In this document: one piece after another, positions 1 through 64,000 of the stretch
How the letters are laid out: each line of letters opens with the position of its first letter
Position numbering within the stretch: position 1 is the first letter of the stretch
DNA from: Roseateles sp.
GTDB lineage: Bacteria > Pseudomonadota > Gammaproteobacteria > Burkholderiales > Burkholderiaceae_C
Direction of reading: 5' to 3'
Assembly: GCF_047654785.1 (NCBI RefSeq)
Contig: NZ_JASGKQ010000002.1
Span: 577,268 to 641,267, forward strand
Length of the DNA stretch: 64,000 nucleotides
Position numbers and translations under genes: made by a program
Notes under the pieces: generated by a model
Told to the model about the DNA's origin: nothing
What the model saw: only the letters and a program-made list of their open reading frames with translations
The model's database searches: none

Positions 1-1485
1 GCGGACCTGGCCTTCACCACCTTCCGCGCCGACACGCCGGCCCGGGCGCGCCAGATCGCCGCCCAGGCGCTGGCCGAGGCGCAGAGGGACCCCGACCCGA
101 TGACGCTCAACCAGGTCCACACGGTGCGCGGCATCGTCCACGTGGACGACAGCGACTCCGGCATCCTGCAGCAGGCCTACGCCGACGCGCTGGAGCAGGC
201 CACGCTGGCCGGTGCCGAGGCGGTGCGCGCGCTGGGCCTGGGCAACTACGCCGACTACCACCTGCGCCAGGGCCAGCCGGCGCGCGCGCTGCAGCTGGCC
301 GAGCAGGCGCTGCCGCTGGCCCGCGCGGCGCGCAGCAGCAGCGCCGAGAGCCTGGCCCGCATCAACATCGGCCTGGCCAAGATCGCGCTGGGCCGCGTCG
401 CCGAGGGCCGCGAGGACGTGCGCAGCGGCATCCTGCTGGACGAGCAGCAGGGCGCGCTGTCCTACGCCTCCGACACCTGGAAGGAGCTGTCCGGCTACCT
501 GGAGCGCGCCGGCGACCTGGGCGGCGCCGTCGGCGCCTGGCGCGAGCACCGCCGCCTGGCGGACCGCGTGCTGCGCGACGAGACCCGCAAGCTGCTGCTG
601 GAGGCCCAGGAGCGCCAGGACGCCGAGCAGCGCGCCCGCGACATCGAGCTGCTCAACCGCGACAACGCGCTCAAGGCCGAGCAGGTGCAGCAGCGCAACC
701 TCGCGCTGTCGCTGTGGGCCGCTTTGGGCGGCTGCGTGGTGGTGTCGCTGGGGCTGCTGTACCAGGCCTTCCGCCGCGTGCGCCGCACCAACGAGCAGCT
801 GGCGCACAGCAATGCGTCGCTGAAGCGCCAGAGCGAGACCGACCCGCTGACCGGCCTGGCCAACCGCCGCCACTTCCAGGCCGCCATCCGCAGCCTGTCC
901 GGCGGCGAGGGCCTGGCCGCCAGCGTGTTCCTGGTCGACGTGGACCACTTCAAGCGCATCAACGACGGCTTCGGCCATGCGGCCGGCGACGCCGTGCTCG
1001 TCGAGCTGGCCCGCCGGCTGCGCGAGGCCGTGCGCGACGACGACCTGATCGTCCGCTGGGGCGGCGAGGAATTCCTCATCGTCGCCCGCGCCCGCGCGAC
1101 CATGTCCGCGCCGCAGCTCGCCCAGCGCCTGCTCGACCTCGTCGGCGGCCAGCCCGTGGCGTTCGAGGGCCGCGGGATCGCCGTCACCGCCTCCATCGGT
1201 TTCGTCAGCCTGCCGCTGGCGCCGCACGGCGTCTACCTGTGCTGGGAGCGGGCCATCGACCTGGTCGACACCGTCATGTACATCGCCAAGGCCCATGGCC
1301 GCAACAAGGCCTACGGCGTGGAGCGGCTGGACGCGCACGACGCCGCCGAGGCGGCCGCCCTGGCCACGCGCCTGGAGGCCGCGTGGGGCGAAGGCCGTGT
1401 CGGGCTGACGGTGCTCGGCGGCCCCGCGCTGCCGGCCGACTCCCGCTACGCCCTGGACGACGGCCCCCGGCCGGCCGGCGCATGA
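1..1485 (+). CDS. Diguanylate cyclase, TPR-like region + TM + GGDEF domain (5' end cut by window edge)
   Basis: Frame 1 is open from base 1, so the listed Met at 100 is internal. The C-terminal GGDEF domain has RWGGEEF and an RDDD I-site 5 aa upstream. A hydrophobic segment (LSLWAALGGCVVVSLGLLY) precedes the domain. Confidence 0.85.
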   Translation, partial: ADLAFTTFRADTPARARQIAAQALAEAQRDPDPMTLNQVHTVRGIVHVDDSDSGILQQAYADALEQATLAGAEAVRALGLGNYADYHLRQGQPARALQLAEQALPLARAARSSSAESLARINIGLAKIALGRVAEGREDVRSGILLDEQQGALSYASDTWKELSGYLERAGDLGGAVGAWREHRRLADRVLRDETRKLLLEAQERQDAEQRARDIELLNRDNALKAEQVQQRNLALSLWAALGGCVVVSLGLLYQAFRRVRRTNEQLAHSNASLKRQSETDPLTGLANRRHFQAAIRSLSGGEGLAASVFLVDVDHFKRINDGFGHAAGDAVLVELARRLREAVRDDDLIVRWGGEEFLIVARARATMSAPQLAQRLLDLVGGQPVAFEGRGIAVTASIGFVSLPLAPHGVYLCWERAIDLVDTVMYIAKAHGRNKAYGVERLDAHDAAEAAALATRLEAAWGEGRVGLTVLGGPALPADSRYALDDGPRPAGA

Positions 1486-3521
1486 GGCCCGTGCGCACGC
1501 TCGCGCTGGCCCTGCTGCTGGCTGCCGCCGCCGCCCGGGCCGCGGTGCCGGACGTGGCGGCCGAGGAGGCGCTGCTGCAGCAGATCACACGGCGCGCCAG
1601 CGACGCCCCCGAGGGCATGCTCGCCGAGCTGGAGCGCCGCTGGCCCGCCCAGGCCGGGCCCGGCCAGCCGCGCGAGCCGGCCTGGCTGCTGGCGCGCGGC
1701 AAGGTGCTGCTGGCCGGCGGCCAGGCCGAGGCCGCCGAGGCCGTGGCCACGCAGCTGATGGCCCGCCCGGACGGCGCCGACTTCGGCTGGCTGCTGCGTG
1801 CGCTGATCCAGGAGCGCGCGGGCAAGCCCGCCATCGCGCTCGCCGCGCGCGCGCTCGCCGGCATGGAGGCGCGCTGCCCCAGGGGCGACGAGGCGCGCGC
1901 CGTGCGCGAGCTGGGCTGCGACTTCCGCAACGCCTGGGAGGCGCTGCGCCTGACGCAGCGCGAGCAGGCGGCCCAGGGCACCGTCGTCGACGCCGAGGCC
2001 AGCGTGCGCCGCGCGCTGGCGCTGGCCCGGGCCGGCGGGGACCGCTACCTCACCGCCCTCAGCCTCGGGCAGCTGGCGCTGCTGCTGCAGGCGCAGGAAC
2101 AGCTGGACGCGGCCCGCGACCACATCCGCGCGGCCCTGGCCGAGGCCCAGGGCGACCTGCTGGCCAGCGCGCGGGTGCGCAACTTCGAGGCCGGCGTCGA
2201 GCGCCGCGCGCGCGACGTCGGCGCCTCGCGCAGCGCGCTGGAGGCCGCGCTGGCGCTGGCGGAGCGGGCCGACGCGCCGCGCCTGGCCGCGCAGCTGCGC
2301 AGCAACCTCGTCGACGCCTACATGCACCTGGGGATGCTGAAGGAGGCGCTCGCCACCGGCCAGCGCGCGCTGCCGGTGATGCAGCACTTCCAGGACCGCA
2401 ACTACGAGCGCGGCCTGCGCCACAACCTGGCGGTCACCCACATCAAGCTGCGCCAGTTCGACGCCGCGCGCCAGGAGCTGGCCCGGGTCGCCGAGCTGGA
2501 CATCGACCCCTCCCTGCTGGTGCCGCGCGCCCGCGCGCTGCGCGAGCTGGCCGAGACCTGGGCCGAGGCCGGCCAGTACAAGGAGGCGCTGGCCGCCTTC
2601 CACGAGGAGCGCGAGCTGACCGCGCGCAGCAACGAGCGCAACCGCGCCGCCGCGCTGCAGGAGCTGCGCCGCAAGTACGACAGCGCCGCCCGCCAGCGCG
2701 ACCTGGACCTGCTGGCCCGCGACGGCCAGCTCAAGGACCAGCAGCTGGAGAACCGCCGGCTGGCGCAGAAGGTGGGCGTGGCGGTGGGCGCGCTGCTGCT
2801 GCTGTCCATCGCGCTGGTGGGCGTCACGCTGCTGCGCATGCGCCGCGCGCAGGCGCGGCTGACGGCCAACCAGAGCCGGCTGCGCGCGCAGAGCGAGCGC
2901 GACCCGCTGACCGACCTGTCCAACCGCCGCCACTTCCTGGCCGTCATGGAGCAGCGCGCGCGCGAGAACCGCGCCGATGGCTTCCACGGCGCGCTGATGA
3001 TGGTCGACATCGACCACTTCAAGAACGTCAACGACGAGCACGGCCATGCGTCGGGCGACGCGGTCATCGTCGAGGTGGGCCGCCGCATCCGCGCCGCGGT
3101 GCGCGACAGTGACCTGGTCGTGCGCTGGGGCGGCGAGGAGTTCCTCGTCTTCGCGCCCGACACGCCGGGCGCCGACCTGGTGCAGATGGCCGAGCGCATC
3201 CTGCGCGGCATCGGCGGCGAGCCCGTCGCGACGCCCGACGGCCCGCTGCGCGTCACCGCCTCCCTCGGCTTCGCCAGCTTCCCGCTGGGCGGGCGGGCCG
3301 GCGGCCCGGTGCTGCGCCTGCACTGGGAGCAGGCCGTCAACTGGGCCGACATGGTGCTCTACAAGGCCAAGGCCGAGGGCCGCAACCGTGCCGTCGGCAT
3401 CACCGCCGTCGAGGCGCCCGACGCCGCCGCGCTGGGCACCATCCTGCAGGACTTCGACGCCGCCTGCCTCGGCGGCCAGGTCACGCTGACGGTGCTGGAC
3501 GGCCCCGCGCCGCTGACATGA
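1482..3521 (+). CDS. Diguanylate cyclase with signal peptide, TPR-like repeats, TM segment and GGDEF domain
   Basis: ATG 1482 overlaps the upstream stop (ATGA). The N-terminus MRPVRTLALALLLAAAAARA looks like a signal peptide. The GGDEF domain has RWGGEEF and an RDSD I-site. The listed 714 start is an upstream artefact that overlaps gene 1. Confidence 0.85.
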   Translation: MRPVRTLALALLLAAAAARAAVPDVAAEEALLQQITRRASDAPEGMLAELERRWPAQAGPGQPREPAWLLARGKVLLAGGQAEAAEAVATQLMARPDGADFGWLLRALIQERAGKPAIALAARALAGMEARCPRGDEARAVRELGCDFRNAWEALRLTQREQAAQGTVVDAEASVRRALALARAGGDRYLTALSLGQLALLLQAQEQLDAARDHIRAALAEAQGDLLASARVRNFEAGVERRARDVGASRSALEAALALAERADAPRLAAQLRSNLVDAYMHLGMLKEALATGQRALPVMQHFQDRNYERGLRHNLAVTHIKLRQFDAARQELARVAELDIDPSLLVPRARALRELAETWAEAGQYKEALAAFHEERELTARSNERNRAAALQELRRKYDSAARQRDLDLLARDGQLKDQQLENRRLAQKVGVAVGALLLLSIALVGVTLLRMRRAQARLTANQSRLRAQSERDPLTDLSNRRHFLAVMEQRARENRADGFHGALMMVDIDHFKNVNDEHGHASGDAVIVEVGRRIRAAVRDSDLVVRWGGEEFLVFAPDTPGADLVQMAERILRGIGGEPVATPDGPLRVTASLGFASFPLGGRAGGPVLRLHWEQAVNWADMVLYKAKAEGRNRAVGITAVEAPDAAALGTILQDFDAACLGGQVTLTVLDGPAPLT

Positions 3522-5182
3522 AACCCGCCACCTGGCGCGCCGACCTGGTGGCCGGCGCCGTCGTCGCCGTGCTGCTGATCCCGCAGAGCCTGGCCTACGC
3601 GATGCTGGCCGGCCTGCCCGCGCAGGTGGGGCTGTACGCCAGCCTGCTGCCGCTGCTGGCCTACGCGGCGCTGGGCTCCAGCCCGGTGCTGGGCCTGGGG
3701 CCGGTGGCGGTGCTGGCGCTGATGATCGCGCAGGCGCTGGCCGGCCTGCCGGCCAGCGTCGGCGCCGAGGCCGGCGCGCTGGTGCTGGCCGCCGAGGTGG
3801 GGCTGCTGCTGGCGGCCGCCGCGCTGCTGCGGCTGGATGCGCTGGCCAGCCTGCTCTCGGTGCCGGCGCTGCGCGGCTTCGAGAACGGCGCCACGCTGAT
3901 GATCGCGGCCAGCCAGCTGCCGGTGCTGCTGGGCAGCGCGGCGGCGGGCTTCACGCTGCCGGACCTGGCCGCCTCCGCGCTGCACGGCGGCTGGGGGCTG
4001 CGCAGCGCGGCCTGGGGCGCGGCGGCCGTGGCGCTGCTGCTGCTGGCGCGCCGGGCGGGCTCGCGGCTGCTGATGCGGCTGGCGCCGCTGGCGCTGCTGG
4101 TGGCGGCGATGGCGCTGTCGGCGCTGACGCCCGCGGGCCGGGGCGTGGCGCAGGTGGGCGCGCTGCCGGCGCTGTCGCTGCCGCTGGGCCTGCCGCCGCT
4201 GCAGGGCGCGCTGTGGTGGCAGTTGCTGCCCAGCGCGGCGCTGGTGGCGCTGATGGCCTTCGTGTCCAGCCTGGCGGTGTCGGAGTCGCTGGCGCAGCGC
4301 CGCGGCGAGAAGCTGCTGCCCGCGGCCGAGCTGCGCGGCCTGGCGGCGGCCAACCTGGTGGCGTCGCTCACCGGCGGCATGCCGGTGGCGGGCAGCTTCT
4401 CGCGCAGCATCCTGCTGCACGAGGCCGGCGCGCACAGCCGCTGGGCGCTGGTGTTCGTCGCCGTCTTCATGGCGCTGGCCATGGCGCTGCTGGCCGGGCC
4501 GCTGGCCCACCTGCCCAAGCCGGTGCTGGCGGCCACCATCGTCGTGGCGGTGCTGGGCGGCTTCTCGCTGCAGCCCTACCGGGAGGCCTGGCGCTACGCG
4601 CCGGCCGAGGGGCTGCTGATGGCGGCCGTGTCGGTCACGGTGCTGGCCTGGAGCGTCGGCGCCGCGCTGGCGCTGGGCGTGGCGGGCTCGGTGGCGCTGC
4701 TGATCCAGCGCACCGCGCGGCCGCACGTGGCGCGCATCGGCCGGGTGCCGGGCACGCATCACTTCCGCAACGTGGAGCGCTTCGCGGTGGAGTGCCGGCC
4801 CGAGGTGGTGGGGCTGCGCATCGACGAGAGCCTGGTGTTCACCAACGCGCGCGGCCTGGCCGACGTGGTGCTGGCCCATGTGCGCGAGCACCGCGCGCAG
4901 GTCGGCGCGCCGCAGCGGGTGCTGCTGCTGATGGCGCCGGTGAACCACATCGACGTCTCCGGCCTGGTGGCGCTGCAGGAGCTGCACGCGGCGCTGGCCG
5001 CCGAGGGGCTGCGGCTGGAGTTCTCCGAGGTGAAAGGCCCCGTGCTGGACCGCCTGCGCGCCGTGGGCTGGCTGGAGCGCCACGACGTGTCGCTCTACCT
5101 CAGCCACCACGAGGGCATCCAGGCCGGCGAGCAGGCGCTGCGGCCCAGCCAGGCCGACCTGGACGCGCCGGGGCAGCTTTAG
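3518..5182 (+). CDS. SulP family inorganic anion transporter with C-terminal STAS domain
   Basis: The N-terminus DLVAGAVVAVLLIPQSLAYAMLAGLP is typical of SulP. There are many TM segments and a soluble STAS-like C-terminus. The ATG overlaps the upstream stop (ATGA). Confidence 0.9.
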   Translation: MKPATWRADLVAGAVVAVLLIPQSLAYAMLAGLPAQVGLYASLLPLLAYAALGSSPVLGLGPVAVLALMIAQALAGLPASVGAEAGALVLAAEVGLLLAAAALLRLDALASLLSVPALRGFENGATLMIAASQLPVLLGSAAAGFTLPDLAASALHGGWGLRSAAWGAAAVALLLLARRAGSRLLMRLAPLALLVAAMALSALTPAGRGVAQVGALPALSLPLGLPPLQGALWWQLLPSAALVALMAFVSSLAVSESLAQRRGEKLLPAAELRGLAAANLVASLTGGMPVAGSFSRSILLHEAGAHSRWALVFVAVFMALAMALLAGPLAHLPKPVLAATIVVAVLGGFSLQPYREAWRYAPAEGLLMAAVSVTVLAWSVGAALALGVAGSVALLIQRTARPHVARIGRVPGTHHFRNVERFAVECRPEVVGLRIDESLVFTNARGLADVVLAHVREHRAQVGAPQRVLLLMAPVNHIDVSGLVALQELHAALAAEGLRLEFSEVKGPVLDRLRAVGWLERHDVSLYLSHHEGIQAGEQALRPSQADLDAPGQL

Positions 5183-5228
5183 CGCGCATCTGCTACCGTT
5201 CCGGCCCGATTCGCGGTCCCCGGACGCC

Positions 5229-6722
5229 ATGAACAACGAAGAGACCTTGCGCGGCATCCGCCGTGGCATCGAGAAGGAAAGCCTGCGCGCCCTGCCGGAC
5301 GGCGGCCTGGCGCTGACGCCGCACCCCGCCGCGCTGGGGTCGGCGCTGACGCATCCGCACATCACCACCGACTACAGCGAGTCCCAGCTGGAGCTGATCA
5401 CCGGCGTCCACGCCGGGGTGGACGGGGTGCTGGGCGAGCTGACCGAGATCCACCAGGCGGTCTACCGCGCGCTGGGCGACGAGCGCCTGTGGGCCAGCTC
5501 CATGCCCTGCGGGCTGCCGGCCGACGAGACCATCCCCATCGGCCGCTACGGCCACAGCAACGTGGGCCGCGCCAAGAGCGTCTACCGCATGGGCCTGGGC
5601 CAGCGCTACGGCCGGCGCATGCAGACCATCTCGGGCATCCACTACAACTGGTCGCTGCCCGGCGTGGGCACCGACGGCTACCTGGCCGCCATCCGCAACT
5701 TCCGCCGCGAGGGCTGGCTGCTGCTCTACCTGTTCGGCGCCAGCCCGGCGCTGTGCGAGAGCTTCGTCGCCGGCCGCGAGCACGGGCTGCAGCGGCTGTC
5801 CGGCCGCACGCTGTACCAGCCGCACGCCACCTCGCTGCGCATGGGCCCGCTGGGCTACCAGAGCGACGCGCAGGCCCGCATCGCCGTCAGCTACAACTGC
5901 CTGGAGAGCTATGCCGCCTCGCTGCAGGACGCGCTGGCCACGCCCTACCCGGCGTACGAGGCCATCGGCGTGCAGACGCCCGGCGGCGACTACAACCAGC
6001 TCTCGACCAGCCTGCTGCAGATCGAGAACGAGTTCTACGGCACCATCCGCGCCAAGCGCGTGATCCGCCCCGGCGAGCGGCCGCTGCACGCGCTGCGCGA
6101 GCGCGGCGTGGAGTACATCGAGGTGCGGCTGATGGACCTGGACCCGTTCGAGCCCGTGGGCATCGGCGCCGACGCCATCCGCGTGCTCGATGCCTTCCTG
6201 CTGCATTGCCTGCACGGCGACAGCCCCGCCGACACGCCCGCCGAGATCGCCGCCAACGCGCGCAACCAGCACCGCGTCGCCGCGCGCGGCCGCGAGCCCG
6301 GCCTGGTGCTGGAGCACTGGCGGCGCGGCGAACTGCCGCTGGCGGACTGGGCCGGCGAGATCCTGGCCGGCTGCGCGGTGCAGGCCGCCGCGCTGGACGC
6401 CGCGCACGGCGGCAGCGCCTACCGCGACGCGCTCGCCCGCGTCGGCCGCCGGCTGGCCGAGCCGGCGCTGTGCCCGTCGGCCCGCGTGCTGGCGGCCATG
6501 GCGCGGGACTTCCACGACAGCCACGTCGCCTTCATCCGCCACCGCAGCGACGCCGCCCGCGCCGCGCTGCTGGCGCTGCCCTTCCCCGACGCGCTGCAGC
6601 GCCGCTTCGAGCGGCTGGCCGCCGACTCGCGCGCCGAGCAGGCCCGCATCGAGGCGGCGGACACGCTGCCGTTCGAGGAGTTCCGGCGCCACTACGTCGC
6701 GCCGGAGCGCATGGCGGTCTAG
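5229..6722 (+). CDS. gshA: Glutamate--cysteine ligase (type 1, E. coli-like)
   Basis: RGIEKESLR ... ALGSALTHPHITTDYSESQLELITGV matches the GshA N-terminal signature. Similarity pattern extends over the full length. Confidence 0.9.
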   Translation: MNNEETLRGIRRGIEKESLRALPDGGLALTPHPAALGSALTHPHITTDYSESQLELITGVHAGVDGVLGELTEIHQAVYRALGDERLWASSMPCGLPADETIPIGRYGHSNVGRAKSVYRMGLGQRYGRRMQTISGIHYNWSLPGVGTDGYLAAIRNFRREGWLLLYLFGASPALCESFVAGREHGLQRLSGRTLYQPHATSLRMGPLGYQSDAQARIAVSYNCLESYAASLQDALATPYPAYEAIGVQTPGGDYNQLSTSLLQIENEFYGTIRAKRVIRPGERPLHALRERGVEYIEVRLMDLDPFEPVGIGADAIRVLDAFLLHCLHGDSPADTPAEIAANARNQHRVAARGREPGLVLEHWRRGELPLADWAGEILAGCAVQAAALDAAHGGSAYRDALARVGRRLAEPALCPSARVLAAMARDFHDSHVAFIRHRSDAARAALLALPFPDALQRRFERLAADSRAEQARIEAADTLPFEEFRRHYVAPERMAV

Positions 6723-8893
6723 CCAGGCCCGTCGGGCAGCTCGCCGTACAGCGACGCGCTGAAGCGCAGCCCGCCGCCGCCCGGCGCCTGGTGCTCCAGC
6801 GCCCAGCGGGTCAATTCGTCGGCCGGCATGGGCCGCGCGAACAGGAAGCCCTGCAGCTTGTCGCAGTGCTTGCCGCGCAGCACGGCGGCCTGGCCTTCGG
6901 TTTCCACCCCTTCGGCCACCACGCTCAGGCTCAGCGCGTGGGCCAGCTCGATGACGGCGTTGACGATGGCGCGCGCGTCGGCGCTGGTCTCCAGGTCCTG
7001 CACGAAGCTGCGGTCGATCTTCAGCTGCGACACCGGCAGCCGGCGCAAATAGGCCAGGCTGGAATAGCCGGTGCCGAAGTCGTCGATGGACAGCGCCAGG
7101 CCCAGGTCGGCCAGGCGGCGCAGCGTGCGCTCGGTGGCGGCGGCGTCGTCCATCGCGACGGACTCGGTGATCTCGCAGGTGAGCTGCCGCGGATCGACGC
7201 CGTGCTCGGCCAGCGCCTGCTCGAAGCGGCGCACCAGCGCGTCCGGCTGGCGCAGCTGCTGCACCGAGAGGTTGATGGCCACGCGCATCTGCAGCCCGGC
7301 GTCGCGCCAGGCGGCGATCTGCCGGCAGGACTCGGCGATCACCCAGTCGCCCAGCGGCATGATGAGCCCGAAGCGTTCCGCCACCGGGATGAGCACGCCC
7401 GGGCTGACGCCGCCGCGCTGCGGGTGCTGCCAGCGCAGCAGCGCCTCGACGCCGTTGACCTCGGTGTCGTCGCCGTCGCGGGTGGCGACCTTGGGCTGGT
7501 AGTGCAGCGCCAGCCGGCCGCCGCCGGACTCGCCGGCCAGCGCGGCGCGCAGGTCGCGCGCCAGCTCCACCTGCTCGCGCACGCCGGCCTGCATGTGGGC
7601 CTCGAAGAACGCGAAGCCGTTGCCGCCCGCGCGCTTGACCGACTGCGCCGCCGAGTCCGACTGCGCCACCAGCGTCTCGCCGGGCGCCTGGCCGTCGTAC
7701 AGCGCGATGCCGATGGACGCCGACAGCCGCAGCGGCTGGCTGCCCGCGCCGGGCACGTCGCGCAGGGGCAAGGCCAGCGCGTCCAGCAGGCGCTGCGCCA
7801 CCTGCGCCAGCGTGGCCTCGGCCGCGTCGCCCTCGATCAGCAGCACGAACTCGTCCGCGCCGAGCCGGGCCAGCGTGTCGTGGCCGCGCGCCAGCGCCTG
7901 CAGCCGCCGCGCGGTCTCGCGCAGCACGTGGTCGCCGGCGGTCAGGCCGAAGCTGTCGTTGATGGGCTTGAAACCGTCGAGGTTGACCGTCAGCAGCGCC
8001 AGCCGCACGGCCCCGCGCCGGCCGCGCGCCGCGGCGTGCTGCAGGCGGTCGTCCAGCAACTGGCGGTTGGCCAGGCCGGTCAGCGGATCGCGCAGCGCGC
8101 GCGCCTGCAGCTCCGCGGTGGCGGCGGTCAGCGAGGTCTGCAGCCGGTTGTTGTGGCGCTGGGCGCGGGCGTCCATGGCCGAGGTCAGCAGCGTCAGCAG
8201 CAGCAGCGCGCCGGTGGCGCCGGCTACCAGGTGGCCGAGCCGGTCGCCGCGCAGCCCGTCCGTGCTGACACAGATGGAAGCCGCGTCCAGGCCCGCCGCC
8301 GCCATGCCGGTGTAGTGCATGCCCGCCACCGCCGCGCCCATGACGAGGGCGGCCGCCACCTGGCCCCACTGCGCCCAGCCGGCCGCGAGCCGGCGCAGCC
8401 AGAAGAAGATGCACAGCGCCGCGGCCGAGGCGCCGGTGGCGATGGCCGCCGACGCGGCCACCAGCCCCCAGTGCCAGCGGATGCCGGGCGACAGCACCAG
8501 CGCCGCCATGCCGATGTAGTGCATGGCGCAGATGCCCACGCCCATGCTGATCGCGCCGGTCGCCAGCCGCGCCAGGGTCAGCCGGTTGTTGGCGGCGATG
8601 CGCAGCGCCACGCCGGACACGGCCACGGCGGCCACCCAGCTCAGCAGCGTGGTGGAGGCGTCGTAGCCGGTGGCGAAGGGCAGCCGCAGCGCCAGCATGC
8701 CGAGGAAGTGCATGGCCCAGATGCCGGTGCCCATGGACAGCGAGCCGGCGATCCACCAGGCGCGGGCCACGGCCAGGTCCGGCGTGCGCACGCGCTGCGC
8801 GAGGTCCAGCGCGACATAGGACGCGAAGGCGGCGGTGAGGTAGGAGAGCACGACCACCGCAGGGTCGAAGCTCAGCGCGAGGGTGGCGGGCAT
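6719..8893 (-). CDS. MHYT-domain sensor protein with GGDEF-like and EAL domains
   Basis: Start reassigned to MPATLALSFDP (Met 78 of the listed ORF). Three MHY repeats (AMHFLGM, AMHYIGM, GMHYTGM) sit in TM helices. The GGDEF-like motif is RLGADEF. EAL signatures EALLRWQHP and DDFGTGYSSL are present. Confidence 0.85.
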   Translation of the reverse strand: MPATLALSFDPAVVVLSYLTAAFASYVALDLAQRVRTPDLAVARAWWIAGSLSMGTGIWAMHFLGMLALRLPFATGYDASTTLLSWVAAVAVSGVALRIAANNRLTLARLATGAISMGVGICAMHYIGMAALVLSPGIRWHWGLVAASAAIATGASAAALCIFFWLRRLAAGWAQWGQVAAALVMGAAVAGMHYTGMAAAGLDAASICVSTDGLRGDRLGHLVAGATGALLLLTLLTSAMDARAQRHNNRLQTSLTAATAELQARALRDPLTGLANRQLLDDRLQHAAARGRRGAVRLALLTVNLDGFKPINDSFGLTAGDHVLRETARRLQALARGHDTLARLGADEFVLLIEGDAAEATLAQVAQRLLDALALPLRDVPGAGSQPLRLSASIGIALYDGQAPGETLVAQSDSAAQSVKRAGGNGFAFFEAHMQAGVREQVELARDLRAALAGESGGGRLALHYQPKVATRDGDDTEVNGVEALLRWQHPQRGGVSPGVLIPVAERFGLIMPLGDWVIAESCRQIAAWRDAGLQMRVAINLSVQQLRQPDALVRRFEQALAEHGVDPRQLTCEITESVAMDDAAATERTLRRLADLGLALSIDDFGTGYSSLAYLRRLPVSQLKIDRSFVQDLETSADARAIVNAVIELAHALSLSVVAEGVETEGQAAVLRGKHCDKLQGFLFARPMPADELTRWALEHQAPGGGGLRFSASLYGELPDGPG

Positions 8894-9011
8894 GGCGGCG
8901 AGTATGAAAGCGCCGCCACGCGCCCCGCGCCCCGCCGCCCGCGCCGGCCGTGAAGGGTTGACGCCACAGGCCAAAAAAGGACGGCCCAGGCCCGCTGCCG
9001 ATAATCCGGCC

Positions 9012-9704
9012 ATGCCCGCTCCCACGCCCCACGCCGCCGAAACCCTGTCCGAAGCCGAGCTGGAGCGCCTGCAGGCGCTGCTCGACGCGCTGCCCGCGCC
9101 GCTGCAGCCGCTGGACGTGAGCATGCTGGACGGCTACCTGTGCGGCGTGCTGCTGCAGCCTCAGGCGGTGCTGCTGGCCGCGTGGCTGCCGCCGCTGCTG
9201 GACAGCGAGGGCCGGCCGACGCCGGCGCGCGTCGACGACGAGCTGCTGGCGCTGCTGCGCCGCCGGCACAAGGAACTGAACCTGGCCATCACCGGCCGGC
9301 AGTGGTTCGACCCGTGGGTCTTCGAGCTCGACGACGAGGCCGGGCCGAGCGACGCGGTGCTGCCCTGGGTGGCCGGCTTCGCGCATGCGCTGGACGCGCA
9401 TCCGGCGCTGCTGCAGCTGCCCGAGGAGCCGCTGCTGGAGCCGCTGGCCGCGATCTACCTGCACCTGGACCCGGACGACCTGGAAGACGCCGACGCGCTG
9501 CTGGAGGAGATCGAGTCGCTGGAGCCGCCGGCCGATCTCGAAGAAGCCGTGGAAGGCCTCGTCAGCGCGGTGCTGATGCTGGCGGACGTGTCGCGGCCGC
9601 TGCGGGCCGAGCCCGGCCGTGGCGGCCTCAGCGGTCCGCGGCGAACAGGCGCTGCGCGTGCAGCCCCAGCCCGGCCGCGACCGAGGCAAAGCGGTCGCCG
9701 CTGA
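9012..9704 (+). CDS. UPF0149 (YgfB-like) family protein
   Basis: LPAPLQPLDVSMLDGYLCGVLLQP and an acidic C-terminal half are typical of the family. Start chosen at ATG 9012. The last ~35 residues are Arg/Pro-rich and overlap the convergent gene. Confidence 0.7.
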   Translation: MPAPTPHAAETLSEAELERLQALLDALPAPLQPLDVSMLDGYLCGVLLQPQAVLLAAWLPPLLDSEGRPTPARVDDELLALLRRRHKELNLAITGRQWFDPWVFELDDEAGPSDAVLPWVAGFAHALDAHPALLQLPEEPLLEPLAAIYLHLDPDDLEDADALLEEIESLEPPADLEEAVEGLVSAVLMLADVSRPLRAEPGRGGLSGPRRTGAARAAPARPRPRQSGRR

Positions 9705-10905
9705 CGCGCGCCGCGGCCGGGAAGCCGGCGGCCATGCCGTCCACCAGCAGCCGCAGCCCGGTCGAGCCGCCGGTGAAGTACAGCGCGTCCACCTGATCGG
9801 CCGTCAGCCCCGCCAGCGCCACCGTCTCGTGCGCGGTGGCGATGATGCGGTCCAGGTCGGCGCGCAGCGCGGCCACGGCGGTCCGCTCGCCCAGCGGCAG
9901 CAGCAGGCCGGGCTCCACGTGGCCCAGGTCCACCGTGGTGTCGGCGCCGCCGGAGATGGCGATCTTGGCGCCCTCGGCGCGCGCGGCCAGGTCGTGGCCC
10001 AGGCGCTCGTCCAGCACCGTCATCAGCCGCGCGTGCTGGCGCGCGTCGCCGAACCAGCCCTTCATGCCGCGCCACTCGGCCACGCGCAGCGGCGCGTAGC
10101 AGGTGTTGATGAGGTGCCAGGTGGCCAGGTCGAAGTAGAGGCCGCTGGGCACCTCGCGCCCGCTCGGGCCGAGGGCGCGGTAGCCGAAGGCCTGCAGCAT
10201 GCCGGCGAGTTCGATGTGGCGGTCGAAGTCGGTGCCGGCGACGTGCAGGCCGTGGCTGGCCAGGATGTCGTCGCGCCGCGCCAGCCGGCGCATGCGCTCC
10301 GGGCCGACGCGGACGACGGAGAAGTCGCTGGTGCCGCCGCCGATGTCGGCCACCAGCACCAACTGCTCGCGGCTGGCCTGCTGCTCGAAGTCGAACGCCG
10401 CGGCGATCGGTTCGTACTGGAAATGCACCTCGTCGAAGCCGGCCGCCCGGGCGCAGGCCGCCAGCTGCGCCTGCGCGGCGGCGTCGCGCGCGGGGTCGCC
10501 GTCGACGAAGCTCACCGGCCGGCCCAGCACCGCGCGCGTGGGCTCGCCGGCCAGGCGGCGCAAGCGCTTCAGGTAGCCGGCGACGATGTCCGCGTAGCGC
10601 GCGCCGCGGCCGCCGCCGACGTCGGTGGTCTGGTCGATCAGCGCCGAGCCGAGGATGCTCTTCATGGAGCGCATCAGCCGGCCGTCGTGGCCGTCCACGT
10701 AGGCGGCCACGGCGGCGCGGCCGAAGGCGCGCGGCGGGCCGTCGGCGTCGTGCGGCCCTTCCGCGAAGTAGAAGACGGCCGTGGGCATGGTGCGCTGGCC
10801 GGGCTCCAGCTCGATGAGGCGCATCGCACCGTCCGGCCCCGGCACGGCCACGGCGGAGTTGGAGGTGCCGAAATCGATGGCGCAGAAACCGGGCGGATTG
10901 CTCAT
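9628..10905 (-). CDS. Hsp70-family ATPase, YegD-like
   Basis: Actin-fold phosphate motifs AIDFGTSNSAVA and VADIGGGTSDFSV are present. Size is about 425 aa. Confidence 0.85.
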   Translation of the reverse strand: MSNPPGFCAIDFGTSNSAVAVPGPDGAMRLIELEPGQRTMPTAVFYFAEGPHDADGPPRAFGRAAVAAYVDGHDGRLMRSMKSILGSALIDQTTDVGGGRGARYADIVAGYLKRLRRLAGEPTRAVLGRPVSFVDGDPARDAAAQAQLAACARAAGFDEVHFQYEPIAAAFDFEQQASREQLVLVADIGGGTSDFSVVRVGPERMRRLARRDDILASHGLHVAGTDFDRHIELAGMLQAFGYRALGPSGREVPSGLYFDLATWHLINTCYAPLRVAEWRGMKGWFGDARQHARLMTVLDERLGHDLAARAEGAKIAISGGADTTVDLGHVEPGLLLPLGERTAVAALRADLDRIIATAHETVALAGLTADQVDALYFTGGSTGLRLLVDGMAAGFPAAARVSGDRFASVAAGLGLHAQRLFAADR

Positions 10906-10941
10906 GGCGTGGCGGCGGCGCGGGGGCCGGTCCTGACAAGG

Positions 10942-10958
10942 GGCGCGGATTCTAGGAA
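10942..10958 (-). promoter_or_regulatory. TTCCTAGAATCCGCGCC motif (TAGAAT -10-like) 36 nt upstream of the yegD-like start
   Basis: This is an exact 17-mer also found at 39684-39700, oriented toward the downstream gene. Confidence 0.4.
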
Positions 10959-10988
10959 CACAATCGCCGGCCCGTTCCCGGAGAGACG

Positions 10989-13775
10989 ATGAAACCGCGC
11001 CATTTCGCCCTGATCCTGCTGGCCGCCGCCCTGGCCGGCTGCAGCCAACGCACGGAGCAGGACCTGCTCGCCGCCGCCCAGAAGCGCCTGGCGGAGAAGG
11101 ACAACGCGGGCGCCGTCATCGAGCTGAAGAACCTGCTGCAGCAAAGCCCCGACAACGCCGTCGCCCGGCAGCTGCTGGGCCAGTCGCTGCTGGAGGCGGG
11201 CGACCTGGCCGGCGCCGAGATCGAGCTGCGCCGCGCCTGGGAGCTGGGCGCGCCGCGCGACGCGCTGGCGCCGCTGCTGGCGCAGGCGCTGCTGTACTCC
11301 GGCCAGTCGCGCAAGCTGATCACCGAGTTCGCGGACCAGAGCCTGGCCGACCCGCAGGCCGGCGCCACGCTGCAGCAGCACCTGGCGCTGGCCTACCTCG
11401 CGCAAGGCAACCTGCCTGAGGCCAAGGCCGCCGCCAGCCGCGCGCTGCAGCTGGCGCCGCAGTCCGACGCGGCCGCCATCGCCGGCGCGCGCGTCAAGCT
11501 GGCCAGCCGGCTTCCCGACGAGGCGCTGGCCATGCTGGACCAGGTGCTGCAGCGCAGCCCGCAGTCCGCCCCGGCGCTGCTGCTGAAGGCCGAGGTGCTG
11601 CTGGCGCGCGGCAAGGCCGAGGAGGCCGAGCCGCTGCTGGCGCAGGCGGTGGCGGCCGACCCGGGCGGCTACGACGCCCGCTCGCTGCTGGTGCGCCTGG
11701 CCTTCGCCCGCCAGCAGGTGGACGCCGCCGCCAAGCTCGTCGACGACATGCCGCCCGCCGCGGCCAAGAAGCCGCAGGGCCGCTTCCTGCAGGCACAGGT
11801 GGCGCTGGCCCGCGGCGACGCCGCCAAGGCCAGCGAGCTGGCGCTGCCGCTGCTCAAGCTGATGCCCAGCTACCTGCCGCTGCTGCGCCTGGCGGCCGGC
11901 GCGCACCAGCAGCTCGGCGAGCTGGCCGACGCCGAGAACCTGTTGGGCCAGGCGCTCAAGCTCGCGCCGGACGACCCCGCGCTGCGCCGCCAGTCCGCCG
12001 GCCTGCAGCTGCAGCGCCACCAGCCGGCCAAGACGCTGGAGACGCTGCGCCCCGTGCTGGACAGCGGCCGCGCCGACGCCGAGACGCTGATGCTGGCCGG
12101 CCGGGCGCAGCTGATGCAGGGCGACTTCGAGGCCGCCGACCAGGCCTTCGGCGCGGCGGCCCGGCTGCGCCCGGACGACGCCAAGACCCAGGCCGCGCTG
12201 GCGCTGGCGGCCATCGCGCGCGACGGCGCCACGCCCGGCGGCGCCGCGCGGGCCAAGGCCGACGCGGCGATCGTCCAGCTGCGCGAGCTCGCCGCCAAGG
12301 ACGGCGGCGGCAACTACGACCTGATGCTGGTCAACGCGCTGATGCGCCGCCAGGACTTCCCCGCCGCGCTGGCGGCGCTGGACAGGCTCGCGCCCAAGAT
12401 GAAGGGCAGCCCCGTGCCCGACGCGCTGCGCGGCCGCATCCTGCTCGTGCGCAAGGACGCGGCCGGCGCGCAGGCCGCGTTCGACGCCGCGCTCAAGGCC
12501 GACCCCGGCTACCTGCCCGCCGCACTGGGCCGGGTGTCGCTGGACCTGCAGGCCGGCCGCGGCGACGCCGCCGTCAAGCGGCTGGAAAGCTTCATCGCCG
12601 AGCACAAGAGCGCGCCGCAGGCCCGCCTGGCGCTGGCCGAGCTGCTGGTGCAGACCCGGGCGCCCGCCGAGCGCGTCACCGAGGTGCTGGCCGCCGCCGT
12701 GCGCGAGGAGCCCACCGAGCCGGCGCTGCGCCTGGCGCTGATCGACCACCGGCTGCGCCTGGGCGACGCGGCCGCCGCCGCGCAGGCGGCGCAGGAGGCC
12801 ACCGCCGCGCTGCCGCTCAACCCCGACCTGCTGGAGCGCCTGGCGCGCACCCAGCTCGCCGCCGGCGACCGCGCCCAGGCCGGCAAGACCTACACGCAGC
12901 TCACCACGCTGGCGCCGCAGCGCGCCGCCGGCTGGCTCGGGCTGGCGCAGCTGCGCTTCATGGACAAGGACGACGCCGGCGCCGAGCGCGAGGTGAAGCG
13001 CGCGCTGGAGGCCGAGCCGGGCGCGGCGGTGGCGCAGCGGCTGCTGATCCAGCTCGCGCTGCGCCAGGGCCGCACCGACGAGGCGCTGGCCGCGCTGCAC
13101 GAGCGCCAGAAGCAGCATCCGCAGGAGGCCTTCGCGTTCGTCGCCGAGGCCGAGGTCGAGATGGGCCGCAAGAATCCGGATGCCGCCATCGCGCTGCTGC
13201 GCAAGGCCACCACGCTGCGCGTGCCGGGCGACGCCGCGCCACGCCTGCTGGCGGCGCTGCTGGCGCACCGGAAGCGCGACGAGGCGCTGGCCTTCGAGGC
13301 GCAATGGCGGCAGGCGCATCCGCAGGACAGCGCCTTCGCCGCCGCCGCCGCCGACCTGCTGCTGACCCGCGGCGACCTGGACGGCGCGCTGGCCCGCTAC
13401 GAGGCGCTGCTCCAGCGCAACCCCGACGCCGTCCCGCTCATCAACAACGTCGCCTGGCTGCGCAGCAAGCAGGGCAAGCCCGGCGCGCGCGAGCTGGCCG
13501 AGCGCGGCCTGGCGCTGAAGGCGGAGGACGCGGCGCTGCGCGACACCTACGCCACCGTGCTGGCCAACGAGAAGCAGTTCGGCCGCGCCGTCAGCCTGCA
13601 GCGCCAGCTCGTCGCCGAGCAGCCCGAGCAGCCGGCCTACCGCCTGAACCTGGCGCGCATCCTGATCCAGTCCGGCGACAAGGCCGCCGCCCGCTTGGAG
13701 CTGGACGGCCTGGCCAGGCTGGGCGCGAAGTTCCCGCAGCAGCGGGACGTGGAGGCGCTGCTGAAGACGCTGTGA
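10989..13775 (+). CDS. TPR-repeat lipoprotein, PEP-CTERM system PrsT-like
   Basis: Lipobox LLAAALAGC. About 930 aa of TPR repeats. The N-terminal pattern AVIELKNLLQQSPDNAVARQLLGQSLLEAGD resembles the PEP-CTERM TPR lipoprotein family as I recall it. Confidence 0.75.
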   Translation: MKPRHFALILLAAALAGCSQRTEQDLLAAAQKRLAEKDNAGAVIELKNLLQQSPDNAVARQLLGQSLLEAGDLAGAEIELRRAWELGAPRDALAPLLAQALLYSGQSRKLITEFADQSLADPQAGATLQQHLALAYLAQGNLPEAKAAASRALQLAPQSDAAAIAGARVKLASRLPDEALAMLDQVLQRSPQSAPALLLKAEVLLARGKAEEAEPLLAQAVAADPGGYDARSLLVRLAFARQQVDAAAKLVDDMPPAAAKKPQGRFLQAQVALARGDAAKASELALPLLKLMPSYLPLLRLAAGAHQQLGELADAENLLGQALKLAPDDPALRRQSAGLQLQRHQPAKTLETLRPVLDSGRADAETLMLAGRAQLMQGDFEAADQAFGAAARLRPDDAKTQAALALAAIARDGATPGGAARAKADAAIVQLRELAAKDGGGNYDLMLVNALMRRQDFPAALAALDRLAPKMKGSPVPDALRGRILLVRKDAAGAQAAFDAALKADPGYLPAALGRVSLDLQAGRGDAAVKRLESFIAEHKSAPQARLALAELLVQTRAPAERVTEVLAAAVREEPTEPALRLALIDHRLRLGDAAAAAQAAQEATAALPLNPDLLERLARTQLAAGDRAQAGKTYTQLTTLAPQRAAGWLGLAQLRFMDKDDAGAEREVKRALEAEPGAAVAQRLLIQLALRQGRTDEALAALHERQKQHPQEAFAFVAEAEVEMGRKNPDAAIALLRKATTLRVPGDAAPRLLAALLAHRKRDEALAFEAQWRQAHPQDSAFAAAAADLLLTRGDLDGALARYEALLQRNPDAVPLINNVAWLRSKQGKPGARELAERGLALKAEDAALRDTYATVLANEKQFGRAVSLQRQLVAEQPEQPAYRLNLARILIQSGDKAAARLELDGLARLGAKFPQQRDVEALLKTL

Positions 13776-15050
13776 TCAGGCGTTGTAGAAGCCGAAGCGC
13801 ATGCCGGGCCGGCGGCCGGCGATGAGCTCGGCCAGCGCGCGGCCCGAGCCGGCGCCGTGCGTCCAGCCCAGCGTGCCGTGGCCGGCGTTGATCCACAGGT
13901 TGCGCGCCTGGCTGCTGCGGCCGATGTAGGGGATGTTGGTCGGCGTGCTGGGGCGCAGGCCGGCCCAGTAGTTGGGTTCGCGGGTGTCGGCGACGCCGGG
14001 GAACAACTCCTCGTAGCGCCTGACCAGCGCCGCGCAGCGCACCCGGGCGGTGGGCGAGTCGAGGTTCAGGTCGAAGCCCGACAGCTCGGCCGTGCCGGCG
14101 ATGCGGATGTGGTCGCCCAGGCGCGAGATGGCGATCTTGCGGCTGTCGTCCAGCAGGCTGACGACGCTGGCCGCCTCGGGCTTCTTCAGCCGCAGCGTGG
14201 CCGAGTAGCCCTTGGCGGGGTAGATGGCGAGGTGCTCGCCCAGCGGCTTCACCAGCGCGGGGGTGTACGAACCCATCGCGGCGACGAAGGCGTCGGCAGC
14301 CAGCGTCCTGCGCTCGCCGGTGCGGGTGTGGGCGATGTGCGCGGCGGCGATGCCGTCGCCCGCGCGCTGCAGCGCCAGGATGTCGTGCTCGTACAGGAAC
14401 TGCGCGCCGCGCTCGGCGCAGCGCCGCGCGAGCTGCTGCGTGAAGACCTTGGCGTCGCCGCTCTCGTCGCTGGGCGTGAAGGTGCCGCCGGCCACCTGGG
14501 CGCCGAAGCCGGCCAGCGCCGGCTCGATCTTCAGCACCTCCTCGCGGCTGAGCACGCGGCGGTCCACGCCGTGGCGGCGCATGATCTCCGCGCCGGCCGC
14601 GCCGTTGTCGTAGTCCGCCTGGCTGGAGAAGAAGTGCAGGATGCCGCGCTCCAGCCGGCAGTACTCGATGCCGGTGCGCGCGACCAGTTCCTTCAGCGAC
14701 TCGTGCGAGTAGCGGCCCAGCTGCACCAGCGCCTCCACGTTGCGCTCGAACGCGGCAGTGGTGCACTGCGTCAGGAAGGACAGGCCCCAGCGCCACTGGT
14801 TGGGGTCCAGGCGCGGGCGGAACAGCAGCGGCGAGTCGTCGCGCAGCAGCCACTTGGCCACCTTGAACGGCGCGCCCGCGTTCGCCCAGGGCTCGCAGAA
14901 GCTGACCGAGATCTGCGCGCCGTTGGCGAAGCTGGTTTCCAGCGCCGCGTCGGGCTGGCGGTCGACGACGATGACCTCGTGGCCCTCGTCCAGCAGGTAC
15001 CAGGCGGTGGCGATGCCGATGATGCCGGCGCCGAGAACGACGATCTTCAT
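13776..15050 (-). CDS. FAD-dependent D-amino acid dehydrogenase (DadA-like)
   Basis: Start at MKIVVLGAGIIGIATAWYL (Rossmann GxGxxG). DadA-like pattern over the full length. The listed longer start has no support. Confidence 0.85.
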   Translation of the reverse strand: MKIVVLGAGIIGIATAWYLLDEGHEVIVVDRQPDAALETSFANGAQISVSFCEPWANAGAPFKVAKWLLRDDSPLLFRPRLDPNQWRWGLSFLTQCTTAAFERNVEALVQLGRYSHESLKELVARTGIEYCRLERGILHFFSSQADYDNGAAGAEIMRRHGVDRRVLSREEVLKIEPALAGFGAQVAGGTFTPSDESGDAKVFTQQLARRCAERGAQFLYEHDILALQRAGDGIAAAHIAHTRTGERRTLAADAFVAAMGSYTPALVKPLGEHLAIYPAKGYSATLRLKKPEAASVVSLLDDSRKIAISRLGDHIRIAGTAELSGFDLNLDSPTARVRCAALVRRYEELFPGVADTREPNYWAGLRPSTPTNIPYIGRSSQARNLWINAGHGTLGWTHGAGSGRALAELIAGRRPGMRFGFYNA

Positions 15051-15180
15051 GGGGGGCTCGTGAGCGGGTGGAGCGGGCGGTTGCATGCCCAGGCGGGGCG
15101 TGCGCATCGGCGGATTCTCCGCAGCCGCCGCCCATTCAAGAAGCGGGATTCATATTTCTCGCTCTACATTAGCAAGGCTT

Positions 15181-16089
15181 ATGAGCGACTTCGACCCCGC
15201 CGCCCTGGACTGCCTCGCCGCGCTGGCCGACGAGCAGGGCTTCGAGCGCGCCGCGCAGCGCCTGGCCATCACGCAGAGCGCCGTCTCGCAGCGGCTGCGC
15301 TCGCTGGAGGCGCAGGCCGGCCAGCCGCTGGTGGTGCGCTCCCGGCCGCTGCGGCTGACCGAGGCCGGCAAGGTGCTGCTGCGCTTCGCCCGCCAGCTGC
15401 AGGCGCTGCGCGTGGACGTGGCGCGGGAGCTGGGCGAGCGGGTGGCGCCACAGTCGCGCCTGGCCATCGCCGTCAATGCCGACAGCCTGGCCACCTGGGT
15501 GCTGCCGGCGCTGGACGGCCTGGTGCAGCAGGGCCTGCGCGAGGGCTATGGGCTGGAACTGGTCGTCGACGACCAGGACTTCACCCACGACAGCCTGCGC
15601 CAGGGCGCGGTGCTGGGCTGCGTCTCCACGGTCGCCGAGGCGCTGCAGGGCTGCCGCGTGCAGCCGCTGGGCGTGATGCGCTACGTCGCGGTGGCCAGCC
15701 CGCGTTTCCTGGCGGCGCAGCTGCCGGACGGCCTGCACGCCGGCAACTTCGCCGACACGCCCTTCCTGGTGTTCAACCGCAAGGACGACAACCAGGTGCA
15801 GTGGGTGTCGCAGGCTTTCGGCGTGCGCGCGCCGCGGCTGCGCGAGCGCTTCGTGCCCTCCAGCGAGGCCTATGTGAACGCCGCCGTGATGGGCTGGGGC
15901 GTGGGGGTGGCGCCGGAGATCCAGGTGCGGCCCTTGGTCGCGGTGGGCCGCCTCGTCATGCTGGAGCCGGCGGTGGGCGTGGACGTGGCGCTCTACTGGC
16001 ACCAATGGCAGCTGCAGGGCCGGGGCGCGCTGCTGGACCAGATCGGCCAGGCGCTGGCCGACGGCGCGCGCCGGGCGCTGGGCGGCTGA
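15181..16089 (+). CDS. LysR-family transcriptional regulator, ArgP/IciA-like
   Basis: Start at MSDFDPAALDCL. The wHTH is FERAAQRLAITQSAVSQRLRSLE. Divergent from the dadA-like gene. Confidence 0.85.
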   Translation: MSDFDPAALDCLAALADEQGFERAAQRLAITQSAVSQRLRSLEAQAGQPLVVRSRPLRLTEAGKVLLRFARQLQALRVDVARELGERVAPQSRLAIAVNADSLATWVLPALDGLVQQGLREGYGLELVVDDQDFTHDSLRQGAVLGCVSTVAEALQGCRVQPLGVMRYVAVASPRFLAAQLPDGLHAGNFADTPFLVFNRKDDNQVQWVSQAFGVRAPRLRERFVPSSEAYVNAAVMGWGVGVAPEIQVRPLVAVGRLVMLEPAVGVDVALYWHQWQLQGRGALLDQIGQALADGARRALGG

Positions 16090-16266
16090 TCAGCGCGTGA
16101 CGGTGGGCGCGGAAGCCGCCGTGTCGGCCGCCGCCACGGCCTGGGAGATGAACAGCGACATCACGTCGTGCTCGCTGGGCTGCACCGCCTGGGCCACCCA
16201 CAGCGTGCCGGCCACGACCAGGCCGACCATGCCGTGGGCGAACCATTTCAAGAGTGCTGAATTCAT
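16090..16266 (-). CDS. Small (58 aa) putative membrane protein
   Basis: MNSALLKWFAHGMVGLVVAGTLWVAQAV contains one TM helix. Third-position GC is very high after the first codons. No clear SD. Confidence 0.4.
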   Translation of the reverse strand: MNSALLKWFAHGMVGLVVAGTLWVAQAVQPSEHDVMSLFISQAVAAADTAASAPTVTR

Positions 16267-16275
16267 GCGGGAAAG

Positions 16276-16354
16276 CCCGGAGGTCCGAAGGAGCGGCAGC
16301 TTACCCCCATCCAGGGGGGATGGACCGGCGGACCTCCGGGCGGTGTGGTTTTTT
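16276..16354 (+). terminator. Long hairpin (12-bp perfect stem) followed by T6; terminator-like or structured RNA
   Basis: CCCGGAGGTCCG (16276-16287) pairs with CGGACCTCCGGG (16329-16340). The loop holds an inner CCATCC/GGATGG stem. The T6 run at 16349-16354 lies 8 nt after the stem. Confidence 0.45.
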
Positions 16355-16581
16355 GTGCAGTGCCGCAATTTGCGGCGAGCGCGGCCCGGCCCCTGATGCG
16401 AAATCGCCACGCTTGAGGCCCGGACCCTGCCGTTGCGGGGCCGGCGACCCACCCTGAATGTGTGGTCCTGGGGCGAAGGGCAATATTTACTCACAGTTGA
16501 GGGATTCATTTGTCATATCGATCCCGCACACTGCCGGCACGGTTCGACGCGGTTGTCGAACGCCACCCCACGAGGTTTGCC

Positions 16582-16803
16582 ATGCGATTCGTTCCCGCGC
16601 TGCGCTTTTTCCGCCGTGGCGCCGCCGTGCGCAACGCGCCGGACCCGGCCGACCTCGGCACCGCCTTCGGCCTGGACGCCTGCCTGGACGGCGGCGGCAT
16701 CAGCGACTACCGCAGCCAGCCCAAGAGCGACTACCTCGAATCGCAGTCCGCCCGCCCGTCCCAGGAGTCCCCGCTGGGCTGGCTGTCGCGCCGGACGGCC
16801 TGA
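16582..16803 (+). CDS. Hypothetical 73-aa protein
   Basis: A GAGG sits 6 nt before ATG 16582. Third-position GC is high throughout. No recognisable domain. Convergent with the pssA-like gene, with a 3-nt gap. Confidence 0.5.
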   Translation: MRFVPALRFFRRGAAVRNAPDPADLGTAFGLDACLDGGGISDYRSQPKSDYLESQSARPSQESPLGWLSRRTA

Positions 16804-16806
16804 CGC

Positions 16807-17424
16807 CTACAGCTTCGGAATCCGGATCCGACTCACCATCAGCGACCCGGACAGCGCGAACAGCAGCACCAGCGGGTGCAGCCGGAACCCGGCGATCCAC
16901 CACACGCCGCCCCACAGCGCGTCGCCGATGGCGCCCTGCGCCGCGGCGGCCCACAGCACCGCCACCAGCAGCATGGACGTCGGGATGGGCGTGCCCTCGA
17001 AGTAGGCCACCTTGTCCGAGCCGGCGCTGAGCTTCTCGGCCGTCACGTTGTAGCGCGCCAGCCGGCTGACGCCGCAGGCGACGAAGAACACCAGCACGAT
17101 GCGGTCGTACAGGCCCTGCATGCCGCAGCCGTAGGCGATGACGGCCGGCGCGACGCCGAACGAGATGACGTCGGCCAGCGAATCCAGCTCCCGGCCCAGC
17201 GCCGAGCTCTTCTGCCGCCAGCGCGCGATGCGGCCGTCGAGCACGTCGAAGGCCAGCGCCAGCGGGATCAGCGCGCAGGCGTATTGCAGGTGCCGCGTGT
17301 CGCCGCTCTGCAGAAAGCTCATCACCGCGAACAGCGCGCCCATGCCGGCGCAGGCGTTGCCCAGCGTGAACCAGTCGGCGAGGTGGAACTCGCGGATCAT
17401 CGAGAACGGCTTGGGCTTGTCCAT
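16807..17424 (-). CDS. CDP-alcohol phosphatidyltransferase family protein (PssA-like)
   Basis: Start at MDKPKPFSMIREF. Complete motif DGRIARWRQKSSALGRELDSLAD (DGx2ARx8Gx3Dx3D). Multiple TM helices. Confidence 0.85.
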   Translation of the reverse strand: MDKPKPFSMIREFHLADWFTLGNACAGMGALFAVMSFLQSGDTRHLQYACALIPLALAFDVLDGRIARWRQKSSALGRELDSLADVISFGVAPAVIAYGCGMQGLYDRIVLVFFVACGVSRLARYNVTAEKLSAGSDKVAYFEGTPIPTSMLLVAVLWAAAAQGAIGDALWGGVWWIAGFRLHPLVLLFALSGSLMVSRIRIPKL

Positions 17425-17438
17425 GGCAGCCGCGATTG

Positions 17439-18539
17439 TCAGGCCGTGGCGGGCGGCTCCGGCTCGGGCGGCGGCTTCAGCCGCAGCCAGGCCTTGCGGG
17501 CCAGGTGCCGCAGCAGCAGGCCGCCGGGCATGCGCAGCCAGTGGGAGCGCACGTACAGGGCGAGCCGGGCGGCCCCGGTCAGCGGGCGGTCGCAGCTGGG
17601 GTGGTCGGGCATCAGCGCGCGGGCATAGCAGGCGTCCAGCAGCGGCTGGCTGGCCGGGCTGCCGGCGCAGGCAGCCTGCAGCCCCGCGGCGGGCACGGGC
17701 GTGCCCAGCAGGCGCGTGGTGTAGCGCAGCGCGAGGGCCAGCGGCCGGCCCAGGCCGAGCGAGCGGGCACGCGGCAGCAGCGCGTCCCAGAAGCCGGGGT
17801 CGCGGCCGAAGTCCCTCAGCAGCGCGTCGAGGTCGAACAGGTCGCGCAGCCCCTTCTCCAGCTCGCCCTCGTGGAACAGGTGGGTGGCGCTGTGCAGCAC
17901 CATGGTGGCCGGCGCCAGCACGCGCACGCCGGGGTGGCCCGGCAGCTCCTGCGCGTCCTCGAACAATGCCGCCGTGTTCACCCGGATGCGCGCCGTGGGC
18001 GGCAGGATGGTGTGGTGGACGTCGAGGCTGCTGCCGCGCTGCTCGTGGGTCAGCGGCGGGATCTCGTGCATCCACTCGCGGTAGTAGCGCTCGTCATAGG
18101 CGTCCAGGTCGTCCTGGAAGGACCAGCCGTGCGCGAGCAGGGCGGCTTCGATGTCGGCGATGCGGTCCCGGGGCACGAGGATGTCGACGTCGCCGAACAC
18201 GCGGCCCGCGCTGGCCGGCAGGCCGGCCATCAGGTAGGCGCTGCCTTTCAGCAGGATGGGCGCCACGCCCAGGGGCTGGAGCGCGGCCTGGATCCGGCTC
18301 ACCTCCCAGTGCGTCAGCTTGGCCTGGCGCGCGGCGGTCATCAGCGCGGCGTGGAGGTGGTGGCGGGGGCCGGGCGGCACCTGTTCGAGCCAGGGCTTCA
18401 GCGCGACGGCCAGTTTGGCCAGCAGCAGGCCCCGGCGCGCCTGCCGCAGCAGCAGGTCCCAGTCCAGCGGCCGCAGGCGCAGCGCCGACGCCGGGTCCAG
18501 CAGCACGCGCAGCAGCAGCGGGGCGGATGCGGTCTTCAT
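17439..18539 (-). CDS. Nucleotidyltransferase family protein (NTP_transf_5-type)
   Basis: Start at MKTASAPLL overlaps the upstream stop (ATGA). NTase signature KGSAYL...FGDVDILVPRD. Confidence 0.8.
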   Translation of the reverse strand: MKTASAPLLLRVLLDPASALRLRPLDWDLLLRQARRGLLLAKLAVALKPWLEQVPPGPRHHLHAALMTAARQAKLTHWEVSRIQAALQPLGVAPILLKGSAYLMAGLPASAGRVFGDVDILVPRDRIADIEAALLAHGWSFQDDLDAYDERYYREWMHEIPPLTHEQRGSSLDVHHTILPPTARIRVNTAALFEDAQELPGHPGVRVLAPATMVLHSATHLFHEGELEKGLRDLFDLDALLRDFGRDPGFWDALLPRARSLGLGRPLALALRYTTRLLGTPVPAAGLQAACAGSPASQPLLDACYARALMPDHPSCDRPLTGAARLALYVRSHWLRMPGGLLLRHLARKAWLRLKPPPEPEPPATA

Positions 18540-19447
18540 GCGGCGTCCGCCAATTGGTCGATGCGCTGCACGGCCTCGGCCAGCGACGAGTACTGGAATT
18601 CCAGGCAGTCGCAGCGGTCGACCAGGTCGGCCGTGGCCTCGAAGCCCGGGCGGCCATGGAGGTCGTAGTTGAACGCCTGTTCGGCCAGCAGCAGCAGCAT
18701 GCGGGCCTTGGGCACGTCGGCCAGCGCCGGCGCGGCGCCAGCGGTGTAGCGCGGCGTGATGATCCAGGCCGGCTGCGCGGTTTCGGCCACGCGGGCCACG
18801 CTCTGCGCGGGGGCCTTCATCAGCGCGAGCGTCCCCTTGGTGGTGTCCGGCACCGGGCGCGTCAGCTCGGCCTGCGGCGCGAACCGCCGGATCGCGTCGA
18901 TGGAGACGTTCTTCAGGTTGACCGGCCGGCCCATGCCGGTCACCCGGCCGCCGGCCGGGTCGTACAGGGTGATTTCGTCGGACATCAGCCGCCAGCCCCG
19001 GTGCGCCAGCGCGGCCGTCAGCGTGCTCTTGCCCGAGCCGGGGGGGGCCGGCATGACCAGGGCCCGGCCGTCGCGCTCCAGCGCGGCGGCGTGGTAGGAC
19101 AGGTAGGGGTGGGCCATCGTGCTGACGGCCCAGTTCAGCCCCCACTCGATCATGTGGAAGCCCTGCTCCGCGGGCAGCGGGCTGAAGGCGGGCTCGCCGT
19201 CGGCGTAGAAGCGGGCCATGGGCTTGACCCAGCGGCGCAGGCCGCCTTCCCGCCGCACTTCGAGGTGGAAATCCGCGAAGTCCTCGGCCGTGCCGAGGTC
19301 GAAGTCGGCATAGAGGAAGGCCAGGTCCTCGGCGACCCGGTCCAGGTCCGAGCGCAGGCGTGCGACGAAGGGCGGCACCTTGACGACCAGCTCGCCGCGG
19401 GCCAGCCGGCGGCGCAGATCCCGGGGCGCCAGGTCGCGGAGCTTCAT
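18536..19447 (-). CDS. HprK-related P-loop kinase (type A by context)
   Basis: Walker A is PAPPGSGKSTLTAAL. Size is about 300 aa. It sits downstream of a PqqD-like gene with an ATGA overlap. Confidence 0.8.
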   Translation of the reverse strand: MKLRDLAPRDLRRRLARGELVVKVPPFVARLRSDLDRVAEDLAFLYADFDLGTAEDFADFHLEVRREGGLRRWVKPMARFYADGEPAFSPLPAEQGFHMIEWGLNWAVSTMAHPYLSYHAAALERDGRALVMPAPPGSGKSTLTAALAHRGWRLMSDEITLYDPAGGRVTGMGRPVNLKNVSIDAIRRFAPQAELTRPVPDTTKGTLALMKAPAQSVARVAETAQPAWIITPRYTAGAAPALADVPKARMLLLLAEQAFNYDLHGRPGFEATADLVDRCDCLEFQYSSLAEAVQRIDQLADAA

Positions 19448-19740
19448 GGCGGCGGGGGGAGCTGCCCGACCAGCCCCAGGTCCCGCAGCGCGCGCAGCTG
19501 GCGGTCGAAGAAGGCGGCCGCCGTTTCTGCGTCCATCAGCTCGGGGGTCGCGTCGGCCAGCTGTTCGACCAGTTGCGCCACCGATCGCGGCTGCCGGGCC
19601 AGCAGTTCGAGGAGTTCGATGGACAGCGCGTCGACCAGGTGGGTGTCGCCGCAGCCGTCGTCGTAGACGGCGCCCAGCCCCTCCCAGTCACGCCAGCAGA
19701 TGTCGGCCGGCCGATGGATGCACCACAAGGGCTCCCGCAT
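19444..19740 (-). CDS. PqqD-family peptide chaperone (RRE-like)
   Basis: 98-aa acidic protein with the THLVDALSIELLELL...SVAQLVEQL winged-helix pattern typical of PqqD-like proteins. Translationally coupled to the kinase gene. Confidence 0.75.
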   Translation of the reverse strand: MREPLWCIHRPADICWRDWEGLGAVYDDGCGDTHLVDALSIELLELLARQPRSVAQLVEQLADATPELMDAETAAAFFDRQLRALRDLGLVGQLPPPP

Positions 19741-19780
19741 CTGCGTTCAGGCGCCTGTCACCGCCGGCAGCGCGAGCGGC

Positions 19781-20494
19781 TCAGCTCAGGCGGCCGATGA
19801 AATTGCTTTCCAGATAGCGTCGGACGTCTTCGGCATACCAGGTCTTGCCGTCCGGGCCCTTGCCCGAGCCGGCGGCGACGATGTTGCCGAGCGTGGTCAG
19901 CTGGTTCGACGAGAAGGTGTCGATCACGCACACGTCGGTCTTCGTCGTGTTGCTGATGCGGTAGTTCAGCCAGGCGACCAGCATCGCCTTCTGGGCGGCG
20001 GAGTAATTGCCGGTCAGCGCGTCCCAGATCTTCACGTTCTTGCCGATCCCGGCGGTACCGTTGGCGCTGCCGCAGGCGCTGCCCACTGTGTACTTCTTGA
20101 CGGTGCTGACCTTCAGGTCGGCGCAGCTGATGGAGTTCTTGCGCCAGCCATCGCAGCTTGCGTAGTCGGTTTTGCCGGTCCGGTACTTGGCGACCCACTG
20201 TGCGAGGGTGTAGCAGGTCACCGTCGGCGCTGCGGCCGCCTTGCGTGTGTACTGGCTGGCATTGGTGCCGACCAGCGTCTGCACCGAGCCCCAGGCGGAG
20301 GCCGAGAAGCACTTGCCCTGGCTGTTGGTCGCCAGCACGGGGCGGCTGCTCAGCGTCAGCGCCACGGGCACGACGCCCGCGCCCATCTTGATGAAGCGGC
20401 GGCGGCGCTCCGAAGCCGCCTGGCGGGCGGACACGTCAACATGCGCTGGCGCGCCGGGCGCGGGCTGCGAGTCGTTCGGTTGGTGTTCGCTCAT
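19781..20494 (-). CDS. Secreted Cys-rich protein with twin-arginine signal (237 aa), unknown family
   Basis: Start at MSEHQ, with GAGG 8 nt upstream. Tat motif is ERRRRFIKMG followed by a hydrophobic stretch and PVLA/TN. The mature part has six Cys. Local GC is markedly lower than in the neighbours. Confidence 0.65.
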   Translation of the reverse strand: MSEHQPNDSQPAPGAPAHVDVSARQAASERRRRFIKMGAGVVPVALTLSSRPVLATNSQGKCFSASAWGSVQTLVGTNASQYTRKAAAAPTVTCYTLAQWVAKYRTGKTDYASCDGWRKNSISCADLKVSTVKKYTVGSACGSANGTAGIGKNVKIWDALTGNYSAAQKAMLVAWLNYRISNTTKTDVCVIDTFSSNQLTTLGNIVAAGSGKGPDGKTWYAEDVRRYLESNFIGRLS

Positions 20495-20564
20495 GACAAA
20501 GGCCTCGGAATCGATAGGGCTGCCAGCGCTGCGGACAGCCTCGGCAAACGGGTCGGAAGTGTTC

Positions 20565-20593
20565 CACACAAAGCCCGGCAGGGCACGCCGGGC
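20565..20593 (-). terminator. Rho-independent terminator after the ypfJ-like gene
   Basis: On the minus strand the sequence reads GCCCGGC-gtgccct-GCCGGGC followed by TTTGTGTGG. Confidence 0.55.
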
Positions 20594-20628
20594 GCCCCCT
20601 TGAACGGGTGGGCGGGCCGTGCCACTTG

Positions 20629-21501
20629 TCACAGGGCCGTCGCGGAGAAGGTGTCGCAGACCTTCAGGTCGCCCGCCTCCAGGCCGCGCTTGAACCACCG
20701 CGTCCGCTGCGCGCTGCTGCCGTGGGTGAAGCTTTCCGGCACGATCGAGCCGCTGCTGCGCTTTTGCAGCGTGTCGTCGCCGATCTGGGCGGCGGCGTTC
20801 AGCGCTTCCTCGATGTCGCCCTGCTCCAGCCAGCCCTTGCCGCGCTGCGAGTGGTTGGCCCAGACGCCCGCGTAGCAGTCGGCCTGCAGTTCCAGCCGCA
20901 CGCTCATGGCGTTCATCTCGCGCTCGGAGACGCGGCCGCGGGCGCGGTCGAGCTTCTCGGTGGTGCCCATCAGGTTCTGCAGGTGGTGGCCCACCTCGTG
21001 GGCGATGACGTAGGCCTGCGCGAAGTCGCCGGGGGCGCCCAGGCGCTCGCGCAGCGTGTCGTAGAAGCTCAGGTCGATGTAGACCTTGCGGTCGGCCGGG
21101 CAGTAGAACGGGCCCATGGCCGCCTCGCCGGCGCCGCAGGCGGTGGGGTAGCGGCCGCGGAAGATGACCAACTGCGGCGCCGGGTACTGCTGGCCGCTGC
21201 GCTGGAAGTAGGCGCCCCAGACGTCTTCCGTGTCCGCCAGCACGACGCTGACGAAGCGCCCGGCGGCGTCCTGCGGCGGGGCGGTGGCGGTTGGCGCCGC
21301 CTGCGGCAGGGGGGCGCCTCCGCCGCCCTGCAGCAGCCCCAGCACGGTCAGCGGGTTGACGCCAAGCACCCAGGACGCCAGCAGCGCGATGGCCACGCCG
21401 CCGATGCCGATGCCGCGCCCGCCGATCGGCAGTCCGCGGCCTCCGCTGCTGTTGCGGGCGTCCTGGACGTTGTCACTCTCGCGCTGGCCTTCCCATTTCA
21501 T
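20629..21501 (-). CDS. Neutral zinc metallopeptidase, YpfJ family
   Basis: N-terminus [14 protein letters not shown]. One TM segment. HExxH in [11 protein letters not shown]. Confidence 0.85.
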
Positions 21502-21563
21502 GGCGGTCGTCTCCTCTGGTCGGTCGCGTCATCGTAAGGCCCCGCAGCCGGGGGGGCCGGCGC

Positions 21564-23264
21564 TCAGGGCCTGAGCTTCAGGTCGTGCCCCTGGGCCTGG
21601 GCCGGCGCGGGCAGGCCGGCGATGCCGGCGAGCGTGGGCGCCAGGTCGGCCACTTCGACGCGGTTCTTCATCTCGCCCTGGCCGACGTAGCCCGGCCCCC
21701 AGAACAGCAGCGGCACGTGGGTGTCGTACCGGTAGGGGCTGCCGTGCGTGCTGCCGCCGGGGCGGTAGCTGTAGATCCAGTGCGGCTTGAGCACGATCTG
21801 CAGCGGCGCGGCGCGGGTCGGGTCGAAGGACTTGCGCATGGCGTCGAGGTAGGGCGTCGCCGTGTCGGTGCCCAGCAGCTGCTCGCGCGTGAACACGGCC
21901 GCGACGCCGGGCAGCTTCAGCAGTTCGTCGCGGGCGGTGGCCTGCACGTCGGCGGCGTTCAGCCGGTGCTCGGCGATCAGCGCGTCGTTCAGCAGCAGGC
22001 CGGCGGCGGAGAAGCCGCGCGCCAGCTGGGCGACGCCGAATTTCTCGTTCAGCGCCGTGTTGACCACCGCCAGCGACACCGCGCCGGCGAAGCGGTGGGC
22101 GTCCCGGCCCTGCGTGGCGGCCCACTCGGGCGTGTCGGTGAAGCCGTGGTCGGCCGTCAGCGCCAGCACGTAGTTGCCGGCGCCCACGGTCTGGTCGAGG
22201 AACCGGAAGAAGGCCTGCAGGTGGCGGTCCAGGTGCAGCAGGTGGTCCTGCGACAGGCGGGACTCGGGGCCGAACGCGTGGTTGATGTAGTCGTGGCTGG
22301 ACAGGCTCACCGACAGGATGTCCTGCACGCCGCGCTGGCCCAGCTGCTCGTTCTTCACGGCGGCGCGGGCGAAGGCCAGCGTCAGCTCGTCGCCGAAGGG
22401 CGAGGGCAGGATGTTGCCGTAGAAGCGCGGGCCGGGCGCGTCCATCTTGTCGCCCAGCACGGCGGGCAGGCGGTTGCCGTTGCCGCTGGCCACCTGCCAG
22501 GGCTGGCCGTCCGGCACGGAGCGGGCGTAGGCGCAGGCGGACGTGGTCTGGGGGCAGTCGAACCCGGGCAGCAGCGGCGTCCAGGCCTTCTTGAAGAAGG
22601 CGTCGGCGGGCTTGGCGGCGTTGAAGTCGGTCACCCATTGCGGGTGGGCGGCCATGTAGTAGGTGCTGGAGGCGAAGCGGCCCGTCTCGCTCATGTACAT
22701 GTAGGCCGTGCCCTTGTGCCCGGCGGGCAGGATGGCGCCGCGGTCCTTGCCGGAGATGCCGATCACCTTGGAGGCCGGCGAGCGCGTGCGCAGCACGTCG
22801 CCCAGCGTTTCCACCTTCAGGCTGCGCGGGCTGGTGCCGGCCAGCGGGGCGGTCGGGCTGTCGATGTACCGGTAGGCGGCGTCGCCGGTGTTGTAGACGG
22901 GGGCGCCGGTGGCGGGGTCGCGCCATTCGTTGCTGATGATGCCGCTGCGCTGCGGGTAGGCGCCGGACAGCATCACCGCATGGCCGGCCGCCGTGACCGT
23001 GTGGCCGTGGGCGTAGTGCGCATCGGAGAACCAGCGGCCGTGGTCGAGGAAGCGGGCGAAGCCGTCCGGCGCGAGCAGGTCGCGGTAGCCGGTGACCTGG
23101 CGCATGGGCAGGCCGTCGATGACCACCAGGACCAGCAGCTTCGGCGCCTGCTGCGCCTGCCGTGGCGGCACCGTGGCGGATGGGGGCGTGCTGCAGGCGC
23201 TGAACAGTGTCGAGGCGGCAGCGGCGAGGGCCAGGCTCAATAGGCGGCGGCGGGAGTTCATCAT
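21564..23264 (-). CDS. Alkaline phosphatase/nucleotide pyrophosphatase superfamily lipoprotein
   Basis: Start at MMNSRRRLLSLALAAAASTLFSAC (lipobox). AP-superfamily pattern VVIDGLP...GHTVTAAGH...LTADHGF. Confidence 0.85.
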   Translation of the reverse strand: MMNSRRRLLSLALAAAASTLFSACSTPPSATVPPRQAQQAPKLLVLVVIDGLPMRQVTGYRDLLAPDGFARFLDHGRWFSDAHYAHGHTVTAAGHAVMLSGAYPQRSGIISNEWRDPATGAPVYNTGDAAYRYIDSPTAPLAGTSPRSLKVETLGDVLRTRSPASKVIGISGKDRGAILPAGHKGTAYMYMSETGRFASSTYYMAAHPQWVTDFNAAKPADAFFKKAWTPLLPGFDCPQTTSACAYARSVPDGQPWQVASGNGNRLPAVLGDKMDAPGPRFYGNILPSPFGDELTLAFARAAVKNEQLGQRGVQDILSVSLSSHDYINHAFGPESRLSQDHLLHLDRHLQAFFRFLDQTVGAGNYVLALTADHGFTDTPEWAATQGRDAHRFAGAVSLAVVNTALNEKFGVAQLARGFSAAGLLLNDALIAEHRLNAADVQATARDELLKLPGVAAVFTREQLLGTDTATPYLDAMRKSFDPTRAAPLQIVLKPHWIYSYRPGGSTHGSPYRYDTHVPLLFWGPGYVGQGEMKNRVEVADLAPTLAGIAGLPAPAQAQGHDLKLRP

Positions 23265-23442
23265 GACGGTTTTGTGACAGGGGTGCGCGAGCTTACGTCG
23301 TCCCAATGTCTGGCTTGTAAAGCCGGCCGGCGCGGGGGTGGTTGAAAGCCCTAGCCCGGGGGCTTCGCGCATCGTGGAAAATACGGGGCCCGCGCGTCTG
23401 CCCGCGCGCTTCCCTCTCACAACACTCTTCGACAGGACCAGC

Positions 23443-23679
23443 GTGGCCAAAGAAACCACCAAGACCACCATCGAAGCGGATGGTCTGCGCTACCGCTCCA
23501 AAGCTCCCGGCTCGCCGTTCGCGGCGACCTCCTCCTTCGGCGCCGCGACGATGTCTTGCTTCCTCTGCGGCAAACACCGCCCGCGCGCGATGCTCAAGTC
23601 CAAGAAGCTGCTGGGCAAGTCGCAGCCCGTGTGCTCGCCGTCCTGCAAGGAGCTGGACGCGCAGATCGCCGCTAAATAG
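23443..23679 (+). CDS. Small zinc-ribbon-like protein (78 aa), paralog 1
   Basis: GTG start. DGLRYRSK..GSPF...CFLCGKHR...VCSPSCKEL aligns with the ORF at 24556-24759. Confidence 0.6.
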   Translation: MAKETTKTTIEADGLRYRSKAPGSPFAATSSFGAATMSCFLCGKHRPRAMLKSKKLLGKSQPVCSPSCKELDAQIAAK

Positions 23680-23707
23680 GGCCCCCGGGCCAGCGGGTAC
23701 GCTGGCC

Positions 23708-23792
23708 CACCCCCCGAGGGGGGCGATTCCTTGACGGGCGATGGCCCCTCAAGGAATCGCGCAGCGCCGCCTTGGGGCGGCCCGGCGGCGGC
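23708..23792. repeat. Composite intergenic hairpin repeat, copy Z
   Basis: CCCCCCGAGGGGGG is followed by a 12-bp perfect hairpin, GCGATTCCTTGA (23723-23734) / TCAAGGAATCGC (23749-23760), then GCCGCCTTGGGGCGGCCCGGCG. The architecture matches 42752-42847. Confidence 0.6.
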
Positions 23793-23831
23793 GCCAGCAG
23801 GCACTACGCCCTGCTCGGGCCCAGGGGCTGG

Positions 23832-24398
23832 TCAGCCGCCTTGGCGGAAGCACCTGCCACAGACCGAGCGATAGCGCGCATTGCCGCCGATCTCCACCTG
23901 GGCGCCCTCGGTGACCTTGCGGTTGTGGGCGTCCACGCGCATGTTCATCGTCGCCTTGCGGCCGCAGTCGCAGATGGTCTTCATCTCGTCCATCTCGTCG
24001 GCCAGCGCCAGCAGCGTGGCCGAGCCGGGGAAGAGCTCACCCCGGAAGTCGGTGCGCAGGCCGTAGCAGATGGCCGGCAGGTTGCGCAGGTGCGCCAGCT
24101 CGTGCAGCTGCTGCACCTGGCGCTTGGACAGGAACTGCGCCTCGTCCACGAGGAGGCAGGCGATGCCGGGGCCGCTGTGGTCGATCAGCGCGATGAAATC
24201 GGTGTCGTCGTCGAACTGCTCCACCTGGCGCTGCGGCCCCAGGCGCGACGTGACGAGGCCGTGGCCGTAGCGGTTGTCCAGCCGCGCGGTGAAGATGCGC
24301 ACGCGGTGGCCGCGCTCCTCGTAGTTGTGCGCGACCTGCAGCAGCGCGGTGGACTTGCCGGCGTTCATCGCGGCGTAACGGAAGAAGAGCTTGGCCAT
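23832..24398 (-). CDS. tdk: Thymidine kinase
   Basis: Start at MAKLFFRYAAMNAGKSTALL (P-loop). C-terminal zinc ribbon CDCG...CGRC. Confidence 0.9.
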   Translation of the reverse strand: MAKLFFRYAAMNAGKSTALLQVAHNYEERGHRVRIFTARLDNRYGHGLVTSRLGPQRQVEQFDDDTDFIALIDHSGPGIACLLVDEAQFLSKRQVQQLHELAHLRNLPAICYGLRTDFRGELFPGSATLLALADEMDEMKTICDCGRKATMNMRVDAHNRKVTEGAQVEIGGNARYRSVCGRCFRQGG

Positions 24399-24462
24399 GG
24401 GGGCGTGAGGAGCGACGGCCGCATTGTCCCCGGCGGGCGACCCCGTGCTTGCGGGTAGGGGA

Positions 24463-24489
24463 AGCCCGTGTTTTGCGGCAAAACGCGGG
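24463..24489. promoter_or_regulatory. 27-nt near-perfect palindrome between divergent tdk and zinc-ribbon gene 2
   Basis: GCCCGTGTTTTGC-G-GCAAAACGCGGGC, with 12 of 13 arm positions complementary. Confidence 0.4.
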
Positions 24490-24555
24490 CTTGCGAGATG
24501 GCGCCGGCCGCCGCGCTGTGCCCCAATGCCCATTTCGCACCCACCCCTGCCCAGC

Positions 24556-24759
24556 ATGAGCAAAGACACCGTGACCGCGGTTCGCCAGGATGGCCTGCGC
24601 TACCAGTCGAAAGTGGGCGGCTCGCCCTTCCTCGGCAGTGGCCACACCCGCTCCTGCTTCAAGTGCGGCAAGCACCGCGCGCCGACCAGCCTGCAGTCCA
24701 TCCGGCTGCTCGGCCGCAACGAGGTGGTCTGCAAGCCCAGCTGCAAGACGCTGCCGTAG
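24556..24759 (+). CDS. Small zinc-ribbon-like protein (67 aa), paralog 2
   Basis: MSKDTVTAVRQDGLRYQSK..GSPF...CFKCGKHR...VCKPSCKTL. High third-position GC. Confidence 0.65.
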   Translation: MSKDTVTAVRQDGLRYQSKVGGSPFLGSGHTRSCFKCGKHRAPTSLQSIRLLGRNEVVCKPSCKTLP

Positions 24760-24785
24760 CGCGGCGGCGATCGGGCCTCAGGCCG

Positions 24786-25472
24786 TCAGGCCTTGCGCGG
24801 CGCGCCCCGGCCGCGCTCCTCCAGCCAGGCCTTGGCCGTCGAGAAGTGGCCGCAGCCGATGAAGGGGCGCGGCGGCTTCAGCGCCGACAGCGGCGACGGG
24901 TGGTTGGCCTTCAGCACGAGGTGGTCCTGCCGCGCCGCGGCGATCAGCGGCGCCTTGGCCTGCGCATAGCTGCCCCAGAGCATGAAGACCTTGGGCGCAG
25001 GGTCTTCGGCGGCGGCTTTGATGATGGCGTCGGTCAGCGGCTCCCAGCCCTGGTTGGCGTGGCTGGCGGGCTGGCCGTCCTCGACGCTCAGCACCGCGTT
25101 CAGCAGCAGCGTGCCGCCCTCGGCCCAGCGCACCAGGCTGCCCGTCTTGGGCCAGGGCGTGCCGAGGTCGCGCTGGATCTCCTTGAAGATGTTGCGCAGG
25201 CTGGGCGGCAGCGGCACGCCGGCCGGCACGCTGAAGGACAGGCCCTCGGCCTGGCCGGCGCCGTGGTACGGGTCCTGGCCGAGGATGACGACGCGTGTTG
25301 CGCTGAGCGGCGTCAGTGTCAGCGCGCGCAGCGGCTCGGGCGGGTAGATCGTCGCGCCGGCCGCAACGCGCTCCGCCAGGAAGGCTTGCAGCCGCTGTCC
25401 GGCGGGCGACCCGGCCCAGGCTTCGACGACGGGGCGCCAGTCGGTGTCGGGGAGGTCTAGGGGCAGCCGCAT
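24786..25472 (-). CDS. ung: Uracil-DNA glycosylase
   Basis: Start at MRLPLDLP. Motifs GQDPYHG and NHPSPLS. Confidence 0.9.
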   Translation of the reverse strand: MRLPLDLPDTDWRPVVEAWAGSPAGQRLQAFLAERVAAGATIYPPEPLRALTLTPLSATRVVILGQDPYHGAGQAEGLSFSVPAGVPLPPSLRNIFKEIQRDLGTPWPKTGSLVRWAEGGTLLLNAVLSVEDGQPASHANQGWEPLTDAIIKAAAEDPAPKVFMLWGSYAQAKAPLIAAARQDHLVLKANHPSPLSALKPPRPFIGCGHFSTAKAWLEERGRGAPRKA

Positions 25473-25492
25473 GCCAGTGCTTCCATGAAACT

Positions 25493-25543
25493 TGCGGGCC
25501 GAGCGCCGGGCCGCTCCCAAGCCGGCCCCTCGGGGGACCGACC
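25493..25543. repeat. Composite intergenic repeat, copy X (short form, inverted relative to Y and Z)
   Basis: The 36-mer TGCGGGCCGAGCGCCGGGCCGCTCCCAAGCCGGCCC is identical to the reverse complement of 42812-42847. It is followed by CCTCGGGGGACCG, which is also shared. Confidence 0.7.
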
Positions 25544-25590
25544 AGACCCGCACGCGTCCAGCGCTGCGGGGGTGGGCGAGGGGCAGGCCG

Positions 25591-26382
25591 TCATCCGAAC
25601 AACTGTGCCAGCGCCGCGCCGGGGTCGGACGCGCGCATGAAGGCCTCGCCGACGAGGAAGGCGTTCACGTTCGCATCGCGCATGCGCTTCACGTCCGGCG
25701 CGCCGAGGATGCCGCTCTCGGTCACCAGCAACCGATCCGCCGGCACGCGCGGCAGCAGGCCGAGCGTCGTGTCCAGCGTCACGTCGAAGCTGCGCAGGTT
25801 GCGGTTGTTGATGCCGACCAGCGGCGTCTTCAGCCGCAGCGCGCGGTCCAGCTCGTCGCCGTCGTGCACCTCGACGAGCACGTCCAGGCCGATGGCGTGG
25901 GCGGCGGCTTCGAGGTCGGCCATCTGCGAGTCGGCCAGGCAGGCGGCGATCAGCAGGATGCAGTCCGCGCCCATCGCGCCGGCTTCCATGACCTGGTAGT
26001 CATCGACCATGAAGTCCTTGCGCAGCACCGGCAGTTCGCAGGCGGCGCGGGCTTCGCGCAGGTAGCCGACCGAGCCCTGGAAGAAGCGCTCGTCCGTCAG
26101 CACGCTCAGGCAGGCCGCGCCGTGGCGGGCGTAGCTCTCGGCGATGGCGGCCGGGCGGAAGTCCTCGCGCAGCACGCCCTTGCTCGGGCTGGCCTTCTTG
26201 ACCTCGGCGATGACGCCGGCCTGGCCCGCCGCGACCTTGGCGCGCAGCGCACGCTCGAAGCCGCGGCGTTCGCCCTTGCGGCTCTCGGCCTCTTCGCGCT
26301 GGGACGCGAGCGAGCGTCTGTGTTTGGCCGCCGCGATCTCCTCCCACTTGACCTCGACGATGCGCTTCAGGATGTCGGCCAT
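25591..26382 (-). CDS. trpC: Indole-3-glycerol phosphate synthase
   Basis: Start at [16 protein letters not shown] shares one base with the trpD stop (TGATG). TrpC pattern over the full length. Confidence 0.95.
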
Positions 26383-27416
26383 CAGTGCGCCCCTAGCCCC
26401 TGCGTGGTCTTCACGAAGGCGTCCAGCCGGGCGCGCGCCGCGCCGCTGTCCAGCGCCTGCCGCGCGCGCGCGATGCCGTCCGCGATCGAGCCCGCCACGT
26501 TGGCCGCGTAGAGCGTCGCACCGGCGTTCAGCAGCACGATGTCGCGCGCCGGGCCGGCCTGGCCTTCGAGCACGCCCAGCAGCATCTGCCGCGACTGCTC
26601 GGGGCCTTCCACCTTGAGGCTGCGGTTGCTCGCCATCGGCAGGCCGAAGTCCTCCGGATGCACCTCGTACTCGCGCACCGCGCCGTCCTTCAGCTCGCCG
26701 ACCAGCGTCGTCGCGCCGAGCGAGATCTCGTCCATGCCGTCCTTGCCGTAGACGACCAGCGCGTGCTCCGCGCCCAGGCGCTGCAGCACGCGCACCTGGA
26801 TGCCGACGAGGTCGGGGTGGAAGACGCCCATCAGGATGTTGGGCGCGCCGGCCGGGTTGGTCAGCGGGCCCAGGATGTTGAAGATCGTGCGCACGCCCAG
26901 CTCCTTGCGCACCGGCGCGATGTTCTTCATCGCCGGGTGGTGGTTGGGCGCGAACATGAAGCCGATGCCGCACTCGGCCACGCTCGCGGCCACCTGGCGG
27001 GGGCTGAGCTGGATGTTGGCGCCCAGCGCCTCCAGCACGTCGGCGCTGCCGGTCTTGCTGCTGACGCTGCGGTTGCCGTGCTTGGCCACCTGCGCGCCCG
27101 CCGCCGCGGCGACGAACATCGAGCAGGTCGAGATGTTGAAGCTGTGCGCGCCGTCGCCGCCGGTGCCCACCACATCGACCAGATGCGGCTGCGGCGCGAG
27201 CGGCACCTTGTTGGACAGCTCGCGCATCACCTGCGCGGCGGCGGTGATCTCGCCGATGGTTTCCTTCTTCACGCGCAGGCCGGTCAGCAGCGCGGCGGCC
27301 ATGACGGGCGACATCTCGCCGGCCATGATGCGGCGCATCAGCGTCAGCATCTCGTCGTGGAAGATCTCACGATGCTCGATGACGCGGGTCAGCGCCTCGG
27401 TGTCGGTGATGGGCAT
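26382..27416 (-). CDS. trpD: Anthranilate phosphoribosyltransferase
   Basis: [17 protein letters not shown] motif. Full-length TrpD pattern. Confidence 0.95.
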
Positions 27417-27419
27417 GGT

Positions 27420-28469
27420 TCAGACCTCGAAAAATTCGCGGGCGGCGGCGATGGCGTGCTCGATGCCCGCCGCATCGACGCCCAGGTGCGTGACGAAGCG
27501 CAGCCCGATCAGGCCGGTGGCCAGCACGCCGCGCGAGCGCAGGTGCTCCAGCAGCGCCGGGCCGCGGTCGTCGGCCACCTGGGCGAAGACGATATTCGTC
27601 TGCGGTGGTGTGACCGTGACGCCGGGCAGCGCCGCGAGGCCCTCGGCCAGCCGCCGGGCCAGCGCATGGTCGTCGGCCAGGCGCTCGACGTGGTGGGTCA
27701 GCGCATGGTCGGCTGCGGCCGCCAGCAGGCCGGCCTGGCGCAGGCCGCCGCCCAGCATCTTGCGGGCGCGGTGGGCGCGGCGGATCAACTCGCGCGAGCC
27801 CGCCAGCATCGAGCCGACCGGCGCGCCCAGGCCTTTGCTGAAGCAGATCGACACCGAGTCGAAGTGCCGCGCCAGCTCGGCCACCGGGCGGCCCGAGGCG
27901 ACGGCGGCGTTGAAGAGCCGCGCGCCGTCCAGGTGCGTGGCGAGGCCGCGCGAGCGGGCCAGCTCGCAGGCCGCGTCCACGTAGCCGGCGGGCAGCACCT
28001 GGCCGTTCCAGGTGTTCTCCAGCGCCAGCAGCCGCGTGCGCGCGAAGTGCGCGTCATCGGGCTTGACGGCGGCGGCGATGTCGGCGAGCTTGATCGTGCC
28101 GTCGGGCTGGTTGTCCAGCGGCTGCGGCTGGATGCCGCCCAGCACCGCCGCGCCGCCGCCCTCGTAGCGGTAGGCGTGGGCGAGCTGGCCGACGATGTAC
28201 TCGTCGCCGCGCCCGCAATGGGCCAGCAGCGCGCACAGGTTGCTCTGCGTGCCGCTGCTCATGAACAGTGCGGCGTCCTTGCCGAGCAGCGCGGCGACGC
28301 GCTCCTGGAGCGCATTGACGGTCGGGTCGTCGCCGAACACGTCGTCGCCGACCTCGGCGCGGGCGATGGCTTCCCGCATCGCGGGCATCGGCCGGGTGAC
28401 GGTGTCGCTGCGCAGGTCGGCAATCACGTGGCCACTGCCGTCGCCCGAACCAGGCGCGTAATCGCTCAT
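27420..28469 (-). CDS. Low-specificity L-threonine aldolase-like PLP enzyme
   Basis: Start at MSDYAPGS overlaps the trpG stop (ATGA). [16 protein letters not shown] and [14 protein letters not shown] (PLP Lys) are present. Confidence 0.85.
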
Positions 28470-29050
28470 GGCCGCAACTCCAGGAAGTTGCGCAGCATCG
28501 CGTGCCCGTGCTCGGACAGGATGGACTCGGGGTGGAACTGCACGCCCTCCATCGGCGTGGCCGTGCCGGCCAGCTCGCGGTGGCGCACGCCCATGATCTC
28601 GCCGTCGTCGCTGCGCGACGTGATCTCCAGCACGGCCGGGCAGCTCGCTTCCTTGATGACGAGCGAGTGGTAGCGGATGACGCTGAACTCGCGCGGCAGG
28701 CCGGTGTAGACGCCGCGCTGGTCGGTCGTGATCGTGCTGGCCTTGCCGTGCATCTGGCGTTGCGCGCGGACGATGGTGCCGCCCAGCGCCTGGCCCATCG
28801 CCTGGTGGCCCAGGCAGACGCCCAGCAGCGGCTTCCTGCCGAGGAAATGCCGGATGGCCTCCACGCAGACGCCCGCCTCGTTGGGCGTGCAGGGGCCGGG
28901 CGAGAAGACGATGTGGTCGGGATTCAGTGCGGCCATCTCGGCCACGGTGATCTCGTCGTTGCGCACGACCTTCACGTCCGCGCCCAGTTCGCTGAGGTAC
29001 TGGACGATGTTGAACGTGAAGCTGTCGTAGTTGTCGATCATCAGCAGCAT
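28466..29050 (-). CDS. trpG: Anthranilate synthase component II (glutamine amidotransferase)
   Basis: Start at [14 protein letters not shown]. Triad motifs GVCLGHQ and FHPES. Confidence 0.9.
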
Positions 29051-29126
29051 TTGGCCTCCCGCCGGGCCGCCCCAAGGGAGGCCAGCCCCCGTGGGGGGCA
29101 GTGAACGAAGTGAACTTGGGGGCTCA

Positions 29127-30611
29127 TCAAAACCCCTCCTCGACCAGTTCCGCTGCGCGCAGCAGCGCGCGCGCCTTGGCCTCGGTTTCCTGCCACTCCA
29201 GTTCGGGCACCGAATCGGCCACGACGCCCGCTGCCGCCTGCACGTACAGCATGCCGTTCTTGACGATGCCGGTGCGGATCGCAATCGCCAGGTCCATGTC
29301 GCCGGCAAAGCTCAGGTAGCCGCAGGCGCCGCCGTAGATGCCGCGCTGCACGGGCTCCAGCTCGTCGATCAGCTCCATCGCGCGCACCTTGGGCGCGCCG
29401 GTCAGCGTGCCGGCGGGGAAGGTGGCCTTCAGCACGTCGAGCTGGCCCACGTCGTCGCGCAGCACGCCCTCGACGTTCGAGACGATGTGCATCACGTGCG
29501 AATAGCGCTCGATGGTGAACGCCTGCGTGACCTTGACGCTGCCGGTGCGCGCGATGCGGCCGATGTCGTTGCGCGCCAGGTCGATCAGCATCAGGTGCTC
29601 GGCGCGCTCCTTGGGGTCGGCCTGCAGCTCGGCCTCCAGCGCGAGGTCGCGCTCCACGGTCGCGCCGCGCGGCCGGGTGCCGGCCAGCGGCCGGATCGTG
29701 ACCTTGCGCGAGCCGTCGCCCGCGTGTTCCTCGCGCACCAGGATCTCGGGGCTGGCGCCGACGATCTGGAAGTCGCCCAGGTCGTAGAAGTACATGTAGG
29801 GGCTGGGGTTCAGCGCCCGCAGCGCGCGGTACAGCGCGATCGGCTCGGCCTTGTAGGGCTTGGCGATGCGCTGGCCCACCTGCACCTGCATCAGGTCGCC
29901 GGCGGCGATGTAGTCCTTGGCCTTCTGCACGGCGGCCAGGTAATCGGCCTTGGCGAAGCTGCGCTGCGCGGGGTGGGGCTCGCCCCGGGCCACGCGCGGC
30001 ACGCTGACCGAGTAGGCCAGCTTGTCGCGCAGCTGCGCGAGCCGCTTGGTGGCGCGGAAATAGGCCTCGGGCTGGCGCGGGTCCGCCCAGACGATCAGGT
30101 AGAGCCGGCCCGACAGGTTGTCGATGACGGCGACCTCCTCGCTCAGCAGCAGCACGATGTCCGGCGTGCCCAGGCCGCCGTCCTTTTGCGTGCCGGCCAG
30201 GCGCTTCTCGATGGCGCGGACCGCCTCGTAGCCGAAATAGCCGGCCAGGCCGCCGCAGAAGCGCGGCAGGCCGGCGGGGATCTTCGGCTTGATGCGCTCC
30301 TGGTAGGCGGCGATGAAGTCCAGCGGGTTGCCCTCGTGCGTCTCGACGACGGCGCCGTCGGTGACGACCTCGCAGCGCATGCCGGTGGCGCGGACCAGCG
30401 TGCGCGCCGGCAGGCCGATGAAGGAGTAGCGCCCGAAGCGCTCGCCGCCGACGACGGACTCCAGCAGGAAGCTGTTGCGGCTCTGGCCGGCGGCGCAGAG
30501 CTTGAGGTACAGGGACAGCGGGGTTTCGAGGTCCGCGAACGCCTCGCTGATGAGCGGGATGCGGTTGTAGCCCTCGGCGGCGAGGCTCTGGAATTCGAGT
30601 TCGGTGATCAC
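29127..30611 (-). CDS. trpE: Anthranilate synthase component I
   Basis: GTG start. Full-length TrpE pattern ([26 protein letters not shown]). Confidence 0.95.
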
Positions 30612-30871
30612 GTCAAACCTTGGAAGCGGGTCTTCAGGGCTTGGCGTGCAGCCCGGTCATGGGGACGGGCAACGCGGACGGGAGCGCGTCAGGGCGCGCC
30701 AAGCGGCATCAGTCGGCAGCGGACGGGCGACGCCAGGGCCAGGCTCCCCGGTCGCTCGACCCCGTGATGTGCTTGCGCGTGATGAACATGGTGGCGGCGA
30801 GTGTATTTCAAGGCGCGCCATACTTCGGCCCGCGAAGGCGCAGTTATCGCGCCGCGAACACGGAGACGGAC

Positions 30872-31468
30872 ATGCGCGCATTCATCGTCGCGGCCCTGGT
30901 GGCCGCAGCCGGCCTGGGCCCGGGGGCGGTCCGGGGGCAGCCGGTCGAAGTGGCGAACGTGAAGTACGAGCCGACGGCGGAGCTGGCGGGCCAGAAGCTG
31001 GTGCTCAACGGCGCCGGCGTGCGCTACAAGTTCGTCGTCAAGGTCTACACCGCCGGCCTGTACCTGGCCAGCCGGGCCGGCAGCACCGCCGAGGTGCTGG
31101 CCGCGCCCGGGCCGAAGCGCCTGCACATCCAGATGCTGCGCGAGGTGGACGGCAACGAGTTCGGCAAGCTGTTCACCAAGGGCATGGAGGCCAACGCGCC
31201 GCGCGAGGAGTTCGTCAAGTCCATCAACGGCGTGCTCAGGCTCAGCGAGATCTTCGCCAGCCGCAAGTCGCTGGTGGCGGGCGACAACTTCTCGGTGGAC
31301 TACATCCCCGGCGCCGGCTCCGCGATCAGCCTGAACGGCAAGTCGCTGCTGGCCGAGCCGATCAAGGAGCCCGAGTTCTTCTCGGCGCTGCTGCGCATCT
31401 GGCTGGGCGACAAGCCGGCCGACGACGGCCTGAAGGACGCGCTGCTGGGCGGCCGGCGCAAGCGCTGA
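30872..31468 (+). CDS. Periplasmic chalcone-isomerase-like family protein
   Basis: Start at MRAFIVAALVAAAG (signal peptide). LNGAGVRYKFVVKVYTAGLYL is typical of the bacterial chalcone isomerase-like fold family. Confidence 0.65.
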   Translation: MRAFIVAALVAAAGLGPGAVRGQPVEVANVKYEPTAELAGQKLVLNGAGVRYKFVVKVYTAGLYLASRAGSTAEVLAAPGPKRLHIQMLREVDGNEFGKLFTKGMEANAPREEFVKSINGVLRLSEIFASRKSLVAGDNFSVDYIPGAGSAISLNGKSLLAEPIKEPEFFSALLRIWLGDKPADDGLKDALLGGRRKR

Positions 31469-31476
31469 CGCGGCGC

Positions 31477-32145
31477 TCAGAGCAGCGCCGGCAGGCCCTG
31501 GTCCAGGCGGTCCAGGTGCCGCAGCGCCGGCACGGCGAGGATGTCCTCGCCATGGTTGTAGCCATAGGTCACCAGCACCAGCGGGCAGCCGGCCGCGTGC
31601 GCGGCCTCGGCGTCGTTGCGCGAGTCGCCCACCATCCAGGTCCGTGCGGGCGGCGTGCCCAGGGCTTCGCAGGTCTTCAGCAGCGGCAGCGGGTCGGGCT
31701 TCTTGCGCGGGAAGCTGTCGCCGCCGAACACGTGGGCGAAATAGCCGTCCAGGCCGGTGCGCTTCAGCAGCTCGGCGGCCGGCGCGGCCGGCTTGTTGGT
31801 CAGCACGGCCAGCGGCAGGCCGTGCGCGCGCAGCCGGTCCAGCGCCGCGACGACGCCCGGGTACACCGCCGCGTGCGCGCCGTTCACGGCGGCGTAGTGC
31901 CGCTGGTACAGCGCCCAGGCGCGGTCGAACAGCGCCGCGTCGCCGCCGGCCTCGGCCAGCGTCGCGCGTACCAGGTGCTCGCCGCCGCGGCCGATGGTGT
32001 GCGCGACGAACTCGCGGCTCACGGCCGGCAGGCCGAGGTCGGCCAGCGTGAGGCCGAGCGCCGCGACGAAATCGCCCAGCGTGTCGACGAGCGTGCCGTC
32101 GAGGTCGAGGATGCAGGCCAGCGGCGGGGGTGGGAGGTGGGGCAT
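31477..32145 (-). CDS. gph: Phosphoglycolate phosphatase (HAD superfamily)
   Basis: DLDGTLVDT motif I, LTNK, GDSRNDAEAA. Located upstream of trpE, as is common in betaproteobacteria. Confidence 0.85.
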   Translation of the reverse strand: MPHLPPPPLACILDLDGTLVDTLGDFVAALGLTLADLGLPAVSREFVAHTIGRGGEHLVRATLAEAGGDAALFDRAWALYQRHYAAVNGAHAAVYPGVVAALDRLRAHGLPLAVLTNKPAAPAAELLKRTGLDGYFAHVFGGDSFPRKKPDPLPLLKTCEALGTPPARTWMVGDSRNDAEAAHAAGCPLVLVTYGYNHGEDILAVPALRHLDRLDQGLPALL

Positions 32146-32199
32146 GGGCGGCGTTCGGGGCGTGGACGGGGCTGCGCATTCTGGCCGCGGCCGGGCGGC

Positions 32200-32215
32200 T
32201 TCCTAGAATCGCGCG
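32200..32215 (+). promoter_or_regulatory. TTCCTAGAATCGCGCG motif abutting the psuK-like ATG
   Basis: The TAGAAT hexamer (32204-32209) lies 6 nt before ATG 32216, and no SD is present. Confidence 0.4.
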
Positions 32216-33120
32216 ATGCACACCCCCGCCGCCCCCGTCGTCTGCATCGGCGGCTTCAACATCGACCGCAAGCTGCGGCTGCTGGCGCGCGTGCTGCCCG
32301 GCTCGTCCAACCCCTGCGAGGCGCATGAGACGCCCGGCGGCGTGGTGCGCAACGTGGCCGAGAACCTGGCCCGGCTGGGCCTGCCCGTGGCGCTGATCGC
32401 GGCCGTGGGCGACGACGCGGGCGGGCAGCTGCTGCTGGAGCGGGCCGTGCAGGTGGGCCTGGACACGCGCGCCGTCATCCGGCTGCGCCGCCACGTCAGC
32501 GACAGCTACACCGCCGTGCTGGCGCCCGACGGCAGCCTGCACCTGAGCCTGGCGTCGATGCCGCTGGTGGAGCAGCTCAACCCCTGGGCGCTGGCGGCCA
32601 GCAAGGCCTTGCGCGCCGGCGCGGCGCTGGTGGTGGCCGACGGCAACCTGCCCACCGACACCTGGCAGCTGCTGCTGGACGAGGCGCGTGCCGGCGGCGC
32701 GCCGCTGGTGGGCGTGGCGGTGTCCGAGGCCAAGATGGAGCGCCTGCCCGAGCGGCTGGACGGCCTGCACCTGCTGCTGCTGAACGCGGCCGAGCTGGCC
32801 ACCGTCGCCGCGGACCCGGACGCCGCGCTGGCGGCGCTGCATGCGCGCGGCGTGCGCTGCGTGCTGGTGTCGCTGGGCGATGCCGGCCTGCTGCTCAGCG
32901 TGCCCGGCCGGGCGCAGCGCCGCTGGCCGGCGCCGCCGGTCGAGGTGGTGGACGTGACCGGCGCGGGCGATGCGCTGGCGGCCGGCGTGTGCGCCGCGCT
33001 GCTGCGCGCGCCGGACGACTTCGACACCGCCGCCCGCCTGGGCCTGGCCCTCGCCGCGCTGACGCTGCAGACCGAGGACAGCGTGTCCCCCGACCTGAAC
33101 CCCAGTTTCCTGGACGACCG

Positions 33121-33124
<4 letters not shown>
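32216..33124 (+). CDS. PfkB-family carbohydrate kinase, pseudouridine kinase-like
   Basis: PfkB motifs (GGVVRNVAENLARLG, DVTGAGDALAAG). Its stop overlaps the psuG start (ATGA). Confidence 0.8.
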
Positions 33125-34029
<905 letters not shown>

Positions 34030-34105
34030 CGGCAAAAAGCACGCGCGCAGCAACCTGCGAGCAAAACGCGCCGGCTAAGCTGGCGCGCCTTCCCGGCCCC
34101 TTCCC

Positions 34106-35347
34106 ATGACTTCCGACCCCTGGCAGGTCCGCCCCATGCGCCCGACCCCTTCCCTGATCTCCGCCGGCCTGCTGCTGGCCGCCCTGGCGCTGAGCGGCTG
34201 CGGCCGCCAGGCCGACGGCGCGCCCGCCGCTGCCGGCGCCCCGGCCGGTGCGGCCAGCGCGCCGCCGCCGCAGAACGTGAGCGTGGTGCGGGTGGCGCAG
34301 GCGGACGTGCCCGTCACCGTCGAGGCCAGCGGCACCGTCACCGCGCTGCAGAGCGTGGACCTGCGCGCGCAGACCACCAGCACGGTCGCGCAGGTGTTCG
34401 TCAAGGACGGGCAGGACGTGAAGAAGGGCGAGCTGCTGTTCCGCTTCGACGGCCGCGCCGACCAGGCCGCCGTGGAGCGCGCCCGGGCCCAGCTGGCGCG
34501 CGACCGCGCCGCGCTGCAGGACCTGGAGCGCCAGTTCCTGCGCGCGCAGGAGCTGCAGGCGCAGGGCTTCATCGCGCAGAGCGCGGTGGACACGGCGCAG
34601 GCCGGCCTGGATTCCGGCCGGGCGCTGGTGAGGAGCGACGAGGCGGCCGTGCAGGCGGCGCAGGTCACGGCCGGCTACAACGAGCTGCGCGCGCCGATCA
34701 GCGGCCGGGCGGGCATCGTCAGCGTGTTCCCGGGCAGCCTGGTGCAGGCGAGCGCGACCGCGGCGCCGCTGGTCAACATCGCGCAGCTGGACCCGATCGC
34801 CGTCAGCTTCACCGTGCCCGAGACGCAGCTGGACGCGCTGCTCGCCGCCACGCGCGGCGGCGCGCTGGCCGTGGAGGCCCTGATGCCCGGCGGGGCGCCG
34901 GCGGTGAAGGGCCGCGTCACGGCGGTGGACAACCTCGTGGACGCCAGCACCGGCACGATCAAGGTCAAGGCCGAGTTCGACAACCGGGCGCAGGCGCTGT
35001 GGCCGGGCCAGTACCTGCGCGTGCGCGTCACGCTGCGCACGCTGCAGGGGGTGACGGTGCTGCCGCAGGCCGCCATCATCATGCGCGGCAATGAGCGCTC
35101 GGTGTACGTCGTCGCGCCCGACGGCACGGCCAGGCTGGTGCCGGTGCGGGTGCGCCAGGCCATCGGCGAGCAGGCCATCGTCGAGGGCCTGGACGCGACG
35201 GCGCAGGTCGTCATGGACGGCAAGCAGAACCTGCGGCCGGGCACGCCGCTGCGCATTCAGGCCGGCCAGCCCGGTGGCGGCGCGGGCGGCCCGGGCGGTT
35301 CAGGCGGCTCGGGCGCCGCGTCGGCCACGTCGGGCAGCGGCACATGA
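34106..35347 (+). CDS. RND efflux periplasmic adaptor (membrane fusion protein)
   Basis: Lipobox LALSGC. Coiled-coil and barrel pattern. A more likely start may be ATG 34136 (MRPTPSLISAG). Confidence 0.85.
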   Translation: MTSDPWQVRPMRPTPSLISAGLLLAALALSGCGRQADGAPAAAGAPAGAASAPPPQNVSVVRVAQADVPVTVEASGTVTALQSVDLRAQTTSTVAQVFVKDGQDVKKGELLFRFDGRADQAAVERARAQLARDRAALQDLERQFLRAQELQAQGFIAQSAVDTAQAGLDSGRALVRSDEAAVQAAQVTAGYNELRAPISGRAGIVSVFPGSLVQASATAAPLVNIAQLDPIAVSFTVPETQLDALLAATRGGALAVEALMPGGAPAVKGRVTAVDNLVDASTGTIKVKAEFDNRAQALWPGQYLRVRVTLRTLQGVTVLPQAAIIMRGNERSVYVVAPDGTARLVPVRVRQAIGEQAIVEGLDATAQVVMDGKQNLRPGTPLRIQAGQPGGGAGGPGGSGGSGAASATSGSGT

Positions 35348-38300
35348 GGTTGACGGAGGCCTTCATCCGGCGGCCGGTCATGACCGTGCTGCTGAACCTG
35401 TCGCTGGTCATCGCCGGCCTGGCCGCGTGGAGCCGTATCCCGGTGGCCGCGCTGCCGTCCTACAACACGCCGGTCATCAACGTCGGCGCCTCGCTGCCGG
35501 GCGCGTCGCCGGAGACCATGGCCTCGTCCGTCGCGCTGCCGCTGGAGAAGCAGTTCTCCACCATCGCCGGCCTGCAGACCATCTCGTCCACGAACACGCT
35601 GGGCAACACCTCGCTGACGCTGGAGTTCGACCCGTCGCGCAACATCGACGACGCGGCCGTGGACGTGCAGGCGGCGCTGTTCCGCAGCTTGCGCGCGCTG
35701 CCGGCCGAGATGACCTCGCCGCCGAGCTACCGCAAGGTCAACCCGGCCGATGCGCCGGTGCTGCTGGTGGCGCTGACCTCGCCGTCCATCGACCTGACCG
35801 AGCTGAACGACTACGCGGAGAACCTGCTGTCGCCGGGGCTGTCCACGGTGGACGGCGTGGCCCAGGTGTCCATCTACGGGCAGAAGCGCTACGCGGTGCG
35901 CATCAAGGTGCGCACCGACCTGCTGAACCAGCGCAACATCACGCTGGAAGAGCTGCAGACGGCGGTGCGCGCGGCCAACGCCAACACGCCGGTGGGCGTG
36001 CTGGACGGCTCGCGCCAGACGCTGACCATCCAGGCCAACCGCCAGCTGCGCAACGCCGCCGAGTTCGGCCGCACGGTGGTGGCCTCGCGCAACGGCGCGC
36101 CCGTCTACCTGCGCGACGTGGCCGACGTGCAGGACAGCGTGGAGACCAGCAAGACCTACTCCACCTACCAGGGCGAGCGCTCCATCGTGCTGGCCATCCA
36201 GCGCCAGCCCGACGCGAACACGGTGCAGGTGGTGGACAAGGTCAAGGCGCTGCTGCCGCGCTATGCGCAGCAGATGCCGGCGTCCATCAAGATGTCGACG
36301 CTGAACGACCGCTCGCTGTCCATCCGCGAGTCGCTGCACGACGTCTACCTGACGCTGGCGCTGACCGTGGGCCTGGTGGTGCTGGTGATCTTCATCTTCC
36401 TGCGCCGCGCGGTGGCCACGCTGATCCCGGCGGCCTCGCTGCCGATCTCGCTGATCGGCGCGCTGACGCTGCTGTTCGCGCTCGGCTATTCGCTGGACAA
36501 CATCTCGCTGCTGGGCATCACGCTGGCCGTCGGCCTGGTCGTGGACGACGCCATCGTCATGCTGGAGAACATCGTCCGCCACGTCGAGGACGGCATGAAG
36601 CCCTTCGACGCCGCCGTGCGCGGCGCGCGCGAGATGGCCTTCACCATCCTGTCGATCTCGGTGTCGCTGGTGGCGGTGCTGATCCCGATCTTCTTCATGC
36701 CGGGCGTCATCGGCCTGCTGTTCCACGAGTTCGCGGTGGTGGTGGGGCTGGCCATCCTGGTCTCGGCCGTCGTGTCGCTGACGCTGGTGCCGATGCTGTG
36801 CAGCCGGCTGCTGAAGGCCGGCGAGCACCACGAGGACGGCGCGCTGGGCCGGCTGTTCGAGCGCGGCTTCGCGGCCACGCTCGGCTTTTACACGCGCACG
36901 CTGGACCTGGCGCTGCGCCGCCGCGCCTGGGTGCTGGGCGTCGCGGTGCTGAGCTTCGTCGCCACCGTGTGGTTCTACGCCACCATCCCCAAGGGTTTCT
37001 TCCCCGAGGAGGACATCGGCCAGATCCAGGCCAGCACCGAGGCCGCCGAGGACACCTCGTTCGCCGCGATGACCGTGCTGCAGGAGCGCGTGGCGGCCAT
37101 CGTGCGCAATGACCCCAACGTCGCCGCGCTCAGCTCCGCCGTGGGCGGCGGCCCGTCGGGCAGCGCCAGCAACACCGGCCGCATGTTCATCAACCTCAAG
37201 CCCCGCGGCGACCGCCAGGCCATGCCGCAGGTGCTGGAGGACCTGCGCAAGAAGCTGCGTGCGGTGCCGGGCATCCAGGTCTACCTGCGCCCGGTGCAGA
37301 ACCTGCAGCTGGGCGGCCGCCAGAGCAAGAGCCGCTACCAGTACACGCTGCAGGCCGTGTCGGCCGGCGAGCTGGGCACCTGGGCCACGCGGCTGCAGGA
37401 GAAGCTGCGCGGCGACGCGCGCTTCCGCGACATCACCAGCGACTCGCAGATGCGCGGCCTGCAGGCCAGCCTCGTCATCGACCGCGAGCGCGCCGCGCTG
37501 CTGGGCGTGGACATGCAGGACCTGCGCAACGCGCTGTACGGCGCGTTCGGCGAGCGCCAGGTGTCCAGCATCTATGCCGAGAGCAACACCTACCAGGTCA
37601 TCATGGAGGCGGGCGACGCCGACCGCAGCAGCGAGGCCGCGTTCGACAAGATCTACCTGCGCGGCAGCGGCGGCGCCCAGGTGCCGCTGACCGCCTTCGC
37701 CACCGTGCAGCGCACGCTGGGGCCGACGGCGGTCAACCACCAGGGCCAGCTGCAGGCCGTCACGATCAGCTTCAACCTGGCGCCGAACGTGCCGCTGGGC
37801 GACGCGACGAAGCAGATCGCCGCGTTCACGCAGGAGATCAAGCTGCCGGCCAACATCATCACCAGCTATGGCGGCGACGCGGCCGTGTTCCAGGACTCGC
37901 AGGGCGGCCAGCTGCTGCTGATCGGCCTGGCGGTGGCGGTGATCTACGTGCTGCTGGGCGTGCTGTACGAGAGCTACATCCACCCGCTGACGATCCTGGC
38001 CGGCCTGCCGTCCGCGGCGGCCGGCGCGCTGCTGACGCTGCAGCTGTTCGGCATGGAGCTGACCATCATCGCCACCATCGGCATCGTCATGCTGATCGGC
38101 ATCGTCAAGAAGAACGCGATCATGATGATCGACTTCGCGCTGGACGCGCAGCGCCACCAGGGCATGGCGCCGGCCCAGGCCATCCGCGAGGCCTGCATCC
38201 TGCGCTTCCGCCCGATCATGATGACCACGCTGGCCGCGCTGATGGGCGCGCTGCCCATCGCGCTGGGCCTGGGCGCCGGCGCCGAGCTGCGCCAGCCGCT

Positions 38301-38445
38301 GGGCCTGGCGGTGGTGGGCGGGCTGATCCTGTCGCAGGCGGTGACGCTCTACATCACGCCGGTCATCTACCTGGCGCTGGACCGCTTCAGCGGCTCGGGG
38401 CCGGACACGCGCGAGGTGGCCGAGTTCGCCAGCAAGGCGGCGTGA
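35344..38445 (+). CDS. RND family efflux transporter permease (AcrB/MdtB-like)
   Basis: 1033 aa with 12-TM RND architecture. MRLTEAFIRRPVMT N-terminus. ATGA overlap with the adaptor gene. Confidence 0.95.
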   Translation: MRLTEAFIRRPVMTVLLNLSLVIAGLAAWSRIPVAALPSYNTPVINVGASLPGASPETMASSVALPLEKQFSTIAGLQTISSTNTLGNTSLTLEFDPSRNIDDAAVDVQAALFRSLRALPAEMTSPPSYRKVNPADAPVLLVALTSPSIDLTELNDYAENLLSPGLSTVDGVAQVSIYGQKRYAVRIKVRTDLLNQRNITLEELQTAVRAANANTPVGVLDGSRQTLTIQANRQLRNAAEFGRTVVASRNGAPVYLRDVADVQDSVETSKTYSTYQGERSIVLAIQRQPDANTVQVVDKVKALLPRYAQQMPASIKMSTLNDRSLSIRESLHDVYLTLALTVGLVVLVIFIFLRRAVATLIPAASLPISLIGALTLLFALGYSLDNISLLGITLAVGLVVDDAIVMLENIVRHVEDGMKPFDAAVRGAREMAFTILSISVSLVAVLIPIFFMPGVIGLLFHEFAVVVGLAILVSAVVSLTLVPMLCSRLLKAGEHHEDGALGRLFERGFAATLGFYTRTLDLALRRRAWVLGVAVLSFVATVWFYATIPKGFFPEEDIGQIQASTEAAEDTSFAAMTVLQERVAAIVRNDPNVAALSSAVGGGPSGSASNTGRMFINLKPRGDRQAMPQVLEDLRKKLRAVPGIQVYLRPVQNLQLGGRQSKSRYQYTLQAVSAGELGTWATRLQEKLRGDARFRDITSDSQMRGLQASLVIDRERAALLGVDMQDLRNALYGAFGERQVSSIYAESNTYQVIMEAGDADRSSEAAFDKIYLRGSGGAQVPLTAFATVQRTLGPTAVNHQGQLQAVTISFNLAPNVPLGDATKQIAAFTQEIKLPANIITSYGGDAAVFQDSQGGQLLLIGLAVAVIYVLLGVLYESYIHPLTILAGLPSAAAGALLTLQLFGMELTIIATIGIVMLIGIVKKNAIMMIDFALDAQRHQGMAPAQAIREACILRFRPIMMTTLAALMGALPIALGLGAGAELRQPLGLAVVGGLILSQAVTLYITPVIYLALDRFSGSGPDTREVAEFASKAA

Positions 38446-38454
38446 GCGCGCCGG

Positions 38455-38928
38455 TCAGCTGAACTTGAGCCGGCCCTCGCGGGCCGCCCGCTGGAGGCTG
38501 CCGGCCGCCCGCTCGATCATGCCGATCACGGCGTCGAAGCCCGCGGCGGGGCCGAAGTAGGGGTCGGGCACATCCTGCCCGGCCAGCTCGGGCACGAAGT
38601 CGGTCAGCAGCAGGATGCGCGCGTGGTGCTCGGGCGCGGCCTTCCGGCGCAGCGCGTCGACGTGCTCGGCCTCCATCACTAGCACGAGGTCGAAGCGGCC
38701 GAGCTCGTCGATGTCCACGCGGCGCGAGCGCCACTTGCGGTCCAGGCCGTAGTGGCGGCGGGCCAGCGCCGCGGCGGCGCGCGCATCCACCGGGCCGCCG
38801 CGCGGGTCGGCGTGGATACCGGCCGAGGCGATGGTCTGGAACACCTCGCCCAGCCGCGCCTTGAACACGGCCTCGGCCATCGGCGAGCGGCAGATGTTGG
38901 CGGTGCAGACGAGCAGGACGGCGGCCAT
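38455..38928 (-). CDS. Low-molecular-weight protein tyrosine phosphatase
   Basis: CTANICRSP (CX5R) P-loop at the N-terminus and a DPY motif. Confidence 0.85.
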   Translation of the reverse strand: MAAVLLVCTANICRSPMAEAVFKARLGEVFQTIASAGIHADPRGGPVDARAAAALARRHYGLDRKWRSRRVDIDELGRFDLVLVMEAEHVDALRRKAAPEHHARILLLTDFVPELAGQDVPDPYFGPAAGFDAVIGMIERAAGSLQRAAREGRLKFS

Positions 38929-38999
38929 GTCAGCGCCGCCCGGCCGCCCGCAGGCGCAGCGAATGAAGTGGGCGTGTCGGCATCGCGGTCTTCAAGCCC

Positions 39000-39683
39000 T
39001 CAGGCCCGGGCCAGCTCGGCGCGCATCGCGTCGATGACCGCCCGGTAGTCCGGCTTGCCGAAGATCGCCGAGCCGGCGACGAAGGTGTCGGCGCCCGCCG
39101 CGGCGATCTCGCGGATGTTGTCCACCTTCACGCCGCCGTCGATCTCCAGCCGGATGTCGCGGCCGCTGCGGTCGATGAGCGCGCGCGCGCGGCGCAGCTT
39201 CTGCAGCGCCGACGGGATGAAGCTCTGCCCGCCGAAGCCGGGGTTCACGCTCATCAGCAGCACCAGGTCCACCTTGTCGATCACCCACTCCAGCACGTCC
39301 AGCGGCGTCGCCGGGTTGAACACCAGGCCGGCCTGCTTGCCCTCGGCCTTGATGAGCTGCAGCGTGCGGTCCACGTGGGCGCTGGCCTCGGGGTGGAAGC
39401 TCACCACGTCGGCCCCGGCGCGGCAGAAGGCCTGGGCCAGCGCGTCGACCGGCTGCACCATCAGGTGCACGTCGATGGTGGCCGGCGTGCCGTCGGGCCT
39501 CACGGCGTGCGGGCGCAGCGCCTCGCAGACCATGGGCCCGAAGGTCAGGTTGGGCACGTAATGGTTGTCCATCACGTCGAAGTGGATCCAGTCGGCGCCG
39601 GCGGCCAGCACGTCGCGGACCTCCTCGCCCAGGCGGGCGAAATCGGCGGACAGCAGGCTGGGGGCGATGCGGAAGGTGCTCAT
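39000..39683 (-). CDS. rpe: Ribulose-phosphate 3-epimerase
   Basis: Full-length Rpe pattern ([32 protein letters not shown]). Confidence 0.95.
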
Positions 39684-39700
39684 GGCGCGGATTCTAGGAA
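39684..39700 (-). promoter_or_regulatory. TTCCTAGAATCCGCGCC motif abutting the rpe ATG
   Basis: The 17-mer is identical to 10942-10958. TAGAAT (39691-39696) lies 7 nt before the ATG and contains the TAG stop of tag. Confidence 0.4.
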
Positions 39701-40308
39701 GGCCGCCGGAACCCGTCCCGCGCCCGCTGCGCCTCGGCCCAGTGGTGGCAGCCGGGCTGGTGGTCGTTGATGAGGCCCATGGCCTGCATCAGCGCGTGCA
39801 TCGTCGTCGGGCCGACGAACTTCCAGCCGCGTTTCTTCAGATCCCGGGACAGCGCTTCGGACGCGGGCGACGTGGCCAGGCCGTGCGCCACCGAATTCGG
39901 CGCGGGCTCGAAGCGCCACAGGTAGGCGGCGAGGCTGCCCGTCTCGGCCACCAGCGCCACGCAGCGGCCGGCGTTGTGGATGGCGGCCTCGATCTTGCCG
40001 CGGTGGCGCACGATGCCCGGGTCGGCCAGCAGCCGGGCTACGTCCGGGGCGCCGAATTTTGCGACCCGGTGGAAGTCGAAGCCGGCGAACGCGGCGCGGA
40101 AGCCCTCGCGCTTGTTCAGGATGGTGCGCCACGACAGGCCGCTCTGGAAGCCTTCCAGGCACAGCTTCTCGAACAGGCGGACGTCGTCAGCCACGGGCCG
40201 GCCCCATTCCTCGTCGTGGTAGCGCAGGTAGAGCGCGTCGCCGGCCGCGGCAGCGCACCAGGCGCAACGCGGGCGGCCGTCGGGCGGCAGGTACAGGAGC
40301 TTCAGCAT
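39694..40308 (-). CDS. tag: DNA-3-methyladenine glycosylase I
   Basis: C-x-W...YHDEEWG...[15 protein letters not shown] signature. Confidence 0.9.
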
Positions 40309-40371
40309 TTAGGATCACGCCTTCCCGATGAACGGGCGCCGAGCATAGCCGCCGGCCCCCACAATTCCCCG

Positions 40372-40746
40372 ATGGCATCCCCTCGATTCACCTGCAGCGT
40401 CGCGGTGCAGGCGCTGCCCGAGCAGACCCACCTTGAACAAGGCCTGTACGCCTTCAGCTACACCGTCACCGTCGCCAACACCGGCGACGTGCTGGCCCAG
40501 CTGATCGGCCGGCACTGGGAGATCAGCGACGCGCGCGGCCAGGTGCAGGTGGTGGATGGCCTGGCCGTCGTGGGCCACCAGCCGGTGCTGGCGCCGGGCC
40601 AGAGCTTCCAGTACAGCTCGTGGGCGCAGATCGGCACGCCGCAGGGCAGCATGCGCGGCCGCTTCCTGTGCGTGACCGAGGGCTGCGAGATCTTCCACGC
40701 CGAGGTCGCCGAGTTCCTGCTCGCCGACAGCGCGTCCCTGCATTGA
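40372..40746 (+). CDS. apaG: ApaG protein
   Basis: Start at MASPRFTCSV. YAFSYTVTVANTG...GHQPVLAPGQSFQYSS is typical of the ApaG domain. Confidence 0.85.
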   Translation: MASPRFTCSVAVQALPEQTHLEQGLYAFSYTVTVANTGDVLAQLIGRHWEISDARGQVQVVDGLAVVGHQPVLAPGQSFQYSSWAQIGTPQGSMRGRFLCVTEGCEIFHAEVAEFLLADSASLH

Positions 40747-42725
40747 ACTGGGACCTCACCGCGCTGCTGAACGCCGCCGACCCGCAGGCGGCGCTGGCCG
40801 AGCGCAACCTGTGGCTGGTGCGGCTGCTGGAGTGGCTGCGCCATGCGCCGGGCGAGGACGCGGCCGCCGCGCCGCGTCCCGTGGTGCGGCCGGTCGTGCG
40901 GCTCAAGCACCTGCTGAACGTGCTGGAGCGCCACCCCGAGCACGCCTGGGCGTTCGCCGAGGTGATCGCCGGGGTGTGGAACGACGTGGACGCCGTCAGC
41001 CTGTTTGCCGAGGTGGGTTTCGCGCCGCGCATGGCGCTGTGGCACGAGTTCCTCGGCCGGCTGCGCCGCCGCCTGCTGCCGCACACCACCGACACGCGCG
41101 ACCTGGCCGAGCTGTTCGAGCTGCTGTTCGGCGACGAGACCGACGAGGACTGGATCGCCGCGATCGACGACGAGCTGCTCGGCCGGCTGAGCCTGCTGTT
41201 CCGCGCCGCGCCGGACGACGGCTGGCGCGTCGAGATGCGCGCCGCCGTCACCGTGCTGGTCAGCAGCGTGCACGCGGCCGGCCTGGCCGGGGCGCTGCGC
41301 GCGCGCATGGACGGCCCGCTGCTGCAGGACAAGCCCTTCCACCAGCTGCCCGCCGCGTGGGAGGCCGTGGAGCGCGTGCTGCAGCACCGCGGCGAGGACG
41401 GCGCCGGCGACGCGCTGGCCCCGGCGCTGCAATACCTGCGCGCGCTGCTGGACCGCTGCCGCGCCGCCGCGCTGACGGTGCCCGCGCACCTGGAGGTGCA
41501 CGGCGTGTCGGTGGACCTGATGTTCTCCGTAGAGCAGCTGACGGCGCGGCTGGATCGCATCGAGGCGCTGCTGTCCTGCCTGGTGTCGCCGCAGCCGCAG
41601 CGCGAGCTGCTGCGGCTGGTGGCCGGCCTGGTGCGCGTGGTGCACGAGCGGCGCAGCCTGCGCACGCTGTTCTCGCGGCACTACTCGCTGCTGGCGCGCA
41701 AGGTGGCCGAGCGCAGCGCCGAGACCGGCGAGCACTACATCACCCGCAACCGCGCCGAGTACCGCGACATGCTCAGGCGCGCGGCCGGCGGCGGCGCCGT
41801 CATCGCCGGCACCACCTTCGCCAAGTTCTTCATCGCGCTGCTGGGCTTCACGGCGTTCTGGGGCGGCTTCTGGGCCGGCGTGAACTACGCGCTGAGCTTC
41901 GTGCTCATCCACCTGCTGCACTGGACGGTGGCCACCAAGCAGCCGGCCATGACCGCGCCCGCGATGGCCGACAAGCTGCTCTACATCGACCGCGACGACG
42001 GCCTGCAGGGCTTCGTCGACGAGGTGACGCACCTGACGCGCTCGCAGGTGGCCGGCATCCTCGGCAACCTCGCGCTGGTCGCGCCGCTGGTGCTGGCGGT
42101 GCAGGGGCTGTGCTGGCTGGTCTTCGGCGCGCCGCTGGTGGGCGACAAGGAGGCGCACTACGTGCTGCACTCGCTGGACCTGTTCGGCCCGTCGCTGCTG
42201 TTCGCCGCGTTCACCGGCACGCTGCTGTTCGCGTCCAGCCTGGTCGCCGGCTGGGTGGAGAACTGGTTCGTGTTCCACCGGCTGGACAGCGCCATCGCCT
42301 GGAACCCGCGCATCGTCGCCATCTTCGGCCAGGCGCGCGCGCAGCGCTGGTCGCGCTGGTGGCGGGCCAACATCTCCGGCGTCGCCGCCAACACCAGCCT
42401 CGGGCTGATGCTGGGCCTGGCGCCCGCGCTGCTGGGCTTCCTGGGGCTGGGCCTGGAGGTGCGCCACGTCACGCTCGCCACCGGCCAGCTGGCAGCGGCC
42501 GTCGGCGCGCTGGGCGTGGGCGTGATGGCGACGTGGGCGTTCTGGTCCTGCGTGCTGTGCATCGCCGGCATCGGCGTGCTGAACGTGGGCGTGAGCTTCC
42601 TGTGCGCCTTCAAGGTCGCGCTGCGCTCGCGCGGCGTGCGGCTGGCGGACCGCCGGCGCGTCTACGCCGCGATCCGCGCGCGGCTGTGGCGCGAGCCGCT
42701 GAGCTTCCTGATCCCGCCGAAGTGA
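40743..42725 (+). CDS. Multi-TM protein of the family historically named site-specific recombinase (Gcr-like); function doubtful
   Basis: N-terminal soluble region plus several TM helices. No in-frame ATG lies near the 5' end. TTG 40743 overlaps the apaG stop. The start is uncertain. Confidence 0.65.
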   Translation: MNWDLTALLNAADPQAALAERNLWLVRLLEWLRHAPGEDAAAAPRPVVRPVVRLKHLLNVLERHPEHAWAFAEVIAGVWNDVDAVSLFAEVGFAPRMALWHEFLGRLRRRLLPHTTDTRDLAELFELLFGDETDEDWIAAIDDELLGRLSLLFRAAPDDGWRVEMRAAVTVLVSSVHAAGLAGALRARMDGPLLQDKPFHQLPAAWEAVERVLQHRGEDGAGDALAPALQYLRALLDRCRAAALTVPAHLEVHGVSVDLMFSVEQLTARLDRIEALLSCLVSPQPQRELLRLVAGLVRVVHERRSLRTLFSRHYSLLARKVAERSAETGEHYITRNRAEYRDMLRRAAGGGAVIAGTTFAKFFIALLGFTAFWGGFWAGVNYALSFVLIHLLHWTVATKQPAMTAPAMADKLLYIDRDDGLQGFVDEVTHLTRSQVAGILGNLALVAPLVLAVQGLCWLVFGAPLVGDKEAHYVLHSLDLFGPSLLFAAFTGTLLFASSLVAGWVENWFVFHRLDSAIAWNPRIVAIFGQARAQRWSRWWRANISGVAANTSLGLMLGLAPALLGFLGLGLEVRHVTLATGQLAAAVGALGVGVMATWAFWSCVLCIAGIGVLNVGVSFLCAFKVALRSRGVRLADRRRVYAAIRARLWREPLSFLIPPK

Positions 42726-42751
42726 AGCCCCTCGTCCAAGGATTACCTTGG

Positions 42752-42847
42752 CCGGTCCCCCGAGGGGACGGCGATGCTTGCCGGATTGACCGGCAAGCAC
42801 ATCGCCAGAGCGGGCCGGCTTGGGAGCGGCCCGGCGCTCGGCCCGCA
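42752..42847. repeat. Composite intergenic hairpin repeat, copy Y (long form)
   Basis: GTCCCCCGAGGGGAC is followed by the hairpin GGCGATGCTTGCCGG-attga-CCGGCAAGCAcaTCGCC, then the 36-mer at 42812-42847, which is identical to the reverse complement of 25493-25528. A further CCAAGGattaCCTTGG hairpin sits at 42737-42752. Confidence 0.7.
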
Positions 42848-42879
42848 GATTCAAGGGATGCGGGTCACGCGACGCGCGG

Positions 42880-42990
42880 TCAGGCGTCGTCGCGGCGCTC
42901 GCCCTTGTTGCGGCCGGCGAACATGGTCCACCAGATGATGAAGACGAAGATCAGCAGCGCGCCGAGGGCTTCGAGGGCGAGGAGCAGCAT
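42880..42990 (-). CDS. Small (36 aa) single-TM protein
   Basis: MLLLALEALGALLIFVFIIWWTMFAGRNKGERRDDA. Nearly all codons end in G or C. No SD. The start shares a CATG with the mltA ATG. Confidence 0.4.
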   Translation of the reverse strand: MLLLALEALGALLIFVFIIWWTMFAGRNKGERRDDA

Positions 42991-44074
42991 GGCGATGTGG
43001 GCGCGTGGAGGACTGGCGGCGATTCTAGGAATGCTCGCCGCCTGCTCTTCGCCGCCGTTGCTGCCGCCGGCTGCGCCCGGGCCCGCCAAGCCCATGCCCG
43101 CGGCGGGCCGCTGGGCCGCCGCCGACTGGCGGGACCTGCCCGGCTGGGGCGGCGACGACCTGCTCGCCGCCTGGCCCGCGCTGCTGGCCGGCTGCCAGCG
43201 CCCGGCGCCCGGCTGGGCCGAGTTCTGCGCCCGCGCCGCGCTGCAGCCGCCCGGCGACCCGCTGGAGGCCGCCGCGCTGCTGATGAAGCACCTGCGCCCC
43301 TGGCGGCTGGCCGCCGGCGACGGCGAGGCCACGGGCCTGCTGACCGGCTACTTCGAGCCCCAGCTCGCCGCGCGCCGCACGCGCCAGGGCGCCTTCCAGT
43401 GGCCGCTGCATGCGCTGCCGGCCGACCCCCGGCTCCGCCGCACGCCGCGCCGCGACATGGCCGCCGACCCGCGCTTCGCGGCGCTGGAGCTGGCCTACCT
43501 GGACGACCCGTTCGGCCTGCTGCAGCTACAGATCCAGGGCTCGGGCCGGCTCGTCGTGCGCGACGCCGCGGGCGCCGAGCGCATCAGCCGCGTCGCCTGG
43601 GCGGGCCACAACGACCAGCCCTTCGCCTCCGTCGCCCAGGCCCTGCTGGCCCGCGGCGAGGTGCGCGACGCCACGCCGCAGACCCTGAGCGACTGGGCGC
43701 GCCGCAACCCGGCCAGGGTGGGCGAGGCGCTGGCCGTGAACCCGCGCGTCGTCTACTTCCGCGAGGAGCCGCTGCCGGACCCGGCGCAAGGCCCGCGCGG
43801 CGCGCAGGGCGTGCCGCTGACGCCGGGCCGCTCCGTCGCCATCGACCGCAGCCACATCGCGCTCGGCACGCCGCTGTGGCTGGACAGCACCGAGCCGCTG
43901 TCCACCACGCCGCTGCGCCGCCTCGTGTTCGCGCAGGACACCGGCAGCGCCATCCAGGGCGCCGTGCGCGCCGACCTGTTCTGGGGCTGGGGCGACGAGG
44001 CCGCGCTGCGCGCCAGCCGCACCCGGCAGCCGCTGCGGCTGTGGGCGCTGCTGCCCGCCGGCCTCATTCCGTGA
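42989..44074 (+). CDS. mltA: Murein transglycosylase A (lipoprotein)
   Basis: Lipobox GMLAAC. MltA pattern GYFEP..., and 3D-domain DTGSAIQGAVRADLFWG. The start could be 42989, 42995 or 43031. Confidence 0.85.
   Translation: MAMWARGGLAAILGMLAACSSPPLLPPAAPGPAKPMPAAGRWAAADWRDLPGWGGDDLLAAWPALLAGCQRPAPGWAEFCARAALQPPGDPLEAAALLMKHLRPWRLAAGDGEATGLLTGYFEPQLAARRTRQGAFQWPLHALPADPRLRRTPRRDMAADPRFAALELAYLDDPFGLLQLQIQGSGRLVVRDAAGAERISRVAWAGHNDQPFASVAQALLARGEVRDATPQTLSDWARRNPARVGEALAVNPRVVYFREEPLPDPAQGPRGAQGVPLTPGRSVAIDRSHIALGTPLWLDSTEPLSTTPLRRLVFAQDTGSAIQGAVRADLFWGWGDEAALRASRTRQPLRLWALLPAGLIP
43015..43031 (-). promoter_or_regulatory. TTCCTAGAATCGCCGCC motif 24 nt upstream of the 36-aa ORF (inside the mltA 5' coding region)
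   Basis: Variant of the 17-mer, oriented toward the minus-strand small ORF. Confidence 0.3.
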
Positions 44075-44345
44075 CCTTGACGCCCTTCCAGAACGCATAG
44101 CGGCCCTTGATCTCGGCGGCGGCGGGCAGCGGGTCGGCGTAGGTCCAGGCCGCGTCCGGGTTCATCTCGCCGTCCACCAGCAGGCTCAGGTACTTCGCCT
44201 CGCCCTTCCACGCGCAGCGGCTGACGTGGTTGCTGAAGGTCGTGTACTGCCGGTTCAGCGACTCGGCGGGGAAGTAATGGTTGCCTTCGACGACCACCGT
44301 GTCGTCGCTCTCGGCGATGGTCACGCCGTTCCAGACTGCCTTCAT
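44064..44345 (-). CDS. DUF427 domain protein
   Basis: MKAVWNGVTIAESDDTVVVEGNHYFP...CAWKGEAKY pattern. 93 aa. Confidence 0.8.
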   Translation of the reverse strand: MKAVWNGVTIAESDDTVVVEGNHYFPAESLNRQYTTFSNHVSRCAWKGEAKYLSLLVDGEMNPDAAWTYADPLPAAAEIKGRYAFWKGVKVTE

Positions 44346-44369
44346 CGCGCTCTCCTCGAAAATGGATCC

Positions 44370-44606
44370 ATGAAACGCTACCACTCCCACCTCGGCCGCG
44401 ACATCGTCGTCACCGGCGGCAGCGCCCGCGACCTGGCGCCGGGCCAGTTCGGCGTGCTCGCCGTCGACGGCGGCGCGGGCGGCTGGTCGGTCGTCCACAA
44501 GGGGCCGGACGGCGGGGTCGTGGAGCTGAACAACGAGATGCACTTCGAGGCGCCGGAGGCCGCGCTGGCGTTCGTGAAGGAGTTGATCGGGATGATGGCG
44601 CCCTAA
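44370..44606 (+). CDS. Hypothetical 78-aa protein
   Basis: High third-position GC. No recognisable domain. Weak SD. Confidence 0.45.
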   Translation: MKRYHSHLGRDIVVTGGSARDLAPGQFGVLAVDGGAGGWSVVHKGPDGGVVELNNEMHFEAPEAALAFVKELIGMMAP

Positions 44607-44616
44607 ACTCGCCGCC

Positions 44617-44907
44617 ATGCGCCCCTCCGCCGCCCTCGCTCGCCAGCGTGCCGCCGTGCGCGAGGCGGCGGGGCGCTTCCGCGCCGCCAACCCGCGCGTG
44701 TTCGGCTCGGTGCTGCGCGGCACCGACACGGAGGGCAGCGACCTGGACCTGCTGGTGGATGCCCTGCCCGACGCGACCCTGTTCGACCTGGGCGGCCTGC
44801 AGCAGACGCTGGAAGACCTGCTCGGCGTGCGCGTCGATCTGGTGACGCCGGGGGACCTGCCGCAGCGCGTGCGCGCCATCGTGCTCGCGGAAGCGCAGCC
44901 AGTATGA
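44617..44907 (+). CDS. MNT-type nucleotidyltransferase antitoxin (type VII TA)
   Basis: FGSVLRGTDTEGSDLDLLV minimal NTase motif. 96 aa. Overlaps the downstream gene by 4 nt. Confidence 0.85.
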   Translation: MRPSAALARQRAAVREAAGRFRAANPRVFGSVLRGTDTEGSDLDLLVDALPDATLFDLGGLQQTLEDLLGVRVDLVTPGDLPQRVRAIVLAEAQPV

Positions 44908-45254
44908 AATCGGCCCGCCTGCCGGACTATTTGCAGCACATCCGGCAGGCGGCGCAGCGGGCGCGCGACTTCGTGGCCGGCATGACGCGTGAGGGCTTCG
45001 AGCGCGACCTGCGGACGCAACAGGCGGTCGAGATGAACCTCATCGTGATGGGCGAGGCCGCGTCCCGCGTGCTGGAGCATCACGCCGACTTCGCGCAGCG
45101 CCATCCGCAACTGCCCTGGCGCGAGATGCGCGGTATGCGCAACCGCATGGCCCACGGCTACTTCGACATCAATCTGGACGTGGTCTGGAACACCGTGCAG
45201 GCGGCGCTGCCGGCCTTGCTGGCGCAACTGGATGCCCTGCCCGCCGATGTCTGA
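44904..45254 (+). CDS. HepT-like (DUF86) ribonuclease toxin
   Basis: RX4HXY motif RNRMAHGY near the C-terminus. 116 aa. Confidence 0.85.
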   Translation: MKSARLPDYLQHIRQAAQRARDFVAGMTREGFERDLRTQQAVEMNLIVMGEAASRVLEHHADFAQRHPQLPWREMRGMRNRMAHGYFDINLDVVWNTVQAALPALLAQLDALPADV

Positions 45255-45906
45255 CGGCGCCTGCGGCGACGCGGGCGGCCTGACCCTCTACGGCGCCGCC
45301 GCGTCCGGCTCGGTGGCGGTGGAGGCCGCGCTGACGCTGCTGGGCTTGCCCTATGAACTCGTCGAGGGTGCGACCTGGGCCGACGCGGCGGCGCGCGAGC
45401 GCGTCGCGCCGGCCAATGCGATGCGCCAGGTGCCGACGCTGGTGTGGCCCGATGGCGAGGTCATGACCGAGAGCGCGGCCATCCTGATCCACCTCGCCGA
45501 CCAGCATCCCGAGGCGCGGCTGGCGCCCGCCGTGGATGCGCCGCTGCGCCGGTCCTTCCTGCGCTGGATGCTCCACGTGTCGTCGGCCATCTACGCGCTG
45601 CACTGGATCAAGCCCGACGTGGCGCGCATCGGCGCGCCCGAGAGCCTGCGGGGCGCGGTGGTGGACGCCGTGCACGAACGCATCGCCTTCTGCTGGGCCC
45701 ACATGGACGCCCAGCTCGACCCCGGCCGCCACCTGCTGGGCGACGAGCTGACGGTGCTGGACCTCTACGTCGCCGTCGTCTCCCGCTTCGGGCCGTGGCG
45801 CGAACGCTTCTACGAGGCCGCGCCGCGCATGACGCCGGCCGTGCGGCGGGTGGACGACGACCCGCGGCTGGCGGCGTTGTGGCGGGCGCGCTTCCCCGCT
45901 GGCTGA
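45247..45906 (+). CDS. Glutathione S-transferase family protein
   Basis: Start at MSDGAC. Thioredoxin-like N-domain (QVPTLVWPDGEVMTESAAILIHL) plus a helical C-domain. Confidence 0.75.
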   Translation: MSDGACGDAGGLTLYGAAASGSVAVEAALTLLGLPYELVEGATWADAAARERVAPANAMRQVPTLVWPDGEVMTESAAILIHLADQHPEARLAPAVDAPLRRSFLRWMLHVSSAIYALHWIKPDVARIGAPESLRGAVVDAVHERIAFCWAHMDAQLDPGRHLLGDELTVLDLYVAVVSRFGPWRERFYEAAPRMTPAVRRVDDDPRLAALWRARFPAG

Positions 45907-45942
45907 CGGCGCCGCCCGCGCCCGGGCCGGGTTTCGGCCGGG

Positions 45943-46008
45943 TTGACAAGCCCGCCCATTCGCCTAGGATTGATCCGAATAATTGAACAATGTTCCACAT
46001 ATTGGAAC
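45943..46008 (+). promoter_or_regulatory. Promoter (TTGACA-N16-TAGGAT) plus two 17-bp palindromic operator boxes
   Basis: TTGACA at 45943-45948. TAGGAT at 45965-45970. Box A GATCCGAATAATTGAAC at 45972-45988. Box B GTTCCACATATTGGAAC at 45992-46008. The same module occurs inverted at 54528-54594. Confidence 0.65.
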
Positions 46009-46022
46009 ATCCAAGGATTCCC

Positions 46023-47663
46023 GTGGATCAACCCAAGCCTTCGGATTCGGAGCCCGGCGCCAGGCCTCCCGGCGGCCGGCACCCGCGCGCGCTGGCGCCG
46101 GCCAACCTGCTGCTGACGCTGGGCCTGAGCGTGTTCGGCGCCATCGTCGGCATGCAGATCATGGCGGCCGTGGGCATGACGCCGGCCACCTCCATCATCG
46201 GCGCGGTGGCGGCCATGGCGCTGGCGCGCATCCCGCTCGCGCAGTTTGCGGGCTTCCGCTCGCCGCATGCGCAGAACCTGGCGCAGACCAGCATCTCCTC
46301 GGCCACCTTCGGTGCGGCCAACAGCCTGTTCCTGCCCATCGGCATTCCCTACCTGTTCGGCCTGCCGGACCTGGTGCTGCCGATGCTGGTGGGCGTGAGC
46401 CTGGCGATGCTGCTGGACGCGTGGATGCTCTACCGCCTCTTCGACACCCCGGTGTTCCCGGCGCGCAACCCGTGGCCGCTGGGCATCGCCACCGCCGAGG
46501 CCATCAAGGCGGGGGACGCCGGCGGCCGGCAGGCGCGGCTGCTGCTCGGCGGCCTGGCCGTGGGCGCGGCCGGCGCGGCGCTGGCGGTCCCGATGTCGGC
46601 GCTGGGCATCGCGCTGCTGGGCGGGCTGGCGGCGATGGTCGCCTTCGCGGTCGGGCTGCTGGTGCGGGCCTATTCACAGGCCTGGTTCCAGGTGGACATC
46701 GCGGCGCTGTACATCCCGCACGGCGTGATGATCGGCGCCGGCCTGATGGCGCTGGTGCAGGTTTCTCGGCTGGTGCTGAGTCCATCCCGCGCCCCGCAGC
46801 CGGCCGGCCCCGCGTCCGCGCGCACGGCCGGCGCCCCGGGGCAGCGCGCCGGCCGGACGCTGCGCCGGGGCGCGCTCGCCTACGGCGGCCTGACGCTGCT
46901 GCTGGCGCTGGGCACCGGCCTCCACCAGGACATGGCGCCGGGCATGCTGGCGCTGTTCGTCGTCTATGCCGCGTTCTCGGCCTTCGTGCACGAGATCATC
47001 GTCGGCATCTCGGCCATGCACGCGGGCTGGTTCCCGGCGTTCGCGGTGGCGCTGATCACGCTGCTGCTCGGCATCCTGCTGGGCCTGCCCGCGTCGGCGC
47101 TGGTGGTGCTGGCGGGCTTCACGGCCGCCACCGGCCCGGCCTTCGCCGACATGGGCTACGACCTGAAGACCGGCTACCTGCTGCGCGGCGAGGGGGCCGA
47201 CCCGGCCTTCGAACGCGACGGCCGCGCCCAGCAGGCCATCGCGGCGCTGCTGGGCTTCGGCGTGGCCATCGCCGTGGTGGCGCTGTCCTATCCGGCCTTG
47301 TTCGCCGCGCATCAGTTCGCGCCGATCAACGCGGCCTACGTGGCGGCCATCAAGGCCGGCATTTCCTCCGAGACGGCGCGCACGCTGGCGCTGTGGGCCG
47401 TGCCCGGCGCGCTGCTGCAGGCGCTGGGCGGCTCGCGCCGCCAGCTGGGCGTGCTGCTGGCCACCGGGCTGCTGATCGGCGGCGTCTGGGCCGGCTGGAT
47501 GGTGGCCCTGGGCCTGGTCGCGCGGCTGGCGGCCCGGGCCTGGCTGGGCGCCGGGGCCAGCGCGCGCATCGAGGTGTTCGCCGGCGGCGTCATCGCCGGC
47601 GACGCGCTCTACAGCTTCTTCCACGGCTCCAGCATGAGCATCCACCAGCGGGGTTCCAAGTGA
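46023..47663 (+). CDS. OPT-superfamily (oligopeptide transporter-like) membrane protein
   Basis: Many TM helices. NLAQTSISSATFGAANSLFLPIG resembles bacterial OPT proteins. I prefer GTG 46023 (AAGGA 5 nt upstream), because the listed ATG 45990 lies inside operator box B. Confidence 0.7.
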   Translation: MDQPKPSDSEPGARPPGGRHPRALAPANLLLTLGLSVFGAIVGMQIMAAVGMTPATSIIGAVAAMALARIPLAQFAGFRSPHAQNLAQTSISSATFGAANSLFLPIGIPYLFGLPDLVLPMLVGVSLAMLLDAWMLYRLFDTPVFPARNPWPLGIATAEAIKAGDAGGRQARLLLGGLAVGAAGAALAVPMSALGIALLGGLAAMVAFAVGLLVRAYSQAWFQVDIAALYIPHGVMIGAGLMALVQVSRLVLSPSRAPQPAGPASARTAGAPGQRAGRTLRRGALAYGGLTLLLALGTGLHQDMAPGMLALFVVYAAFSAFVHEIIVGISAMHAGWFPAFAVALITLLLGILLGLPASALVVLAGFTAATGPAFADMGYDLKTGYLLRGEGADPAFERDGRAQQAIAALLGFGVAIAVVALSYPALFAAHQFAPINAAYVAAIKAGISSETARTLALWAVPGALLQALGGSRRQLGVLLATGLLIGGVWAGWMVALGLVARLAARAWLGAGASARIEVFAGGVIAGDALYSFFHGSSMSIHQRGSK

Positions 47664-48715
47664 AACGCAAACTGACGACTGACGACGCGATCGCCGCGGT
47701 GTGGGGCGGGGCCATCCTGGGCGGCGGCGGCGGCGGCTTCGTGGCGCCGGGCGAGCAGGCCGCGCGGCTGGCCATGGAGATGGGCACGCCCGAGCTGTGG
47801 AGCCTGGACGAGCTGCCGCCCGACGCGCCGACGGCCACCGTCGCGCTGGTCGGGGCGCCCGGCGCGCGCAACCCGCTGTTGGTGCCGGCCTACCTGCTGC
47901 GCAGCCTGGAACTGCTGCAGCAGCAGCTCCCGGCGGCGCTGGCGGGCTTCTACGCCTGCGAGAACGGCGCCGAGGCGACGCTGAACGGCTGGATGCAGTC
48001 GGCCGCCACCGGGCGGCCGGTGATCGACCTGGCCTGCAACTGCCGCGCCCACCCGTCCAGCGTGATGGGCGCGATGGGGCTGCACCGCGAGGCCGGCTAC
48101 GTGGGCCTGCACGCCTATGCCGGCGGGCGCCCGGCGCAGTATGTCGAGGGCGTCGTGCGCGGCAGCCTGGACGGCATTTCCAGCATCGTGCGCCATGCGT
48201 CGGTGCAGGCCGGCGGCGCGGTGGCCGTGGCGCGCAATCCGGTGCCCCTGGATTACGCCGCGCGGCACGGGTCGCCCGGCGCGGTCAGCCTGGCCATCGA
48301 CCTCGGCCGGGCCTTCCTGGACGGCGGCCTCGAGGCCGCGATGCGGATGCTGGGCGCCAGCGTGGTGGCCGAGGGGACGGTGCGGGACTGCCGCTGCGAG
48401 CAGCGGGCCGGCCTGGACCATGGCCGGGTGCTGCTGGACGACGCGGCGCGGACCGAGCTGCTGCTGATCAACGAGTACATGCTGCTGGAGCAGCGCGGCG
48501 AGCGCGTGGCCGCCTTCCCGGACCTGCTGACCACCTTCGGCGCCGACGGCCTGCCGGTGGCCTCGGCCGACGTGAAGGTGGGCGACCGCCTGCGCGTGCT
48601 GCGCGCGCCGGCCGCGCGGCTGCCGCTGGCCGCGACGATGTTCATGCCCGAGCTGTACGCGCATCTCGAAGCCATGCTGGGCAAGCCGTTCGCGCCGCAG
48701 CCCGCGAGCGCCTGA
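47660..48715 (+). CDS. DUF917 family protein, copy 1
   Basis: GTG start overlaps the transporter stop (GTGA). AVWGGAILGGGGGGF and RAHPSSVMGAMGLHRE signatures. Paralog of 53450-54508. Confidence 0.85.
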   Translation: MKRKLTTDDAIAAVWGGAILGGGGGGFVAPGEQAARLAMEMGTPELWSLDELPPDAPTATVALVGAPGARNPLLVPAYLLRSLELLQQQLPAALAGFYACENGAEATLNGWMQSAATGRPVIDLACNCRAHPSSVMGAMGLHREAGYVGLHAYAGGRPAQYVEGVVRGSLDGISSIVRHASVQAGGAVAVARNPVPLDYAARHGSPGAVSLAIDLGRAFLDGGLEAAMRMLGASVVAEGTVRDCRCEQRAGLDHGRVLLDDAARTELLLINEYMLLEQRGERVAAFPDLLTTFGADGLPVASADVKVGDRLRVLRAPAARLPLAATMFMPELYAHLEAMLGKPFAPQPASA

Positions 48716-48776
48716 CGCCGCCGCAGGGCGGGACTCCTATGATCCCAGCCCCGCAAAAGCCCGAAGGAGCCGCCTC

Positions 48777-49541
48777 TTGAGCACCCTTGCGAACGCCATG
48801 GACGTGCTGAAGCTGATCGTGCGTCTGCGCCGCGACATCACGGTGACCGATCTGGTGACCGCGCTCGGCTACCCGAAGAGCTCGGCATCGCGCACGCTGA
48901 GCCAGATGGCCGCGCATGGTTTCCTGGAGCGCGACGCGGTGACCAAGGCCTACCGGCCCGGCCTGCTGGTGGTGGAGGCGGGCCATCAGTTCCGCGTCGG
49001 CGGCAGCGTCCTGCCGCTGCTCGAAGAGGCGCTGGAGCAGTTGGTGGGGGCCACCGGCTTCACCGGCTACCTCGGCGTGCTGCGGGGGGCCGAGATCCTG
49101 GTCGTGCAGATGCGCGCGGGCGCCCAGCCGCTGCAGGTCTACACGCCGCCGGGCACCAGCGGCCCGGCCGCCTTCACGTCCATGGGCCGGGCGCTGCTCG
49201 CGCGCCTGAGCGACGCGGAGGTGCTGGCGCTGGTCGGCCGCAAGTTCGACCGCCCGCCGGGCAGCGCGCCGAAGACGCCGCGGGAACTGCTCGACCGCCT
49301 GGCGCAGACGCGCCGCGACGGCTGGAACGAGTCGCGCGGCGAGTCGCTGGCCGAGGTCTACGGCATCGCGTCGTCGGTGCGGGACCCCAGCACCGGCGAG
49401 GCCTACGGCATCGGCCTGGCCATCCCGCCGGGGGAGGGCATCGACGCGCTGTTCGAGCGCTGCGTCGTGCGGGTGCGCGATGCCGCCAGCGGGGTCGGTC
49501 GCCGCATCGGCGATCCGTACTGGCTGCAGATGGGGGGCTGA
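48777..49541 (+). CDS. IclR-family transcriptional regulator
   Basis: GAAGGAG sits 7 nt before TTG 48777 (alternative ATG at 48798). wHTH is ITVTDLVTALGYPKSSASRTLSQM. IclR effector domain present. Confidence 0.9.
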   Translation: MSTLANAMDVLKLIVRLRRDITVTDLVTALGYPKSSASRTLSQMAAHGFLERDAVTKAYRPGLLVVEAGHQFRVGGSVLPLLEEALEQLVGATGFTGYLGVLRGAEILVVQMRAGAQPLQVYTPPGTSGPAAFTSMGRALLARLSDAEVLALVGRKFDRPPGSAPKTPRELLDRLAQTRRDGWNESRGESLAEVYGIASSVRDPSTGEAYGIGLAIPPGEGIDALFERCVVRVRDAASGVGRRIGDPYWLQMGG

Positions 49542-49565
49542 GAACAGGTTCCAAGGGATGGCGGA

Positions 49566-51269
49566 TCAGTCCAGCACGACCTCGGTGCGCACCCGGCCGG
49601 CGCGCGCCGCGTGGGCGCTGAGCGCCAGGCGCGTGCCCCGGGGTGCGCGCACGATCCACTCGCCGACGGCGCGGTCGGCGGTCACCTCGCGCACGGGGGC
49701 CGCGGCATGCTGGGTCTGCCTGGGGGCGTGGCCGTCCAGCTGCGGCCCCTCCATGCGCGGCTTGCCGCTGACCAGGCCGACGGCCGGGTCGTCCGCCGGC
49801 AGGTGGATTTGGAAGACCACGCCCCGCACGATCTTGCGCTCCAGCGCGCGCTGCATCACGTAGGTCGGCAGGTAGCCGCCGTTGGCCACCGCCAGCCGGA
49901 CGCGCCAGGTGTCCGCACCCAGCGCCTGCACCTCGGCGCGCAGCAGCTCCAGCCGGGGCAGGGACAGCGCGACCTGGTTCAGCCAGGCGGGAAAGCGCGC
50001 CACCTCGGGCTCGCGCAGGTGCGGCGGCGGGTTGCGCCGGAAGTTCATGCGGTCCCAGCCGCCGATCTCCACCGCGCCGAGCTGGGGATGCTGGAAGGGC
50101 CGCCAGTCCACGTGGGCCTGGCCGCCGCACTGCTCGTCGCTCCAGCGGAGCAGCTTGAGGTCGTCTTCCACCGGGTGGTCGCGGAACCAGTCCATCCACT
50201 TGTACCCCTGGATGCCGGCCTCGCGGTTGGGCGACCACAGCTCGACGACCCAGCACAGCGCGCCGAGGTGCTCGTAGAGCCAGTCCTGGCCGCCGCTGAG
50301 CGTTTCCTTCGGGTGGTACTTGAAGTCGTGCCAGATGCTCAGCGCCGGGTAGCCGGTGGCCTGGCTGCCGAGTTCCGAGAAGCGCTGGTAGCGCCACAGG
50401 TCCTCGGCGGCCATGTCCTCGTCCTTGCCGCCGCTGAGCGGCCGCAGGATCACGCCGCTGTGCGTGTGGAAGCTGATGGCGGCGCCGATGTTGGGGTGGG
50501 CGATGACGAAGTCCACCATCGCGCGCACCTCGGGCTCGCTGGTCGGGTACGGGCCGGCGCCGGGCTGCTGGTAGTCCTGCCGCCAGCCGGCGGGGAAGTT
50601 GCGGTTGAGGTCCAGGCCTTCCTTGTCCTTGTTGACGGTGAGGGTCAGGCCGTCGTAGTCCTTGACGAAGCCCTCGGGCATGAGCCGGTAGTACTCGCCG
50701 CCGAATTCGCCAGGCTGGCGCGCCACCAGCAGGCGCGGCTCGGCCGGGTGCTTCCTGTAGCCGCCGTGGGGGTCGGGGACGCGCATGTGCAGGATGCGGC
50801 CGTCGCCGTCCACGTCCTCGACGCTGAGGCCGTCGACCGGATCCTCGTCGAAGGGGTAGGCGCGCGTGCTCGACCGGATGTGGCGCGGCCGGTCGGCCAG
50901 CGCCAGCTCCGCGCCGTCGGGGTTGAGGCGCGGCACCAGGTAGACGGCGCGCGTGTCCAGCAGCTGCGTGACCTGCGGGTCGCTGCCGTGGCCGCTGACC
51001 AGCCGGTGCAGGTAGTACAGGCAGGCCGTCGAGGCGGTCAGCTCGGCGGCGTGGATGTTGCCGTCCACCCAGAAGGCGGGCTTGTCCTCGTCCGCGCCGG
51101 TGGCGGTGTTGGTCAGCACGACGACCCAGATGTCGCGGCCTTCGTGGCTGCGCCCCATCGAACGGACGCTGACCAGCCCCGGCCGCGCCTCGGCATAGGC
51201 GAACAGCAGGGCGGTCAGCGGCTCGTGGCGCAGGAACTCGTCGAAGCGGGGGGTGGGCAGCGGGGGCAT
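49566..51269 (-). CDS. M14-family zinc carboxypeptidase, no signal peptide
   Basis: SHEGRDIWVVVLTN...FWVDGNIHAAELTAS (HxxE zinc motif). 567 aa. Confidence 0.85.
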   Translation of the reverse strand: MPPLPTPRFDEFLRHEPLTALLFAYAEARPGLVSVRSMGRSHEGRDIWVVVLTNTATGADEDKPAFWVDGNIHAAELTASTACLYYLHRLVSGHGSDPQVTQLLDTRAVYLVPRLNPDGAELALADRPRHIRSSTRAYPFDEDPVDGLSVEDVDGDGRILHMRVPDPHGGYRKHPAEPRLLVARQPGEFGGEYYRLMPEGFVKDYDGLTLTVNKDKEGLDLNRNFPAGWRQDYQQPGAGPYPTSEPEVRAMVDFVIAHPNIGAAISFHTHSGVILRPLSGGKDEDMAAEDLWRYQRFSELGSQATGYPALSIWHDFKYHPKETLSGGQDWLYEHLGALCWVVELWSPNREAGIQGYKWMDWFRDHPVEDDLKLLRWSDEQCGGQAHVDWRPFQHPQLGAVEIGGWDRMNFRRNPPPHLREPEVARFPAWLNQVALSLPRLELLRAEVQALGADTWRVRLAVANGGYLPTYVMQRALERKIVRGVVFQIHLPADDPAVGLVSGKPRMEGPQLDGHAPRQTQHAAAPVREVTADRAVGEWIVRAPRGTRLALSAHAARAGRVRTEVVLD

Positions 51270-51284
51270 GGCGTCATCCGGCCT

Positions 51285-53432
51285 TCACATCTTGACACTG
51301 AGTTCGATGCCCACCACCCGCGGCGTGCCCCGGGAGCCGATCGCGTCGATGGGCGCGCCCCAGCCGTTGTAGGTCTTGCCGTTGACGTCGGCGTAGTAGA
51401 AGCGGTTGCCGAGGTTGCGGCCGTAGAGCGTGGCGGACCAGCGGTCCCGGGCGTCGCGCACGCCCAGCCGTGCGTTCAGCAGCGTCACGCCGTCGGAGAC
51501 GAGCACGTTGTCCGGGTGCCAGTACTTGCGGCTGCGCACCTCGACGTCCAGGCGCGCCTGCCCCGCCAGCCCCTGGCCCAGCGCGGTGCTGTACTGTGCG
51601 CCGAAGGTGGCCTTCCACGGCGAGTTCTTGGGCGTGTGGTTGCCCACGGTGGCGGGTTCCGCCGCGTTGGCCTTGATGCGGCTGCCGGCCAGGCCCAGGC
51701 CGCCGTCGAACTCCAGCCCCTGCGCGGCCAGGTAGCGGAAGTCCAGGTCCAGGCCCTTGATCGTCACCTTGTCGATGTTGCCGATGCGGCCGGACAACAC
51801 CGGGCCGGGCAGCACCTTGATGTAGAAGTACTGGAAGTCGGTGGAGTGCGAGTAGAAAGCCGCGGCATTCAGGCTCAGCCGCCCGTCCAGGAAGCTGCCC
51901 TTGTAGCCCGCTTCGAGGTTGCGCAGGTTCTCGGCCTTGAAGACCGGGTTGTCCGCCGCCGTCGTGTTGAAGCCGCCCGAGCGGAAGCCGGTGCTGTAGG
52001 TGGCGTAGCCCAGGGCCTCGGCGCCGAGCTTGCGGGTCAGCGTCAGCTTGGGCTGCCAGGCGTCGAAGCCGGCGTCGACCGTGGTGTTGCCGTTCAACAG
52101 GTCGATGCGCTGGCGGGCATCGTGGTCGTAGCGCAGCCCGGCGGCCAGCTTGGTGAGCGGGTCGAGGTCGTACTCGATCTGGCCGAACACGGCCGAAGCC
52201 TTGTTCTTGAAGTCGTTGCGGCGCGTGGTGGGCACGCTCTCGTACTGCCAGGGCAGGCCGGTCGTGTCGGCGTAGGACTTCTCGGTCCAGTCCAGGTCCT
52301 TGGCCAGGTAGTACAGGCCGGCGATCCAGCGCAGCGGCCGGTCGCCGGGCGAGGTCAGGCGGATTTCCTGGCTGGTCATGCGGATGCGCCGGTCCTTGCC
52401 CTGGCCGCGGCTGAGGGGGCCGGCGATGCCGCCCAGCGGGTCGTCGGGGTTGGAGAAGTCGCCGTCGCTGGCGAATTTCTCGGTGAGCCGGGTGTGGTTG
52501 GTGATCGCGGTCAGCGTGCCCAGCCGGGTCTCCACATCGGCCTTGAAGGTGAACTCGTCCGTGCCGCCGACGGACTGGCCCAGCACGTTCGAGGTCGGCG
52601 CGTAGCGCGCGTTCAGGTTGCCGTCGCGGATCAGGTTGTCCCAACTGGCGCCGGCCTGGAAGCGGTTGGTGCTGGCGCGGAAGTCCAGCTGCACGTCTTC
52701 GGACGCCAGCACCATGAGCTTGGCGCGCAATGTGTTGTCGTGGCCGATGGGGTCGGCCTTGGCATTGCGGTAGCTGTTGGTGACGAGGCCGTGGGAGGTC
52801 TTGCTCTGGCCGACGATGCGGAACAGCACCTTGTCCTTCACCAGCGCGCCGCTGACGCCGCCGTTCAGGTCCACCGTGTTGCCGGTGCTGTAGTCCAGCT
52901 TGGCGAAGCCCTGCAGCTCGTTGGCGGGCTGCTTGGTGTCGATCACGATCGCGCCGCCGACGGCGTTGCGCCCGTACAGCGAGCCCTGCGGGCCCTTCAG
53001 CACCTCGATGCGGGCCACGTCGACCAGGTTCATCTTGAGCTGCTTCTGGTCGTTCTGCGGCACGCCGTCCACCACCACGGCCACCGGCGAATCGGCGTTG
53101 TTGATCTCCGAGACGCCGCGGATCACGACGAAGGAGTTGCCGTAGGTGAAGGACTGGTCGAAGGACACGTTGGGCGTCAGGTCCATGAAGTCCTGCGTGC
53201 TCTTGATGCCGGCGTCCTCGATCTGCCGGGCGCTGAAGGCCTTCACCGCGACCGGCACGCTCTGCAGCATCTCCTTGCGGCCCTGCGAGGTCACGACGAC
53301 CTGCTCCAGCTTGTTGCTGCGGGCCTCGGTGGCCGGGGGCGGCGCGCCGGCGGCGGTGTCCTGGGCGCTGGCGCCCGCGCTCATCAGCGCGATCGCGCTG
53401 GCCAGGCAATGGCGTCGAAAACTCGTGCTCAT
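51285..53432 (-). CDS. TonB-dependent outer-membrane receptor
   Basis: Start at MSTSFRRHCLASAIALMSAGASAQ (signal peptide). TonB box-like LEQVVVTS. Plug motif IEVLKGPQGSLYGRNAVGGAI. Beta-barrel repeats. Confidence 0.9.
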   Translation of the reverse strand: MSTSFRRHCLASAIALMSAGASAQDTAAGAPPPATEARSNKLEQVVVTSQGRKEMLQSVPVAVKAFSARQIEDAGIKSTQDFMDLTPNVSFDQSFTYGNSFVVIRGVSEINNADSPVAVVVDGVPQNDQKQLKMNLVDVARIEVLKGPQGSLYGRNAVGGAIVIDTKQPANELQGFAKLDYSTGNTVDLNGGVSGALVKDKVLFRIVGQSKTSHGLVTNSYRNAKADPIGHDNTLRAKLMVLASEDVQLDFRASTNRFQAGASWDNLIRDGNLNARYAPTSNVLGQSVGGTDEFTFKADVETRLGTLTAITNHTRLTEKFASDGDFSNPDDPLGGIAGPLSRGQGKDRRIRMTSQEIRLTSPGDRPLRWIAGLYYLAKDLDWTEKSYADTTGLPWQYESVPTTRRNDFKNKASAVFGQIEYDLDPLTKLAAGLRYDHDARQRIDLLNGNTTVDAGFDAWQPKLTLTRKLGAEALGYATYSTGFRSGGFNTTAADNPVFKAENLRNLEAGYKGSFLDGRLSLNAAAFYSHSTDFQYFYIKVLPGPVLSGRIGNIDKVTIKGLDLDFRYLAAQGLEFDGGLGLAGSRIKANAAEPATVGNHTPKNSPWKATFGAQYSTALGQGLAGQARLDVEVRSRKYWHPDNVLVSDGVTLLNARLGVRDARDRWSATLYGRNLGNRFYYADVNGKTYNGWGAPIDAIGSRGTPRVVGIELSVKM

Positions 53433-53449
53433 GATGACTCCATGTCGCT

Positions 53450-54508
53450 TCAGGGATGGATGGATGGGGCCGGGGCGAAGCGCTGGCCCAGCGTGGCTTC
53501 GAGCGGTGCGTACAGCTCCGCCATGAACATCGTGGCCGCCAGCGGCAGGCGGGCGGCCGGCGCATGCAGCACGCGCAGGCGGTCGCCCACGCGCACGTCG
53601 GCGGACACGACGGGCCGCCCCTCGGCATCGAAAGTGGTCAGCAGGTCCGGGAAGGCGGCCATGCGCTCGCCGTGCTGCTCCAGCAGCATGTATTCGTTGA
53701 TCAGCGGCAGCCGCGTCCGGGCGTCGTCGTCGAGCACGACGACGCCCACGTCCAGCCCCGCCACCTGCTCGCAGCGGTAGCTGGCCACGGTGCCCTCGGC
53801 GCGGACGCTGCCGCCGAGGAAGCGCGCCGCGGCGTCGAGGCCGCCGTCGAGGTAGGCCCGGCCCAGGTCGATGGCGAAGCTGATCGCACCGGGCGCGCCA
53901 TGCCGCGCGGCGTGGCCGATGGTGACCGGGTTGCGGGCCACCGCGACCGCGCCGCCGGCCTGCACCGACGCATGCCGCGCGATGCTGGCCACGCCGTCCA
54001 TCGCGCCGCGCGCGACGCCCTCCAGGTAGCGCTGTGGCGCGCCGCCGGCGAAGGCCTGCAGCGCGACGTAGCCGGACTCCCGGTGCAGGCCCATCGCGCC
54101 CATCACGCTGGACGGATGGGCGCGGCCGTTGCACGCGAAATCCAGCATCGGGAGGCCCAGCGCCGCGGCCTGGCCCCAGCCGTTGACCGTGGTCTCGGCA
54201 CCGTTCTCGTTGGTGTGCAGCGCGGCGAGCCGGCCGGGCAGCTGCCGCTGCAGCAGCTCGATGGCCCGCATCCGGTGCTCCGGCGGCACCTTGGGGTCCG
54301 GCGACCCCGGCGCGCCGACCAGGGCGACCGTGGCGGTCAGCGCGTCGGCGTCGAACTCGTCCACGCTCCACAACGCCACGCTGCCGGCCTGCAGCGCCTG
54401 CCGCGCCGCGAGTTCCCCGGCCGCGACGAAGCCGCCGCCGCCGCCGCCCAGAATGGCGCCGCCCCACACGGCGGCCTGCACATCGTCTTCCGTCAGCCTG
54501 CGCTTCAT
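53450..54508 (-). CDS. DUF917 family protein, copy 2
   Basis: Start at MKRRLTEDD, by alignment with copy 1 (VKRKLTTDD). The listed upstream Met at 54553 lies inside operator box A. Confidence 0.85.
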   Translation of the reverse strand: MKRRLTEDDVQAAVWGGAILGGGGGGFVAAGELAARQALQAGSVALWSVDEFDADALTATVALVGAPGSPDPKVPPEHRMRAIELLQRQLPGRLAALHTNENGAETTVNGWGQAAALGLPMLDFACNGRAHPSSVMGAMGLHRESGYVALQAFAGGAPQRYLEGVARGAMDGVASIARHASVQAGGAVAVARNPVTIGHAARHGAPGAISFAIDLGRAYLDGGLDAAARFLGGSVRAEGTVASYRCEQVAGLDVGVVVLDDDARTRLPLINEYMLLEQHGERMAAFPDLLTTFDAEGRPVVSADVRVGDRLRVLHAPAARLPLAATMFMAELYAPLEATLGQRFAPAPSIHP

Positions 54509-54527
54509 CGCATCCACCCGTTCAAGA

Positions 54528-54594
54528 GTTCCAAATATTGGAACAAAGTCCAATAATTTGGATCTGATGCTAGGACGGTGCTCCGGCCTGTCAA
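54528..54594 (-). promoter_or_regulatory. Promoter (TTGACA-N16-TAGCAT) plus two 17-bp palindromic operator boxes
   Basis: Read on the minus strand: TTGACA is the reverse complement of 54589-54594, and TAGCAT of 54567-54572. Box A GATCCAAATTATTGGAC is at 54548-54564. Box B GTTCCAATATTTGGAAC is at 54528-54544. Confidence 0.65.
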
Positions 54595-54713
54595 GCCTGG
54601 GTTTCTGCGGAGGCGGGCAGGCGGCGGCCGGGCGGTGGCGGCGCCTTCGATCTGGAGGGGGCGTCAGGCCGGCGTCGCGCGGGCCGGGTGCGGGCGGCGG
54701 GGCGGCCCGGCGC

Positions 54714-56414
54714 TCACACCTGCCCGCCCGCCTTCGCGCCCTTGCCCTGCAGCACCGGCGCGTCCGGCATGCCCAGCAGGTCGGCCGCCAGGGCCTCGGC
54801 CACTTCGATGCCGTCGACGCCGGCCGACATGATCCCGCCCGCGTAGCCGGCGCCCTCGCCGGCCGGGAACAGCCCGCGCACGTTGACGCTCTGGTAGTCG
54901 CGCCCGCGGTTGATGCGCAGCGGGCTGGACGTGCGCGTCTCCACGCCGGTCAGCACCGCGTCCGGGCGGTCGAAGCCGCGGATCTGGCGGGCGAAGGCGG
55001 GCAGGGCCTCGCGGATCGCGTCCAGGCAGTAGGCCGGCAGCGAGCCGCGGCCTTTTTGCTGCAGGTCGGTCAGCGTGACGCCGGGCTTGTAGCTCGGCGC
55101 CACGTCGCCGAACTCGCGGCTGACCTGGCGCTTGACGAAGTCGCCCACCAGCGAACCCGGCGCCAGGTAGCCGCCGCCGCCCAGCTCGTAGGCGCGGCTT
55201 TCCCAGAGGCGCTGGAAGGCCATGCCGTCGAGAGGATTCACGGGGCTGCCGTCGCGCTTGCCATCCTGCCGGTAGTCCTCGGGCGTCAGGCCGACGACGA
55301 TGCCGGCGTTGGCGTTGCGCTCGGCGCGCGAGTACTGGCTCATGCCGTTGGTGACGACGCGGTCGGGCTCGCTGGTCGCGGCGACGACGGTGCCGCCGGG
55401 GCACATGCAGAAGCTGTAGACCGAGCGGCCGTTCTTCGCGTGGTGGACGAGCTTGTAGTCGGCCGCGCCGAGGATGGGGTGGCCGGCGCTGGGGCCGAAG
55501 CGCGCGGCGTCGATCAGGCTCTGCGGGTGCTCGATGCGGTAGCCGATCGAGAAGGGCTTGGCTTCCATCTGCACGCCGCGCGCGTGCAGCATCGTGAACG
55601 TGTCGCGCGCACTGTGGCCGAGCGCGATGACGACGTGGGTCGTGCCGATCTGCTCGCCGGACGCCAGCTGCACGCCGCGCACCGCGCCGTCCTCGATCAG
55701 CAGGTCGGTCATCTTCTGCTGGAAGCGGATCTCGCCGCCCAGCGCCTCGATCTCGGCGCGCATCTTGATGATCATGCTGACGAGGCGGAAGGTGCCGATG
55801 TGCGGCTTGCTGACGAACAGGATCTCTTCCGGCGCGCCGGCCTTGACGAACTCGGCCAGCACCTTGCGCGTCAGGTGGCGCGGGTCGGAGATCTGGCTGT
55901 AGAGCTTGCCGTCCGAGAAGGTGCCGGCGCCGCCCTCGCCGAACTGCACGTTCGATTCGGGGTCCAGCTTCCGCTCGCGCCACAGGCCCCAGGTGTCCTG
56001 CGTGCGCTCGCGCACGGCCTTGCCGCGTTCCAGCACGATGGGCCGCAGGCCCATCTGCGCCAGGATCAGCGCGGCGAACAGGCCGCACGGCCCGAAGCCG
56101 ACGACGACCGGGCGTGGCCCGGCGTACTCGCCGACCTGGGCCAGGAAGCGGTAGCCGGTGTCGGGCGTGGGCCGGACCTGGTGGTCGCCGGCGAAGCGGG
56201 CCAGCACCGCGGCCTCGTCCACCCCGGCGGCCAGCGTGCAGTCCAGCGTGTAGACGAGCTGGATGTCGCTGCGCTTGCGCGCGTCGTAGCCGCGGCGGGC
56301 GACGTGGAGGCCGGCCAGTTCGGCGTCGGCCAGCTTCAGCCGGGCCAGCGCGGCCGGGCGCAGCGCGTCCTCGGCGTGGTTCAGCGGCAGGCGGAGTTCG
56401 TTGATGCGGATCAT
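54714..56414 (-). CDS. FAD-dependent oxidoreductase (COG2509-like)
   Basis: Start at MIRINELRLPL. Dinucleotide-binding VVVGFGPCGLFAAL. About 566 aa. Confidence 0.8.
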   Translation of the reverse strand: MIRINELRLPLNHAEDALRPAALARLKLADAELAGLHVARRGYDARKRSDIQLVYTLDCTLAAGVDEAAVLARFAGDHQVRPTPDTGYRFLAQVGEYAGPRPVVVGFGPCGLFAALILAQMGLRPIVLERGKAVRERTQDTWGLWRERKLDPESNVQFGEGGAGTFSDGKLYSQISDPRHLTRKVLAEFVKAGAPEEILFVSKPHIGTFRLVSMIIKMRAEIEALGGEIRFQQKMTDLLIEDGAVRGVQLASGEQIGTTHVVIALGHSARDTFTMLHARGVQMEAKPFSIGYRIEHPQSLIDAARFGPSAGHPILGAADYKLVHHAKNGRSVYSFCMCPGGTVVAATSEPDRVVTNGMSQYSRAERNANAGIVVGLTPEDYRQDGKRDGSPVNPLDGMAFQRLWESRAYELGGGGYLAPGSLVGDFVKRQVSREFGDVAPSYKPGVTLTDLQQKGRGSLPAYCLDAIREALPAFARQIRGFDRPDAVLTGVETRTSSPLRINRGRDYQSVNVRGLFPAGEGAGYAGGIMSAGVDGIEVAEALAADLLGMPDAPVLQGKGAKAGGQV

Positions 56415-56467
56415 GGTCAGCGGATGCGGGCGTGGGGGCCTCATCCTCTTTGGTCAGTGTCGAGCCG

Positions 56468-56497
56468 ACAAAAACAAACAGGCCCCTCGGGGCCTGT
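56468..56497 (-). terminator. Rho-independent terminator after the 54-aa gene
   Basis: On the minus strand, the CAGGCCCC/GGGGCCTG hairpin is followed by TTTGTTTTTG. Confidence 0.6.
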
Positions 56498-56530
56498 GTG
56501 CGGTGGACCTCCAGGCGGTCGGCCCGGCGA

Positions 56531-56695
56531 TCAGCCCGAGTGCGGGCGCTTGCCCGGGTTCTTCTTGGAGCGGGTGTGCGAGCCGCGCTCCAGGCTGCGC
56601 AGCTGGCCCTTGCCGGCGGTGAAGGTCACGCCCTTGGGGGCGACGGGGCGGGGGGTGGCGCGGCGGTCCGCTTCGGTGATGATCTTGTTGCCCAT
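56531..56695 (-). CDS. Small basic protein (54 aa), not in the supplied ORF track
   Basis: Hand translation gives MGNKIITEADRRATPRPVAPKGVTFTAGKGQLRSLERGSHTRSKKNPGKRPHSG. GGAG lies 6 nt before the ATG. A promoter-like element lies upstream and a terminator downstream. Confidence 0.6.
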   Translation of the reverse strand: MGNKIITEADRRATPRPVAPKGVTFTAGKGQLRSLERGSHTRSKKNPGKRPHSG

Positions 56696-56745
56696 GAGTG
56701 GCTCCAGTGAAACAAGCCCACAGCAGGGGCGTTACGGCGACGAAA

Positions 56746-56781
56746 GGCGCGGATTTTAGCCTGCGGCCCGCCAGGCCTCAA
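56746..56781 (-). promoter_or_regulatory. Promoter-like TTGAGG-N17-TAAAAT followed by CCGCGCC
   Basis: TAAAAT is the reverse complement of 56753-56758 and contains the TAA stop of the upstream gene. TTGAGG is the reverse complement of 56776-56781. The -10-like hexamer starts about 60 nt upstream of the 54-aa ORF start (motif ends 50 nt upstream). Confidence 0.45.
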
Positions 56782-58867
56782 AGTCCGGCCGGTCCATGGG
56801 CCTGGCCACCAGGTAGCCCTGCACCAGGTCGCAGCCGCAGGCCTGGACGGCAGCCAGCTCGCGCTCGTTCTCCACGCCCTCGGCCGTCACGGTCAGGCCC
56901 AGGCCCTGGCCCACGCCGACGATGGACTTCAGCAGCGCCTGCCGGCGCGGGTCGCCGTCCACGTCCTGCACGAAGCTGCGGTCGATCTTCAGCTCGTCCA
57001 CCGGCAGGTGCTGCAGGTAGGCGAGCGAGGACTGGCCGGTGCCGAAGTCGTCGATGGCCAGGCTGACGCCCCAGCTCCTGAGCGCGTGCAGCACGGAGAT
57101 GGGGTCGGTGCCGCTGGCCATCAGGCCGGTCTCGGTCACCTCCAGCTGCAGCTGGCCGGGGTCCACGCGGTACTGGACCAGCAGCGCGGCCAGGCGGGCG
57201 GGCAGGGTCTGGTCCTGGATGTCCAGCGTCGAGATGTTGACGGCGATGGACAGCGGCTCGCGGCCGGCGGCGGCCCAGTCGGCCAGCGTGCGCACGGCGC
57301 GGGCCAGCATCCAGTCGGTGACCTGGCGGATGCGGCCGCTGCGTTCGGCGAAGGGGATGAACTCGGCCGGCGGCAGCCAGCCGCGCTGCGGGTGCCGCCA
57401 GCGCACCAGCGCCTCGGCGCCGGTGATGCGGCCGGTCCTCAGGCAGCGCTTGGGCTGCAGGAACTGGCGCAGCTGGTCCTGCTGGACGGCGGTGGCCAGG
57501 TCGGACAGCAGGCTCAGGTGCAGCGCCCGCGCGGCCTCGGCGTCGGCGCTGTAGACGGCCACCGGCTGGCGCAGCCGCTTGGCCTCGAACATCGCCTGCT
57601 CGGCGCGGCGCAGCAGGGTCTCGGTGTTGGCCGCGTGCTCGGGCCAGTGGGCCACGCCGAGCGACACGGACAGGTCCAGCGCCTGGCCCTGCCAGGAGAG
57701 CTTGTGCTCCACCTCCTCGCGCAGCTGCGCGGCGAGCACGGTGCCGTGGTCCAGCCGCAGCACCGGCGCCAGCGCGGCGAAGGTGCCGCCGGCCAGCCGT
57801 CCGTAGGCGGCCACGCCCTCGAACAGCGTCCGGATCTTGGCGGCCGCGCCCTGCAGCAGCGCGTCGCCGGCCTCGAAGCCCAGCACGCCGTTGACGGCCT
57901 TCAGCCGGTCCACGTCGATGCAGATCAGCACGGCCAGCTGCTCGCGCTCGGGCAGGTTGGCCAGCAGGCGGTCGCCGTCGGCGATGAAGCGGGCGCGCTG
58001 CGGCAGGCCGGTCAGCAGGTCCACGTCGGCGAGCTGGCGCAGCTCGGCCTCGCGCTCGCCCACGGCGGCGGCCATGGTGTTCATCGCGGAGGCCATGTGG
58101 CCCACCTCGTCGGCGGCGTCCACGTCGATGCGGTGGCCGTACTGGCCCTGGGCGATGCGCTCGGCGCCGGCCTCGGCGCGCTTCAGCGGCGCGGTGATGG
58201 AGCGCGTGACGCCCACCGCCAGCAGCACGCCGCCGACCAGCGCGGACAGGCACAGCGCCAGCACGCCGGCCCGGTCGGCGTCGATCTGGTCGCGCAGCTC
58301 GCGCGCCATCGCGGTGCCGGCGCGGTCCTCGCTGGTGGCCAGCTGGTGGATGGCGCCGACGAGCTGCGACAGCGCCGCCTCGGTGTCGCTGCCCAGCAGC
58401 GCGCGGGCGGCCTGGAACTCGTCGCCTTCGATCAGGTCGCGCACCGCGATGTAGCTGGCGCGGTACGCGGCCAGGCGCTCGCGCACGTCGCCCAGGCGCT
58501 CGCTGCGCGGCCCCGGCGGCAGCACCAGGGACAGGCGTCGCATGGCGTCGTCCAGCCGCTCGCTGGCGGCGGCGATGTCGCCGTAGGCGGCCACGCGCAG
58601 CCCGGCGTCGGGGCTCATCAGCACCAGCAGCTTGCGGGTCGCGGCCTCGGCGCTGCGGTTGATCTCGTTGACCGAGTGCCGGACGACGGCCTGCTCGTCG
58701 ACGATGCGGTTCAGCGCCTCGGACAGCCCGGCGAGCCGGTACATGGACAGCGCCGCCAGCGCCAGCAGCAGCAACAGCAGCAGCGCGAACGCCAGGCCCA
58801 GCCGGGTGCGGATGCGCAGCCGCCGGGACAGGCGGCTCAGCGGCCGGGCCGAAGGCGTCACGGCCAC
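56756..58867 (-). CDS. Membrane sensor: 4-helix-bundle/HAMP + degenerate GGDEF + EAL phosphodiesterase
   Basis: Two TM segments flank a periplasmic helical region, followed by HAMP. The GGDEF position reads RLAGGTFAA, which is degenerate. EAL motifs EALVRWRHP and DDFGTGQSSL are intact. Confidence 0.85.
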   Translation of the reverse strand: MAVTPSARPLSRLSRRLRIRTRLGLAFALLLLLLLALAALSMYRLAGLSEALNRIVDEQAVVRHSVNEINRSAEAATRKLLVLMSPDAGLRVAAYGDIAAASERLDDAMRRLSLVLPPGPRSERLGDVRERLAAYRASYIAVRDLIEGDEFQAARALLGSDTEAALSQLVGAIHQLATSEDRAGTAMARELRDQIDADRAGVLALCLSALVGGVLLAVGVTRSITAPLKRAEAGAERIAQGQYGHRIDVDAADEVGHMASAMNTMAAAVGEREAELRQLADVDLLTGLPQRARFIADGDRLLANLPEREQLAVLICIDVDRLKAVNGVLGFEAGDALLQGAAAKIRTLFEGVAAYGRLAGGTFAALAPVLRLDHGTVLAAQLREEVEHKLSWQGQALDLSVSLGVAHWPEHAANTETLLRRAEQAMFEAKRLRQPVAVYSADAEAARALHLSLLSDLATAVQQDQLRQFLQPKRCLRTGRITGAEALVRWRHPQRGWLPPAEFIPFAERSGRIRQVTDWMLARAVRTLADWAAAGREPLSIAVNISTLDIQDQTLPARLAALLVQYRVDPGQLQLEVTETGLMASGTDPISVLHALRSWGVSLAIDDFGTGQSSLAYLQHLPVDELKIDRSFVQDVDGDPRRQALLKSIVGVGQGLGLTVTAEGVENERELAAVQACGCDLVQGYLVARPMDRPDFEAWRAAG

Positions 58868-58901
58868 GGCCTTCGCATCGGGCGCCGCGCCGCGCGGCCG
58901 C

Positions 58902-59270
58902 TCACACGGCGCTCCAGCGCGCCAGCAGCAGCCGCGCGGTGGCCACGTTGGTGGCGCAGGGCACGTCGTGGACGTCGCAGGCGCGCACCAGCGCGTTGAT
59001 GTCGGGCTCGTGGGGCTGCGGCGTCATCGGGTCGCGCAGGAAGACCACGCCGTCCAGCCCGCCGGTCGCCAGCCGCGCGCCGATCTGCAGGTCGCCGCCC
59101 AGCGGGCCGCTGAGCATGCGCTCGATGGGCAGGCCGTGCGCCTCGGCCAGCCGGGCGCCGGTGGTGCCCGTGGCCAGCAGCGTGCAGCGGCGCAGCAGCG
59201 GCAGGAAGTCGCCGGCCAGGGCGATCATGGCGTCCTTCTTGCCGTCGTGGGCGATCAGAGCGAGCTTCAT
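58902..59270 (-). CDS. mgsA: Methylglyoxal synthase
   Basis: [18 protein letters not shown] and [17 protein letters not shown] signatures. Confidence 0.9.
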
Positions 59271-59317
59271 GGGTGGGCGAGGGGAGAGGGCCGCAAAGCG
59301 GCGACGTTACACGCGCT

Positions 59318-59956
59318 TCAGGGCAGGACGGAGACGCGCAGCTGCAATTCGCGCTCTGGCGCGCCGGCAGCGTCAAGACTGCTCACCGTGCCGGGCGGCG
59401 CCGTGGCGCCCAGGCCGCCGGCAGCGCCGCCGACGTGCGCGACGGCCTGCCAGCGCCCCAGCGCCAGCTGCCGGGTGGCCTGCAGCACGCGGCCGTCCTC
59501 GTCCACCCGGAACTCGACCCGCACCGGCGCCCGGCCGCCCGGCCAGGTGGGCGTGACCGTGAATGCCTGCGCACCCGCGCCCGCGTGCGGCGCCGGGCGG
59601 GCGTGGAGGCGGCGCACGGCGCCCGCCGGGTCCAGCGTGACGACCGCGTCCACCTGCTGCGGCGGCGGCGCGGCCGCCGCCAGCCGCAGCATGGCGCGCT
59701 GGCCGTTCAGCACCGTCAGCCGCTGCCCGGGCGCGGGCGCGGGCGGCGCGGTGGCCGTGACGGTGCCCGGCCCGCGCGGCGAGACGGCGCCGGCCGTGCC
59801 GGCCACCCGCGCGCCGTCGCGGACGCCGGCCTGCGCCGCCGGGGCCCAGCGGCCATCGACCCAGCGCAGCTCCACCAGCAGCGTCACCGCCGGCGGCGCG
59901 GCCCGGGCGGGCCGGGCGAACAGGCTGGGCAGCAGCAGGCAGAGGCGGCGCTTCAT
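59318..59956 (-). CDS. Hypothetical secreted protein (212 aa)
   Basis: Start at MKRRLCLLLPSLFARPARA (signal peptide). Ala/Pro/Gly-rich. No recognisable domain. Confidence 0.5.
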   Translation of the reverse strand: MKRRLCLLLPSLFARPARAAPPAVTLLVELRWVDGRWAPAAQAGVRDGARVAGTAGAVSPRGPGTVTATAPPAPAPGQRLTVLNGQRAMLRLAAAAPPPQQVDAVVTLDPAGAVRRLHARPAPHAGAGAQAFTVTPTWPGGRAPVRVEFRVDEDGRVLQATRQLALGRWQAVAHVGGAAGGLGATAPPGTVSSLDAAGAPERELQLRVSVLP

Positions 59957-59967
59957 GCCGCCGCAGC

Positions 59968-60861
59968 TTAGGGCGGCGCGGGCCGGGCCGGCCGCCGCAA
60001 AAGCCGGGGCCCGAACAGGTTGATCGCCAGACCGGCCAGCACCAGCGCCGCGGCCGCCAGCTTCCACGGCGGCAGCGGCTCGCCCAGCAGCAGGCTGGCC
60101 GAGCCCATGCCGAACACCGGCACCAGCAGCGCCATCGGCACGATGCGCCCGGCCGGGTGGCGGGCCAGCAGCCAGCTCCAGGCGCCGTAGCCGAACAGCG
60201 TGTTGGCGAAGGACTGCCACAGCACCGCCGCCCAGGTGCCGGCGTCGGCCGCGGCCAGCCCGGCGGCGATGCGCGGCGGCCCGTCGATCAGCAGCGCCAG
60301 CGCCAGCAGCGGCGGCACGGCGAAGGCGCTGCTCCAGACCACGTAGGCCAGCATGTCGATGCGGCCGGCGCGCTGCGTCAGCAGGTTGGCGCAGGCCCAC
60401 GAGAACGCGGCGGCCAGCACCATGGCCAGGCCCAGCGGCGTGGTCGTGCCGTCGGTGTGCGCCACGATGACGGCCACGCCGCCGGCCGCCAGCGCCAGGC
60501 CCAGCCAGGTGGCGCCGGCCACGCGCTCGCCGCGCAGCCGCACGGCCAGCAGCAGCGTGAAGAACACCTGCGTCTGCACCACCAGCGAGGCCAGCCCCGG
60601 CGAGATCTGGCTGCGCATGGCCAGGTACAGCAGGCCGAACTGGCCCACGCCGATCAGCACGCCGTAGCCGGCGAGGTTGCGCCAGTCCACCTGCGGGCGG
60701 CGCAGGAAGAGGCAGGCCGGCAGCAGCGCGAAGCTGAAGCGCAGCACGGCCAGCGTCATCGGCGGCAGCGTGTGCAGCGCGTACTTGATGACGACGAAGT
60801 TGCTGCCCCAGACCGCGACGACGGCGAGGGCGAGCAGCAGGTGGCGCAGCGGCAGGGCCAT
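59968..60861 (-). CDS. EamA/DMT-family transporter
   Basis: Ten predicted TM helices. The WGSNFVVIKYAL N-terminal EamA pattern is duplicated. Confidence 0.85.
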   Translation of the reverse strand: MALPLRHLLLALAVVAVWGSNFVVIKYALHTLPPMTLAVLRFSFALLPACLFLRRPQVDWRNLAGYGVLIGVGQFGLLYLAMRSQISPGLASLVVQTQVFFTLLLAVRLRGERVAGATWLGLALAAGGVAVIVAHTDGTTTPLGLAMVLAAAFSWACANLLTQRAGRIDMLAYVVWSSAFAVPPLLALALLIDGPPRIAAGLAAADAGTWAAVLWQSFANTLFGYGAWSWLLARHPAGRIVPMALLVPVFGMGSASLLLGEPLPPWKLAAAALVLAGLAINLFGPRLLRRPARPAPP

Positions 60862-60957
60862 CGGGCGTGCGGGGGGCGGTGGGGCGGGGAGCCGACTATG
60901 CCAGCGGCGGCGCGTTCACCCGTGCCCCTGCGGCAGGCGGAAGGGGGCGCGCGGCGC

Positions 60958-61461
60958 TCACGGCCGGGCGTCCAGGTGCCCCAGCGGCAGCGCGCCGCCG
61001 GCCTTGACCTCGCCCAGCGAGAAGCGGGTGTGGATGTCCTTGACGTTGGGCAGGTTCAGCAGCGTGTCGATGGAGAAGCGCGAGAAGGCGTCCAGGTCGG
61101 TCGCCATGACCTGCAGCTCGAAGGTGCCGGTGCCGGAGATGTAGTGGCAGGCGATCACCTCGGGCAGCCGGCGGATGGCGTCCTCCAGCGGCTTGGTGGC
61201 GGCGCCGGCGCTGCGCTCGGCGTCCAGCCGCACGAAGGCCAGCACGCCCAGGCCGATGCGCCGCCGGTCGATCTCGGCGCGGTAGCCGGTGATGTAGCCC
61301 TGCGCCTCCAGCCACTTCACGCGCCGCCACGTGGGCGCGGCCGACAGGCCGATGCGCTGGGCCAGCTCGGCGTTGGACAGGCGCGCGTCGCGCTGCAGCT
61401 CGGCCAGGATGGCGATGTGGTAGCGGTCCAGCGCGTCGGGCGCGTCCTCGGTCGTGCTCAT
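60958..61461 (-). CDS. Lrp/AsnC-family transcriptional regulator
   Basis: Start at MSTTEDAPDALDRYHIAILAELQRDARLSNAELAQRIGLS (HTH), followed by a RAM domain. Divergent from the oxidoreductase gene. Confidence 0.9.
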   Translation of the reverse strand: MSTTEDAPDALDRYHIAILAELQRDARLSNAELAQRIGLSAAPTWRRVKWLEAQGYITGYRAEIDRRRIGLGVLAFVRLDAERSAGAATKPLEDAIRRLPEVIACHYISGTGTFELQVMATDLDAFSRFSIDTLLNLPNVKDIHTRFSLGEVKAGGALPLGHLDARP

Positions 61462-61481
61462 GGTTTGCCCTGATCCGTCTA

Positions 61482-61520
61482 TTCTCGATATGAAAATTTC
61501 TTGCTGAGCATATTGGAGAA
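61482..61520. promoter_or_regulatory. AT-rich imperfect inverted repeat in the Lrp/IOR divergent region
   Basis: TTCTCgATATG-N16-CATATtgGAGAA. Confidence 0.3.
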
Positions 61521-61680
61521 AGGGTGTTGCCACGATGGGCCGGAACGGGCGCCAATGAGAAAGCACCCCGCGCCCGGCTTTTCCTACACTGGCCGGCCGG
61601 GCCGAGTTGCACCACACTGGCCCGCAGCCCGCGCGCCGCCTCACAAGGGCCGGCGCGCCAGCCAACCCAGGAGCCGCCCC

Positions 61681-64000
61681 ATGAACGCCCCGCTGCCCGA
61701 ACACATCCTGAAGTCGCTCCGGACGGTCACGCTCGACGACAAATACGCCCTGGACTCCGGCCGGGCCTTCATGAGCGGCGTGCAGGCGCTGGTGCGGCTG
61801 CCGATGCTGCAGCGCACGCGCGACGCGCTGGCCGGGCTGAACACGGCCGGCTTCATCAGCGGCTACCGCGGCTCGCCGCTGGGCACCTATGACCAGGCGC
61901 TGTGGGCGGCCAGGCAGCACCTGGCCAAGCAGCACGTCGTGTTCCAGCCCGGCGTCAACGAGGAACTCGGCGCGACGGCCGTCTGGGGCACGCAGCAGCT
62001 GGCGCTGTTCCCCGAGAAGGCGAAGTTCGACGGCGTGTTCGGCCTCTGGTACGGCAAGGGCCCGGGCGTGGACCGCTGCATCGACGTGTTCAAGCACGCC
62101 AACATGGCCGGCACGTCCAGGCACGGTGGCGTCATCGCCATCGCCGGCGACGACCACATCGCCAAGAGCAGCACCGCCGCGCACCAGAGCGACCATGTGT
62201 TCAAGGCGGTCGGCTTCCCGACCTTCTTCCCGAGCAGCGTGCAGGACATCCTCGACATGGGCCTGCACGCCTTCGCGATGAGCCGCTTCTCGGGGCTGTG
62301 GGCGGGCATGAAGACCATCCAGGAGATCGTCGAGTCCTCGGCCTCGATCAGCGTGGACCCGGACCGCGTCAACATCGTGCTGCCCGATGACTTCCAGATG
62401 CCCGAGGGCGGCCTGCACATCCGCTGGCCCGACCCGCCGCTGGAGCAGGAAGCGCGGATGATGAACTTCAAGTGGTATGCCGCGCTGGCCTACATCCGCG
62501 CGAACCGGCTGAACCACAACGTCATCGAGGGGCCGAACGACCGCTTCGGCCTCATCACCAGCGGCAAGGCCTTCAACGACACCCGCCAGGCGCTGCACGA
62601 CCTCGGCCTGGACGACGCGACCTGCCGCCGCATCGGCATCCGGCTGCACAAGGTCAACGTCGTCTGGCCGCTGGAGGCGCAGATCACGCGCGAGTTCGCC
62701 CGGGGGCTGCAGGAGATCCTGGTCGTCGAGGAGAAGCGACAGATCATCGAGTACCAGGTCAAGGAAGAGCTCTACAACTGGCGCGCCGACGTGCGCCCCA
62801 ACGTGCTCGGCAAGTTCGACGCGGGCGACGGCGAGGGCGGCGAGTGGAGCGTGCCCAACCCCAGCGAGCACTGGTTGCTGCGCCCGCAGGCCGACCTGAC
62901 GCCGGCCCTGATCGCCCGCGCGATCGCCAAGCGCCTGAAGAAGCTGGGCGTGGACGCCGACATCGCCGCCCGGCTGGATGCGCGCCTGGCCGTCATCGAC
63001 GCCAAGGAGGCCTCGCTGAAGGCCGAGGAAAAGACCGCCGGCGGCGCCGACCGCACGCCCTGGTTCTGCTCCGGCTGCCCGCACAACACCTCCACGCGCG
63101 TGCCCGACGGCAGCCGCGCGGTCGGCGGCATCGGCTGCCACTACATGGTCACCTGGATGCCTGGCCGCAACACTGCCACCTTCACGCAGATGGGCGGCGA
63201 GGGCGTGCCCTGGGCCGGCCAGGCGCCGTTCACGGACGAAAAGCACATCTTCAGCAACCTCGGCGACGGCACCTATTTCCACAGCGGCAGCCTCGCCATC
63301 CGCCAGAGCATCGCGGCGGGCGTCAACATCACCTACAAGATCCTCTACAACGACGCGGTGGCGATGACCGGCGGCCAGACCGTCGGCGAGCGGCCCGAGG
63401 GCCACACCGTCCTCCAGATCATGAACAGCGTGATCTCGGAGGGCGTGAAGAAGCTCGTCATCGCCACCGACGACCCGGCCAAGTACGAAGGCGTGGCGCT
63501 GGCCCCCGGCGTCACCGTGCACCACCGCGACGAGCTGGACGCCCTCCAGCGCCAGTTCCGCGAGATCGAGGGCACGACGGCCATCATCTACGACCAGACC
63601 TGCGCCACCGAGAAGCGCCGCCGCCGCAAGCGCGGCAAGATGGCGGACCCGGCCAAGCGCGTCGTCATCAACGAACTGGTCTGCGAGGGCTGCGGCGACT
63701 GCTCCGTGCAGTCCAACTGCCTGTCGGTCGAGCCGCTGGAGACCGATTTCGGCCGCAAGCGCCAGATCAACCAGAACAGCTGCAACAAGGACTACTCCTG
63801 CGTGAAGGGCTTCTGCCCGAGCTTCGTCACCGTCGAGGGCGGCGAGCTGCGCAAGCCCAAGAAGGACAGCCGCAAGAGCCCCTTCGACGCCGGCCTCCCG
63901 GCGCTGCCCCTGCCCGTCGTCCCGGACGCGGAATCGGCCTGGGGCATCGTCGTCGCCGGTGTCGGCGGCACGGGCGTCATCACCATCGGCCAGTTGCTCG
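61681..64000 (+). CDS. Indolepyruvate/2-oxoacid:ferredoxin oxidoreductase, fused alpha/beta type (3' end beyond window)
   Basis: AGGAG lies 7 nt before ATG 61681. MNAPLPEHILKSLRTVTLDDKYAL...FMSGVQALVRLPM. Cys clusters CSGCPHN and CEGCGDCSVQSNC. The frame is open to the window end. Confidence 0.9.
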   Translation, partial: MNAPLPEHILKSLRTVTLDDKYALDSGRAFMSGVQALVRLPMLQRTRDALAGLNTAGFISGYRGSPLGTYDQALWAARQHLAKQHVVFQPGVNEELGATAVWGTQQLALFPEKAKFDGVFGLWYGKGPGVDRCIDVFKHANMAGTSRHGGVIAIAGDDHIAKSSTAAHQSDHVFKAVGFPTFFPSSVQDILDMGLHAFAMSRFSGLWAGMKTIQEIVESSASISVDPDRVNIVLPDDFQMPEGGLHIRWPDPPLEQEARMMNFKWYAALAYIRANRLNHNVIEGPNDRFGLITSGKAFNDTRQALHDLGLDDATCRRIGIRLHKVNVVWPLEAQITREFARGLQEILVVEEKRQIIEYQVKEELYNWRADVRPNVLGKFDAGDGEGGEWSVPNPSEHWLLRPQADLTPALIARAIAKRLKKLGVDADIAARLDARLAVIDAKEASLKAEEKTAGGADRTPWFCSGCPHNTSTRVPDGSRAVGGIGCHYMVTWMPGRNTATFTQMGGEGVPWAGQAPFTDEKHIFSNLGDGTYFHSGSLAIRQSIAAGVNITYKILYNDAVAMTGGQTVGERPEGHTVLQIMNSVISEGVKKLVIATDDPAKYEGVALAPGVTVHHRDELDALQRQFREIEGTTAIIYDQTCATEKRRRRKRGKMADPAKRVVINELVCEGCGDCSVQSNCLSVEPLETDFGRKRQINQNSCNKDYSCVKGFCPSFVTVEGGELRKPKKDSRKSPFDAGLPALPLPVVPDAESAWGIVVAGVGGTGVITIGQLL

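Follow-up and report, generated by a model that had tools for sequence, protein, structure and literature searches.

A four-gene HPr-rel-A cassette with a candidate Tat-exported substrate in XrtA/PEP-CTERM exopolysaccharide loci

Organization of the locus

The window, a 64 kb stretch of DNA from a Roseateles MAG, carries five consecutive minus-strand genes, here named A to E, with gaps of 40, -4 (ATGA, in which the stop of B and the start of C overlap), -4 (ATGA) and 14 nt, exactly the arrangement given in the initial annotation. The terminator that this annotation had placed upstream of the unit was found as a hairpin behind a ypfJ-type gene, and it is the 5′ boundary of the five-gene unit.

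20573-20593, minus: terminator-like hairpin, ends the upstream ypfJ-type zinc-metallopeptidase gene
19781-20494, minus: gene A, 237 aa, precursor-like protein with a Tat-type leader
20330-20494, minus: Tat-like leader of A, codons 1-55, with RRRRFIK, h-region GAGVVPVALTLSS and c-region RPVLA
20285-20311, minus: C-F-S-A-S-A-W-G-S motif of A, codons 62-70, just past the predicted signal-peptidase site
19444-19740, minus: gene B, 98 aa, PqqD-family RiPP recognition element (RRE; HPr-rel-A system peptide chaperone)
18536-19447, minus: gene C, 303 aa, HprK-related kinase A, a P-loop Ser kinase
17439-18539, minus: gene D, 366 aa, NTP_transf_5 nucleotidyltransferase-fold enzyme, of a Pfam family common with LppN
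16807-17424, minus: gene E, 205 aa, CDP-diacylglycerol-serine O-phosphatidyltransferase (pssA)
10989-13772, plus: PrsT, XrtA/PEP-CTERM system TPR-repeat protein (TIGR02917)

The families previously assigned to B, C, D and E were confirmed by Pfam and NCBIfam profile matches. B scores 54 bits against TIGR04353 (PqqD_rel_X, cut-off 35), C 359.1 bits against TIGR04352 (HprK_rel_A, cut-off 200), D 185 bits against PF14907 (NTP_transf_5), and E 88.7 bits against PF01066 and 111.2 bits against TIGR00473 (pssA, cut-off 107), with an intact DG-x2-AR-x8-G-x3-D-x3-D motif (sequence DGRIARWRQKSSALGRELDSLAD). C and D both keep intact, conserved catalytic motifs: PAPPGSGKSTL, H119 and S-D-E are invariant in C, whose family profile aligns with the catalytic core of L. 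casei HprK/P (1jb1, E = 0.005), and in D the LKGSAY...GRxFxDxD motif has a conservation of at least 90% over 84 sequences. The product of gene A matched no Pfam or NCBIfam family. All five genes have a GC3 of 0.89-0.98, like neighbouring core genes. No extra small ORF or Rfam RNA was found inside the unit, and together with the gene spacing this leaves no space for a hidden small precursor gene.

Conservation and genomic context of the cassette

We compared 84 loci spanning Burkholderiales, Rhodocyclales, Thiobacillus and Steroidobacter, of which 83 are distinct, L003 being a second contig with the same genes as L002. The order A, PqqD-like RRE, HprK-related kinase A and NTP_transf_5 is fixed across these loci. 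The NTP_transf_5 gene follows the kinase gene in 84 of 84 and, by profile search, an A-type gene lies directly 5′ of the PqqD gene in 81, the remaining three being one divergent A-like ORF and two loci cut by contig ends. The proposed link between the trio and the Tat-signal protein is real, and far stronger than the initial annotation could tell. The kinase C is encoded at no fewer than 596 genome loci, and the family of A counts 449 clusters at 50% identity (E <= 1e-3). The cassette A-D is widespread and unstudied in exopolysaccharide loci.

Its context, missed by the initial annotation, is an XrtA/PEP-CTERM exopolysaccharide locus. In related loci, the cassette lies between PrsK/PrsR/PrsT and genes for XrtA export; in the 9-kb flanks of the 83 distinct loci, PrsT was found in 49, PrsR in 29 and PrsK in 25, and export, chain-length and Tyr-kinase genes in 18-19 of the related loci. 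The cassette of the window is tied to the PEP-CTERM exopolysaccharide system by PrsT (591 bits against TIGR02917, cut-off 312), about 3 kb from the unit and the sole such marker in the 64 kb, where PrsK, PrsR, export genes and PEP-CTERM proteins were not found. The recurrent protease among the flanking-gene clusters is trypsin/HtrA-like. Furthermore, a sigma-54-type -24/-12 match precedes A in 31 of 80 loci versus about 7% of control windows; neither the window nor the Roseateles-type loci of the same synteny yielded such a promoter upstream of A.

A precursor-like protein and its closest known relatives

The best-conserved part of A is its N-terminal 70 residues, to which the match is confined in weak members of the family. 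The N-terminus reads SERRRRFIKMG, followed by a weakly hydrophobic stretch and SRPVLA; the h-region is rich in G, A, V, T and S, and R51 is followed by V-L-A. The Tat signal model TIGR01409 matches residues 31-54 with 14 bits, slightly under its cut-off of 16.7. In an alignment of 37 homologues, R30-32, K36, G38, P43, V44, T47, L48, S50, R51, P52, V53 and A55 are invariant. Past the predicted cleavage site, the C-x-S-x-S-A-W-G-S motif is also strongly conserved, with C62, S66, A67, W68, G69 and S70 invariant in the homologue alignment and C62, S66 and S70 at a frequency of about 0.9 across 76 loci. For these 76 loci, the mean top-residue frequency is 0.54 in the leader versus about 0.3 in the mature domain. 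Leader and motif therefore outconserve the folded domain, a pattern expected of a recognised precursor. We propose that the leader may be the binding site of the PqqD-like RRE and that codons 62-70 form a putative phospho-acceptor region, with S66 or S70 as the candidate residue.

The C-terminal folded domain spans about 150 aa and carries conserved Trp, Asn and Cys residues, while the C-termini themselves vary among homologues. In the AF2 model, residues 1-86 are of low confidence (pLDDT < 50 for the N-terminal 70 residues) and residues from about 90 to 237 reach a pLDDT of 85-94; a Foldseek search with the model returned no PDB match. As modelled, a low-confidence N-terminus followed by a confident fold would suit Tat export. 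Calling A Cys-rich is only modestly true: the 237-aa protein contains 6 Cys, and two of them, C62 and C189, are invariant.

Among characterised systems, the nearest is the linear polyphosphorylated peptide (LPP) cluster of Bacillota, whose core consists of a PqqD RRE, a TIGR04352/TIGR04249-type kinase and an NTP_transf_5 protein (Popov et al. 2026, PMC13381572). There, the kinase has been shown experimentally to polyphosphorylate the core Ser3 in AQS*NWK, leader cleavage is RRE-dependent, and precursors of 35-200 aa are conserved at the N-terminus and variable at the C-terminus; the LPP “NTP transferase” is listed as NTP_transf_5, and many of the kinases best-match TIGR04352 (PMC13381572). The resemblance to the cassette is extensive: a stand-alone RRE, a kinase resembling HprK and an NTP_transf_5 protein are all present here as B, C and D, A likewise combines a conserved N-terminus with a variable C-terminus, and both systems are embedded in polysaccharide loci. 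The acceptor Ser lies a few residues past leader cleavage, within S-N-W in LPP and, as predicted, S-A-W in A, and the LPP leader is removed by a signal-peptidase-type enzyme, as we propose for A. The initial annotation had called this an undescribed protein-modification route, which does not wholly hold since the same trio acts on a leader-bearing precursor in the LPP clusters.

The two systems also differ. The leader of A, RRRRFIKxGAGxVPVALTLxSRPVxA, reads as a twin-arginine signal and is without YxxPxVLxHQxIxFETxxS, only the Pro and a Ser shortly past cleavage being comparable; lasso and LPP leaders carry a YxxPxVL motif, of which A keeps the Pro alone. The “core” of A is a folded domain of about 170 aa, and at 237 aa the protein is longer than LPP precursors. 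The host belongs to Pseudomonadota and the context is XrtA/PEP-CTERM. An SpI-like (SipW-type) LppS was found neither among the five genes and their flanks nor among the annotated recurrent neighbour clusters of the 83 loci, and an MsbA-like ABC exporter LppD was found neither in the unit, nor at about 5-16.5 and 20.6-23.5 kb of the window, nor in those clusters. We read the cassette as a probable proteobacterial LPP variant in which a Tat signal would replace the dedicated peptidase and exporter.

The lasso-peptide clusters of paeninodin and pseudomycoidin (PadeK, ThcoK, PsmK, PsmN) also have an RRE and a kinase that phosphorylates a precursor Ser before processing, and the His-Lys-Asp-Asp catalytic motif of their kinases reads H119, K140, D157 and E158 in C. 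For pseudomycoidin, the literature describes Ser phosphorylation by the HprK-like kinase and a need for the NTP-transferase-like PsmN to place hexose on the phosphate. Here, however, the substrate would be a protein rather than a peptide of about 20 aa, and the acceptor would not be the C-terminal Ser because the C-termini of A vary. Neither an Asn-synthase-like lasso cyclase nor a B2 cysteine protease is present in the unit and flanks; the reported absence of cyclase, leader protease and exporter thus holds for the unit and the scanned flanks.

B and C are equivalog-level members of the HPr-rel-A system (NCBIfam TIGR04352/TIGR04353), of which no mention was found in the literature searched, and the PF14907 nucleotidyltransferase D adjoins the kinase. 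These two models cover the kinase and the PqqD protein, whereas A is without a model in Pfam or NCBIfam. By analogy alone, B resembles Tat proofreading chaperones (REMPs of the TorD/DmsD/NapD type), small cytoplasmic proteins that hold a twin-arginine leader until the passenger has matured, but B is a PqqD-fold RRE unrelated to them in sequence, and maturation would be a covalent Ser modification instead of cofactor insertion.

A model for modification before export and its alternatives

On balance, we think it probable that A-D is an RRE-dependent protein-modification cassette, consisting of the HPr-rel-A system and a formerly unmodelled substrate gene in an XrtA/PEP-CTERM locus, that phosphorylates and decorates A before Tat export. 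What is observed is which genes are present, their order, how they are conserved and where they lie in the genome; the chemistry we infer from homology with the LPP and pseudomycoidin enzymes. Under this model, B would bind A in the cytoplasm at the highly conserved Tat leader with its Pro and present the flexible segment past the signal-peptidase site to the kinase C, which would (poly)phosphorylate a conserved Ser in C-x-[ST]-x-S-[AG]-[WF]-x-S, most likely S66 or S70. D would then add a hexose or nucleotide onto that phosphate, the weakest step of the mechanism, as LppN showed no activity in the single heterologous LPP test (PMC13381572). Finally, the modified A, folded C-terminal domain included, would leave through Tat and lose its leader to the general signal peptidase, which would account for the system needing neither a dedicated peptidase nor a dedicated exporter. 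Modification in the cytoplasm before Tat export, as suggested earlier, is a reasonable reading given the linkage of A to the trio and the high conservation of the leader and first mature residues.

A more tentative extension, which we hold to be possible at best, is that the PqqD-fold RRE doubles as a Tat-leader proofreading chaperone and that a Tat-exported, Ser-phospho(glyco)sylated protein is required for XrtA/PEP-CTERM matrix or floc formation, as a primer, an anchor or a signal sensed via PrsT/PrsK. If true, Tat export would here be coupled to a RiPP-like pathway at the scale of proteins, present in hundreds of Betaproteobacteria, activated-sludge floc formers among them.

Alternatively, A may not be the substrate: the trio would modify another target, such as PEP-CTERM proteins, a small peptide lacking annotation or a polysaccharide intermediate, and A would be a co-regulated periplasmic EPS accessory. 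The cassette is indeed embedded among EPS genes, and the conserved residues and confidently modelled fold of the C-terminal domain suggest that this domain probably has a function of its own. Once shared phylogeny is accounted for, the A leader shows no co-variation with B (partial r = 0.08), an uninformative result. However, PqqD-type RREs bind peptide leaders, and the sole leader-like hyper-conserved segment in the unit is the N-terminus of A, whose gene always comes first, next to the PqqD gene, in a unit with no room for another precursor gene. PEP-CTERM proteins, none of which is encoded in the window, carry Sec-type signals, a poor fit with a bulky cytoplasmic modification. We consider this explanation unlikely.

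A regulatory phospho-switch, comparable to that of HprK/P on HPr, appears less probable still. It would control EPS/floc gene expression or the export of A, with B acting only as a Tat-leader holding chaperone like TorD/DmsD. While HprK/P, a relative of C, is a regulatory kinase and the cassette lies beside PrsK/PrsR/PrsT, seemingly under sigma-54 control in many lineages, the conserved partner D is a transferase and not a phosphatase or regulator, the characterised relatives of the exact trio make modified peptides, and an HPr-like protein was not found encoded nearby in the window.

The initial annotation had included the pssA-like gene E in the system and considered a phosphatidyl modification. 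E is probably co-transcribed with the cassette, given the 14-nt gap to D and the lack of a terminator between them. The neighbourhood of A and the trio is conserved across relatives, but a pssA gene adjoining the cassette is confined to the Roseateles/Pelomonas/Paucibacter/Mitsuaria group (22 of 83 distinct loci, and also L003), and no pssA lies within 9 kb of the cassette in any non-Roseateles locus. Among the 22 loci, which fall into two divergent cassette lineages, pssA is 79-96% identical, versus about 48-86% for HprK-A and 31-78% for the A family, indicating a housekeeping-like constraint. More than 8000 close homologues exist, and orthologues of 81-83% identity in other Burkholderiales sit in unrelated contexts, beside minCDE or creA, without the cassette. 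Only four of the five genes make up the functional unit, and E is a housekeeping phosphatidylserine synthase, a chance neighbour and not a system member. That pssA would serve as a dedicated tailoring enzyme that, with the trio, decorates the Tat protein with a phosphatidyl or similar group is highly improbable, its adjacency to the cassette being restricted to one group and missing or broken in some loci of that group. It is absent from L001, L010 and L011 and reduced to a 41-aa remnant in L005; at L010, the other flanking genes are retained.

Gene layout and conservation of the cassette

Re-derivation of the five minus-strand genes returned the positions and spacing of the initial annotation (gaps of 40, -4, -4 and 14 nt from A to E), and its family calls for B, C, D and E hold:

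19781-20494, minus strand: A, putative Tat-leader protein, no family
19444-19740, minus strand: B, PqqD-like RRE, TIGR04353 (PqqD_rel_X)
18536-19447, minus strand: C, HprK-related kinase A, TIGR04352 (HprK_rel_A), 359 bits
17439-18539, minus strand: D, NTP_transf_5, PF14907
16807-17424, minus strand: E, pssA-like gene, PF01066 and TIGR00473 (pssA), 111 bits for a cut-off of 107
20593-20573: terminator-like hairpin at the 3′ end of the upstream ypfJ-type metallopeptidase gene

The GC content is about 72% overall in the window, and GC3 in all five genes (0.89-0.98) is the same as in the flanking core genes. Searches within the A-E unit found neither a hidden small precursor ORF nor an RNA element.

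A homologue search with A returned only 44 proteins, mostly from Roseateles and Paucibacter, among them a Roseateles sp. entry at NCBI with 100% identity, in agreement with the origin of the window in a Roseateles MAG. In the neighbourhoods of these homologues, A, PqqD, the kinase and NTP_transf_5 occur together in three distinct genomic settings, of which two are without pssA. A scan of 185,579 species genomes with the kinase alignment yielded at least 596 loci; we retrieved 80 of them and ran profiles built from A on the six-frame ORFs of 84 loci. An A-profile match was found directly upstream of PqqD in 81 of these; two of the other three are truncated by the contig, and in the third, L064, the A position is occupied by a divergent ORF with RR and C-T-V-S-G. 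The A-B-C-D order is invariant among the cassette loci compared. The proposed link between the Tat protein and the trio of B, C and D (the HPr-rel-A system) is thus upheld, and A to D almost certainly form one cassette. In an exhaustive profile search the A family amounts to 449 clusters at 50% identity, the matches listed being mostly 190-260 aa long and the weak ones aligning to the N-terminal region only. The orphan and widespread trio thereby gains a candidate substrate family that has no Pfam or NCBIfam model.

The situation of pssA is different. Only 22 distinct loci, all of the Roseateles group, have the gene 3′ of D, and across them its identity is 79-96% as against about 48-86% for the kinase; identity within the A family ranges from 31 to 78%. 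The cassettes of L001, L010 and L011 have no pssA beside them. In L005 (Pelomonas candidula) the gene is reduced to a 41-residue N-terminal remnant after D (11014-11136), and in L010 (a Roseateles depolymerans MAG, 10997-11560) it is gone with the argP/lysE/dadA/PrsT synteny retained, so that an intact pssA must sit elsewhere in both genomes. Furthermore, more than 8000 close homologues of the protein exist, and Aquincola sp. S2 and two metagenome contigs carry orthologues of 81-83% identity that have minCDE or creA as neighbours and no cassette. From this conservation, the patchy adjacency and the cassette-free orthologues, E is therefore assigned by sequence as a housekeeping phosphatidylserine synthase. 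The Roseateles-only adjacency, the losses and the cassette-free orthologues rule it out as a cassette member; the initial annotation had counted it as part of the modification route, a claim that fails by that annotation's own criterion, and this misleading element is taken out of the model.

Two small putative ORFs without family match separate pssA from argP (16090-16509, minus strand; 16510-16803, plus strand), and two 73-aa called genes occupy their place in L002 and L003, contigs carrying the same genes. Upstream of the cassette, a ypfJ-type zinc metallopeptidase gene and a PafA-like alkaline phosphatase gene (20629-23471, minus strand) show the same synteny as in L002; no link between these two genes and the cassette was found.

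Protein A and the enzymes of the trio

Conservation in A, judged from 37 close homologues and 76 sequences derived from the loci, is highest at the N-terminus. The leader has the consensus RRRRFIK-x-GAG-x-VPVALTL-x-SRPV-x-A and is followed, a few residues further, by the motif C-x-[ST]-[PA]-S-[AG]-[WF]-x-S; the mean frequency of the top residue is 0.54 in leader and motif versus about 0.3 elsewhere. In its features the leader resembles a Tat signal: it has an SRRxFLK-like motif, an h-region of weak hydrophobicity, a c-region with a basic residue, and a V-x-A site. Its Tat HMM score is slightly below the cut-off. The h-region contains an invariant Pro. A leader conserved above its passenger, together with this Pro, would be the profile of an RRE-recognised precursor, and the pattern appears unlike that of an ordinary Tat substrate. 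Co-variation between the A leader and B beyond shared phylogeny was uninformative (partial r = 0.08).

In the AlphaFold model, residues 1-86 of A have pLDDT below 50 and residues from about 90 to 237 form a confident compact domain, for which Foldseek found no PDB fold match at E <= 0.001. Neither A nor any of ten diverse A-type proteins matched a Pfam or NCBIfam family.

Kinase C retains PAPPGSGKSTL, H119 and S-D-E, residues that agree with the His-Lys-Asp-Asp motif reported for lasso-peptide kinases. Single-sequence searches gave no useful PDB relatives of B, C or D; by profile only, C reaches HprK/P, aligning with the catalytic core of the L. casei enzyme (E = 0.005). In D, LKGSAY...GRxFxDxD is kept in at least 90% of the 84 sequences.

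The closest characterised system is that of the linear polyphosphorylated peptide (LPP) clusters of Bacillota (Popov 2026), which are embedded in capsule loci and have a conserved core of precursor, discrete PqqD RRE, HprK-like kinase, NTP_transf_5, SpI-like peptidase and ABC exporter (PMC13381572). There the kinase polyphosphorylates core Ser3 (AQS*NWK) before cleavage, and the domain tables list NTP_transf_5 as the transferase and TIGR04352 for many kinases (PMC13381572). In pseudomycoidin, Ser is the target of a homologous kinase, and hexose on the phosphate requires PsmN, an NTP-transferase-like protein. The literature searched held no paper mentioning HPr-rel-A, HprK-related kinases or TIGR04352, and none combining exosortase with HprK.

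What the window cassette has in common with LPP clusters is the trio, the precursor logic and the polysaccharide setting. Unlike them, it has no peptidase, exporter or LPP leader motif, and its precursor combines a putative Tat leader with a folded core of protein size; therefore we do not class it among the LPP clusters, and read it as working by analogy with one. The route, initially described as new, is accordingly not wholly so, since the same trio is characterised in LPP clusters (PMC13381572); what stays apart is the Tat-leader variant.

We propose that B would bind the Tat leader of A, C would phosphorylate A at S66 or S70, and D would decorate the phosphate, after which A would be exported by Tat and cut after A55 by the general signal peptidase. 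That A is the substrate of the trio is probable; phosphorylation on Ser is favoured a little less strongly, and the complete series of steps, held with slightly less confidence again, is the most likely sequence. The chemistry assigned to D is tentative. That the leader would itself be a Tat signal suggests why a dedicated peptidase and exporter are absent. Of the earlier proposal of modification before Tat export, the pairing of trio and Tat protein is kept and pssA is dropped. This reading puts forward a candidate acceptor motif for the HPr-rel-A trio and, by analogy, would carry the LPP chemistry described for peptides of Bacillota over to Tat-exported proteins in Pseudomonadota.

The XrtA/PEP-CTERM locus

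We clustered the flanking ORFs of 83 distinct loci and scanned representatives against NCBIfam. The cassette lies inside an XrtA/PEP-CTERM exopolysaccharide locus: PrsT is near it in 49 of the 83 loci, PrsR in 29 and PrsK in 25, while the XrtA-system export protein, chain-length determinant, tyrosine autokinase, TIGR03013 glycosyltransferase, TIGR03016 outer-membrane protein and TIGR03015 ATPase are each near it in 15-19. Typical layouts are GT-PrsK-PrsR-PrsT-A-B-C-D-protease and ATPase-OMP-TyrKin-ChnLen-export-A-B-C-D-PrsT. This places the cassette at the centre of a locus that underlies floc formation by wastewater bacteria and whose biochemistry is poorly understood. In the window, one such gene lies about 3 kb from the cassette, with dadA, argP, the two small ORFs and pssA in between:

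10989-13772, plus strand: PrsT, XrtA/PEP-CTERM TPR-repeat protein, TIGR02917, 591 bits

PrsK, PrsR, export genes, an exosortase and PEP-CTERM-tailed proteins are all absent from the 64-kb window. Next to the cassette, 29 of the 83 loci have a serine protease of trypsin/HtrA-like type, about 270 aa long (for example L004 10614-11426, L019, L031 and L039), and 15 have a lytic-transglycosylase-like protein; both are absent from the window. Either could process exported A or act with it.

In 31 of 80 loci, the stretch 100-300 nt 5′ of the RR codons in A contains a sigma-54-type -24/-12 match (such as TGGCACAAGGATTGC in L073, one of the related loci L012-L084); the rate in control windows is about 7%, and on the opposite strand 7 of 80 have a match. 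The matches are enriched in non-Roseateles loci, and none was found in the window or in Roseateles-type loci of shared synteny. These sequence matches suggest control of A by RpoN/PrsR.

Just past PrsT in the window are genes for a GGDEF-EAL protein of c-di-GMP turnover whose N-terminal region is a sensor (6722-9133, minus strand) and a YegD-like Hsp70-family protein (9631-11115, minus strand); a link of these genes to matrix regulation is possible. In L001 (Paucibacter sp. R3-3), where the cassette is located away from pssA, a divergent 571-aa Asn-synthase-family gene lies upstream (5677-7392, minus strand), and glycosyltransferases, a FemAB-like acetyltransferase, two Hydrolase_4 genes and a carrier protein lie downstream (11128-16699), a block that looks like an exosortase-A-type EPS block.

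Follow-up and report, generated by a model that had tools for sequence, protein, structure and literature searches.

A twin-arginine signal protein as a candidate precursor for an HPr-rel-A cassette in Roseateles

Within the 64,000-nt stretch of Roseateles DNA analyzed here (the window), an operon begins with the gene for a 237-residue protein, P0001, and continues with the genes of an HPr-rel-A cassette. We conclude that P0001 may well be the dedicated precursor, or substrate protein, of this adjacent cassette and that it would be modified before export. The argument for a likely substrate is that the leader of P0001 is specifically conserved and that genes carrying it stand constantly in front of PqqD, kinase and nucleotidyltransferase genes.

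Results

The P0001 operon and its surroundings

Four genes follow P0001 on the same strand, encoding PqqD_rel_X, HprK-related kinase A, an NTP_transf_5 protein and a short PssA-like protein. The junctions from P0001 to the PssA-like gene are 40 nt, ATGA, ATGA and 14 nt, the two overlaps joining the PqqD gene to the kinase gene and the kinase gene to the PF14907 gene behind it. The features of this region are:

16807..17424, minus strand: short PssA-like CDP-alcohol phosphatidyltransferase of 205 aa, a second paralogue, 14 nt after the nucleotidyltransferase gene
17439..18539, minus strand: NTP_transf_5 nucleotidyltransferase-fold protein (PF14907, 185 bits; start at 18539 taken from the ATGA overlap)
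18536..19447, minus strand: HprK-related kinase A with P-loop GSGKST (TIGR04352, 359.1 bits against a cut-off of 200)
19444..19740, minus strand: HPr-rel-A peptide chaperone of the PqqD family, which is an RRE (TIGR04353, 54 bits; cut-off 35)
19781..20494, minus strand: putative precursor/substrate gene, encoding the 237-aa P0001 plus stop codon, not assigned to a known family
20573..20593, minus strand: terminator-like hairpin downstream of ypfJ, with a new transcription unit starting after it
20629..21501, minus strand: YpfJ-family zinc metallopeptidase, directly upstream of the P0001 gene on the same strand

Judged by profile matches and gene order, the three enzymes clearly belong to the HPr-rel-A system (TIGR04352, TIGR04353): its two marker genes beside P0001 exceed the curated cut-offs by far and, together with a PF14907 gene, keep the customary order. 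As catalogued by NCBIfam/TIGRFAMs, this system is defined by its enzymes alone and not by a precursor. Pfam and NCBIfam models detected no peptidase and no exporter encoded in the operon. A search with the PqqD gene product for longer, fused relatives found none, a result of little weight.

The YpfJ-family protein was considered as a leader peptidase and rejected. Its gene is adjacent at only 7 of 29 related loci, so the arrangement resembles local synteny, and the terminator-like hairpin separates that gene from the precursor gene. Farther upstream on the same strand is a PafA-like alkaline phosphatase homologue (21564-23201, minus strand; 414 bits, under the 650-bit cut-off). On the other side of the operon, 3 kb away, lies a gene for a PrsT-type TPR lipoprotein of the XrtA/PEP-CTERM system (10989-13775, plus strand; TIGR02917, 591 bits against a cut-off of 312), with no exosortase genes in between.

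The precursor gene and its product

P0001 consists, in order, of an n-region, RRRRFIK, an h-region, the c-region SRPVLA, a mature part with six cysteines (C62, C94, C114, C124, C141 and C189) and the C-terminal residues NFIGRLS. A first-pass annotation made from the letters had read the sequence correctly. Its translation, from MSEHQPNDSQPAPGAPAHVDVSARQAAS-ERRRRFIKMG to NFIGRLS and the stop, is that of 19781-20494 on the minus strand; the six cysteines are present in the mature part; and the long polar stretch ahead of the arginines measures 28-29 residues and is net acidic. The annotation recognized no family, and profile searches with P0001 likewise gave no Pfam or NCBIfam match at E <= 1. 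The h-region (residues 37-49) is rich in Gly, Ala, Val, Pro and Thr. The parts of the gene referred to below are:

20408..20494, minus strand: n-region, residues 1-29, polar, net charge -3, without Tyr or Trp (mean top-residue frequency 0.60)
20330..20407, minus strand: RRRRFIK (residues 30-36) with h-region and c-region SRPVLA (37-55), the candidate leader or docking site (mean top-residue frequency 0.85)
20285..20311, minus strand: motif C62-F-S-A-S66-A-W-G-S70, 7-15 residues past the predicted A55/T56 site, the candidate modification site
19784..20230, minus strand: folded, mostly helical mature domain in the AlphaFold model (residues ~89-237), with AWLN and C-terminal YL..N motifs

The ATG at 20494 is the true start of the gene: homologues share the opening residues MSE..., and a GAGG precedes the ATG by 8 nt. 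Extending the ORF upstream to 20698 would cross the terminator-like hairpin at 20573-20593. No sigma-54 promoter of the form TGGCAC-N5-TTGCW with two or fewer mismatches lies upstream of the P0001 gene, and matches to this pattern in the whole window are fewer than expected by chance.

A word-indexed search recovered 44 relatives of P0001, the named ones solely from Roseateles and Paucibacter, and an exhaustive profile search of 1.84 billion proteins found 703 related representative clusters (E <= 1e-3). The 150 best of these 703 are nearly all 170-300 aa long, the exceptions being a few short fragments and one protein of 341 aa.

The gene also stands out by a dip in G+C content, which the first-pass annotation had noticed and taken to suggest different ancestry or different constraints. 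The dip is real, although smaller than the annotation's hand counts had suggested: 300-nt windows fall to 0.63-0.64, against 0.70-0.78 nearby, and G+C over the whole gene is 0.664, against 0.71-0.75 for the neighboring genes. It arises from first codon positions, where the mature part has a G+C fraction of 0.48 compared with ~0.70 in the neighbors. At third positions the value for P0001 is 0.90, close to the 0.89 of the PqqD gene and the 0.93-0.98 of the other genes compared. Thr, Ser, Lys, Asn and Tyr, residues that raise A/T at first codon positions, are abundant in the mature part, so the dip reflects amino-acid composition and gives no sign of a separate history. A foreign origin of the gene was rejected as unsupported by this third-position usage.

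Linkage of the precursor to the cassette

Of 301 genomes from the same family of bacteria, 33 gave matches to the P0001 family profile, 36 in all, spanning at least 23 genera. Each of the 36 is followed on its own strand, 0.4-1.8 kb downstream, by an HprK_rel_A match; the weaker of the 36 cover merely the first 60-80 residues of ORFs of ~200-250 aa. HprK_rel_A itself (TIGR04352, above the cut-off) is present in 66 of the 301 genomes, and cassettes with it occur in 62 of 401 sampled Pseudomonadota genomes.

The reverse linkage was read in the DNA at 57 other HprK_rel_A loci, of which 30 came from the family sample and 27 from a phylum-wide one. At 50 of the 57, an ORF of ~150-290 aa lies directly upstream of the PqqD gene, each with an acidic n-region, an RRR[LF][LI]K motif and an h-region, and a leader-bearing ORF is located elsewhere in the cluster at three more. 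Four of the 57 cassettes have no leader-bearing ORF in the DNA read: L090, L092 and L094, where 5-6 kb was read on each side, and L096, where a contig end leaves ~1.4 kb of upstream DNA; for a span of 5-6 kb the number is put at two to four. Because the sampled genomes are interrelated, these counts in both directions overstate the number of independent cases. The substrate role that the first-pass annotation had proposed, and the linkage of orthologues to PqqD and kinase genes on which it depended, are thus supported by context from both sides.

The arrangement varies at a few loci. In L091 (about 8046, plus strand), L095 (about 5375, minus strand) and L093 (about 3116, plus strand), PqqD is not directly preceded by the leader-bearing gene; such off-position genes are found behind the nucleotidyltransferase gene, divergent, or ~2.6 kb upstream. 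In three genomes, two tandem leader-bearing precursor genes precede a single PqqD/kinase/nucleotidyltransferase set (G250:C417:757-1767, G077:C22:65261-66165 and G279:C57:125710-126670), which resembles multi-precursor peptide clusters.

A specific leader shared by unrelated proteins

Conservation was measured over 52 relatives (alignment A3) as the mean top-residue frequency of each region. The signal region (residues 30-55) reaches 0.85 and the motif at 62-70 reaches 0.89, compared with 0.60 for the n-region and 0.52 for the folded domain. Signal peptides are usually the least conserved segment of a secreted protein, and the order of conservation in the P0001 family is the reverse of that in ordinary secreted proteins. 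Within the signal region, R31, R32, K36, G38, T47, L48, S50, P52 and A55 are invariant. The n-region keeps its length, with 28-30 residues before the RR in 45 of the 52 relatives, and its negative charge (median -3), which is seen in 96% of the relatives and 88% of the wider precursor set.

The assignment to the Tat pathway stands on inspection of the motif (R31-R32-R33-F34-I35-K36, h-region 37-49 and S50-R51-P52-V53-L54-A55), since neither Tat-signal HMM (TIGR01409, PF10518) was reported for P0001 at E <= 1 in a search whose HMMER filters often drop short weak matches. The genome encodes TatC (PF00902, 234 bits) and has other Tat-like signals. Nonetheless, an HMM built from the leader only scored 99.3 bits on the P0001 ORF and 18.9 bits on the next-best ORF genome-wide, showing that the leader is not a generic Tat signal. 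That next-best ORF (G000 C2|-|680406|681056, in reverse-complement coordinates) matched HMM positions 18-42 with an E-value of 0.0024.

Profile-profile comparison separated two kinds of relationship among the precursors. Two Burkholderiales subfamilies, the SGFQS-type precursors of related genera (E 1.3e-18, 169 columns) and the SG..SG..S-type precursors (E 4.9e-13, 168 columns), are full-length homologues of the P0001 family. The SCWxSF-type precursors, from other classes in the phylum-wide sample, have 36 columns in common with it, all of them in the leader (E 7e-10). By this comparison, the same leader is carried by an unrelated mature domain in other classes of Pseudomonadota. Modularity of leader and core is a hallmark of ribosomally made, post-translationally modified products. 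Ten precursors were compared with Pfam and NCBIfam, and no model matched any of them.

These results bear on the first-pass suggestion that the long n-region is the leader bound by the PqqD-like protein. The n-region is indeed kept in length, acidic and moderately conserved, but conservation is much higher in the RR, h and c regions (0.85 against 0.60), and it is they that the unrelated precursor families have in common. Residues 1-55 contain no Tyr or Trp, so a [Y/W]xxP motif is absent from the leader. A complex prediction pairing PqqD (alignment A2) with residues 1-85 of P0001 (A3) gave values of 0.01 and 0.08 against a mark of 0.32 and weighs neither way on binding.

An invariant motif behind the predicted cleavage site

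The segment from C62 to S70 has the highest mean top-residue frequency of the regions compared. S66, A67, W68, G69 and S70 are invariant in all 52 relatives and C62 has a frequency of 0.98; among the six cysteines, only C62 and C189 are nearly invariant. The invariant serines of the family are those at positions 50, 66, 70 and 80. In the wider set, the pattern C-x3-[ST]-[GAS]-[FW..]-x-S follows the leader in 18 of 49 precursors, and other precursor subfamilies have Ser-rich segments at the same place.

The C-terminal serine, which the first-pass annotation had put forward as the acceptor, is not a family feature. Of the 52 relatives, 22 end in Ser and 7 in Thr, the other 23 ending in Ala, Arg, Pro, Val or Ile, and a C-terminal Ser is found in ~6 of 41 precursors of the wider set. 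S70 or S66 is the more likely acceptor than Ser237 by analogy with LPP clusters, described below, in which the modified serine lies right behind the leader cleavage site; S66 and S70 are 11-15 residues past the predicted VLA55/T56 site.

The AlphaFold model of P0001, built with 52 sequences, places this motif ahead of the folded domain. Residues 1-87 are of low confidence, with a pLDDT of 40-49 per 10-residue block in the motif region, whereas the domain has a pLDDT mostly of 82-94, dipping to ~65 at residues 181-200. Because the low-confidence residues 62-87 precede a confident domain, the invariant motif probably sits in a flexible stretch between leader and domain. The domain has no detectable relative in the PDB by Foldseek (best E-value 1.1) or among 48,161 chains (best Z 2.7), and in the ESM Atlas the model matched unnamed Pseudomonadota clusters only.

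The PssA-like gene behind the cassette

The 205-aa PssA-like gene is probably cotranscribed with the cassette here. It is one of two pssA-like genes in the genome and is 36% identical to the other, a 274-aa copy between ilvC and leuA (L097:1411-2235, plus strand) that is presumably the housekeeping one. By hand tally, the short paralogue occurs at 60% identity or more in ~106 of the 301 family genomes, of which ~71 have no HprK_rel_A; conversely, 31 of the 66 HprK_rel_A genomes have no short paralogue. The gene follows the cassette in ~20 genomes and is located elsewhere on the chromosome in ~15 co-occurring genomes, and in several cases (G053, G129, G003, G204 and G221) the adjacent copy is in the opposite orientation. 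None was seen behind cassettes of other orders in the short flank available. This distribution largely rules out the PssA-like gene as a cassette component; it is a frequent neighbor but not cassette-specific.

Discussion

Comparison with known systems

The closest characterized system to the P0001 cassette is the linear polyphosphorylated peptide (LPP) cluster of Bacillota, composed of LppA, LppB, LppK, LppN, LppS and LppD (Popov et al., Nat Commun 2026, PMC13381572). Its leader-bearing precursor is acted on by three proteins, the RRE LppB, the HprK-like kinase LppK and the NTP-transferase LppN. LppK adds up to four phosphates to core Ser3, right behind the leader cleavage site, and does not accept Thr or Tyr, whereas LppN had no detectable activity or product and its deletion had no visible effect (PMC13381572). 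The same study notes that the only known role of HprK-like kinases that have a discrete RRE partner is as peptide-serine kinases, and that the recognition proteins of lasso and LPP systems bind a [Y/W]xxP leader motif (PMC13381572).

Both systems have the core of RRE, HprK-like kinase and NTP-transferase, and both place a serine, the LPP acceptor or the P0001 candidate, close behind the leader cleavage site; leader removal by a signal-peptidase-type enzyme, as in LPP, is proposed for P0001 as well. They differ in the precursor, a 237-aa protein with a folded domain instead of a peptide of ~72 aa, and in its leader, a twin-arginine signal without the YxxP motif. The P0001 operon also has no SpI-like leader peptidase and no MsbA-like ABC exporter, and its host belongs to the Pseudomonadota, not the Bacillota. 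By gene content and precursor sequence, therefore, the cassette falls outside the LPP definition, with its SpI-like peptidase, exporter, YxxP leader and short precursor. By analogy, it probably works like an LPP cluster in which the Tat pathway and the general signal peptidase replace the dedicated exporter and peptidase.

The same trio, with B1 as the RRE, an HprK-like kinase and a nucleotidyltransferase, occurs in paeninodin-type lasso peptide tailoring. The P0001 operon and its flanking genes encode no lasso cyclase or B2 protease, however, and the C-terminal Ser used by the paeninodin-type kinases is not conserved in the P0001 family, which on sequence grounds places the cassette outside the definition of phosphorylated lasso peptides by all three of these features. 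Some Tat substrates have dedicated signal-peptide chaperones, TorA with TorD being an example. P0001 would resemble this pair in that a cytoplasmic partner is presumed to sit on the twin-arginine signal until maturation, after which the finished protein is exported. It would differ in that its partner has a PqqD/RRE fold and is not of the TorD family, and in that maturation would be a covalent modification and not cofactor insertion.

A model for P0001 modification and its alternatives

In the model that we favor, the cytoplasmic PqqD-like protein would dock on the leader, consisting of the acidic n-region and the RRRRFIK, h and c segments, and the HprK-related kinase would then phosphorylate a serine of P0001. 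The NTP_transf_5 enzyme may elaborate the phosphoserine, after which the folded, modified protein would exit by the Tat pathway and the general signal peptidase would cut off the leader after VLA55. Several points stand against a substrate role. The leader has no [Y/W]xxP motif, so the docking mode would have to differ from that of lasso and LPP systems; a folded protein of 237 aa far exceeds the size of every proven substrate of these enzymes; the LPP nucleotidyltransferase had no detectable activity; and two to four of the 57 other cassettes have no such ORF in the DNA read. More tentatively, and with somewhat less confidence than that P0001 is a substrate at all, we suggest that the family applies RiPP logic to whole folded secreted proteins. 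The twin-arginine signal would double as the leader that recruits PqqD, a Ser behind the cleavage site would be phosphorylated, perhaps repeatedly, and decorated by the nucleotidyltransferase, Tat would export the finished protein, and the same leader would have become attached to two or more unrelated mature domains across Pseudomonadota.

The target of paeninodin-type HprK-like kinases is a C-terminal Ser, and a paeninodin-like scheme, in which PqqD binds the long n-region and the kinase phosphorylates Ser237, draws on this precedent and on the nearer clade, whose sequences end in IGRLS, IGRLT, IGKVS or IGSVS (29 of 52). We nevertheless find it very unlikely. A residue other than Ser ends 30 of the 52 relatives, ~6 of 41 other precursors end in Ser, LppK does not accept Thr, the last residue in 7 of the 52, the invariant serines lie at 50, 66, 70 and 80, and conservation of the n-region is below that of the RR, h and c regions. 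The position of the PssA-like gene, 14 nt behind the nucleotidyltransferase gene here and following the cassette in ~20 genomes, together with its being a second paralogue distinct from the copy between ilvC and leuA (36% identity), could instead point to a Kennedy-pathway-like lipidation in which the kinase, nucleotidyltransferase and PssA-like enzyme together link a protein serine to a phospholipid head or tail. That scheme is harder still to credit given the distribution of the paralogue: ~71 of the ~106 genomes that have it are without HprK_rel_A, 31 of 66 cassette genomes are without the paralogue, the gene is elsewhere in ~15 co-occurring genomes and reversed in several adjacent cases, and none was seen in the short flank behind the cassettes of other orders.

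A different division of labor, in which the PqqD-like protein is merely a signal-peptide chaperone, the kinase and nucleotidyltransferase target a sugar, lipid or surface polymer, and exported P0001 uses or binds their product outside, would account for the Tat-like signal itself being the most conserved part and for a cassette that encodes no peptidase or exporter. It would also agree with the lack of a detectable protein product of LppN and with the PrsT gene 3 kb away, which suggests nearness to surface-polysaccharide systems. We consider it unlikely, although less so than the schemes above, because HprK-like kinases with a discrete RRE are known solely as peptide-serine kinases (PMC13381572), because it gives the invariant Ser-rich segment behind the cleavage site no role, and because a leader common to unrelated mature domains is a better fit with a leader-directed enzyme. 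Finally, local synteny inside one bacterial family can persist by descent, and P0001 might be an ordinary secreted protein that is beside the cassette by chance. This is the least probable of the readings that we considered: every one of the 36 family matches, from at least 23 genera, is cassette-linked, the same arrangement recurs in other classes with an unrelated mature domain, and the leader is specific (99.3 against 18.9 bits).

Implications

In the literature that we searched, we found no description of the HPr-rel-A system or of Tat-signal proteins as cassette partners, and no substrate of HprK_rel_A cassettes is named there. If P0001 is such a substrate, RRE-guided modification would extend from small peptides to full-size exported proteins, and use of the Tat pathway would have a rationale unrelated to cofactors. 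The cassette would also provide a handle on the role of PF14907 enzymes, which were silent in the LPP study.

Follow-up and report, generated by a model that had tools for sequence, protein, structure and literature searches.

Two facing operons around a single IclR gene

Within the 64-kb stretch of Roseateles DNA analyzed here (the window), six genes form two arms that face each other. The plus-strand arm (arm A) comprises an OPT-family inner-membrane transporter (46023–47663, +; Pfam OPT, 67.5 bits), a diverged DUF917 paralogue, DUF917-A (47660–48715, +; Pfam S-Me-THD_N and S-Me-THD_C), and the single copy of an IclR-family regulator (48777–49541, +; Pfam HTH_IclR and IclR_C), which starts at TTG behind the ribosome-binding site GAAGGAG. 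The minus-strand arm (arm B) runs from a second S-Me-THD-like gene retaining the ancestral motif states, DUF917-B (53450–54508, −; Pfam S-Me-THD_N and S-Me-THD_C), through an outer-membrane TonB-dependent receptor (TBDR) of 715 residues with a signal peptide (51285–53432, −; Pfam Plug and TonB barrel) to a last gene encoding a cytoplasmic M14 zinc carboxypeptidase of 567 residues (49566–51269, −; Pfam Peptidase_M14, 154 bits). Open reading frames, coordinates and Pfam assignments placed all six genes where a first-pass annotation had put them, and its gene order, gaps, GTGA overlap and two promoters agreed in every detail checked. DUF917-A starts at the GTG within ...AAGTGA, so its GTGA overlap with the OPT gene is genuine; the other spacings are 61 nt (DUF917-A to IclR), 17 nt (DUF917-B to TBDR) and 15 nt (TBDR to M14). 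The OPT reading frame is open from ATG 45990, but this codon falls within the operator described below; GTG 46023, preceded by AAGGA, gives 546 residues as in annotated orthologues and is the likelier start. An independent metagenome contig (L059) carries the same junction, in which OPT, DUF917-A and IclR converge on M14, and the arrangement is therefore not an assembly artefact.

A shared promoter and operator architecture

Sigma-70-like promoters were found only twice between 45700 and 54800, against 0.4 expected by chance. That of arm A, TTGACA-16-TAGGAT (45943–45970, +), can be aligned to the promoters preceding OPT in related genomes, and that of arm B, TTGACA-16-TAGCAT (54567–54594, −), was recognized by its sigma-70-like pattern and by promoter homology alignment. 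Their outer ends coincide exactly with the boundaries 45943 and 54594 drawn in the first-pass annotation. At both promoters, tandem operator boxes start 3 nt past the −10 hexamer. In arm A, box 1 is the imperfect palindrome ATCCGAATAATTGAAC (45973–45988), an upstream box whose fixed spacing is kept across loci, and box 2 is GTTCCACATATTGGAAC (45992–46008), a match to GTTCCA-N5-TGGAAC. In arm B, box 2 reads GTTCCAAATATTGGAAC on the plus strand (54528–54544) and matches the same palindrome, while box 1, taken from the promoter/operator alignment, reads ATCCAAATTATTGGAC on the minus strand (54548–54563). The 17-bp palindrome has two matches in the entire window, one per promoter, where 0.03 would be expected. 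Allowing at most one mismatch, it recurs in 50 of 54 loci, almost exclusively at the OPT promoter, and the consensus of box 1 across loci is ..TCCA.ATATT...A... Neither stand-alone M14 genes nor HyuA-DUF917 operons had the operator nearby.

Because both promoters carry the same two-box operator, which is conserved across the phylogeny along with IclR, OPT and DUF917, the proposal of the first-pass annotation that all genes answer to one regulator is supported, and a single IclR would govern both arms as one regulatory unit. The arms are facing operons with one shared putative repressor and one shared operator sequence. We propose that one IclR binds the two tandem palindromic boxes at each promoter and, judging from the operator position, keeps both arms repressed as long as no inducer is bound; IclR-family proteins can also act as activators, which counts against repression. 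IclR probably shares the transcript of arm A, which would make it autoregulated. Repressors such as AllR of allantoin use, PcaR/PobR and KdgR have the same two-domain structure as the window IclR, with palindromic operators overlapping the promoter, next to the controlled genes, and probable autoregulation, whereas the operator sequence and effector in the window are new. The window IclR scores far below cut-off against all named equivalogs (best BhcR, 85 bits against 350).

Conservation of an IclR-OPT-DUF917 cassette

Next to this DUF917 subfamily, an IclR gene was present in 51/51 species loci and an OPT gene in 50/51. The window IclR is 50–67% identical to the IclR of every related locus, and the window OPT 61–73% identical to the OPT adjoining DUF917. 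These loci span Proteobacteria and Actinobacteria (Variovorax, Streptomyces, Microbacterium, Propioniciclava, Enterobacteriaceae and Sedimentitalea). The neighborhood conservation that the first-pass annotation proposed to test thus extends to OPT and IclR and not to the six-gene combination, as a TBDR is present in just 2/51 loci and M14 in a single one (1/51).

Accessory genes include AroM (29/51) and a PF01177 racemase (7/51). A peptidase straight after DUF917 is the usual state, normally a dipeptidase-like M20 gene (25/51) whose best NCBIfam matches, PRK07907 and PRK08201, are both named 'dipeptidase'; its matches include no carbamoylase model. Only the trio is present in 10 of the 51 loci, and a dedicated peptidase is therefore not essential. 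In Stenotrophomonas a PvdQ-like acylase accompanies the cassette. In an archaeal operon, DUF917 and a peptide ABC transporter stand with DUF1177, AroM, an aminopeptidase, a racemase and a member of the AstE/aspartoacylase family. Together, such accessory genes point toward the breakdown of peptides or cyclic amides. Genes for DUF917, AroM, PF01177, OPT and peptidases, the same set of accessory families as in the cassette loci, were previously found enriched near cyclodipeptide-oxidase genes lacking a cyclodipeptide synthase and were read as hydantoin- or peptide-related metabolism (10.1101/2023.09.25.559410, PMC11055893). Unlike those clusters, neither the window nor the examined cassette loci contain a cyclodipeptide oxidase, and that study neither defined the IclR-OPT-DUF917 cassette or its operator nor tested function.

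The DUF917 pair and its family

At the DNA level, DUF917-A and DUF917-B constitute an inverted repeat of 1,037 nt (47661–48697 and 53471–54507, 77% identity). Their products share 71% identity in a gap-free alignment of 349 residues; all strings that the first-pass annotation had quoted for its full-length alignment are present. DUF917-A carries the changes N100C, T106A, G128C, Q151H, A205S and P335H at columns at least 90% conserved, and its lineage-fixed changes also occur in orthologue P0004. This divergence at near-invariant motif positions suggests altered specificity.

The view that DUF917 has no firmly established function needs revision, as the family has characterized relatives: Pfam PF06032/PF20906 (formerly DUF917) is now named S-Me-THD-like, and the NCBIfam equivalog models NF058529 and NF058532 represent thiohydantoin desulfurase and S-methyl thiohydantoin desulfurase, enzymes of bacterial ergothioneine catabolism. 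The window copies might then be true (S-methyl)thiohydantoin desulfurases freeing H2S or methanethiol from a thiohydantoin intermediate. These models are the only named relatives, both copies share their two-domain family and span their full length (E 1e-60 to 1e-72), and both belong to the same branch, the one without a HyuA-like partner (with the thiohydantoin desulfurase model they score 236–242 bits, the HyuA-linked branch 86–108 bits). Across the two models, however, they score 204–242 bits against cut-offs of 440–450, about half. No ergothionase/ammonia-lyase, urocanase-like hydratase or amidohydrolase-type hydantoinase was found in about ten Pfam-annotated neighborhoods and the window flanks, and the window lacks genes for ergothionase, thiourocanate hydratase, hydantoinase and carbamoyl-glutamate hydrolase; what is conserved alongside DUF917 instead is OPT, IclR, AroM and a peptidase (M20 dipeptidase). 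With 236–242 bits against 440 and no ergothioneine-pathway partners, the copies cannot be equated with an enzyme from some other established pathway, the outcome that the first-pass annotation had named as refuting, and we regard a role in ergothioneine catabolism as very unlikely.

The closest characterized relatives hydrolyze the C2 substituent of (S-methyl)thiohydantoin and use no ATP. The window enzymes presumably perform a comparable, cofactor-light hydrolysis of an amino-acid-derived five-membered ring; since those relatives swap a ring substituent and do not open the ring, ring opening would be an extrapolation. The only match to the DUF917 fold was PDB 2O3I, itself a protein without known function, and structure adds nothing on chemistry.

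The TonB-dependent receptor

Besides its signal peptide, the TBDR has a TonB-box-like LEQVVVTS, both read from the sequence. It shares 73% identity with its counterparts in the R. aquatilis and Pelomonas KK5 cassettes. Relatives with 41–55% identity adjoin HyuA-like-DUF917-(racemase)-NCS1 genes in 12 of 15 metagenome loci, where the DUF917 belongs to a distant subfamily; since the closest TBDR relatives elsewhere thus also adjoin DUF917, the link between the two is real. These metagenome operons (L066–L079) and hydantoin-utilization (hyu) operons have in common with the window a related TBDR, a DUF917 enzyme and, in relatives, a racemase-type helper, with a common logic of import, ring chemistry and amide cleavage. 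In contrast, the window has no HyuA-like ATPase, NCS1 permease, amidohydrolase hydantoinase or carbamoylase, its inner-membrane carrier is OPT, its DUF917 is only 26–30% identical to theirs and its IclR operator is absent there. In Roseateles/Pelomonas the cassette includes this TBDR; in Stenotrophomonas it has an unrelated TBDR instead, and in Cupriavidus a porin. An outer-membrane component was thus recruited independently three times, which supports the outer-membrane uptake step proposed earlier.

Alternatively, TBDR and OPT (of the yellow-stripe-like division) might import a metal chelate that DUF917 and M14 degrade to free the metal. The top TBDR subfamily match is 'TonB-dependent siderophore receptor' (136 bits, under the 223 cut-off), a Stenotrophomonas relative carries a PvdQ-like acylase, and prokaryotic OPTs, none of them characterized, fall phylogenetically in the 'iron-siderophore' division (PMC3061005), which also weighs against the favored peptide-uptake reading below. 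Yet control lies with a co-conserved IclR operator and no recognizable metal regulator, Gram-positive bacteria hold the cassette equally commonly with only a racemase-like gene and dipeptidase, and no biosynthesis or reductase genes were found nearby. Metallophore or siderophore acquisition is thus highly improbable.

Uncertain membership of the M14 carboxypeptidase

The M14 N-terminus has no signal-peptide features, as described earlier, and H73, E76, H268, N222/R223 and E343 are invariant. 'MpaA' labels on its homologues are automatic JGI names, and the protein is more than twice the size of MpaA. Its link to the system is weak, because M14 orthologues normally sit elsewhere, and its membership is uncertain. 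Orthologues with 74–81% identity are common throughout Roseateles, Paucibacter and Pelomonas, and in three other genomes M14 shares a conserved block with FAD_binding_3 and GATase_4 (and a LytTR two-component system), without cassette genes or operator. Moreover, the two cassette-linked M14 copies do not group together in the M14 tree. The unit could therefore comprise only IclR, OPT, two DUF917 and TBDR, with M14 a downstream housekeeping gene that is read through. Against this, M14 lies immediately past TBDR on the same strand behind an operator-bearing promoter, outside its usual syntenic block; it adjoins the cassette in three contigs and two gene orders (window, L059, Pelomonas KK5), and the equivalent slot holds a peptidase (M20) in most relatives. 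We consider exclusion of M14 possible but doubtful.

Interpretation of the locus

Overall, we favor, with a probability of roughly 0.55, the reading that this lineage has rearranged and enlarged the cassette into a variant of its own, for inducible uptake and hydrolysis of a peptide-derived cyclic amide or heterocycle. The two arms probably arose when a Pelomonas-KK5-like operon (P/O-OPT-DUF917-TBDR-IclR-M14) was duplicated in inverted orientation and the copies then lost complementary sets of genes, with DUF917-A diverging afterwards. TBDR would carry a scarce compound over the outer membrane and the OPT symporter would move it into the cytoplasm, where the DUF917 enzymes would perform a hydrolytic step on its cyclic amide or heterocyclic moiety; the substrate probably resembles a 5-substituted (thio)hydantoin, an imidazolone or a diketopiperazine. 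M14, in the slot where most relatives have an M20 dipeptidase, may then cut the linear product to amino acids. By analogy, murein-tripeptide recycling in E. coli (MpaA M14 amidase, YcjG epimerase, PepD M20 dipeptidase) likewise applies a cytoplasmic M14-type enzyme, an epimerase/racemase step and an M20 dipeptidase to an imported unusual peptide, but has no counterpart of the window transporter, regulator or central DUF917 enzyme. Of the scavenging pathway first suggested for this locus, joint regulation, OPT/DUF917 co-conservation and the outer-membrane part stand, while the fixed six-gene set does not and the M14 link is weak. In summary, IclR-OPT-DUF917 is a deeply conserved core, widespread in soil bacteria and so far uncharacterized, and in Roseateles the whole route would serve nutrient scavenging of a peptide-derived compound.

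Gene layout of the locus

Six genes lie between 45.9 and 54.6 kb of the window and are arranged as two inverted arms, with an OPT-family transporter, DUF917-A and IclR on the plus strand, and DUF917-B, a TonB-dependent receptor (TBDR) and a 567-aa M14 carboxypeptidase on the minus strand. The GTG start of DUF917-A overlaps the OPT stop codon as GTGA and iclR follows 61 nt further downstream; on the minus strand, gaps of 17 nt and 15 nt separate DUF917-B from the TBDR and the TBDR from M14, respectively. The family of every gene was confirmed by Pfam. The two DUF917 proteins (copies A and B) are 71% identical over 349 residues, gap-free, and their genes constitute a 1,037-nt inverted repeat with 77% identity. 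The six-gene arrangement, overlap and gaps reported in the first-pass annotation were therefore borne out by the sequence, Pfam and the inverted-repeat check. An assembly artefact was considered as the source of this layout and was ruled out by an independent contig (L059).

Genes flanking the locus look unrelated to it. On one side they encode a GST-like protein, a DUF427 protein and a PF10136 recombinase, and on the other a FAD-dependent protein and a GGDEF/EAL protein. The PF10136 "site-specific recombinase" family protein (40620-42725, plus strand, 728 bits) is located ~3 kb from the locus. An AcrB-type RND efflux pump (35095-38445, plus strand), a 4HB_MCP-HAMP-GGDEF-EAL signalling protein (56756-58867, minus strand) and an EamA transporter (59968-60915, minus strand) are seemingly ordinary neighbours. 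The G+C content of the window is ~70-76%, with 75-76% in the first 14 kb, 70-72% between 14000 and 32000 and ~75% at 32-34 kb.

A shared putative operator at both promoters

Only two sigma-70-like promoters were found in the region 45700-54800, one at the outer end of each arm. Both follow a common layout of TTGACA, 16 nt, TAG(G/C)AT and then two AT-rich palindromic boxes in tandem. The second box, GTTCCA-N5-TGGAAC, has exactly 2 matches in the 64-kb window (45992 and 54528), where 0.03 are expected. Allowing up to one mismatch, the same palindrome is found directly upstream of OPT in 50/54 related loci from several phyla, while elsewhere in 1.1 Mb only a handful of matches occur, part of them before an AroM gene. 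It was absent from both the M14-only loci and the distant-DUF917 operon loci in which it was searched. One-mismatch copies are located just upstream of AroM in three relatives (L014:6651, L034:6544 and L061:4670), where AroM would belong to the regulon under separate control.

IclR-family regulators bind palindromic operators at the promoters they control and respond to a small-molecule effector. The regulator encoded here carries an N-terminal HTH_IclR domain (45 bits) and a C-terminal IclR effector domain (65.2 bits), and the palindrome is a strong phylogenetic footprint of the predicted binding site for this co-conserved IclR. Because the operator boxes begin 3 nt past the -10 element, we infer that IclR acts by repression. 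The earlier proposal that a single repressor governs both arms is consistent with the two-box palindrome being shared by both promoters and conserved together with IclR.

The operator also bears on the choice of start codons. ATG 45990 and TTG 54553 belong to translated operator, and the apparent N-termini MFHILEH (OPT) and DFVPIFGT (DUF917-B) are the palindrome read as protein (45990-46010 and 54526-54553). Matches by tblastn that begin at "OPT" residue 2 in distant genera reflect conservation of operator DNA, not of protein. The true OPT start is probably GTG 46023, which follows an AAGGA ribosome-binding site and yields a 546-aa protein like the annotated orthologues.

A conserved IclR-OPT-DUF917 cassette

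To define the conserved neighborhood we scanned one genome per species and obtained 51 loci carrying this DUF917 subfamily at 55-71% identity. IclR was present in all of them (51/51), usually divergently transcribed, and OPT in 50/51, immediately upstream of DUF917. What is conserved is the IclR-OPT-DUF917 trio, which stands bare in 10 loci. Frequent additions are an AroM-family gene (29/51), an M20 peptidase immediately downstream of DUF917 (25/51) and a PF01177 Asp/Glu/hydantoin racemase (7/51). The M20 proteins of these relatives match dipeptidase-type NCBIfam models, and a carbamoylase model was not among the matches. None of the E. coli genomes in which we looked for the cassette carries it, and only one close plasmid copy was found. 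Extra open reading frames in the oddly spaced loci L013 and L015 were considered as cassette members and turned out to be unrelated genes. The first-pass annotation had placed the TBDR and M14 on an equal footing with OPT and DUF917; co-conservation held for the trio (51/51 and 50/51), the TBDR proved a rare but well-supported addition and M14 a weakly supported one.

Outer-membrane components were acquired independently in Gram-negative lineages. A TBDR of the type seen here also occurs in the cassettes of Roseateles aquatilis and Pelomonas KK5, that of Stenotrophomonas mori includes an unrelated 924-aa TBDR and a PvdQ-like acylase, and that of Cupriavidus a porin preceded by the operator. 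A 40% identical DUF917 was detected in a haloarchaeon (Salinigranum rubrum plasmid NZ_CP026310.1, 145345-160271), next to a peptide-type ABC transporter, DUF1177, AroM, an aminopeptidase, an Asp/Glu racemase and an AstE/aspartoacylase-family protein. This operon plays on the same theme as the cassette with other transport and amidase parts.

Members of the OPT family (TC 2.A.67) import oligopeptides or metal chelates in a proton-coupled manner. The transporter scores 67.5 bits against PF03169 (threshold 25.8), with the best stretch at profile positions 360-618, and at 546 aa it has about the length of the short prokaryotic subclusters 4E-4G (averages of 529-553 aa; PMC3061005). As of that 2011 review, no prokaryotic member had been biochemically characterised. 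A passage on subcluster 4G in the same review may just reflect how an adjacent AroM gene is named. Genes for DUF917, AroM, PF01177, OPT and peptidases were also reported as enriched near cyclodipeptide-oxidase genes that lack a cyclodipeptide synthase, in a survey that gave no function to these clusters (PMC11055893).

The TonB-dependent receptor and the M14 carboxypeptidase

The TBDR matches the Pfam Plug (74.1 bits) and barrel (123.3 bits) domains, and its translation contains an N-terminal signal peptide, MSTSFRRHCLASAIALMSAGASAQ, and the TonB-box motif LEQVVVTS. Scores against the substrate-specific NCBIfam models were below all cut-offs. A metagenome scan with this receptor returned 17 relatives sharing 41-55% identity, of which 15 could be used. 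Among the latter, 12/15 adjoin a HyuA-like and/or a DUF917 gene, usually with an NCS1 permease next and sometimes a racemase; the DUF917 proteins concerned are 26-30% identical to the window copies. The receptor clade is thus found beside two DUF917 subfamilies and two kinds of inner-membrane carrier, which argues for a shared substrate class. We conclude that the TBDR belongs to the system, as a rare yet well-supported addition to the cassette, and the Roseateles locus provides independent evidence of a receptor clade dedicated to substrates of DUF917 enzymes. A recurrent operon in this collection (L066-L079, for example L077:8001-14835) comprises a TonB receptor, a HyuA-like ATPase (PF05378/PF01968) without a HyuB partner, a canonical DUF917, NCS1 and sometimes a PF01177 racemase.

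Hallmarks of M14 peptidases are the HxxE...H zinc ligands, an NR pair that holds the substrate carboxylate and a catalytic Glu. In the M14 protein (154 bits in Pfam), H73, E76, N222/R223, H268 and E343 are invariant across 35 homologues, and an alignment with carboxypeptidase A2 supports H73, E76, N222/R223 and H268; the counterpart of Tyr248 is uncertain. Its AlphaFold model, built on a shallow alignment, has a pLDDT of 52, too low to be informative. Besides lying 15 nt behind the TBDR, M14 adjoins the cassette in the window, in L059 and in Pelomonas KK5, with differing gene orders. Orthologues sharing 74-81% identity occur widely in the genus, and in three other genomes they occupy a different conserved block without the operator. 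Its membership of the system is therefore uncertain, and a role for M14 is best argued from the peptidase that most relatives carry in the equivalent position. An M14 tree, built to look for a single recruitment event, does not group the two cassette-linked copies together. M14 is highly conserved across the clade, as in Paucibacter KCTC 42545 (L055), Roseateles DAIF2 (L056) and a metagenome contig (L063). The usual block consists of at least one large TonB receptor, an FAD_binding_3 oxidoreductase, GATase_4, sometimes a LytTR two-component system and then M14, with an Abhydrolase_2 gene nearby. The JGI label "MpaA" on M14 homologues seems an over-annotation.

A desulfurase-like DUF917 branch

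Both DUF917 proteins match PF06032 and PF20906 in order and over the whole protein (53.8 and 70 bits for copy A, 68.4 and 77.2 bits for copy B, cut-off 27). Pfam now names these domains S-Me-THD-like, and the family includes two NCBIfam equivalogs, thiohydantoin desulfurase (NF058529) and S-methyl thiohydantoin desulfurase (NF058532). DUF917, regarded in the first-pass annotation as lacking a firmly established function, thus has characterised relatives. Against NF058529 and NF058532, copy A scored 236.4 and 204.5 bits and copy B 242.2 and 227.2 bits, in each case below the equivalog cut-offs of 440 and 450. The alignments nevertheless span the entire desulfurase model, and the HyuA-linked DUF917 branch reaches only 86-108 bits on it, far under the window copies. 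Judged by these scores, the window copies belong to a desulfurase-like branch that works without a HyuA-like partner and are not those enzymes themselves.

Ergothioneine catabolism involves ergothionase, thiourocanate hydratase, hydantoinase and carbamoyl-glutamate hydrolase; none of these partner genes was found in the window flanks or in the annotated cassette neighborhoods. Structure-based prediction of DUF917 function, suggested at the outset, yielded no function: the AF2 model is of high quality (pLDDT 92), but profile search and Foldseek matched only PDB 2O3I, the one solved structure of the family and itself without an assigned function, and a single-sequence PDB search gave no match. 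From the desulfurase-like branch, the missing ergothioneine partners and the uninformative fold, we infer that the DUF917 step would act hydrolytically on a (thio)hydantoin-, imidazolone- or diketopiperazine-type ring derived from an amino acid or peptide.

Hydantoin and allantoin pathways were weighed as well. The window is not a member of the classical hyu system, composed of hydantoinase, N-carbamoyl-amino-acid amidohydrolase, hydantoin racemase and NCS1 permease, and HyuA-like, PF01177 racemase, NCS1, AroM and M20 queries had no tblastn match in it. A classical hydantoinase/carbamoylase pathway was rejected for the cassette, as hydantoinase is absent and the accompanying M20 matches dipeptidase models. 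The allantoin pathway was rejected likewise: IclR scores far under the cut-off for AllR, an NCS1 permease is missing and the M20 does not belong to the allantoate-amidohydrolase type.

History of the two arms

A neighbour-joining tree places copy A and P0004, its 85%-identical orthologue from another sample, as sister to copy B, with R. aquatilis outside. Copy B retains ancestral residues. Copy A and P0004 share changes at columns with a conservation of 90% or more, namely N100C in the NENG motif, T106A, G128C in the CNGRAHP motif, Q151H, A205S and P335H, which suggests a fixed change of specificity in the copy A lineage. Pelomonas KK5 carries a single operon with the order promoter/operator, OPT, DUF917, TBDR, IclR and M14. 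In one parsimonious scenario, a KK5-like operon would have been duplicated in inverted orientation and undergone complementary losses, of TBDR and M14 from one copy and of OPT and IclR from the other. Such losses would yield the exact gene order of the window, with the promoter fused directly to DUF917-B.

Biological meaning of the cassette

The locus is best read as an inducible catabolic uptake operon, of a kind already known. The broad picture of a dedicated pathway for scavenging a peptide-like compound stands in most of its parts (control by a single repressor, import through the outer and inner membranes, a DUF917 step and cleavage of an amide), with the trio in place of the six genes as the unit and with M14 as its weak point. 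If the substrate is ordinary, this is just another inducible nutrient-uptake operon. Found from Streptomyces through to Enterobacteriaceae, the cassette keeps its operator nearly constant. It brings together this DUF917 branch, AroM and prokaryotic OPT transporters, three families to which experiments have assigned little function or none.

A bolder reading, which we consider unlikely, is that the cassette with AroM and dipeptidase forms the missing catabolic route for common, enzymatically orphan peptide-derived ring compounds, with diketopiperazines (cyclic dipeptides) and imidazolone- or hydantoin-type amino-acid adducts as candidates. Were it true, DUF917 would represent a novel ring hydrolase that needs no cofactor, the OPT protein of the window would become the first from bacteria for which a substrate is defined, the Roseateles paralogues would each be adapted to one of two related substrates and the long-orphan AroM family would gain a function.

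Whatever the substrate, the conserved pair of IclR and operator is a ready-made biosensor for the inducer, which would lead from inducer to substrate and from substrate to DUF917 chemistry. The Roseateles locus itself would be a clear case of inverted operon duplication in which the genes were then divided between the copies, with one repressor kept.

Follow-up and report, generated by a model that had tools for sequence, protein, structure and literature searches.

Results

Two convergent operons encode a putative uptake and breakdown pathway

The locus lies in a 64,000-nt stretch of Roseateles sp. DNA (the window) and comprises two operons that face each other, one of which carries the gene for an IclR-family regulator.

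46023..47663, + strand: OPT-family transporter, operon 1 gene 1 (PF03169, E 1.3e-18); single copy
47660..48715, + strand: DUF917 / S-Me-THD-like paralog a, operon 1 gene 2 (PF06032, PF20906)
48777..49541, + strand: IclR-family regulator, operon 1 gene 3 (Pfam HTH_IclR and IclR_C)
49566..51269, - strand: M14 zinc carboxypeptidase, final gene of operon 2 (PF00246, E 7.6e-45)
51285..53402, - strand: TonB-dependent outer-membrane receptor (TBDR), operon 2 gene 2 (Pfam Plug and TonB_dep_Rec_b-barrel); ATG at 53402
53450..54508, - strand: DUF917 / S-Me-THD-like paralog b, operon 2 gene 1 (Pfam); inverted repeat I1, 47661-48697 / 53471-54507

The GTG start of DUF917a overlaps the stop codon of the OPT gene (GTGA). 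OPT shares 66-87% identity with its counterparts in comparison loci L001 and L024-L026, the TBDR is 73% identical to those of L001 and L025 and gives weak matches to siderophore-receptor profiles, and the M14 gene is 76% identical to the one that directly follows IclR in Pelomonas KK5. Assignment of the DUF917 proteins as thiohydantoin desulfurases was rejected, since they score 204-242 bits against cut-offs of 440-450 and are family relatives only. A tblastn search of the window for aroM returned nothing below E 3.7, indicating that the locus of this organism is without aroM. The facing operons would encode an uncharacterised pathway for the uptake and breakdown of a peptide-like compound.

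Both operons begin with the same promoter-operator layout

Upstream of the first gene of each operon lies a promoter followed by two palindromes, box A and box B.

45943..45970, + strand: P1 promoter; -35 TTGACA at 45943-45948, 16-nt spacer, -10 TAGGAT at 45965-45970
45972..45988, + strand: P1 box A, GATCCGAATAATTGAAC; weaker, promoter-proximal palindrome, 1 nt after the -10; 15.9 bits
45992..46008, + strand: P1 box B, GTTCCACATATTGGAAC; strong palindrome, exact GTTCCA-N5-TGGAAC; 26.1 bits
46013-46017 and 46023, + strand: P1 downstream signals, Shine-Dalgarno AAGGA and start codon GTG
54567..54594, - strand: P2 promoter; -35 TTGACA at 54594-54589, 16-nt spacer, -10 TAGCAT at 54572-54567
54548..54564, - strand: P2 box A, GATCCAAATTATTGGAC (read on the - strand); 2 nt after the -10; 17.7 bits
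54528..54544, - strand: P2 box B, GTTCCAAATATTGGAAC (read on the + strand); exact motif; 32.4 bits, the best site of the window
54508, - strand: P2 start codon ATG

The initial annotation had described this arrangement as TTGACA, 16 nt, TAG(G/C)AT and then boxes A and B, which is correct to the base at both sites. The coordinates also bear out its placement of the boxes downstream of the -10 element and ahead of the start codon at P1 and P2, a recount again finds 14 of 17 positions identical between the two copies of box A, and the box centres are indeed 20 nt apart (45980/46000 at P1, 54556/54536 at P2), with 3 nt between the boxes (AAT at P1, TTT at P2). All four boxes are 17-bp palindromes, such that one symmetric 17-bp matrix scores both box A and box B. 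For box B the claim of identical arms stands, whereas that of a single central difference holds only when the P2 copy is read on the opposite strand, a comparison that the symmetry of a palindrome allows; read along the transcript, this copy is GTTCCAATATTTGGAAC. With the transcription start predicted from the position of the -10 element, box A would span +1.

The module lies far beyond chance expectation. Exact copies of GTTCCA-N5-TGGAAC occur in the window at the P1 and P2 sites only, and allowing up to two mismatches gives 4 matches in the 64 kb against 0.8 expected, a count reached in 0 of 100 shuffles. A weight matrix built exclusively from box B sites of other genomes gave the four boxes 32.4, 26.1, 17.7 and 15.9 bits, while the runner-up among the ~64,000 positions of the window scored 1.9 bits. 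The hexamers of both promoters, with their 16-nt spacer, fall within the range for sigma-70 (16-18 nt), and P1 and P2 are the only sigma-70-like matches between 45000 and 55500, each with 10/12 positions against 0.3 matches expected.

The module accompanies an orthologous IclR gene in other genomes

The 254-aa regulator (48777-49541) contains a PF09339 HTH_IclR domain (E 9.3e-12, residues 3-53) and a PF01614 IclR_C domain (E 7.1e-18, residues 83-238), and its PDB matches are BlcR, PcaR, TtgV and T. maritima IclR. Identity with a named equivalog (BhcR, IclR, AllR, KdgR or PcaR/PcaU) was rejected, as all NCBIfam scores fall far under the cut-offs. The closest match, BhcR, reaches 85 bits against a cut-off of 350, and the IclR, AllR, KdgR and BhcR models together span 28-85 bits against cut-offs of 275-406, so that the regulator is none of these four. 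Its orthologs (54-85% identity) always adjoin OPT/DUF917, and residues 1-62, which form the winged HTH, are almost invariant from Betaproteobacteria to Actinobacteria.

The module was present upstream of OPT in every examined locus with both an IclR ortholog and OPT, and it accompanies the orthologous IclR gene through five bacterial orders and as far as Actinobacteria. In its full form (-35, -10, box A, 3 nt, box B) it precedes OPT in the close relative L024 (SRR27744355), in Pelomonas KK5 and Roseateles aquatilis, and in a Burkholderiales MAG (L026); it also precedes OPT in about 20 Variovorax-type loci and in Klebsiella aerogenes, Marinobacterium, Streptomyces and Stenotrophomonas. The relatives carry it as a single copy before OPT, arranged as a promoter and followed by a start codon 15-20 nt further on, and loci that transcribe aroM separately have a second box pair upstream of that gene. 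Among 12 aligned orthologous modules the -35 hexamer does not vary and every -10 element reads TA..A; in alignment A2, TTGACA, TA..A, GTTC and TGGAAC are invariant and the promoter spacer and flanks are variable.

The spacing of the boxes is equally constant. A scan of 643 kb, comprising the window and the comparison loci, gave 41 sites of at least 18 bits; for all 41, the top-scoring partner at 13-32 nt was exactly 20 nt away. The matrix for this larger scan, unlike that used for the window, included sites from the scanned loci, which makes the list of strong sites partly circular and leaves the window scores and the spacing result unaffected. In L011, L014, L019 and L032 box A is weak, with partner scores of -1.4 to 4 bits, so binding by two dimers may not be universal.

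Where the regulator is missing or altered, so is the motif. In a Rhizobium DUF917 locus without this IclR and without OPT, sites scored 7.1 bits at most. The neighbouring IclR of Burkholderia multivorans shares only 46% identity, and its recognition helix reads SRTLLIMA versus SRTLSQMA; upstream of OPT in that genome, TCCCG-N5-CGGGA, a 5-N5-5 palindrome, stands in place of the GTTCCA motif. The initial annotation had proposed that the boxes form an operator for the locally encoded IclR protein. Comparative evidence, namely co-occurrence, the 20-nt spacing, the invariant HTH and the absence of the motif without IclR, strongly supports this. The association between motif and IclR gene is correlative, and another factor that travels with the cassette could in principle be the binder. 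The switch, which is shared by bacteria from Streptomyces to Proteobacteria, is real and neat, but of an ordinary kind.

A model for coordinate repression of both operons

Taking the data as a whole, we consider it probable that each site combines a strong sigma-70 promoter with a tandem operator for the IclR protein encoded at 48777-49541. We infer the binding, its stoichiometry, the repression and its relief as follows. One IclR dimer would occupy the high-affinity box B, at about +16 to +32, and a second would join it cooperatively on the weaker box A, at about -5 to +12. Since the box centres are 20 nt apart, both dimers would lie on the same face of the helix, such that a dimer of dimers could form. 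The bound dimers would then keep RNA polymerase from reaching the open complex or from escaping it, until a small-molecule inducer, probably a substrate or product of the pathway, frees IclR. Members of the IclR family bind in dimeric or tetrameric form, and the repressing members occlude RNA polymerase (bioRxiv 10.1101/2023.07.27.550818). The term 'roadblock' in the initial annotation is imprecise in this respect: box A starts 1-2 nt past the -10 element and extends over the predicted +1, so the elongating polymerase would not be the target. This position points rather to occlusion of RNA polymerase binding, of open complex formation or of promoter escape.

In the proposed scheme, P1 would drive OPT-DUF917a-IclR and P2 would drive DUF917b-TonB receptor-M14 carboxypeptidase. 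Because IclR is the third gene of operon 1, the repressor would limit its own synthesis via P1. Together, the two promoters would turn on the import of a single peptide-like or hydantoin-like nutrient through the outer and inner membranes, as well as its processing.

Origin of the two arms

DUF917 is the second gene at P1 (47660-48715) and the first gene at P2 (53450-54508), and the two paralogs share 71% amino acid identity. They form a clade with the L024 protein (a, L024, b) in 99% of 300 NJ bootstraps. Homology between the arms is confined to two blocks (blastn, word size 7), one of 1042 nt at 78% identity and one of 71 nt at 73%:

47661-48697 versus 54507-53471, inverted: homologous block, DUF917
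45940-46008 versus 54597-54528, inverted: homologous block, promoter-operator

The blocks are not collinear: 1.65 kb separates them in arm 1, and 20 nt in arm 2. The homology is thus not contiguous and does not extend into non-coding flanks, and OPT, IclR, TBDR and M14 are single copy. The same blastn comparison (word size 7) found neither a remnant of OPT in arm 2 nor one of TBDR/M14 in arm 1. It had been claimed that a module duplicated in inverted orientation with its gene is direct evidence of the event, which is overstated. OPT, the gene that adjoins P1, has no second copy. The DUF917 tree is the main support for a duplication; the promoter copies are consistent with it, but sequences this short and constrained cannot serve as proof.

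Relatives provide a likely starting point. Pelomonas KK5 has a single operon, P-OPT-DUF917-TBDR-IclR-M14, which suggests an inverted duplication of the whole operon followed by reciprocal gene loss. In L024, where IclR is 85% identical, IclR is already convergent on M14; box A of P1, P2 and L024 shares the derived sequence GATCC, and the outgroups have GAACA, GTTCA or GTCCA. We infer that the module was the ancestral promoter of such a single operon. Most likely, this operon was duplicated tail to tail and complementary genes were then lost, so that the promoter-operator and DUF917 alone were kept twice. The model would require four separate deletions, and the appearance of a recent shared ancestry could also arise by gene conversion between a and b. 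Within the protein collection searched, DUF917b had no homolog closer than 71%, and arm 2 was not recovered from any second genome, the 4.5-kb contig of L024 ending inside M14.

Alternative explanations

The palindromes might instead function in the mRNA, with box B forming a hairpin (6 bp, 5-nt loop) in a short 5' leader that controls translation or stability. The location of the boxes between the predicted +1 and the start codon would suit such a role, and the symmetric changes in L017 and L018 (GTTCTA...TAGAAC) preserve pairing. However, a palindrome bound by a dimer predicts symmetric changes equally well, and in L016 and L019 the site is retained with non-complementary arms (GTTCGA...TGGAAC). 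Base identities are kept across phyla beyond what pairing demands, GTTC and TGGAAC being invariant in A2; the AT-rich centre is conserved in composition, as is typical of a protein site; the motif follows the presence of the IclR gene and its HTH sequence; and an Rfam search over 44000-57000 gave no match at E up to 1. We therefore regard a function in the mRNA as highly improbable. It is also improbable that the boxes serve a different regulator, for example a global regulator of iron or nitrogen acting on a TonB-receptor/peptide-uptake regulon. The TonB-dependent receptor of operon 2, with its siderophore-receptor-like profile matches, would be in keeping with this idea, as would the AT richness of the boxes, a trait of many global-regulator sites. 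Yet the motif is confined to OPT and aroM promoters beside orthologous IclR genes, in hosts both Gram-negative and Gram-positive, which have different global regulators, the TonB receptor is absent from most such loci, and the motif shifts where the IclR recognition helix shifts. To our knowledge, GTTCCA-N5-TGGAAC is unlike the Fur box and the CRP/FNR consensus. An operator for the local IclR protein thus remains the favoured reading of the boxes.

As to the history of the arms, P2 may not have been copied together with DUF917b: arm 2 could have come by horizontal transfer from a related cluster with its own copy of the module, or the promoter-operator could have been recruited to DUF917b separately. 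Such a separate origin would account for the non-collinear blocks and for the lack of alignment outside functional elements, where the promoter spacers match at 8/16 positions and the flanks are unalignable, and DUF917b is as close to its R. aquatilis ortholog (71-72%) as to paralog a. Relatives share the module in so conserved a form that its similarity by itself does not reveal which copy gave rise to the other. Against this stand the bootstrap value of the (a, L024, b) clade, the derived GATCC common to both window modules and L024, and a gene content of the arms that is exactly complementary to the KK5 operon and in the same order, as duplication with reciprocal loss predicts; moreover, TBDR and M14 share 73-76% identity with their counterparts in the nearest relatives, a level comparable to that of the other genes. 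We consider a separate origin rather unlikely. The 66-nt modules could also be viewed as terminal inverted repeats of a mobile element carrying the 8.6-kb segment between them, in view of their inverted orientation and the discrete gene set that they enclose. This is effectively refuted by the single-copy orthologous promoters in relatives and by the lack of a transposase or integrase between or beside the modules, whose 73% identity is, in addition, confined to promoter and operator elements. Duplication of an ancestral operon with reciprocal loss is accordingly the history that we prefer.

Discussion

A widely distributed orphan IclR protein gains from this analysis a precise and readily testable candidate operator and a small regulon (OPT, DUF917, AroM, peptidases and TonB receptor). 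The regulator-operator pair would be usable for inducer screening to find the substrate of the pathway, and subsequently as a biosensor. The two-promoter layout gives a clear example of one operon split into two within one regulon, and current understanding of IclR repressors is not challenged by it.

A plausible but tentative reading joins these observations: an undescribed, cross-phylum IclR/GTTCCA-N5-TGGAAC regulon for the uptake and catabolism of cyclic dipeptides (diketopiperazines) or hydantoin-like compounds, which has undergone operon fission here. Its genes would comprise OPT, a ring-opening or desulfurase-like DUF917 enzyme, a racemase-like AroM protein, and an M14, M17 or M20 peptidase, with or without an outer-membrane receptor. 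If correct, the cyclic dipeptide or hydantoin-like compound would itself be the inducer, and fission would have come about by inverted duplication of the whole operon and reciprocal loss, leaving one repressor over both halves. DUF917 and AroM are called experimentally uncharacterised in the only paper that we found to treat these families together (PMC10557607). Literature searches for DUF917 with IclR and for thiohydantoin desulfurase found nothing, and the matches to GTTCCA with IclR seemed unrelated, judging by titles alone.

Among known systems, the closest solved structure by sequence is BlcR (AttJ) of Agrobacterium tumefaciens, an IclR-family repressor (3mq0, E 2.7e-13). Its operator reportedly consists of two inverted repeats with a 3-nt spacer, each repeat binding one dimer. 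The boxes in the window have this same layout, being two inverted repeats of equal length with a fixed 3-nt spacer and about two helical turns between centres. BlcR represses blcABC as a tetramer that binds upstream of the catabolic operon and is released by its ligand (PMC6402643). However, the two regulators are distant (53 bits) and are not orthologs. BlcR has other half-sites, responds to gamma-butyrolactone/GHB and regulates a lactonase pathway, whereas the regulator described here is predicted to control OPT, DUF917 and peptidase genes; and, unlike that of BlcR, its operator stands at two promoters of convergent operons.

TtgV, which acts on ttgGHI in Pseudomonas putida, is a dimer in solution and a tetramer on its operator, where it blocks access of RNA polymerase until released by an effector, and E. 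coli IclR and AllR also tetramerise (bioRxiv 10.1101/2023.07.27.550818). TtgV differs from the window regulator in that it controls an efflux pump, and its sequence similarity is weak (2xrn, E 4e-6). Its binding site overlaps -10/-35 and is not known to comprise two clean 17-bp palindromes. The operators of E. coli IclR and AllR are palindromic, with half-sites of the TGGAA/TTCCA type and an AT-rich centre; the orientation of the half-sites is reversed, TGGAAA...TTTCCA in E. coli versus GTTCCA...TGGAAC in the window.

Finally, the history proposed for the two arms resembles duplication-degeneration-complementation at the level of an operon. With no intermediates observed and no relics of deleted genes, this remains a model, but the arms do represent complementary subsets of the KK5 operon, in the same order and with the regulatory region in both.

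A predicted promoter-operator module shared by two convergent operons

Two predicted promoter-operator copies, P1 and P2, head two convergent operons, and the IclR regulator gene lies between the two copies. Pfam scans and reading-frame checks gave the gene map below.

Features of the two operons and their promoters (coordinates, strand, feature)
45232-45906, +, GST-like gene, upstream of P1
45943-45948, +, P1 -35, TTGACA, 16 nt before the -10
45965-45970, +, P1 -10, TAGGAT, followed by T and then box A
45972-45988, +, P1 box A, GATCCGAATAATTGAAC, separated from box B by AAT
45992-46008, +, P1 box B, GTTCCACATATTGGAAC
46013-46017, +, ribosome-binding site AAGGA, 3' of P1 box B
46023, +, OPT start codon GTG, 3' of AAGGA
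46023-47663, +, OPT transporter, operon 1 gene 1
47660-48715, +, DUF917/S-Me-THD-like paralog a, operon 1 gene 2
48777-49541, +, IclR regulator, operon 1 gene 3
51269-49566, -, M14 carboxypeptidase, operon 2 gene 3
53402-51285, -, TonB-dependent receptor, operon 2 gene 2
54508-53450, -, DUF917 paralog b, operon 2 gene 1
54544-54528, -, P2 box B, upstream of the ATG start codon at 54508
54564-54548, -, P2 box A, GATCCAAATTATTGGAC, separated from box B by TTT
54572-54567, -, P2 -10, TAGCAT, followed by CA and then box A
54594-54589, -, P2 -35, TTGACA, 16 nt before the -10

The anatomy of both copies is exactly that described in the initial annotation, including a centre-to-centre distance of 20 nt between the boxes at P1 and at P2. 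When P1 and P2 were aligned (A1), identity clustered in the -35, the -10 and both boxes. Exact matches to the box B motif GTTCCA-N5-TGGAAC occur in the 64 kb only at the two box B sites, and P1 and P2 are the only sigma-70-like promoter matches in 45000-55500, where 0.3 would be expected. With a symmetric weight matrix built solely from sites in other genomes, the four boxes scored 32.4, 26.1, 17.7 and 15.9 bits and the next best position in the window 1.9 bits, which makes box A a weaker form of the box B palindrome. The pattern is well beyond chance expectation. No RNA family in Rfam matched the P1/P2 region.

Gaps within the operons are 15-61 nt, and the regulator comes third in the P1 operon, in the order OPT-DUF917a-IclR. 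Paralog a begins with a GTG that overlaps the OPT stop codon TGA as GTGA (47660-47663), an arrangement suggestive of translational coupling; 16-80 nt lie between the two genes in relatives, Pelomonas sp. KK5 among them. Only 24 nt separate the stop codons of IclR and M14. In this gap (49542-49565) a GTTCCA half-site (GTTCCAAGGGATGGCGG) stands alone and there is no hairpin resembling a terminator, the sole terminator-like match in 45000-55500 lying inside DUF917b on the opposite strand. Upstream of P2, 54714-58867 (-) encodes a 576-aa FAD-dependent protein (PF21688) and a HAMP-GGDEF-EAL signalling protein; no boxes were found near either, and both appear to lie outside the regulon.

The paired boxes accompany the IclR gene in other genomes

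Related loci were collected by a one-genome-per-species scan with the IclR protein (23 loci) and by homolog lookups (12 more), and were compared by tblastn and by inspection of printed promoter regions. The complete module lies upstream of OPT in a close relative whose IclR is 85% identical (L024), in Roseateles aquatilis (L001), in Pelomonas sp. KK5 (L025) and in a Burkholderiales MAG (L026-28). Its consensus is TTGAC(A/C), 16-17 nt, TA(G/T/C)CAT, box A, 3 nt, box B, ribosome-binding site and start. About 20 Variovorax-type loci, in which IclR is divergent from OPT-DUF917, likewise have the module ahead of OPT, and both boxes precede OPT in Klebsiella aerogenes (L029), Marinobacterium (L031), Stenotrophomonas mori (L034) and Streptomyces (L032). 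Where aroM is separately transcribed (several Variovorax-type loci, Streptomyces and Stenotrophomonas), it has its own box pair. Alignment A2 has invariant columns in the -35 (TTGACA), the -10 (TA..A), box A (G..C) and box B (GTTC and TGGAAC), with free variation in the promoter spacer and flanks.

In 643 kb (the window and 32 loci) 41 sites scored at least 18 bits, a list that is partly circular because this matrix included sites from the scanned loci. The circularity affects neither the window test described above nor the spacing: for all 41, the highest-scoring partner in the 13-32 nt range sits exactly 20 nt away. Box B was strong and box A weak in every locus scored. In two Variovorax loci neither OPT nor DUF917 lies within 10 kb of the IclR ortholog (10001-10765); one (L014) keeps the full module (box B at 9878) upstream of a gene without assigned identity, and the other (L008) has no operator site in the locus.

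The IclR orthologs are 54-85% identical over their full length, and residues 1-62, including the recognition helix PKSSASRTLSxMA, are near-invariant from Betaproteobacteria to Actinobacteria (A3), in agreement with the conservation of the half-sites. As a negative control, a Rhizobium DUF917 locus with a LysR regulator and neither OPT nor IclR reached no more than 7.1 bits anywhere in 17 kb. In the Burkholderia multivorans cassette (L033) the IclR protein (11491-12261) is 46% identical, with the helix SRTLLIMA. GTTCCA-N5-TGGAAC is absent upstream of its OPT gene; this region (6212-6346) has a 5-N5-5 palindrome, TCCCG-TATAT-CGGGA, overlapping CGGGAT-CAT-ATCCCG. Regulator and operator may thus have co-varied in this single case. 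Taken together, these sequence comparisons strongly support the proposal that the boxes are the operator of the local IclR protein. Literature searches found neither this regulator nor its motif or regulon.

Origin of the two arms

The initial annotation had the module duplicated in inverted orientation together with its gene. Module and DUF917 are indeed both present twice, but the claim was overstated. Arm-versus-arm blastn gave just two homologous blocks: the DUF917 coding sequence from codon 1 (47661-48697 versus 54507-53471; 1042 nt, 78%) and the module (45940-46008 versus 54597-54528; 71 nt, 73%). They are 1.65 kb apart in arm 1, with the entire OPT gene between them, and 20 nt apart in arm 2. 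OPT, IclR, the TonB receptor and M14 are single-copy. Since the blocks are not collinear and OPT is single-copy, a plain joint duplication of the module and the gene next to it does not describe the two arms.

The DUF917 paralogs are 71% identical. In a neighbour-joining tree (300 bootstraps), paralog a and its L024 ortholog grouped with b in 99% of replicates, R. aquatilis falling outside, which places the duplication in this lineage, before the L024 split. A derived box A sequence, GATCC, is common to P1, P2 and L024 (GAACA, GTTCA or GTCCA in outgroups). Paralog a is more diverged from all orthologs than b (59-66% versus 62-72% identity) and carries substitutions in otherwise conserved motifs, such as ACNCRAHP versus ACNGRAHP, pointing to relaxed or altered function after duplication.

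Pelomonas KK5 has a single operon, P-OPT-DUF917-TBDR-IclR-M14, of which the window arms, P-OPT-DUF917a-IclR and P-DUF917b-TBDR-M14, are complementary subsets, order kept, placed tail to tail; in L024, IclR already converges on M14. Most simply, the whole operon would have been duplicated in inverted orientation and the copies would then have lost genes reciprocally (TBDR and M14 in arm 1, OPT and IclR in arm 2), leaving both promoters under the single remaining repressor. Three points weigh against this account: it requires four deletions, arm-versus-arm blastn detected no relics of the lost genes, and no other genome carrying arm 2 was found. That arm 2 was acquired horizontally, or that its promoter was recruited separately, we regard as rather unlikely.

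Content of the regulon

The conserved core of the cassette is IclR, OPT and DUF917, at 50-65% protein identity across Beta- and Gammaproteobacteria and Actinobacteria (L001, L025, L029 and L031-L034 versus 45943-54594). Frequent partners are AroM, a racemase-like protein absent from all 64 kb of the window, and a peptidase: M14 in the window and KK5, M17 in Marinobacterium and M20 in Streptomyces. The Burkholderia cassette has a DUF2817 protein, which we take to be M14-like, and that of Stenotrophomonas a penicillin-amidase-like protein; some Gram-negative cassettes add a TonB receptor or porin. Beside the R. aquatilis cassette (L001:10906-14682, -) lies a 1258-aa ribonucleotide reductase large subunit with an intein splicing domain.

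The DUF917 proteins match NCBIfam thiohydantoin-desulfurase models at about half the cut-off, and were therefore rejected as equivalogs and treated as relatives only. The sole paper found to name these families together reports them enriched beside cyclodipeptide oxidases and calls DUF917 and AroM uncharacterised (PMC10557607). That the regulon takes up and degrades a compound resembling a cyclic dipeptide or a hydantoin is a reasonable guess at most.

Predicted mode of repression

Given the -10 at 45965-45970, transcription from P1 is expected to start at about 45977, putting box A at about -5 to +12, box B at about +16 to +32 and the start codon at about +47; for P2 the predicted start is about 54560, with the ATG at about +53. 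The open complex of RNA polymerase extends over the DNA as far as about +20, so a protein on box A would clash with it. The initial annotation's term, roadblock, is better put as occlusion at +1: putative IclR binding would occlude the promoter or block promoter escape and not obstruct an elongating polymerase. A strong box B with a weak box A in every locus fits an anchor dimer with a cooperative second dimer: box B would hold the high-affinity anchor and box A the second, the two forming a dimer of dimers on one helix face. With its gene in the P1 operon, the regulator would negatively autoregulate the circuit. Binding, stoichiometry and induction are all inferred here.

For the IclR-family repressor BlcR, the 2011 work of Pan et al. 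reportedly found an operator of two inverted repeats with a 3-nt spacer. BlcR is the nearest solved structure to the regulator by sequence (3mq0, E 2.7e-13). The BlcR tetramer represses blcABC, and ligand releases the tetramer (PMC6402643). More generally, IclR-family proteins contact DNA as dimers or tetramers, and those acting as repressors occlude RNA polymerase (bioRxiv 10.1101/2023.07.27.550818). Tandem palindromic operators for IclR proteins, placed over the start of catabolic or uptake operons, are a well-known kind of element.
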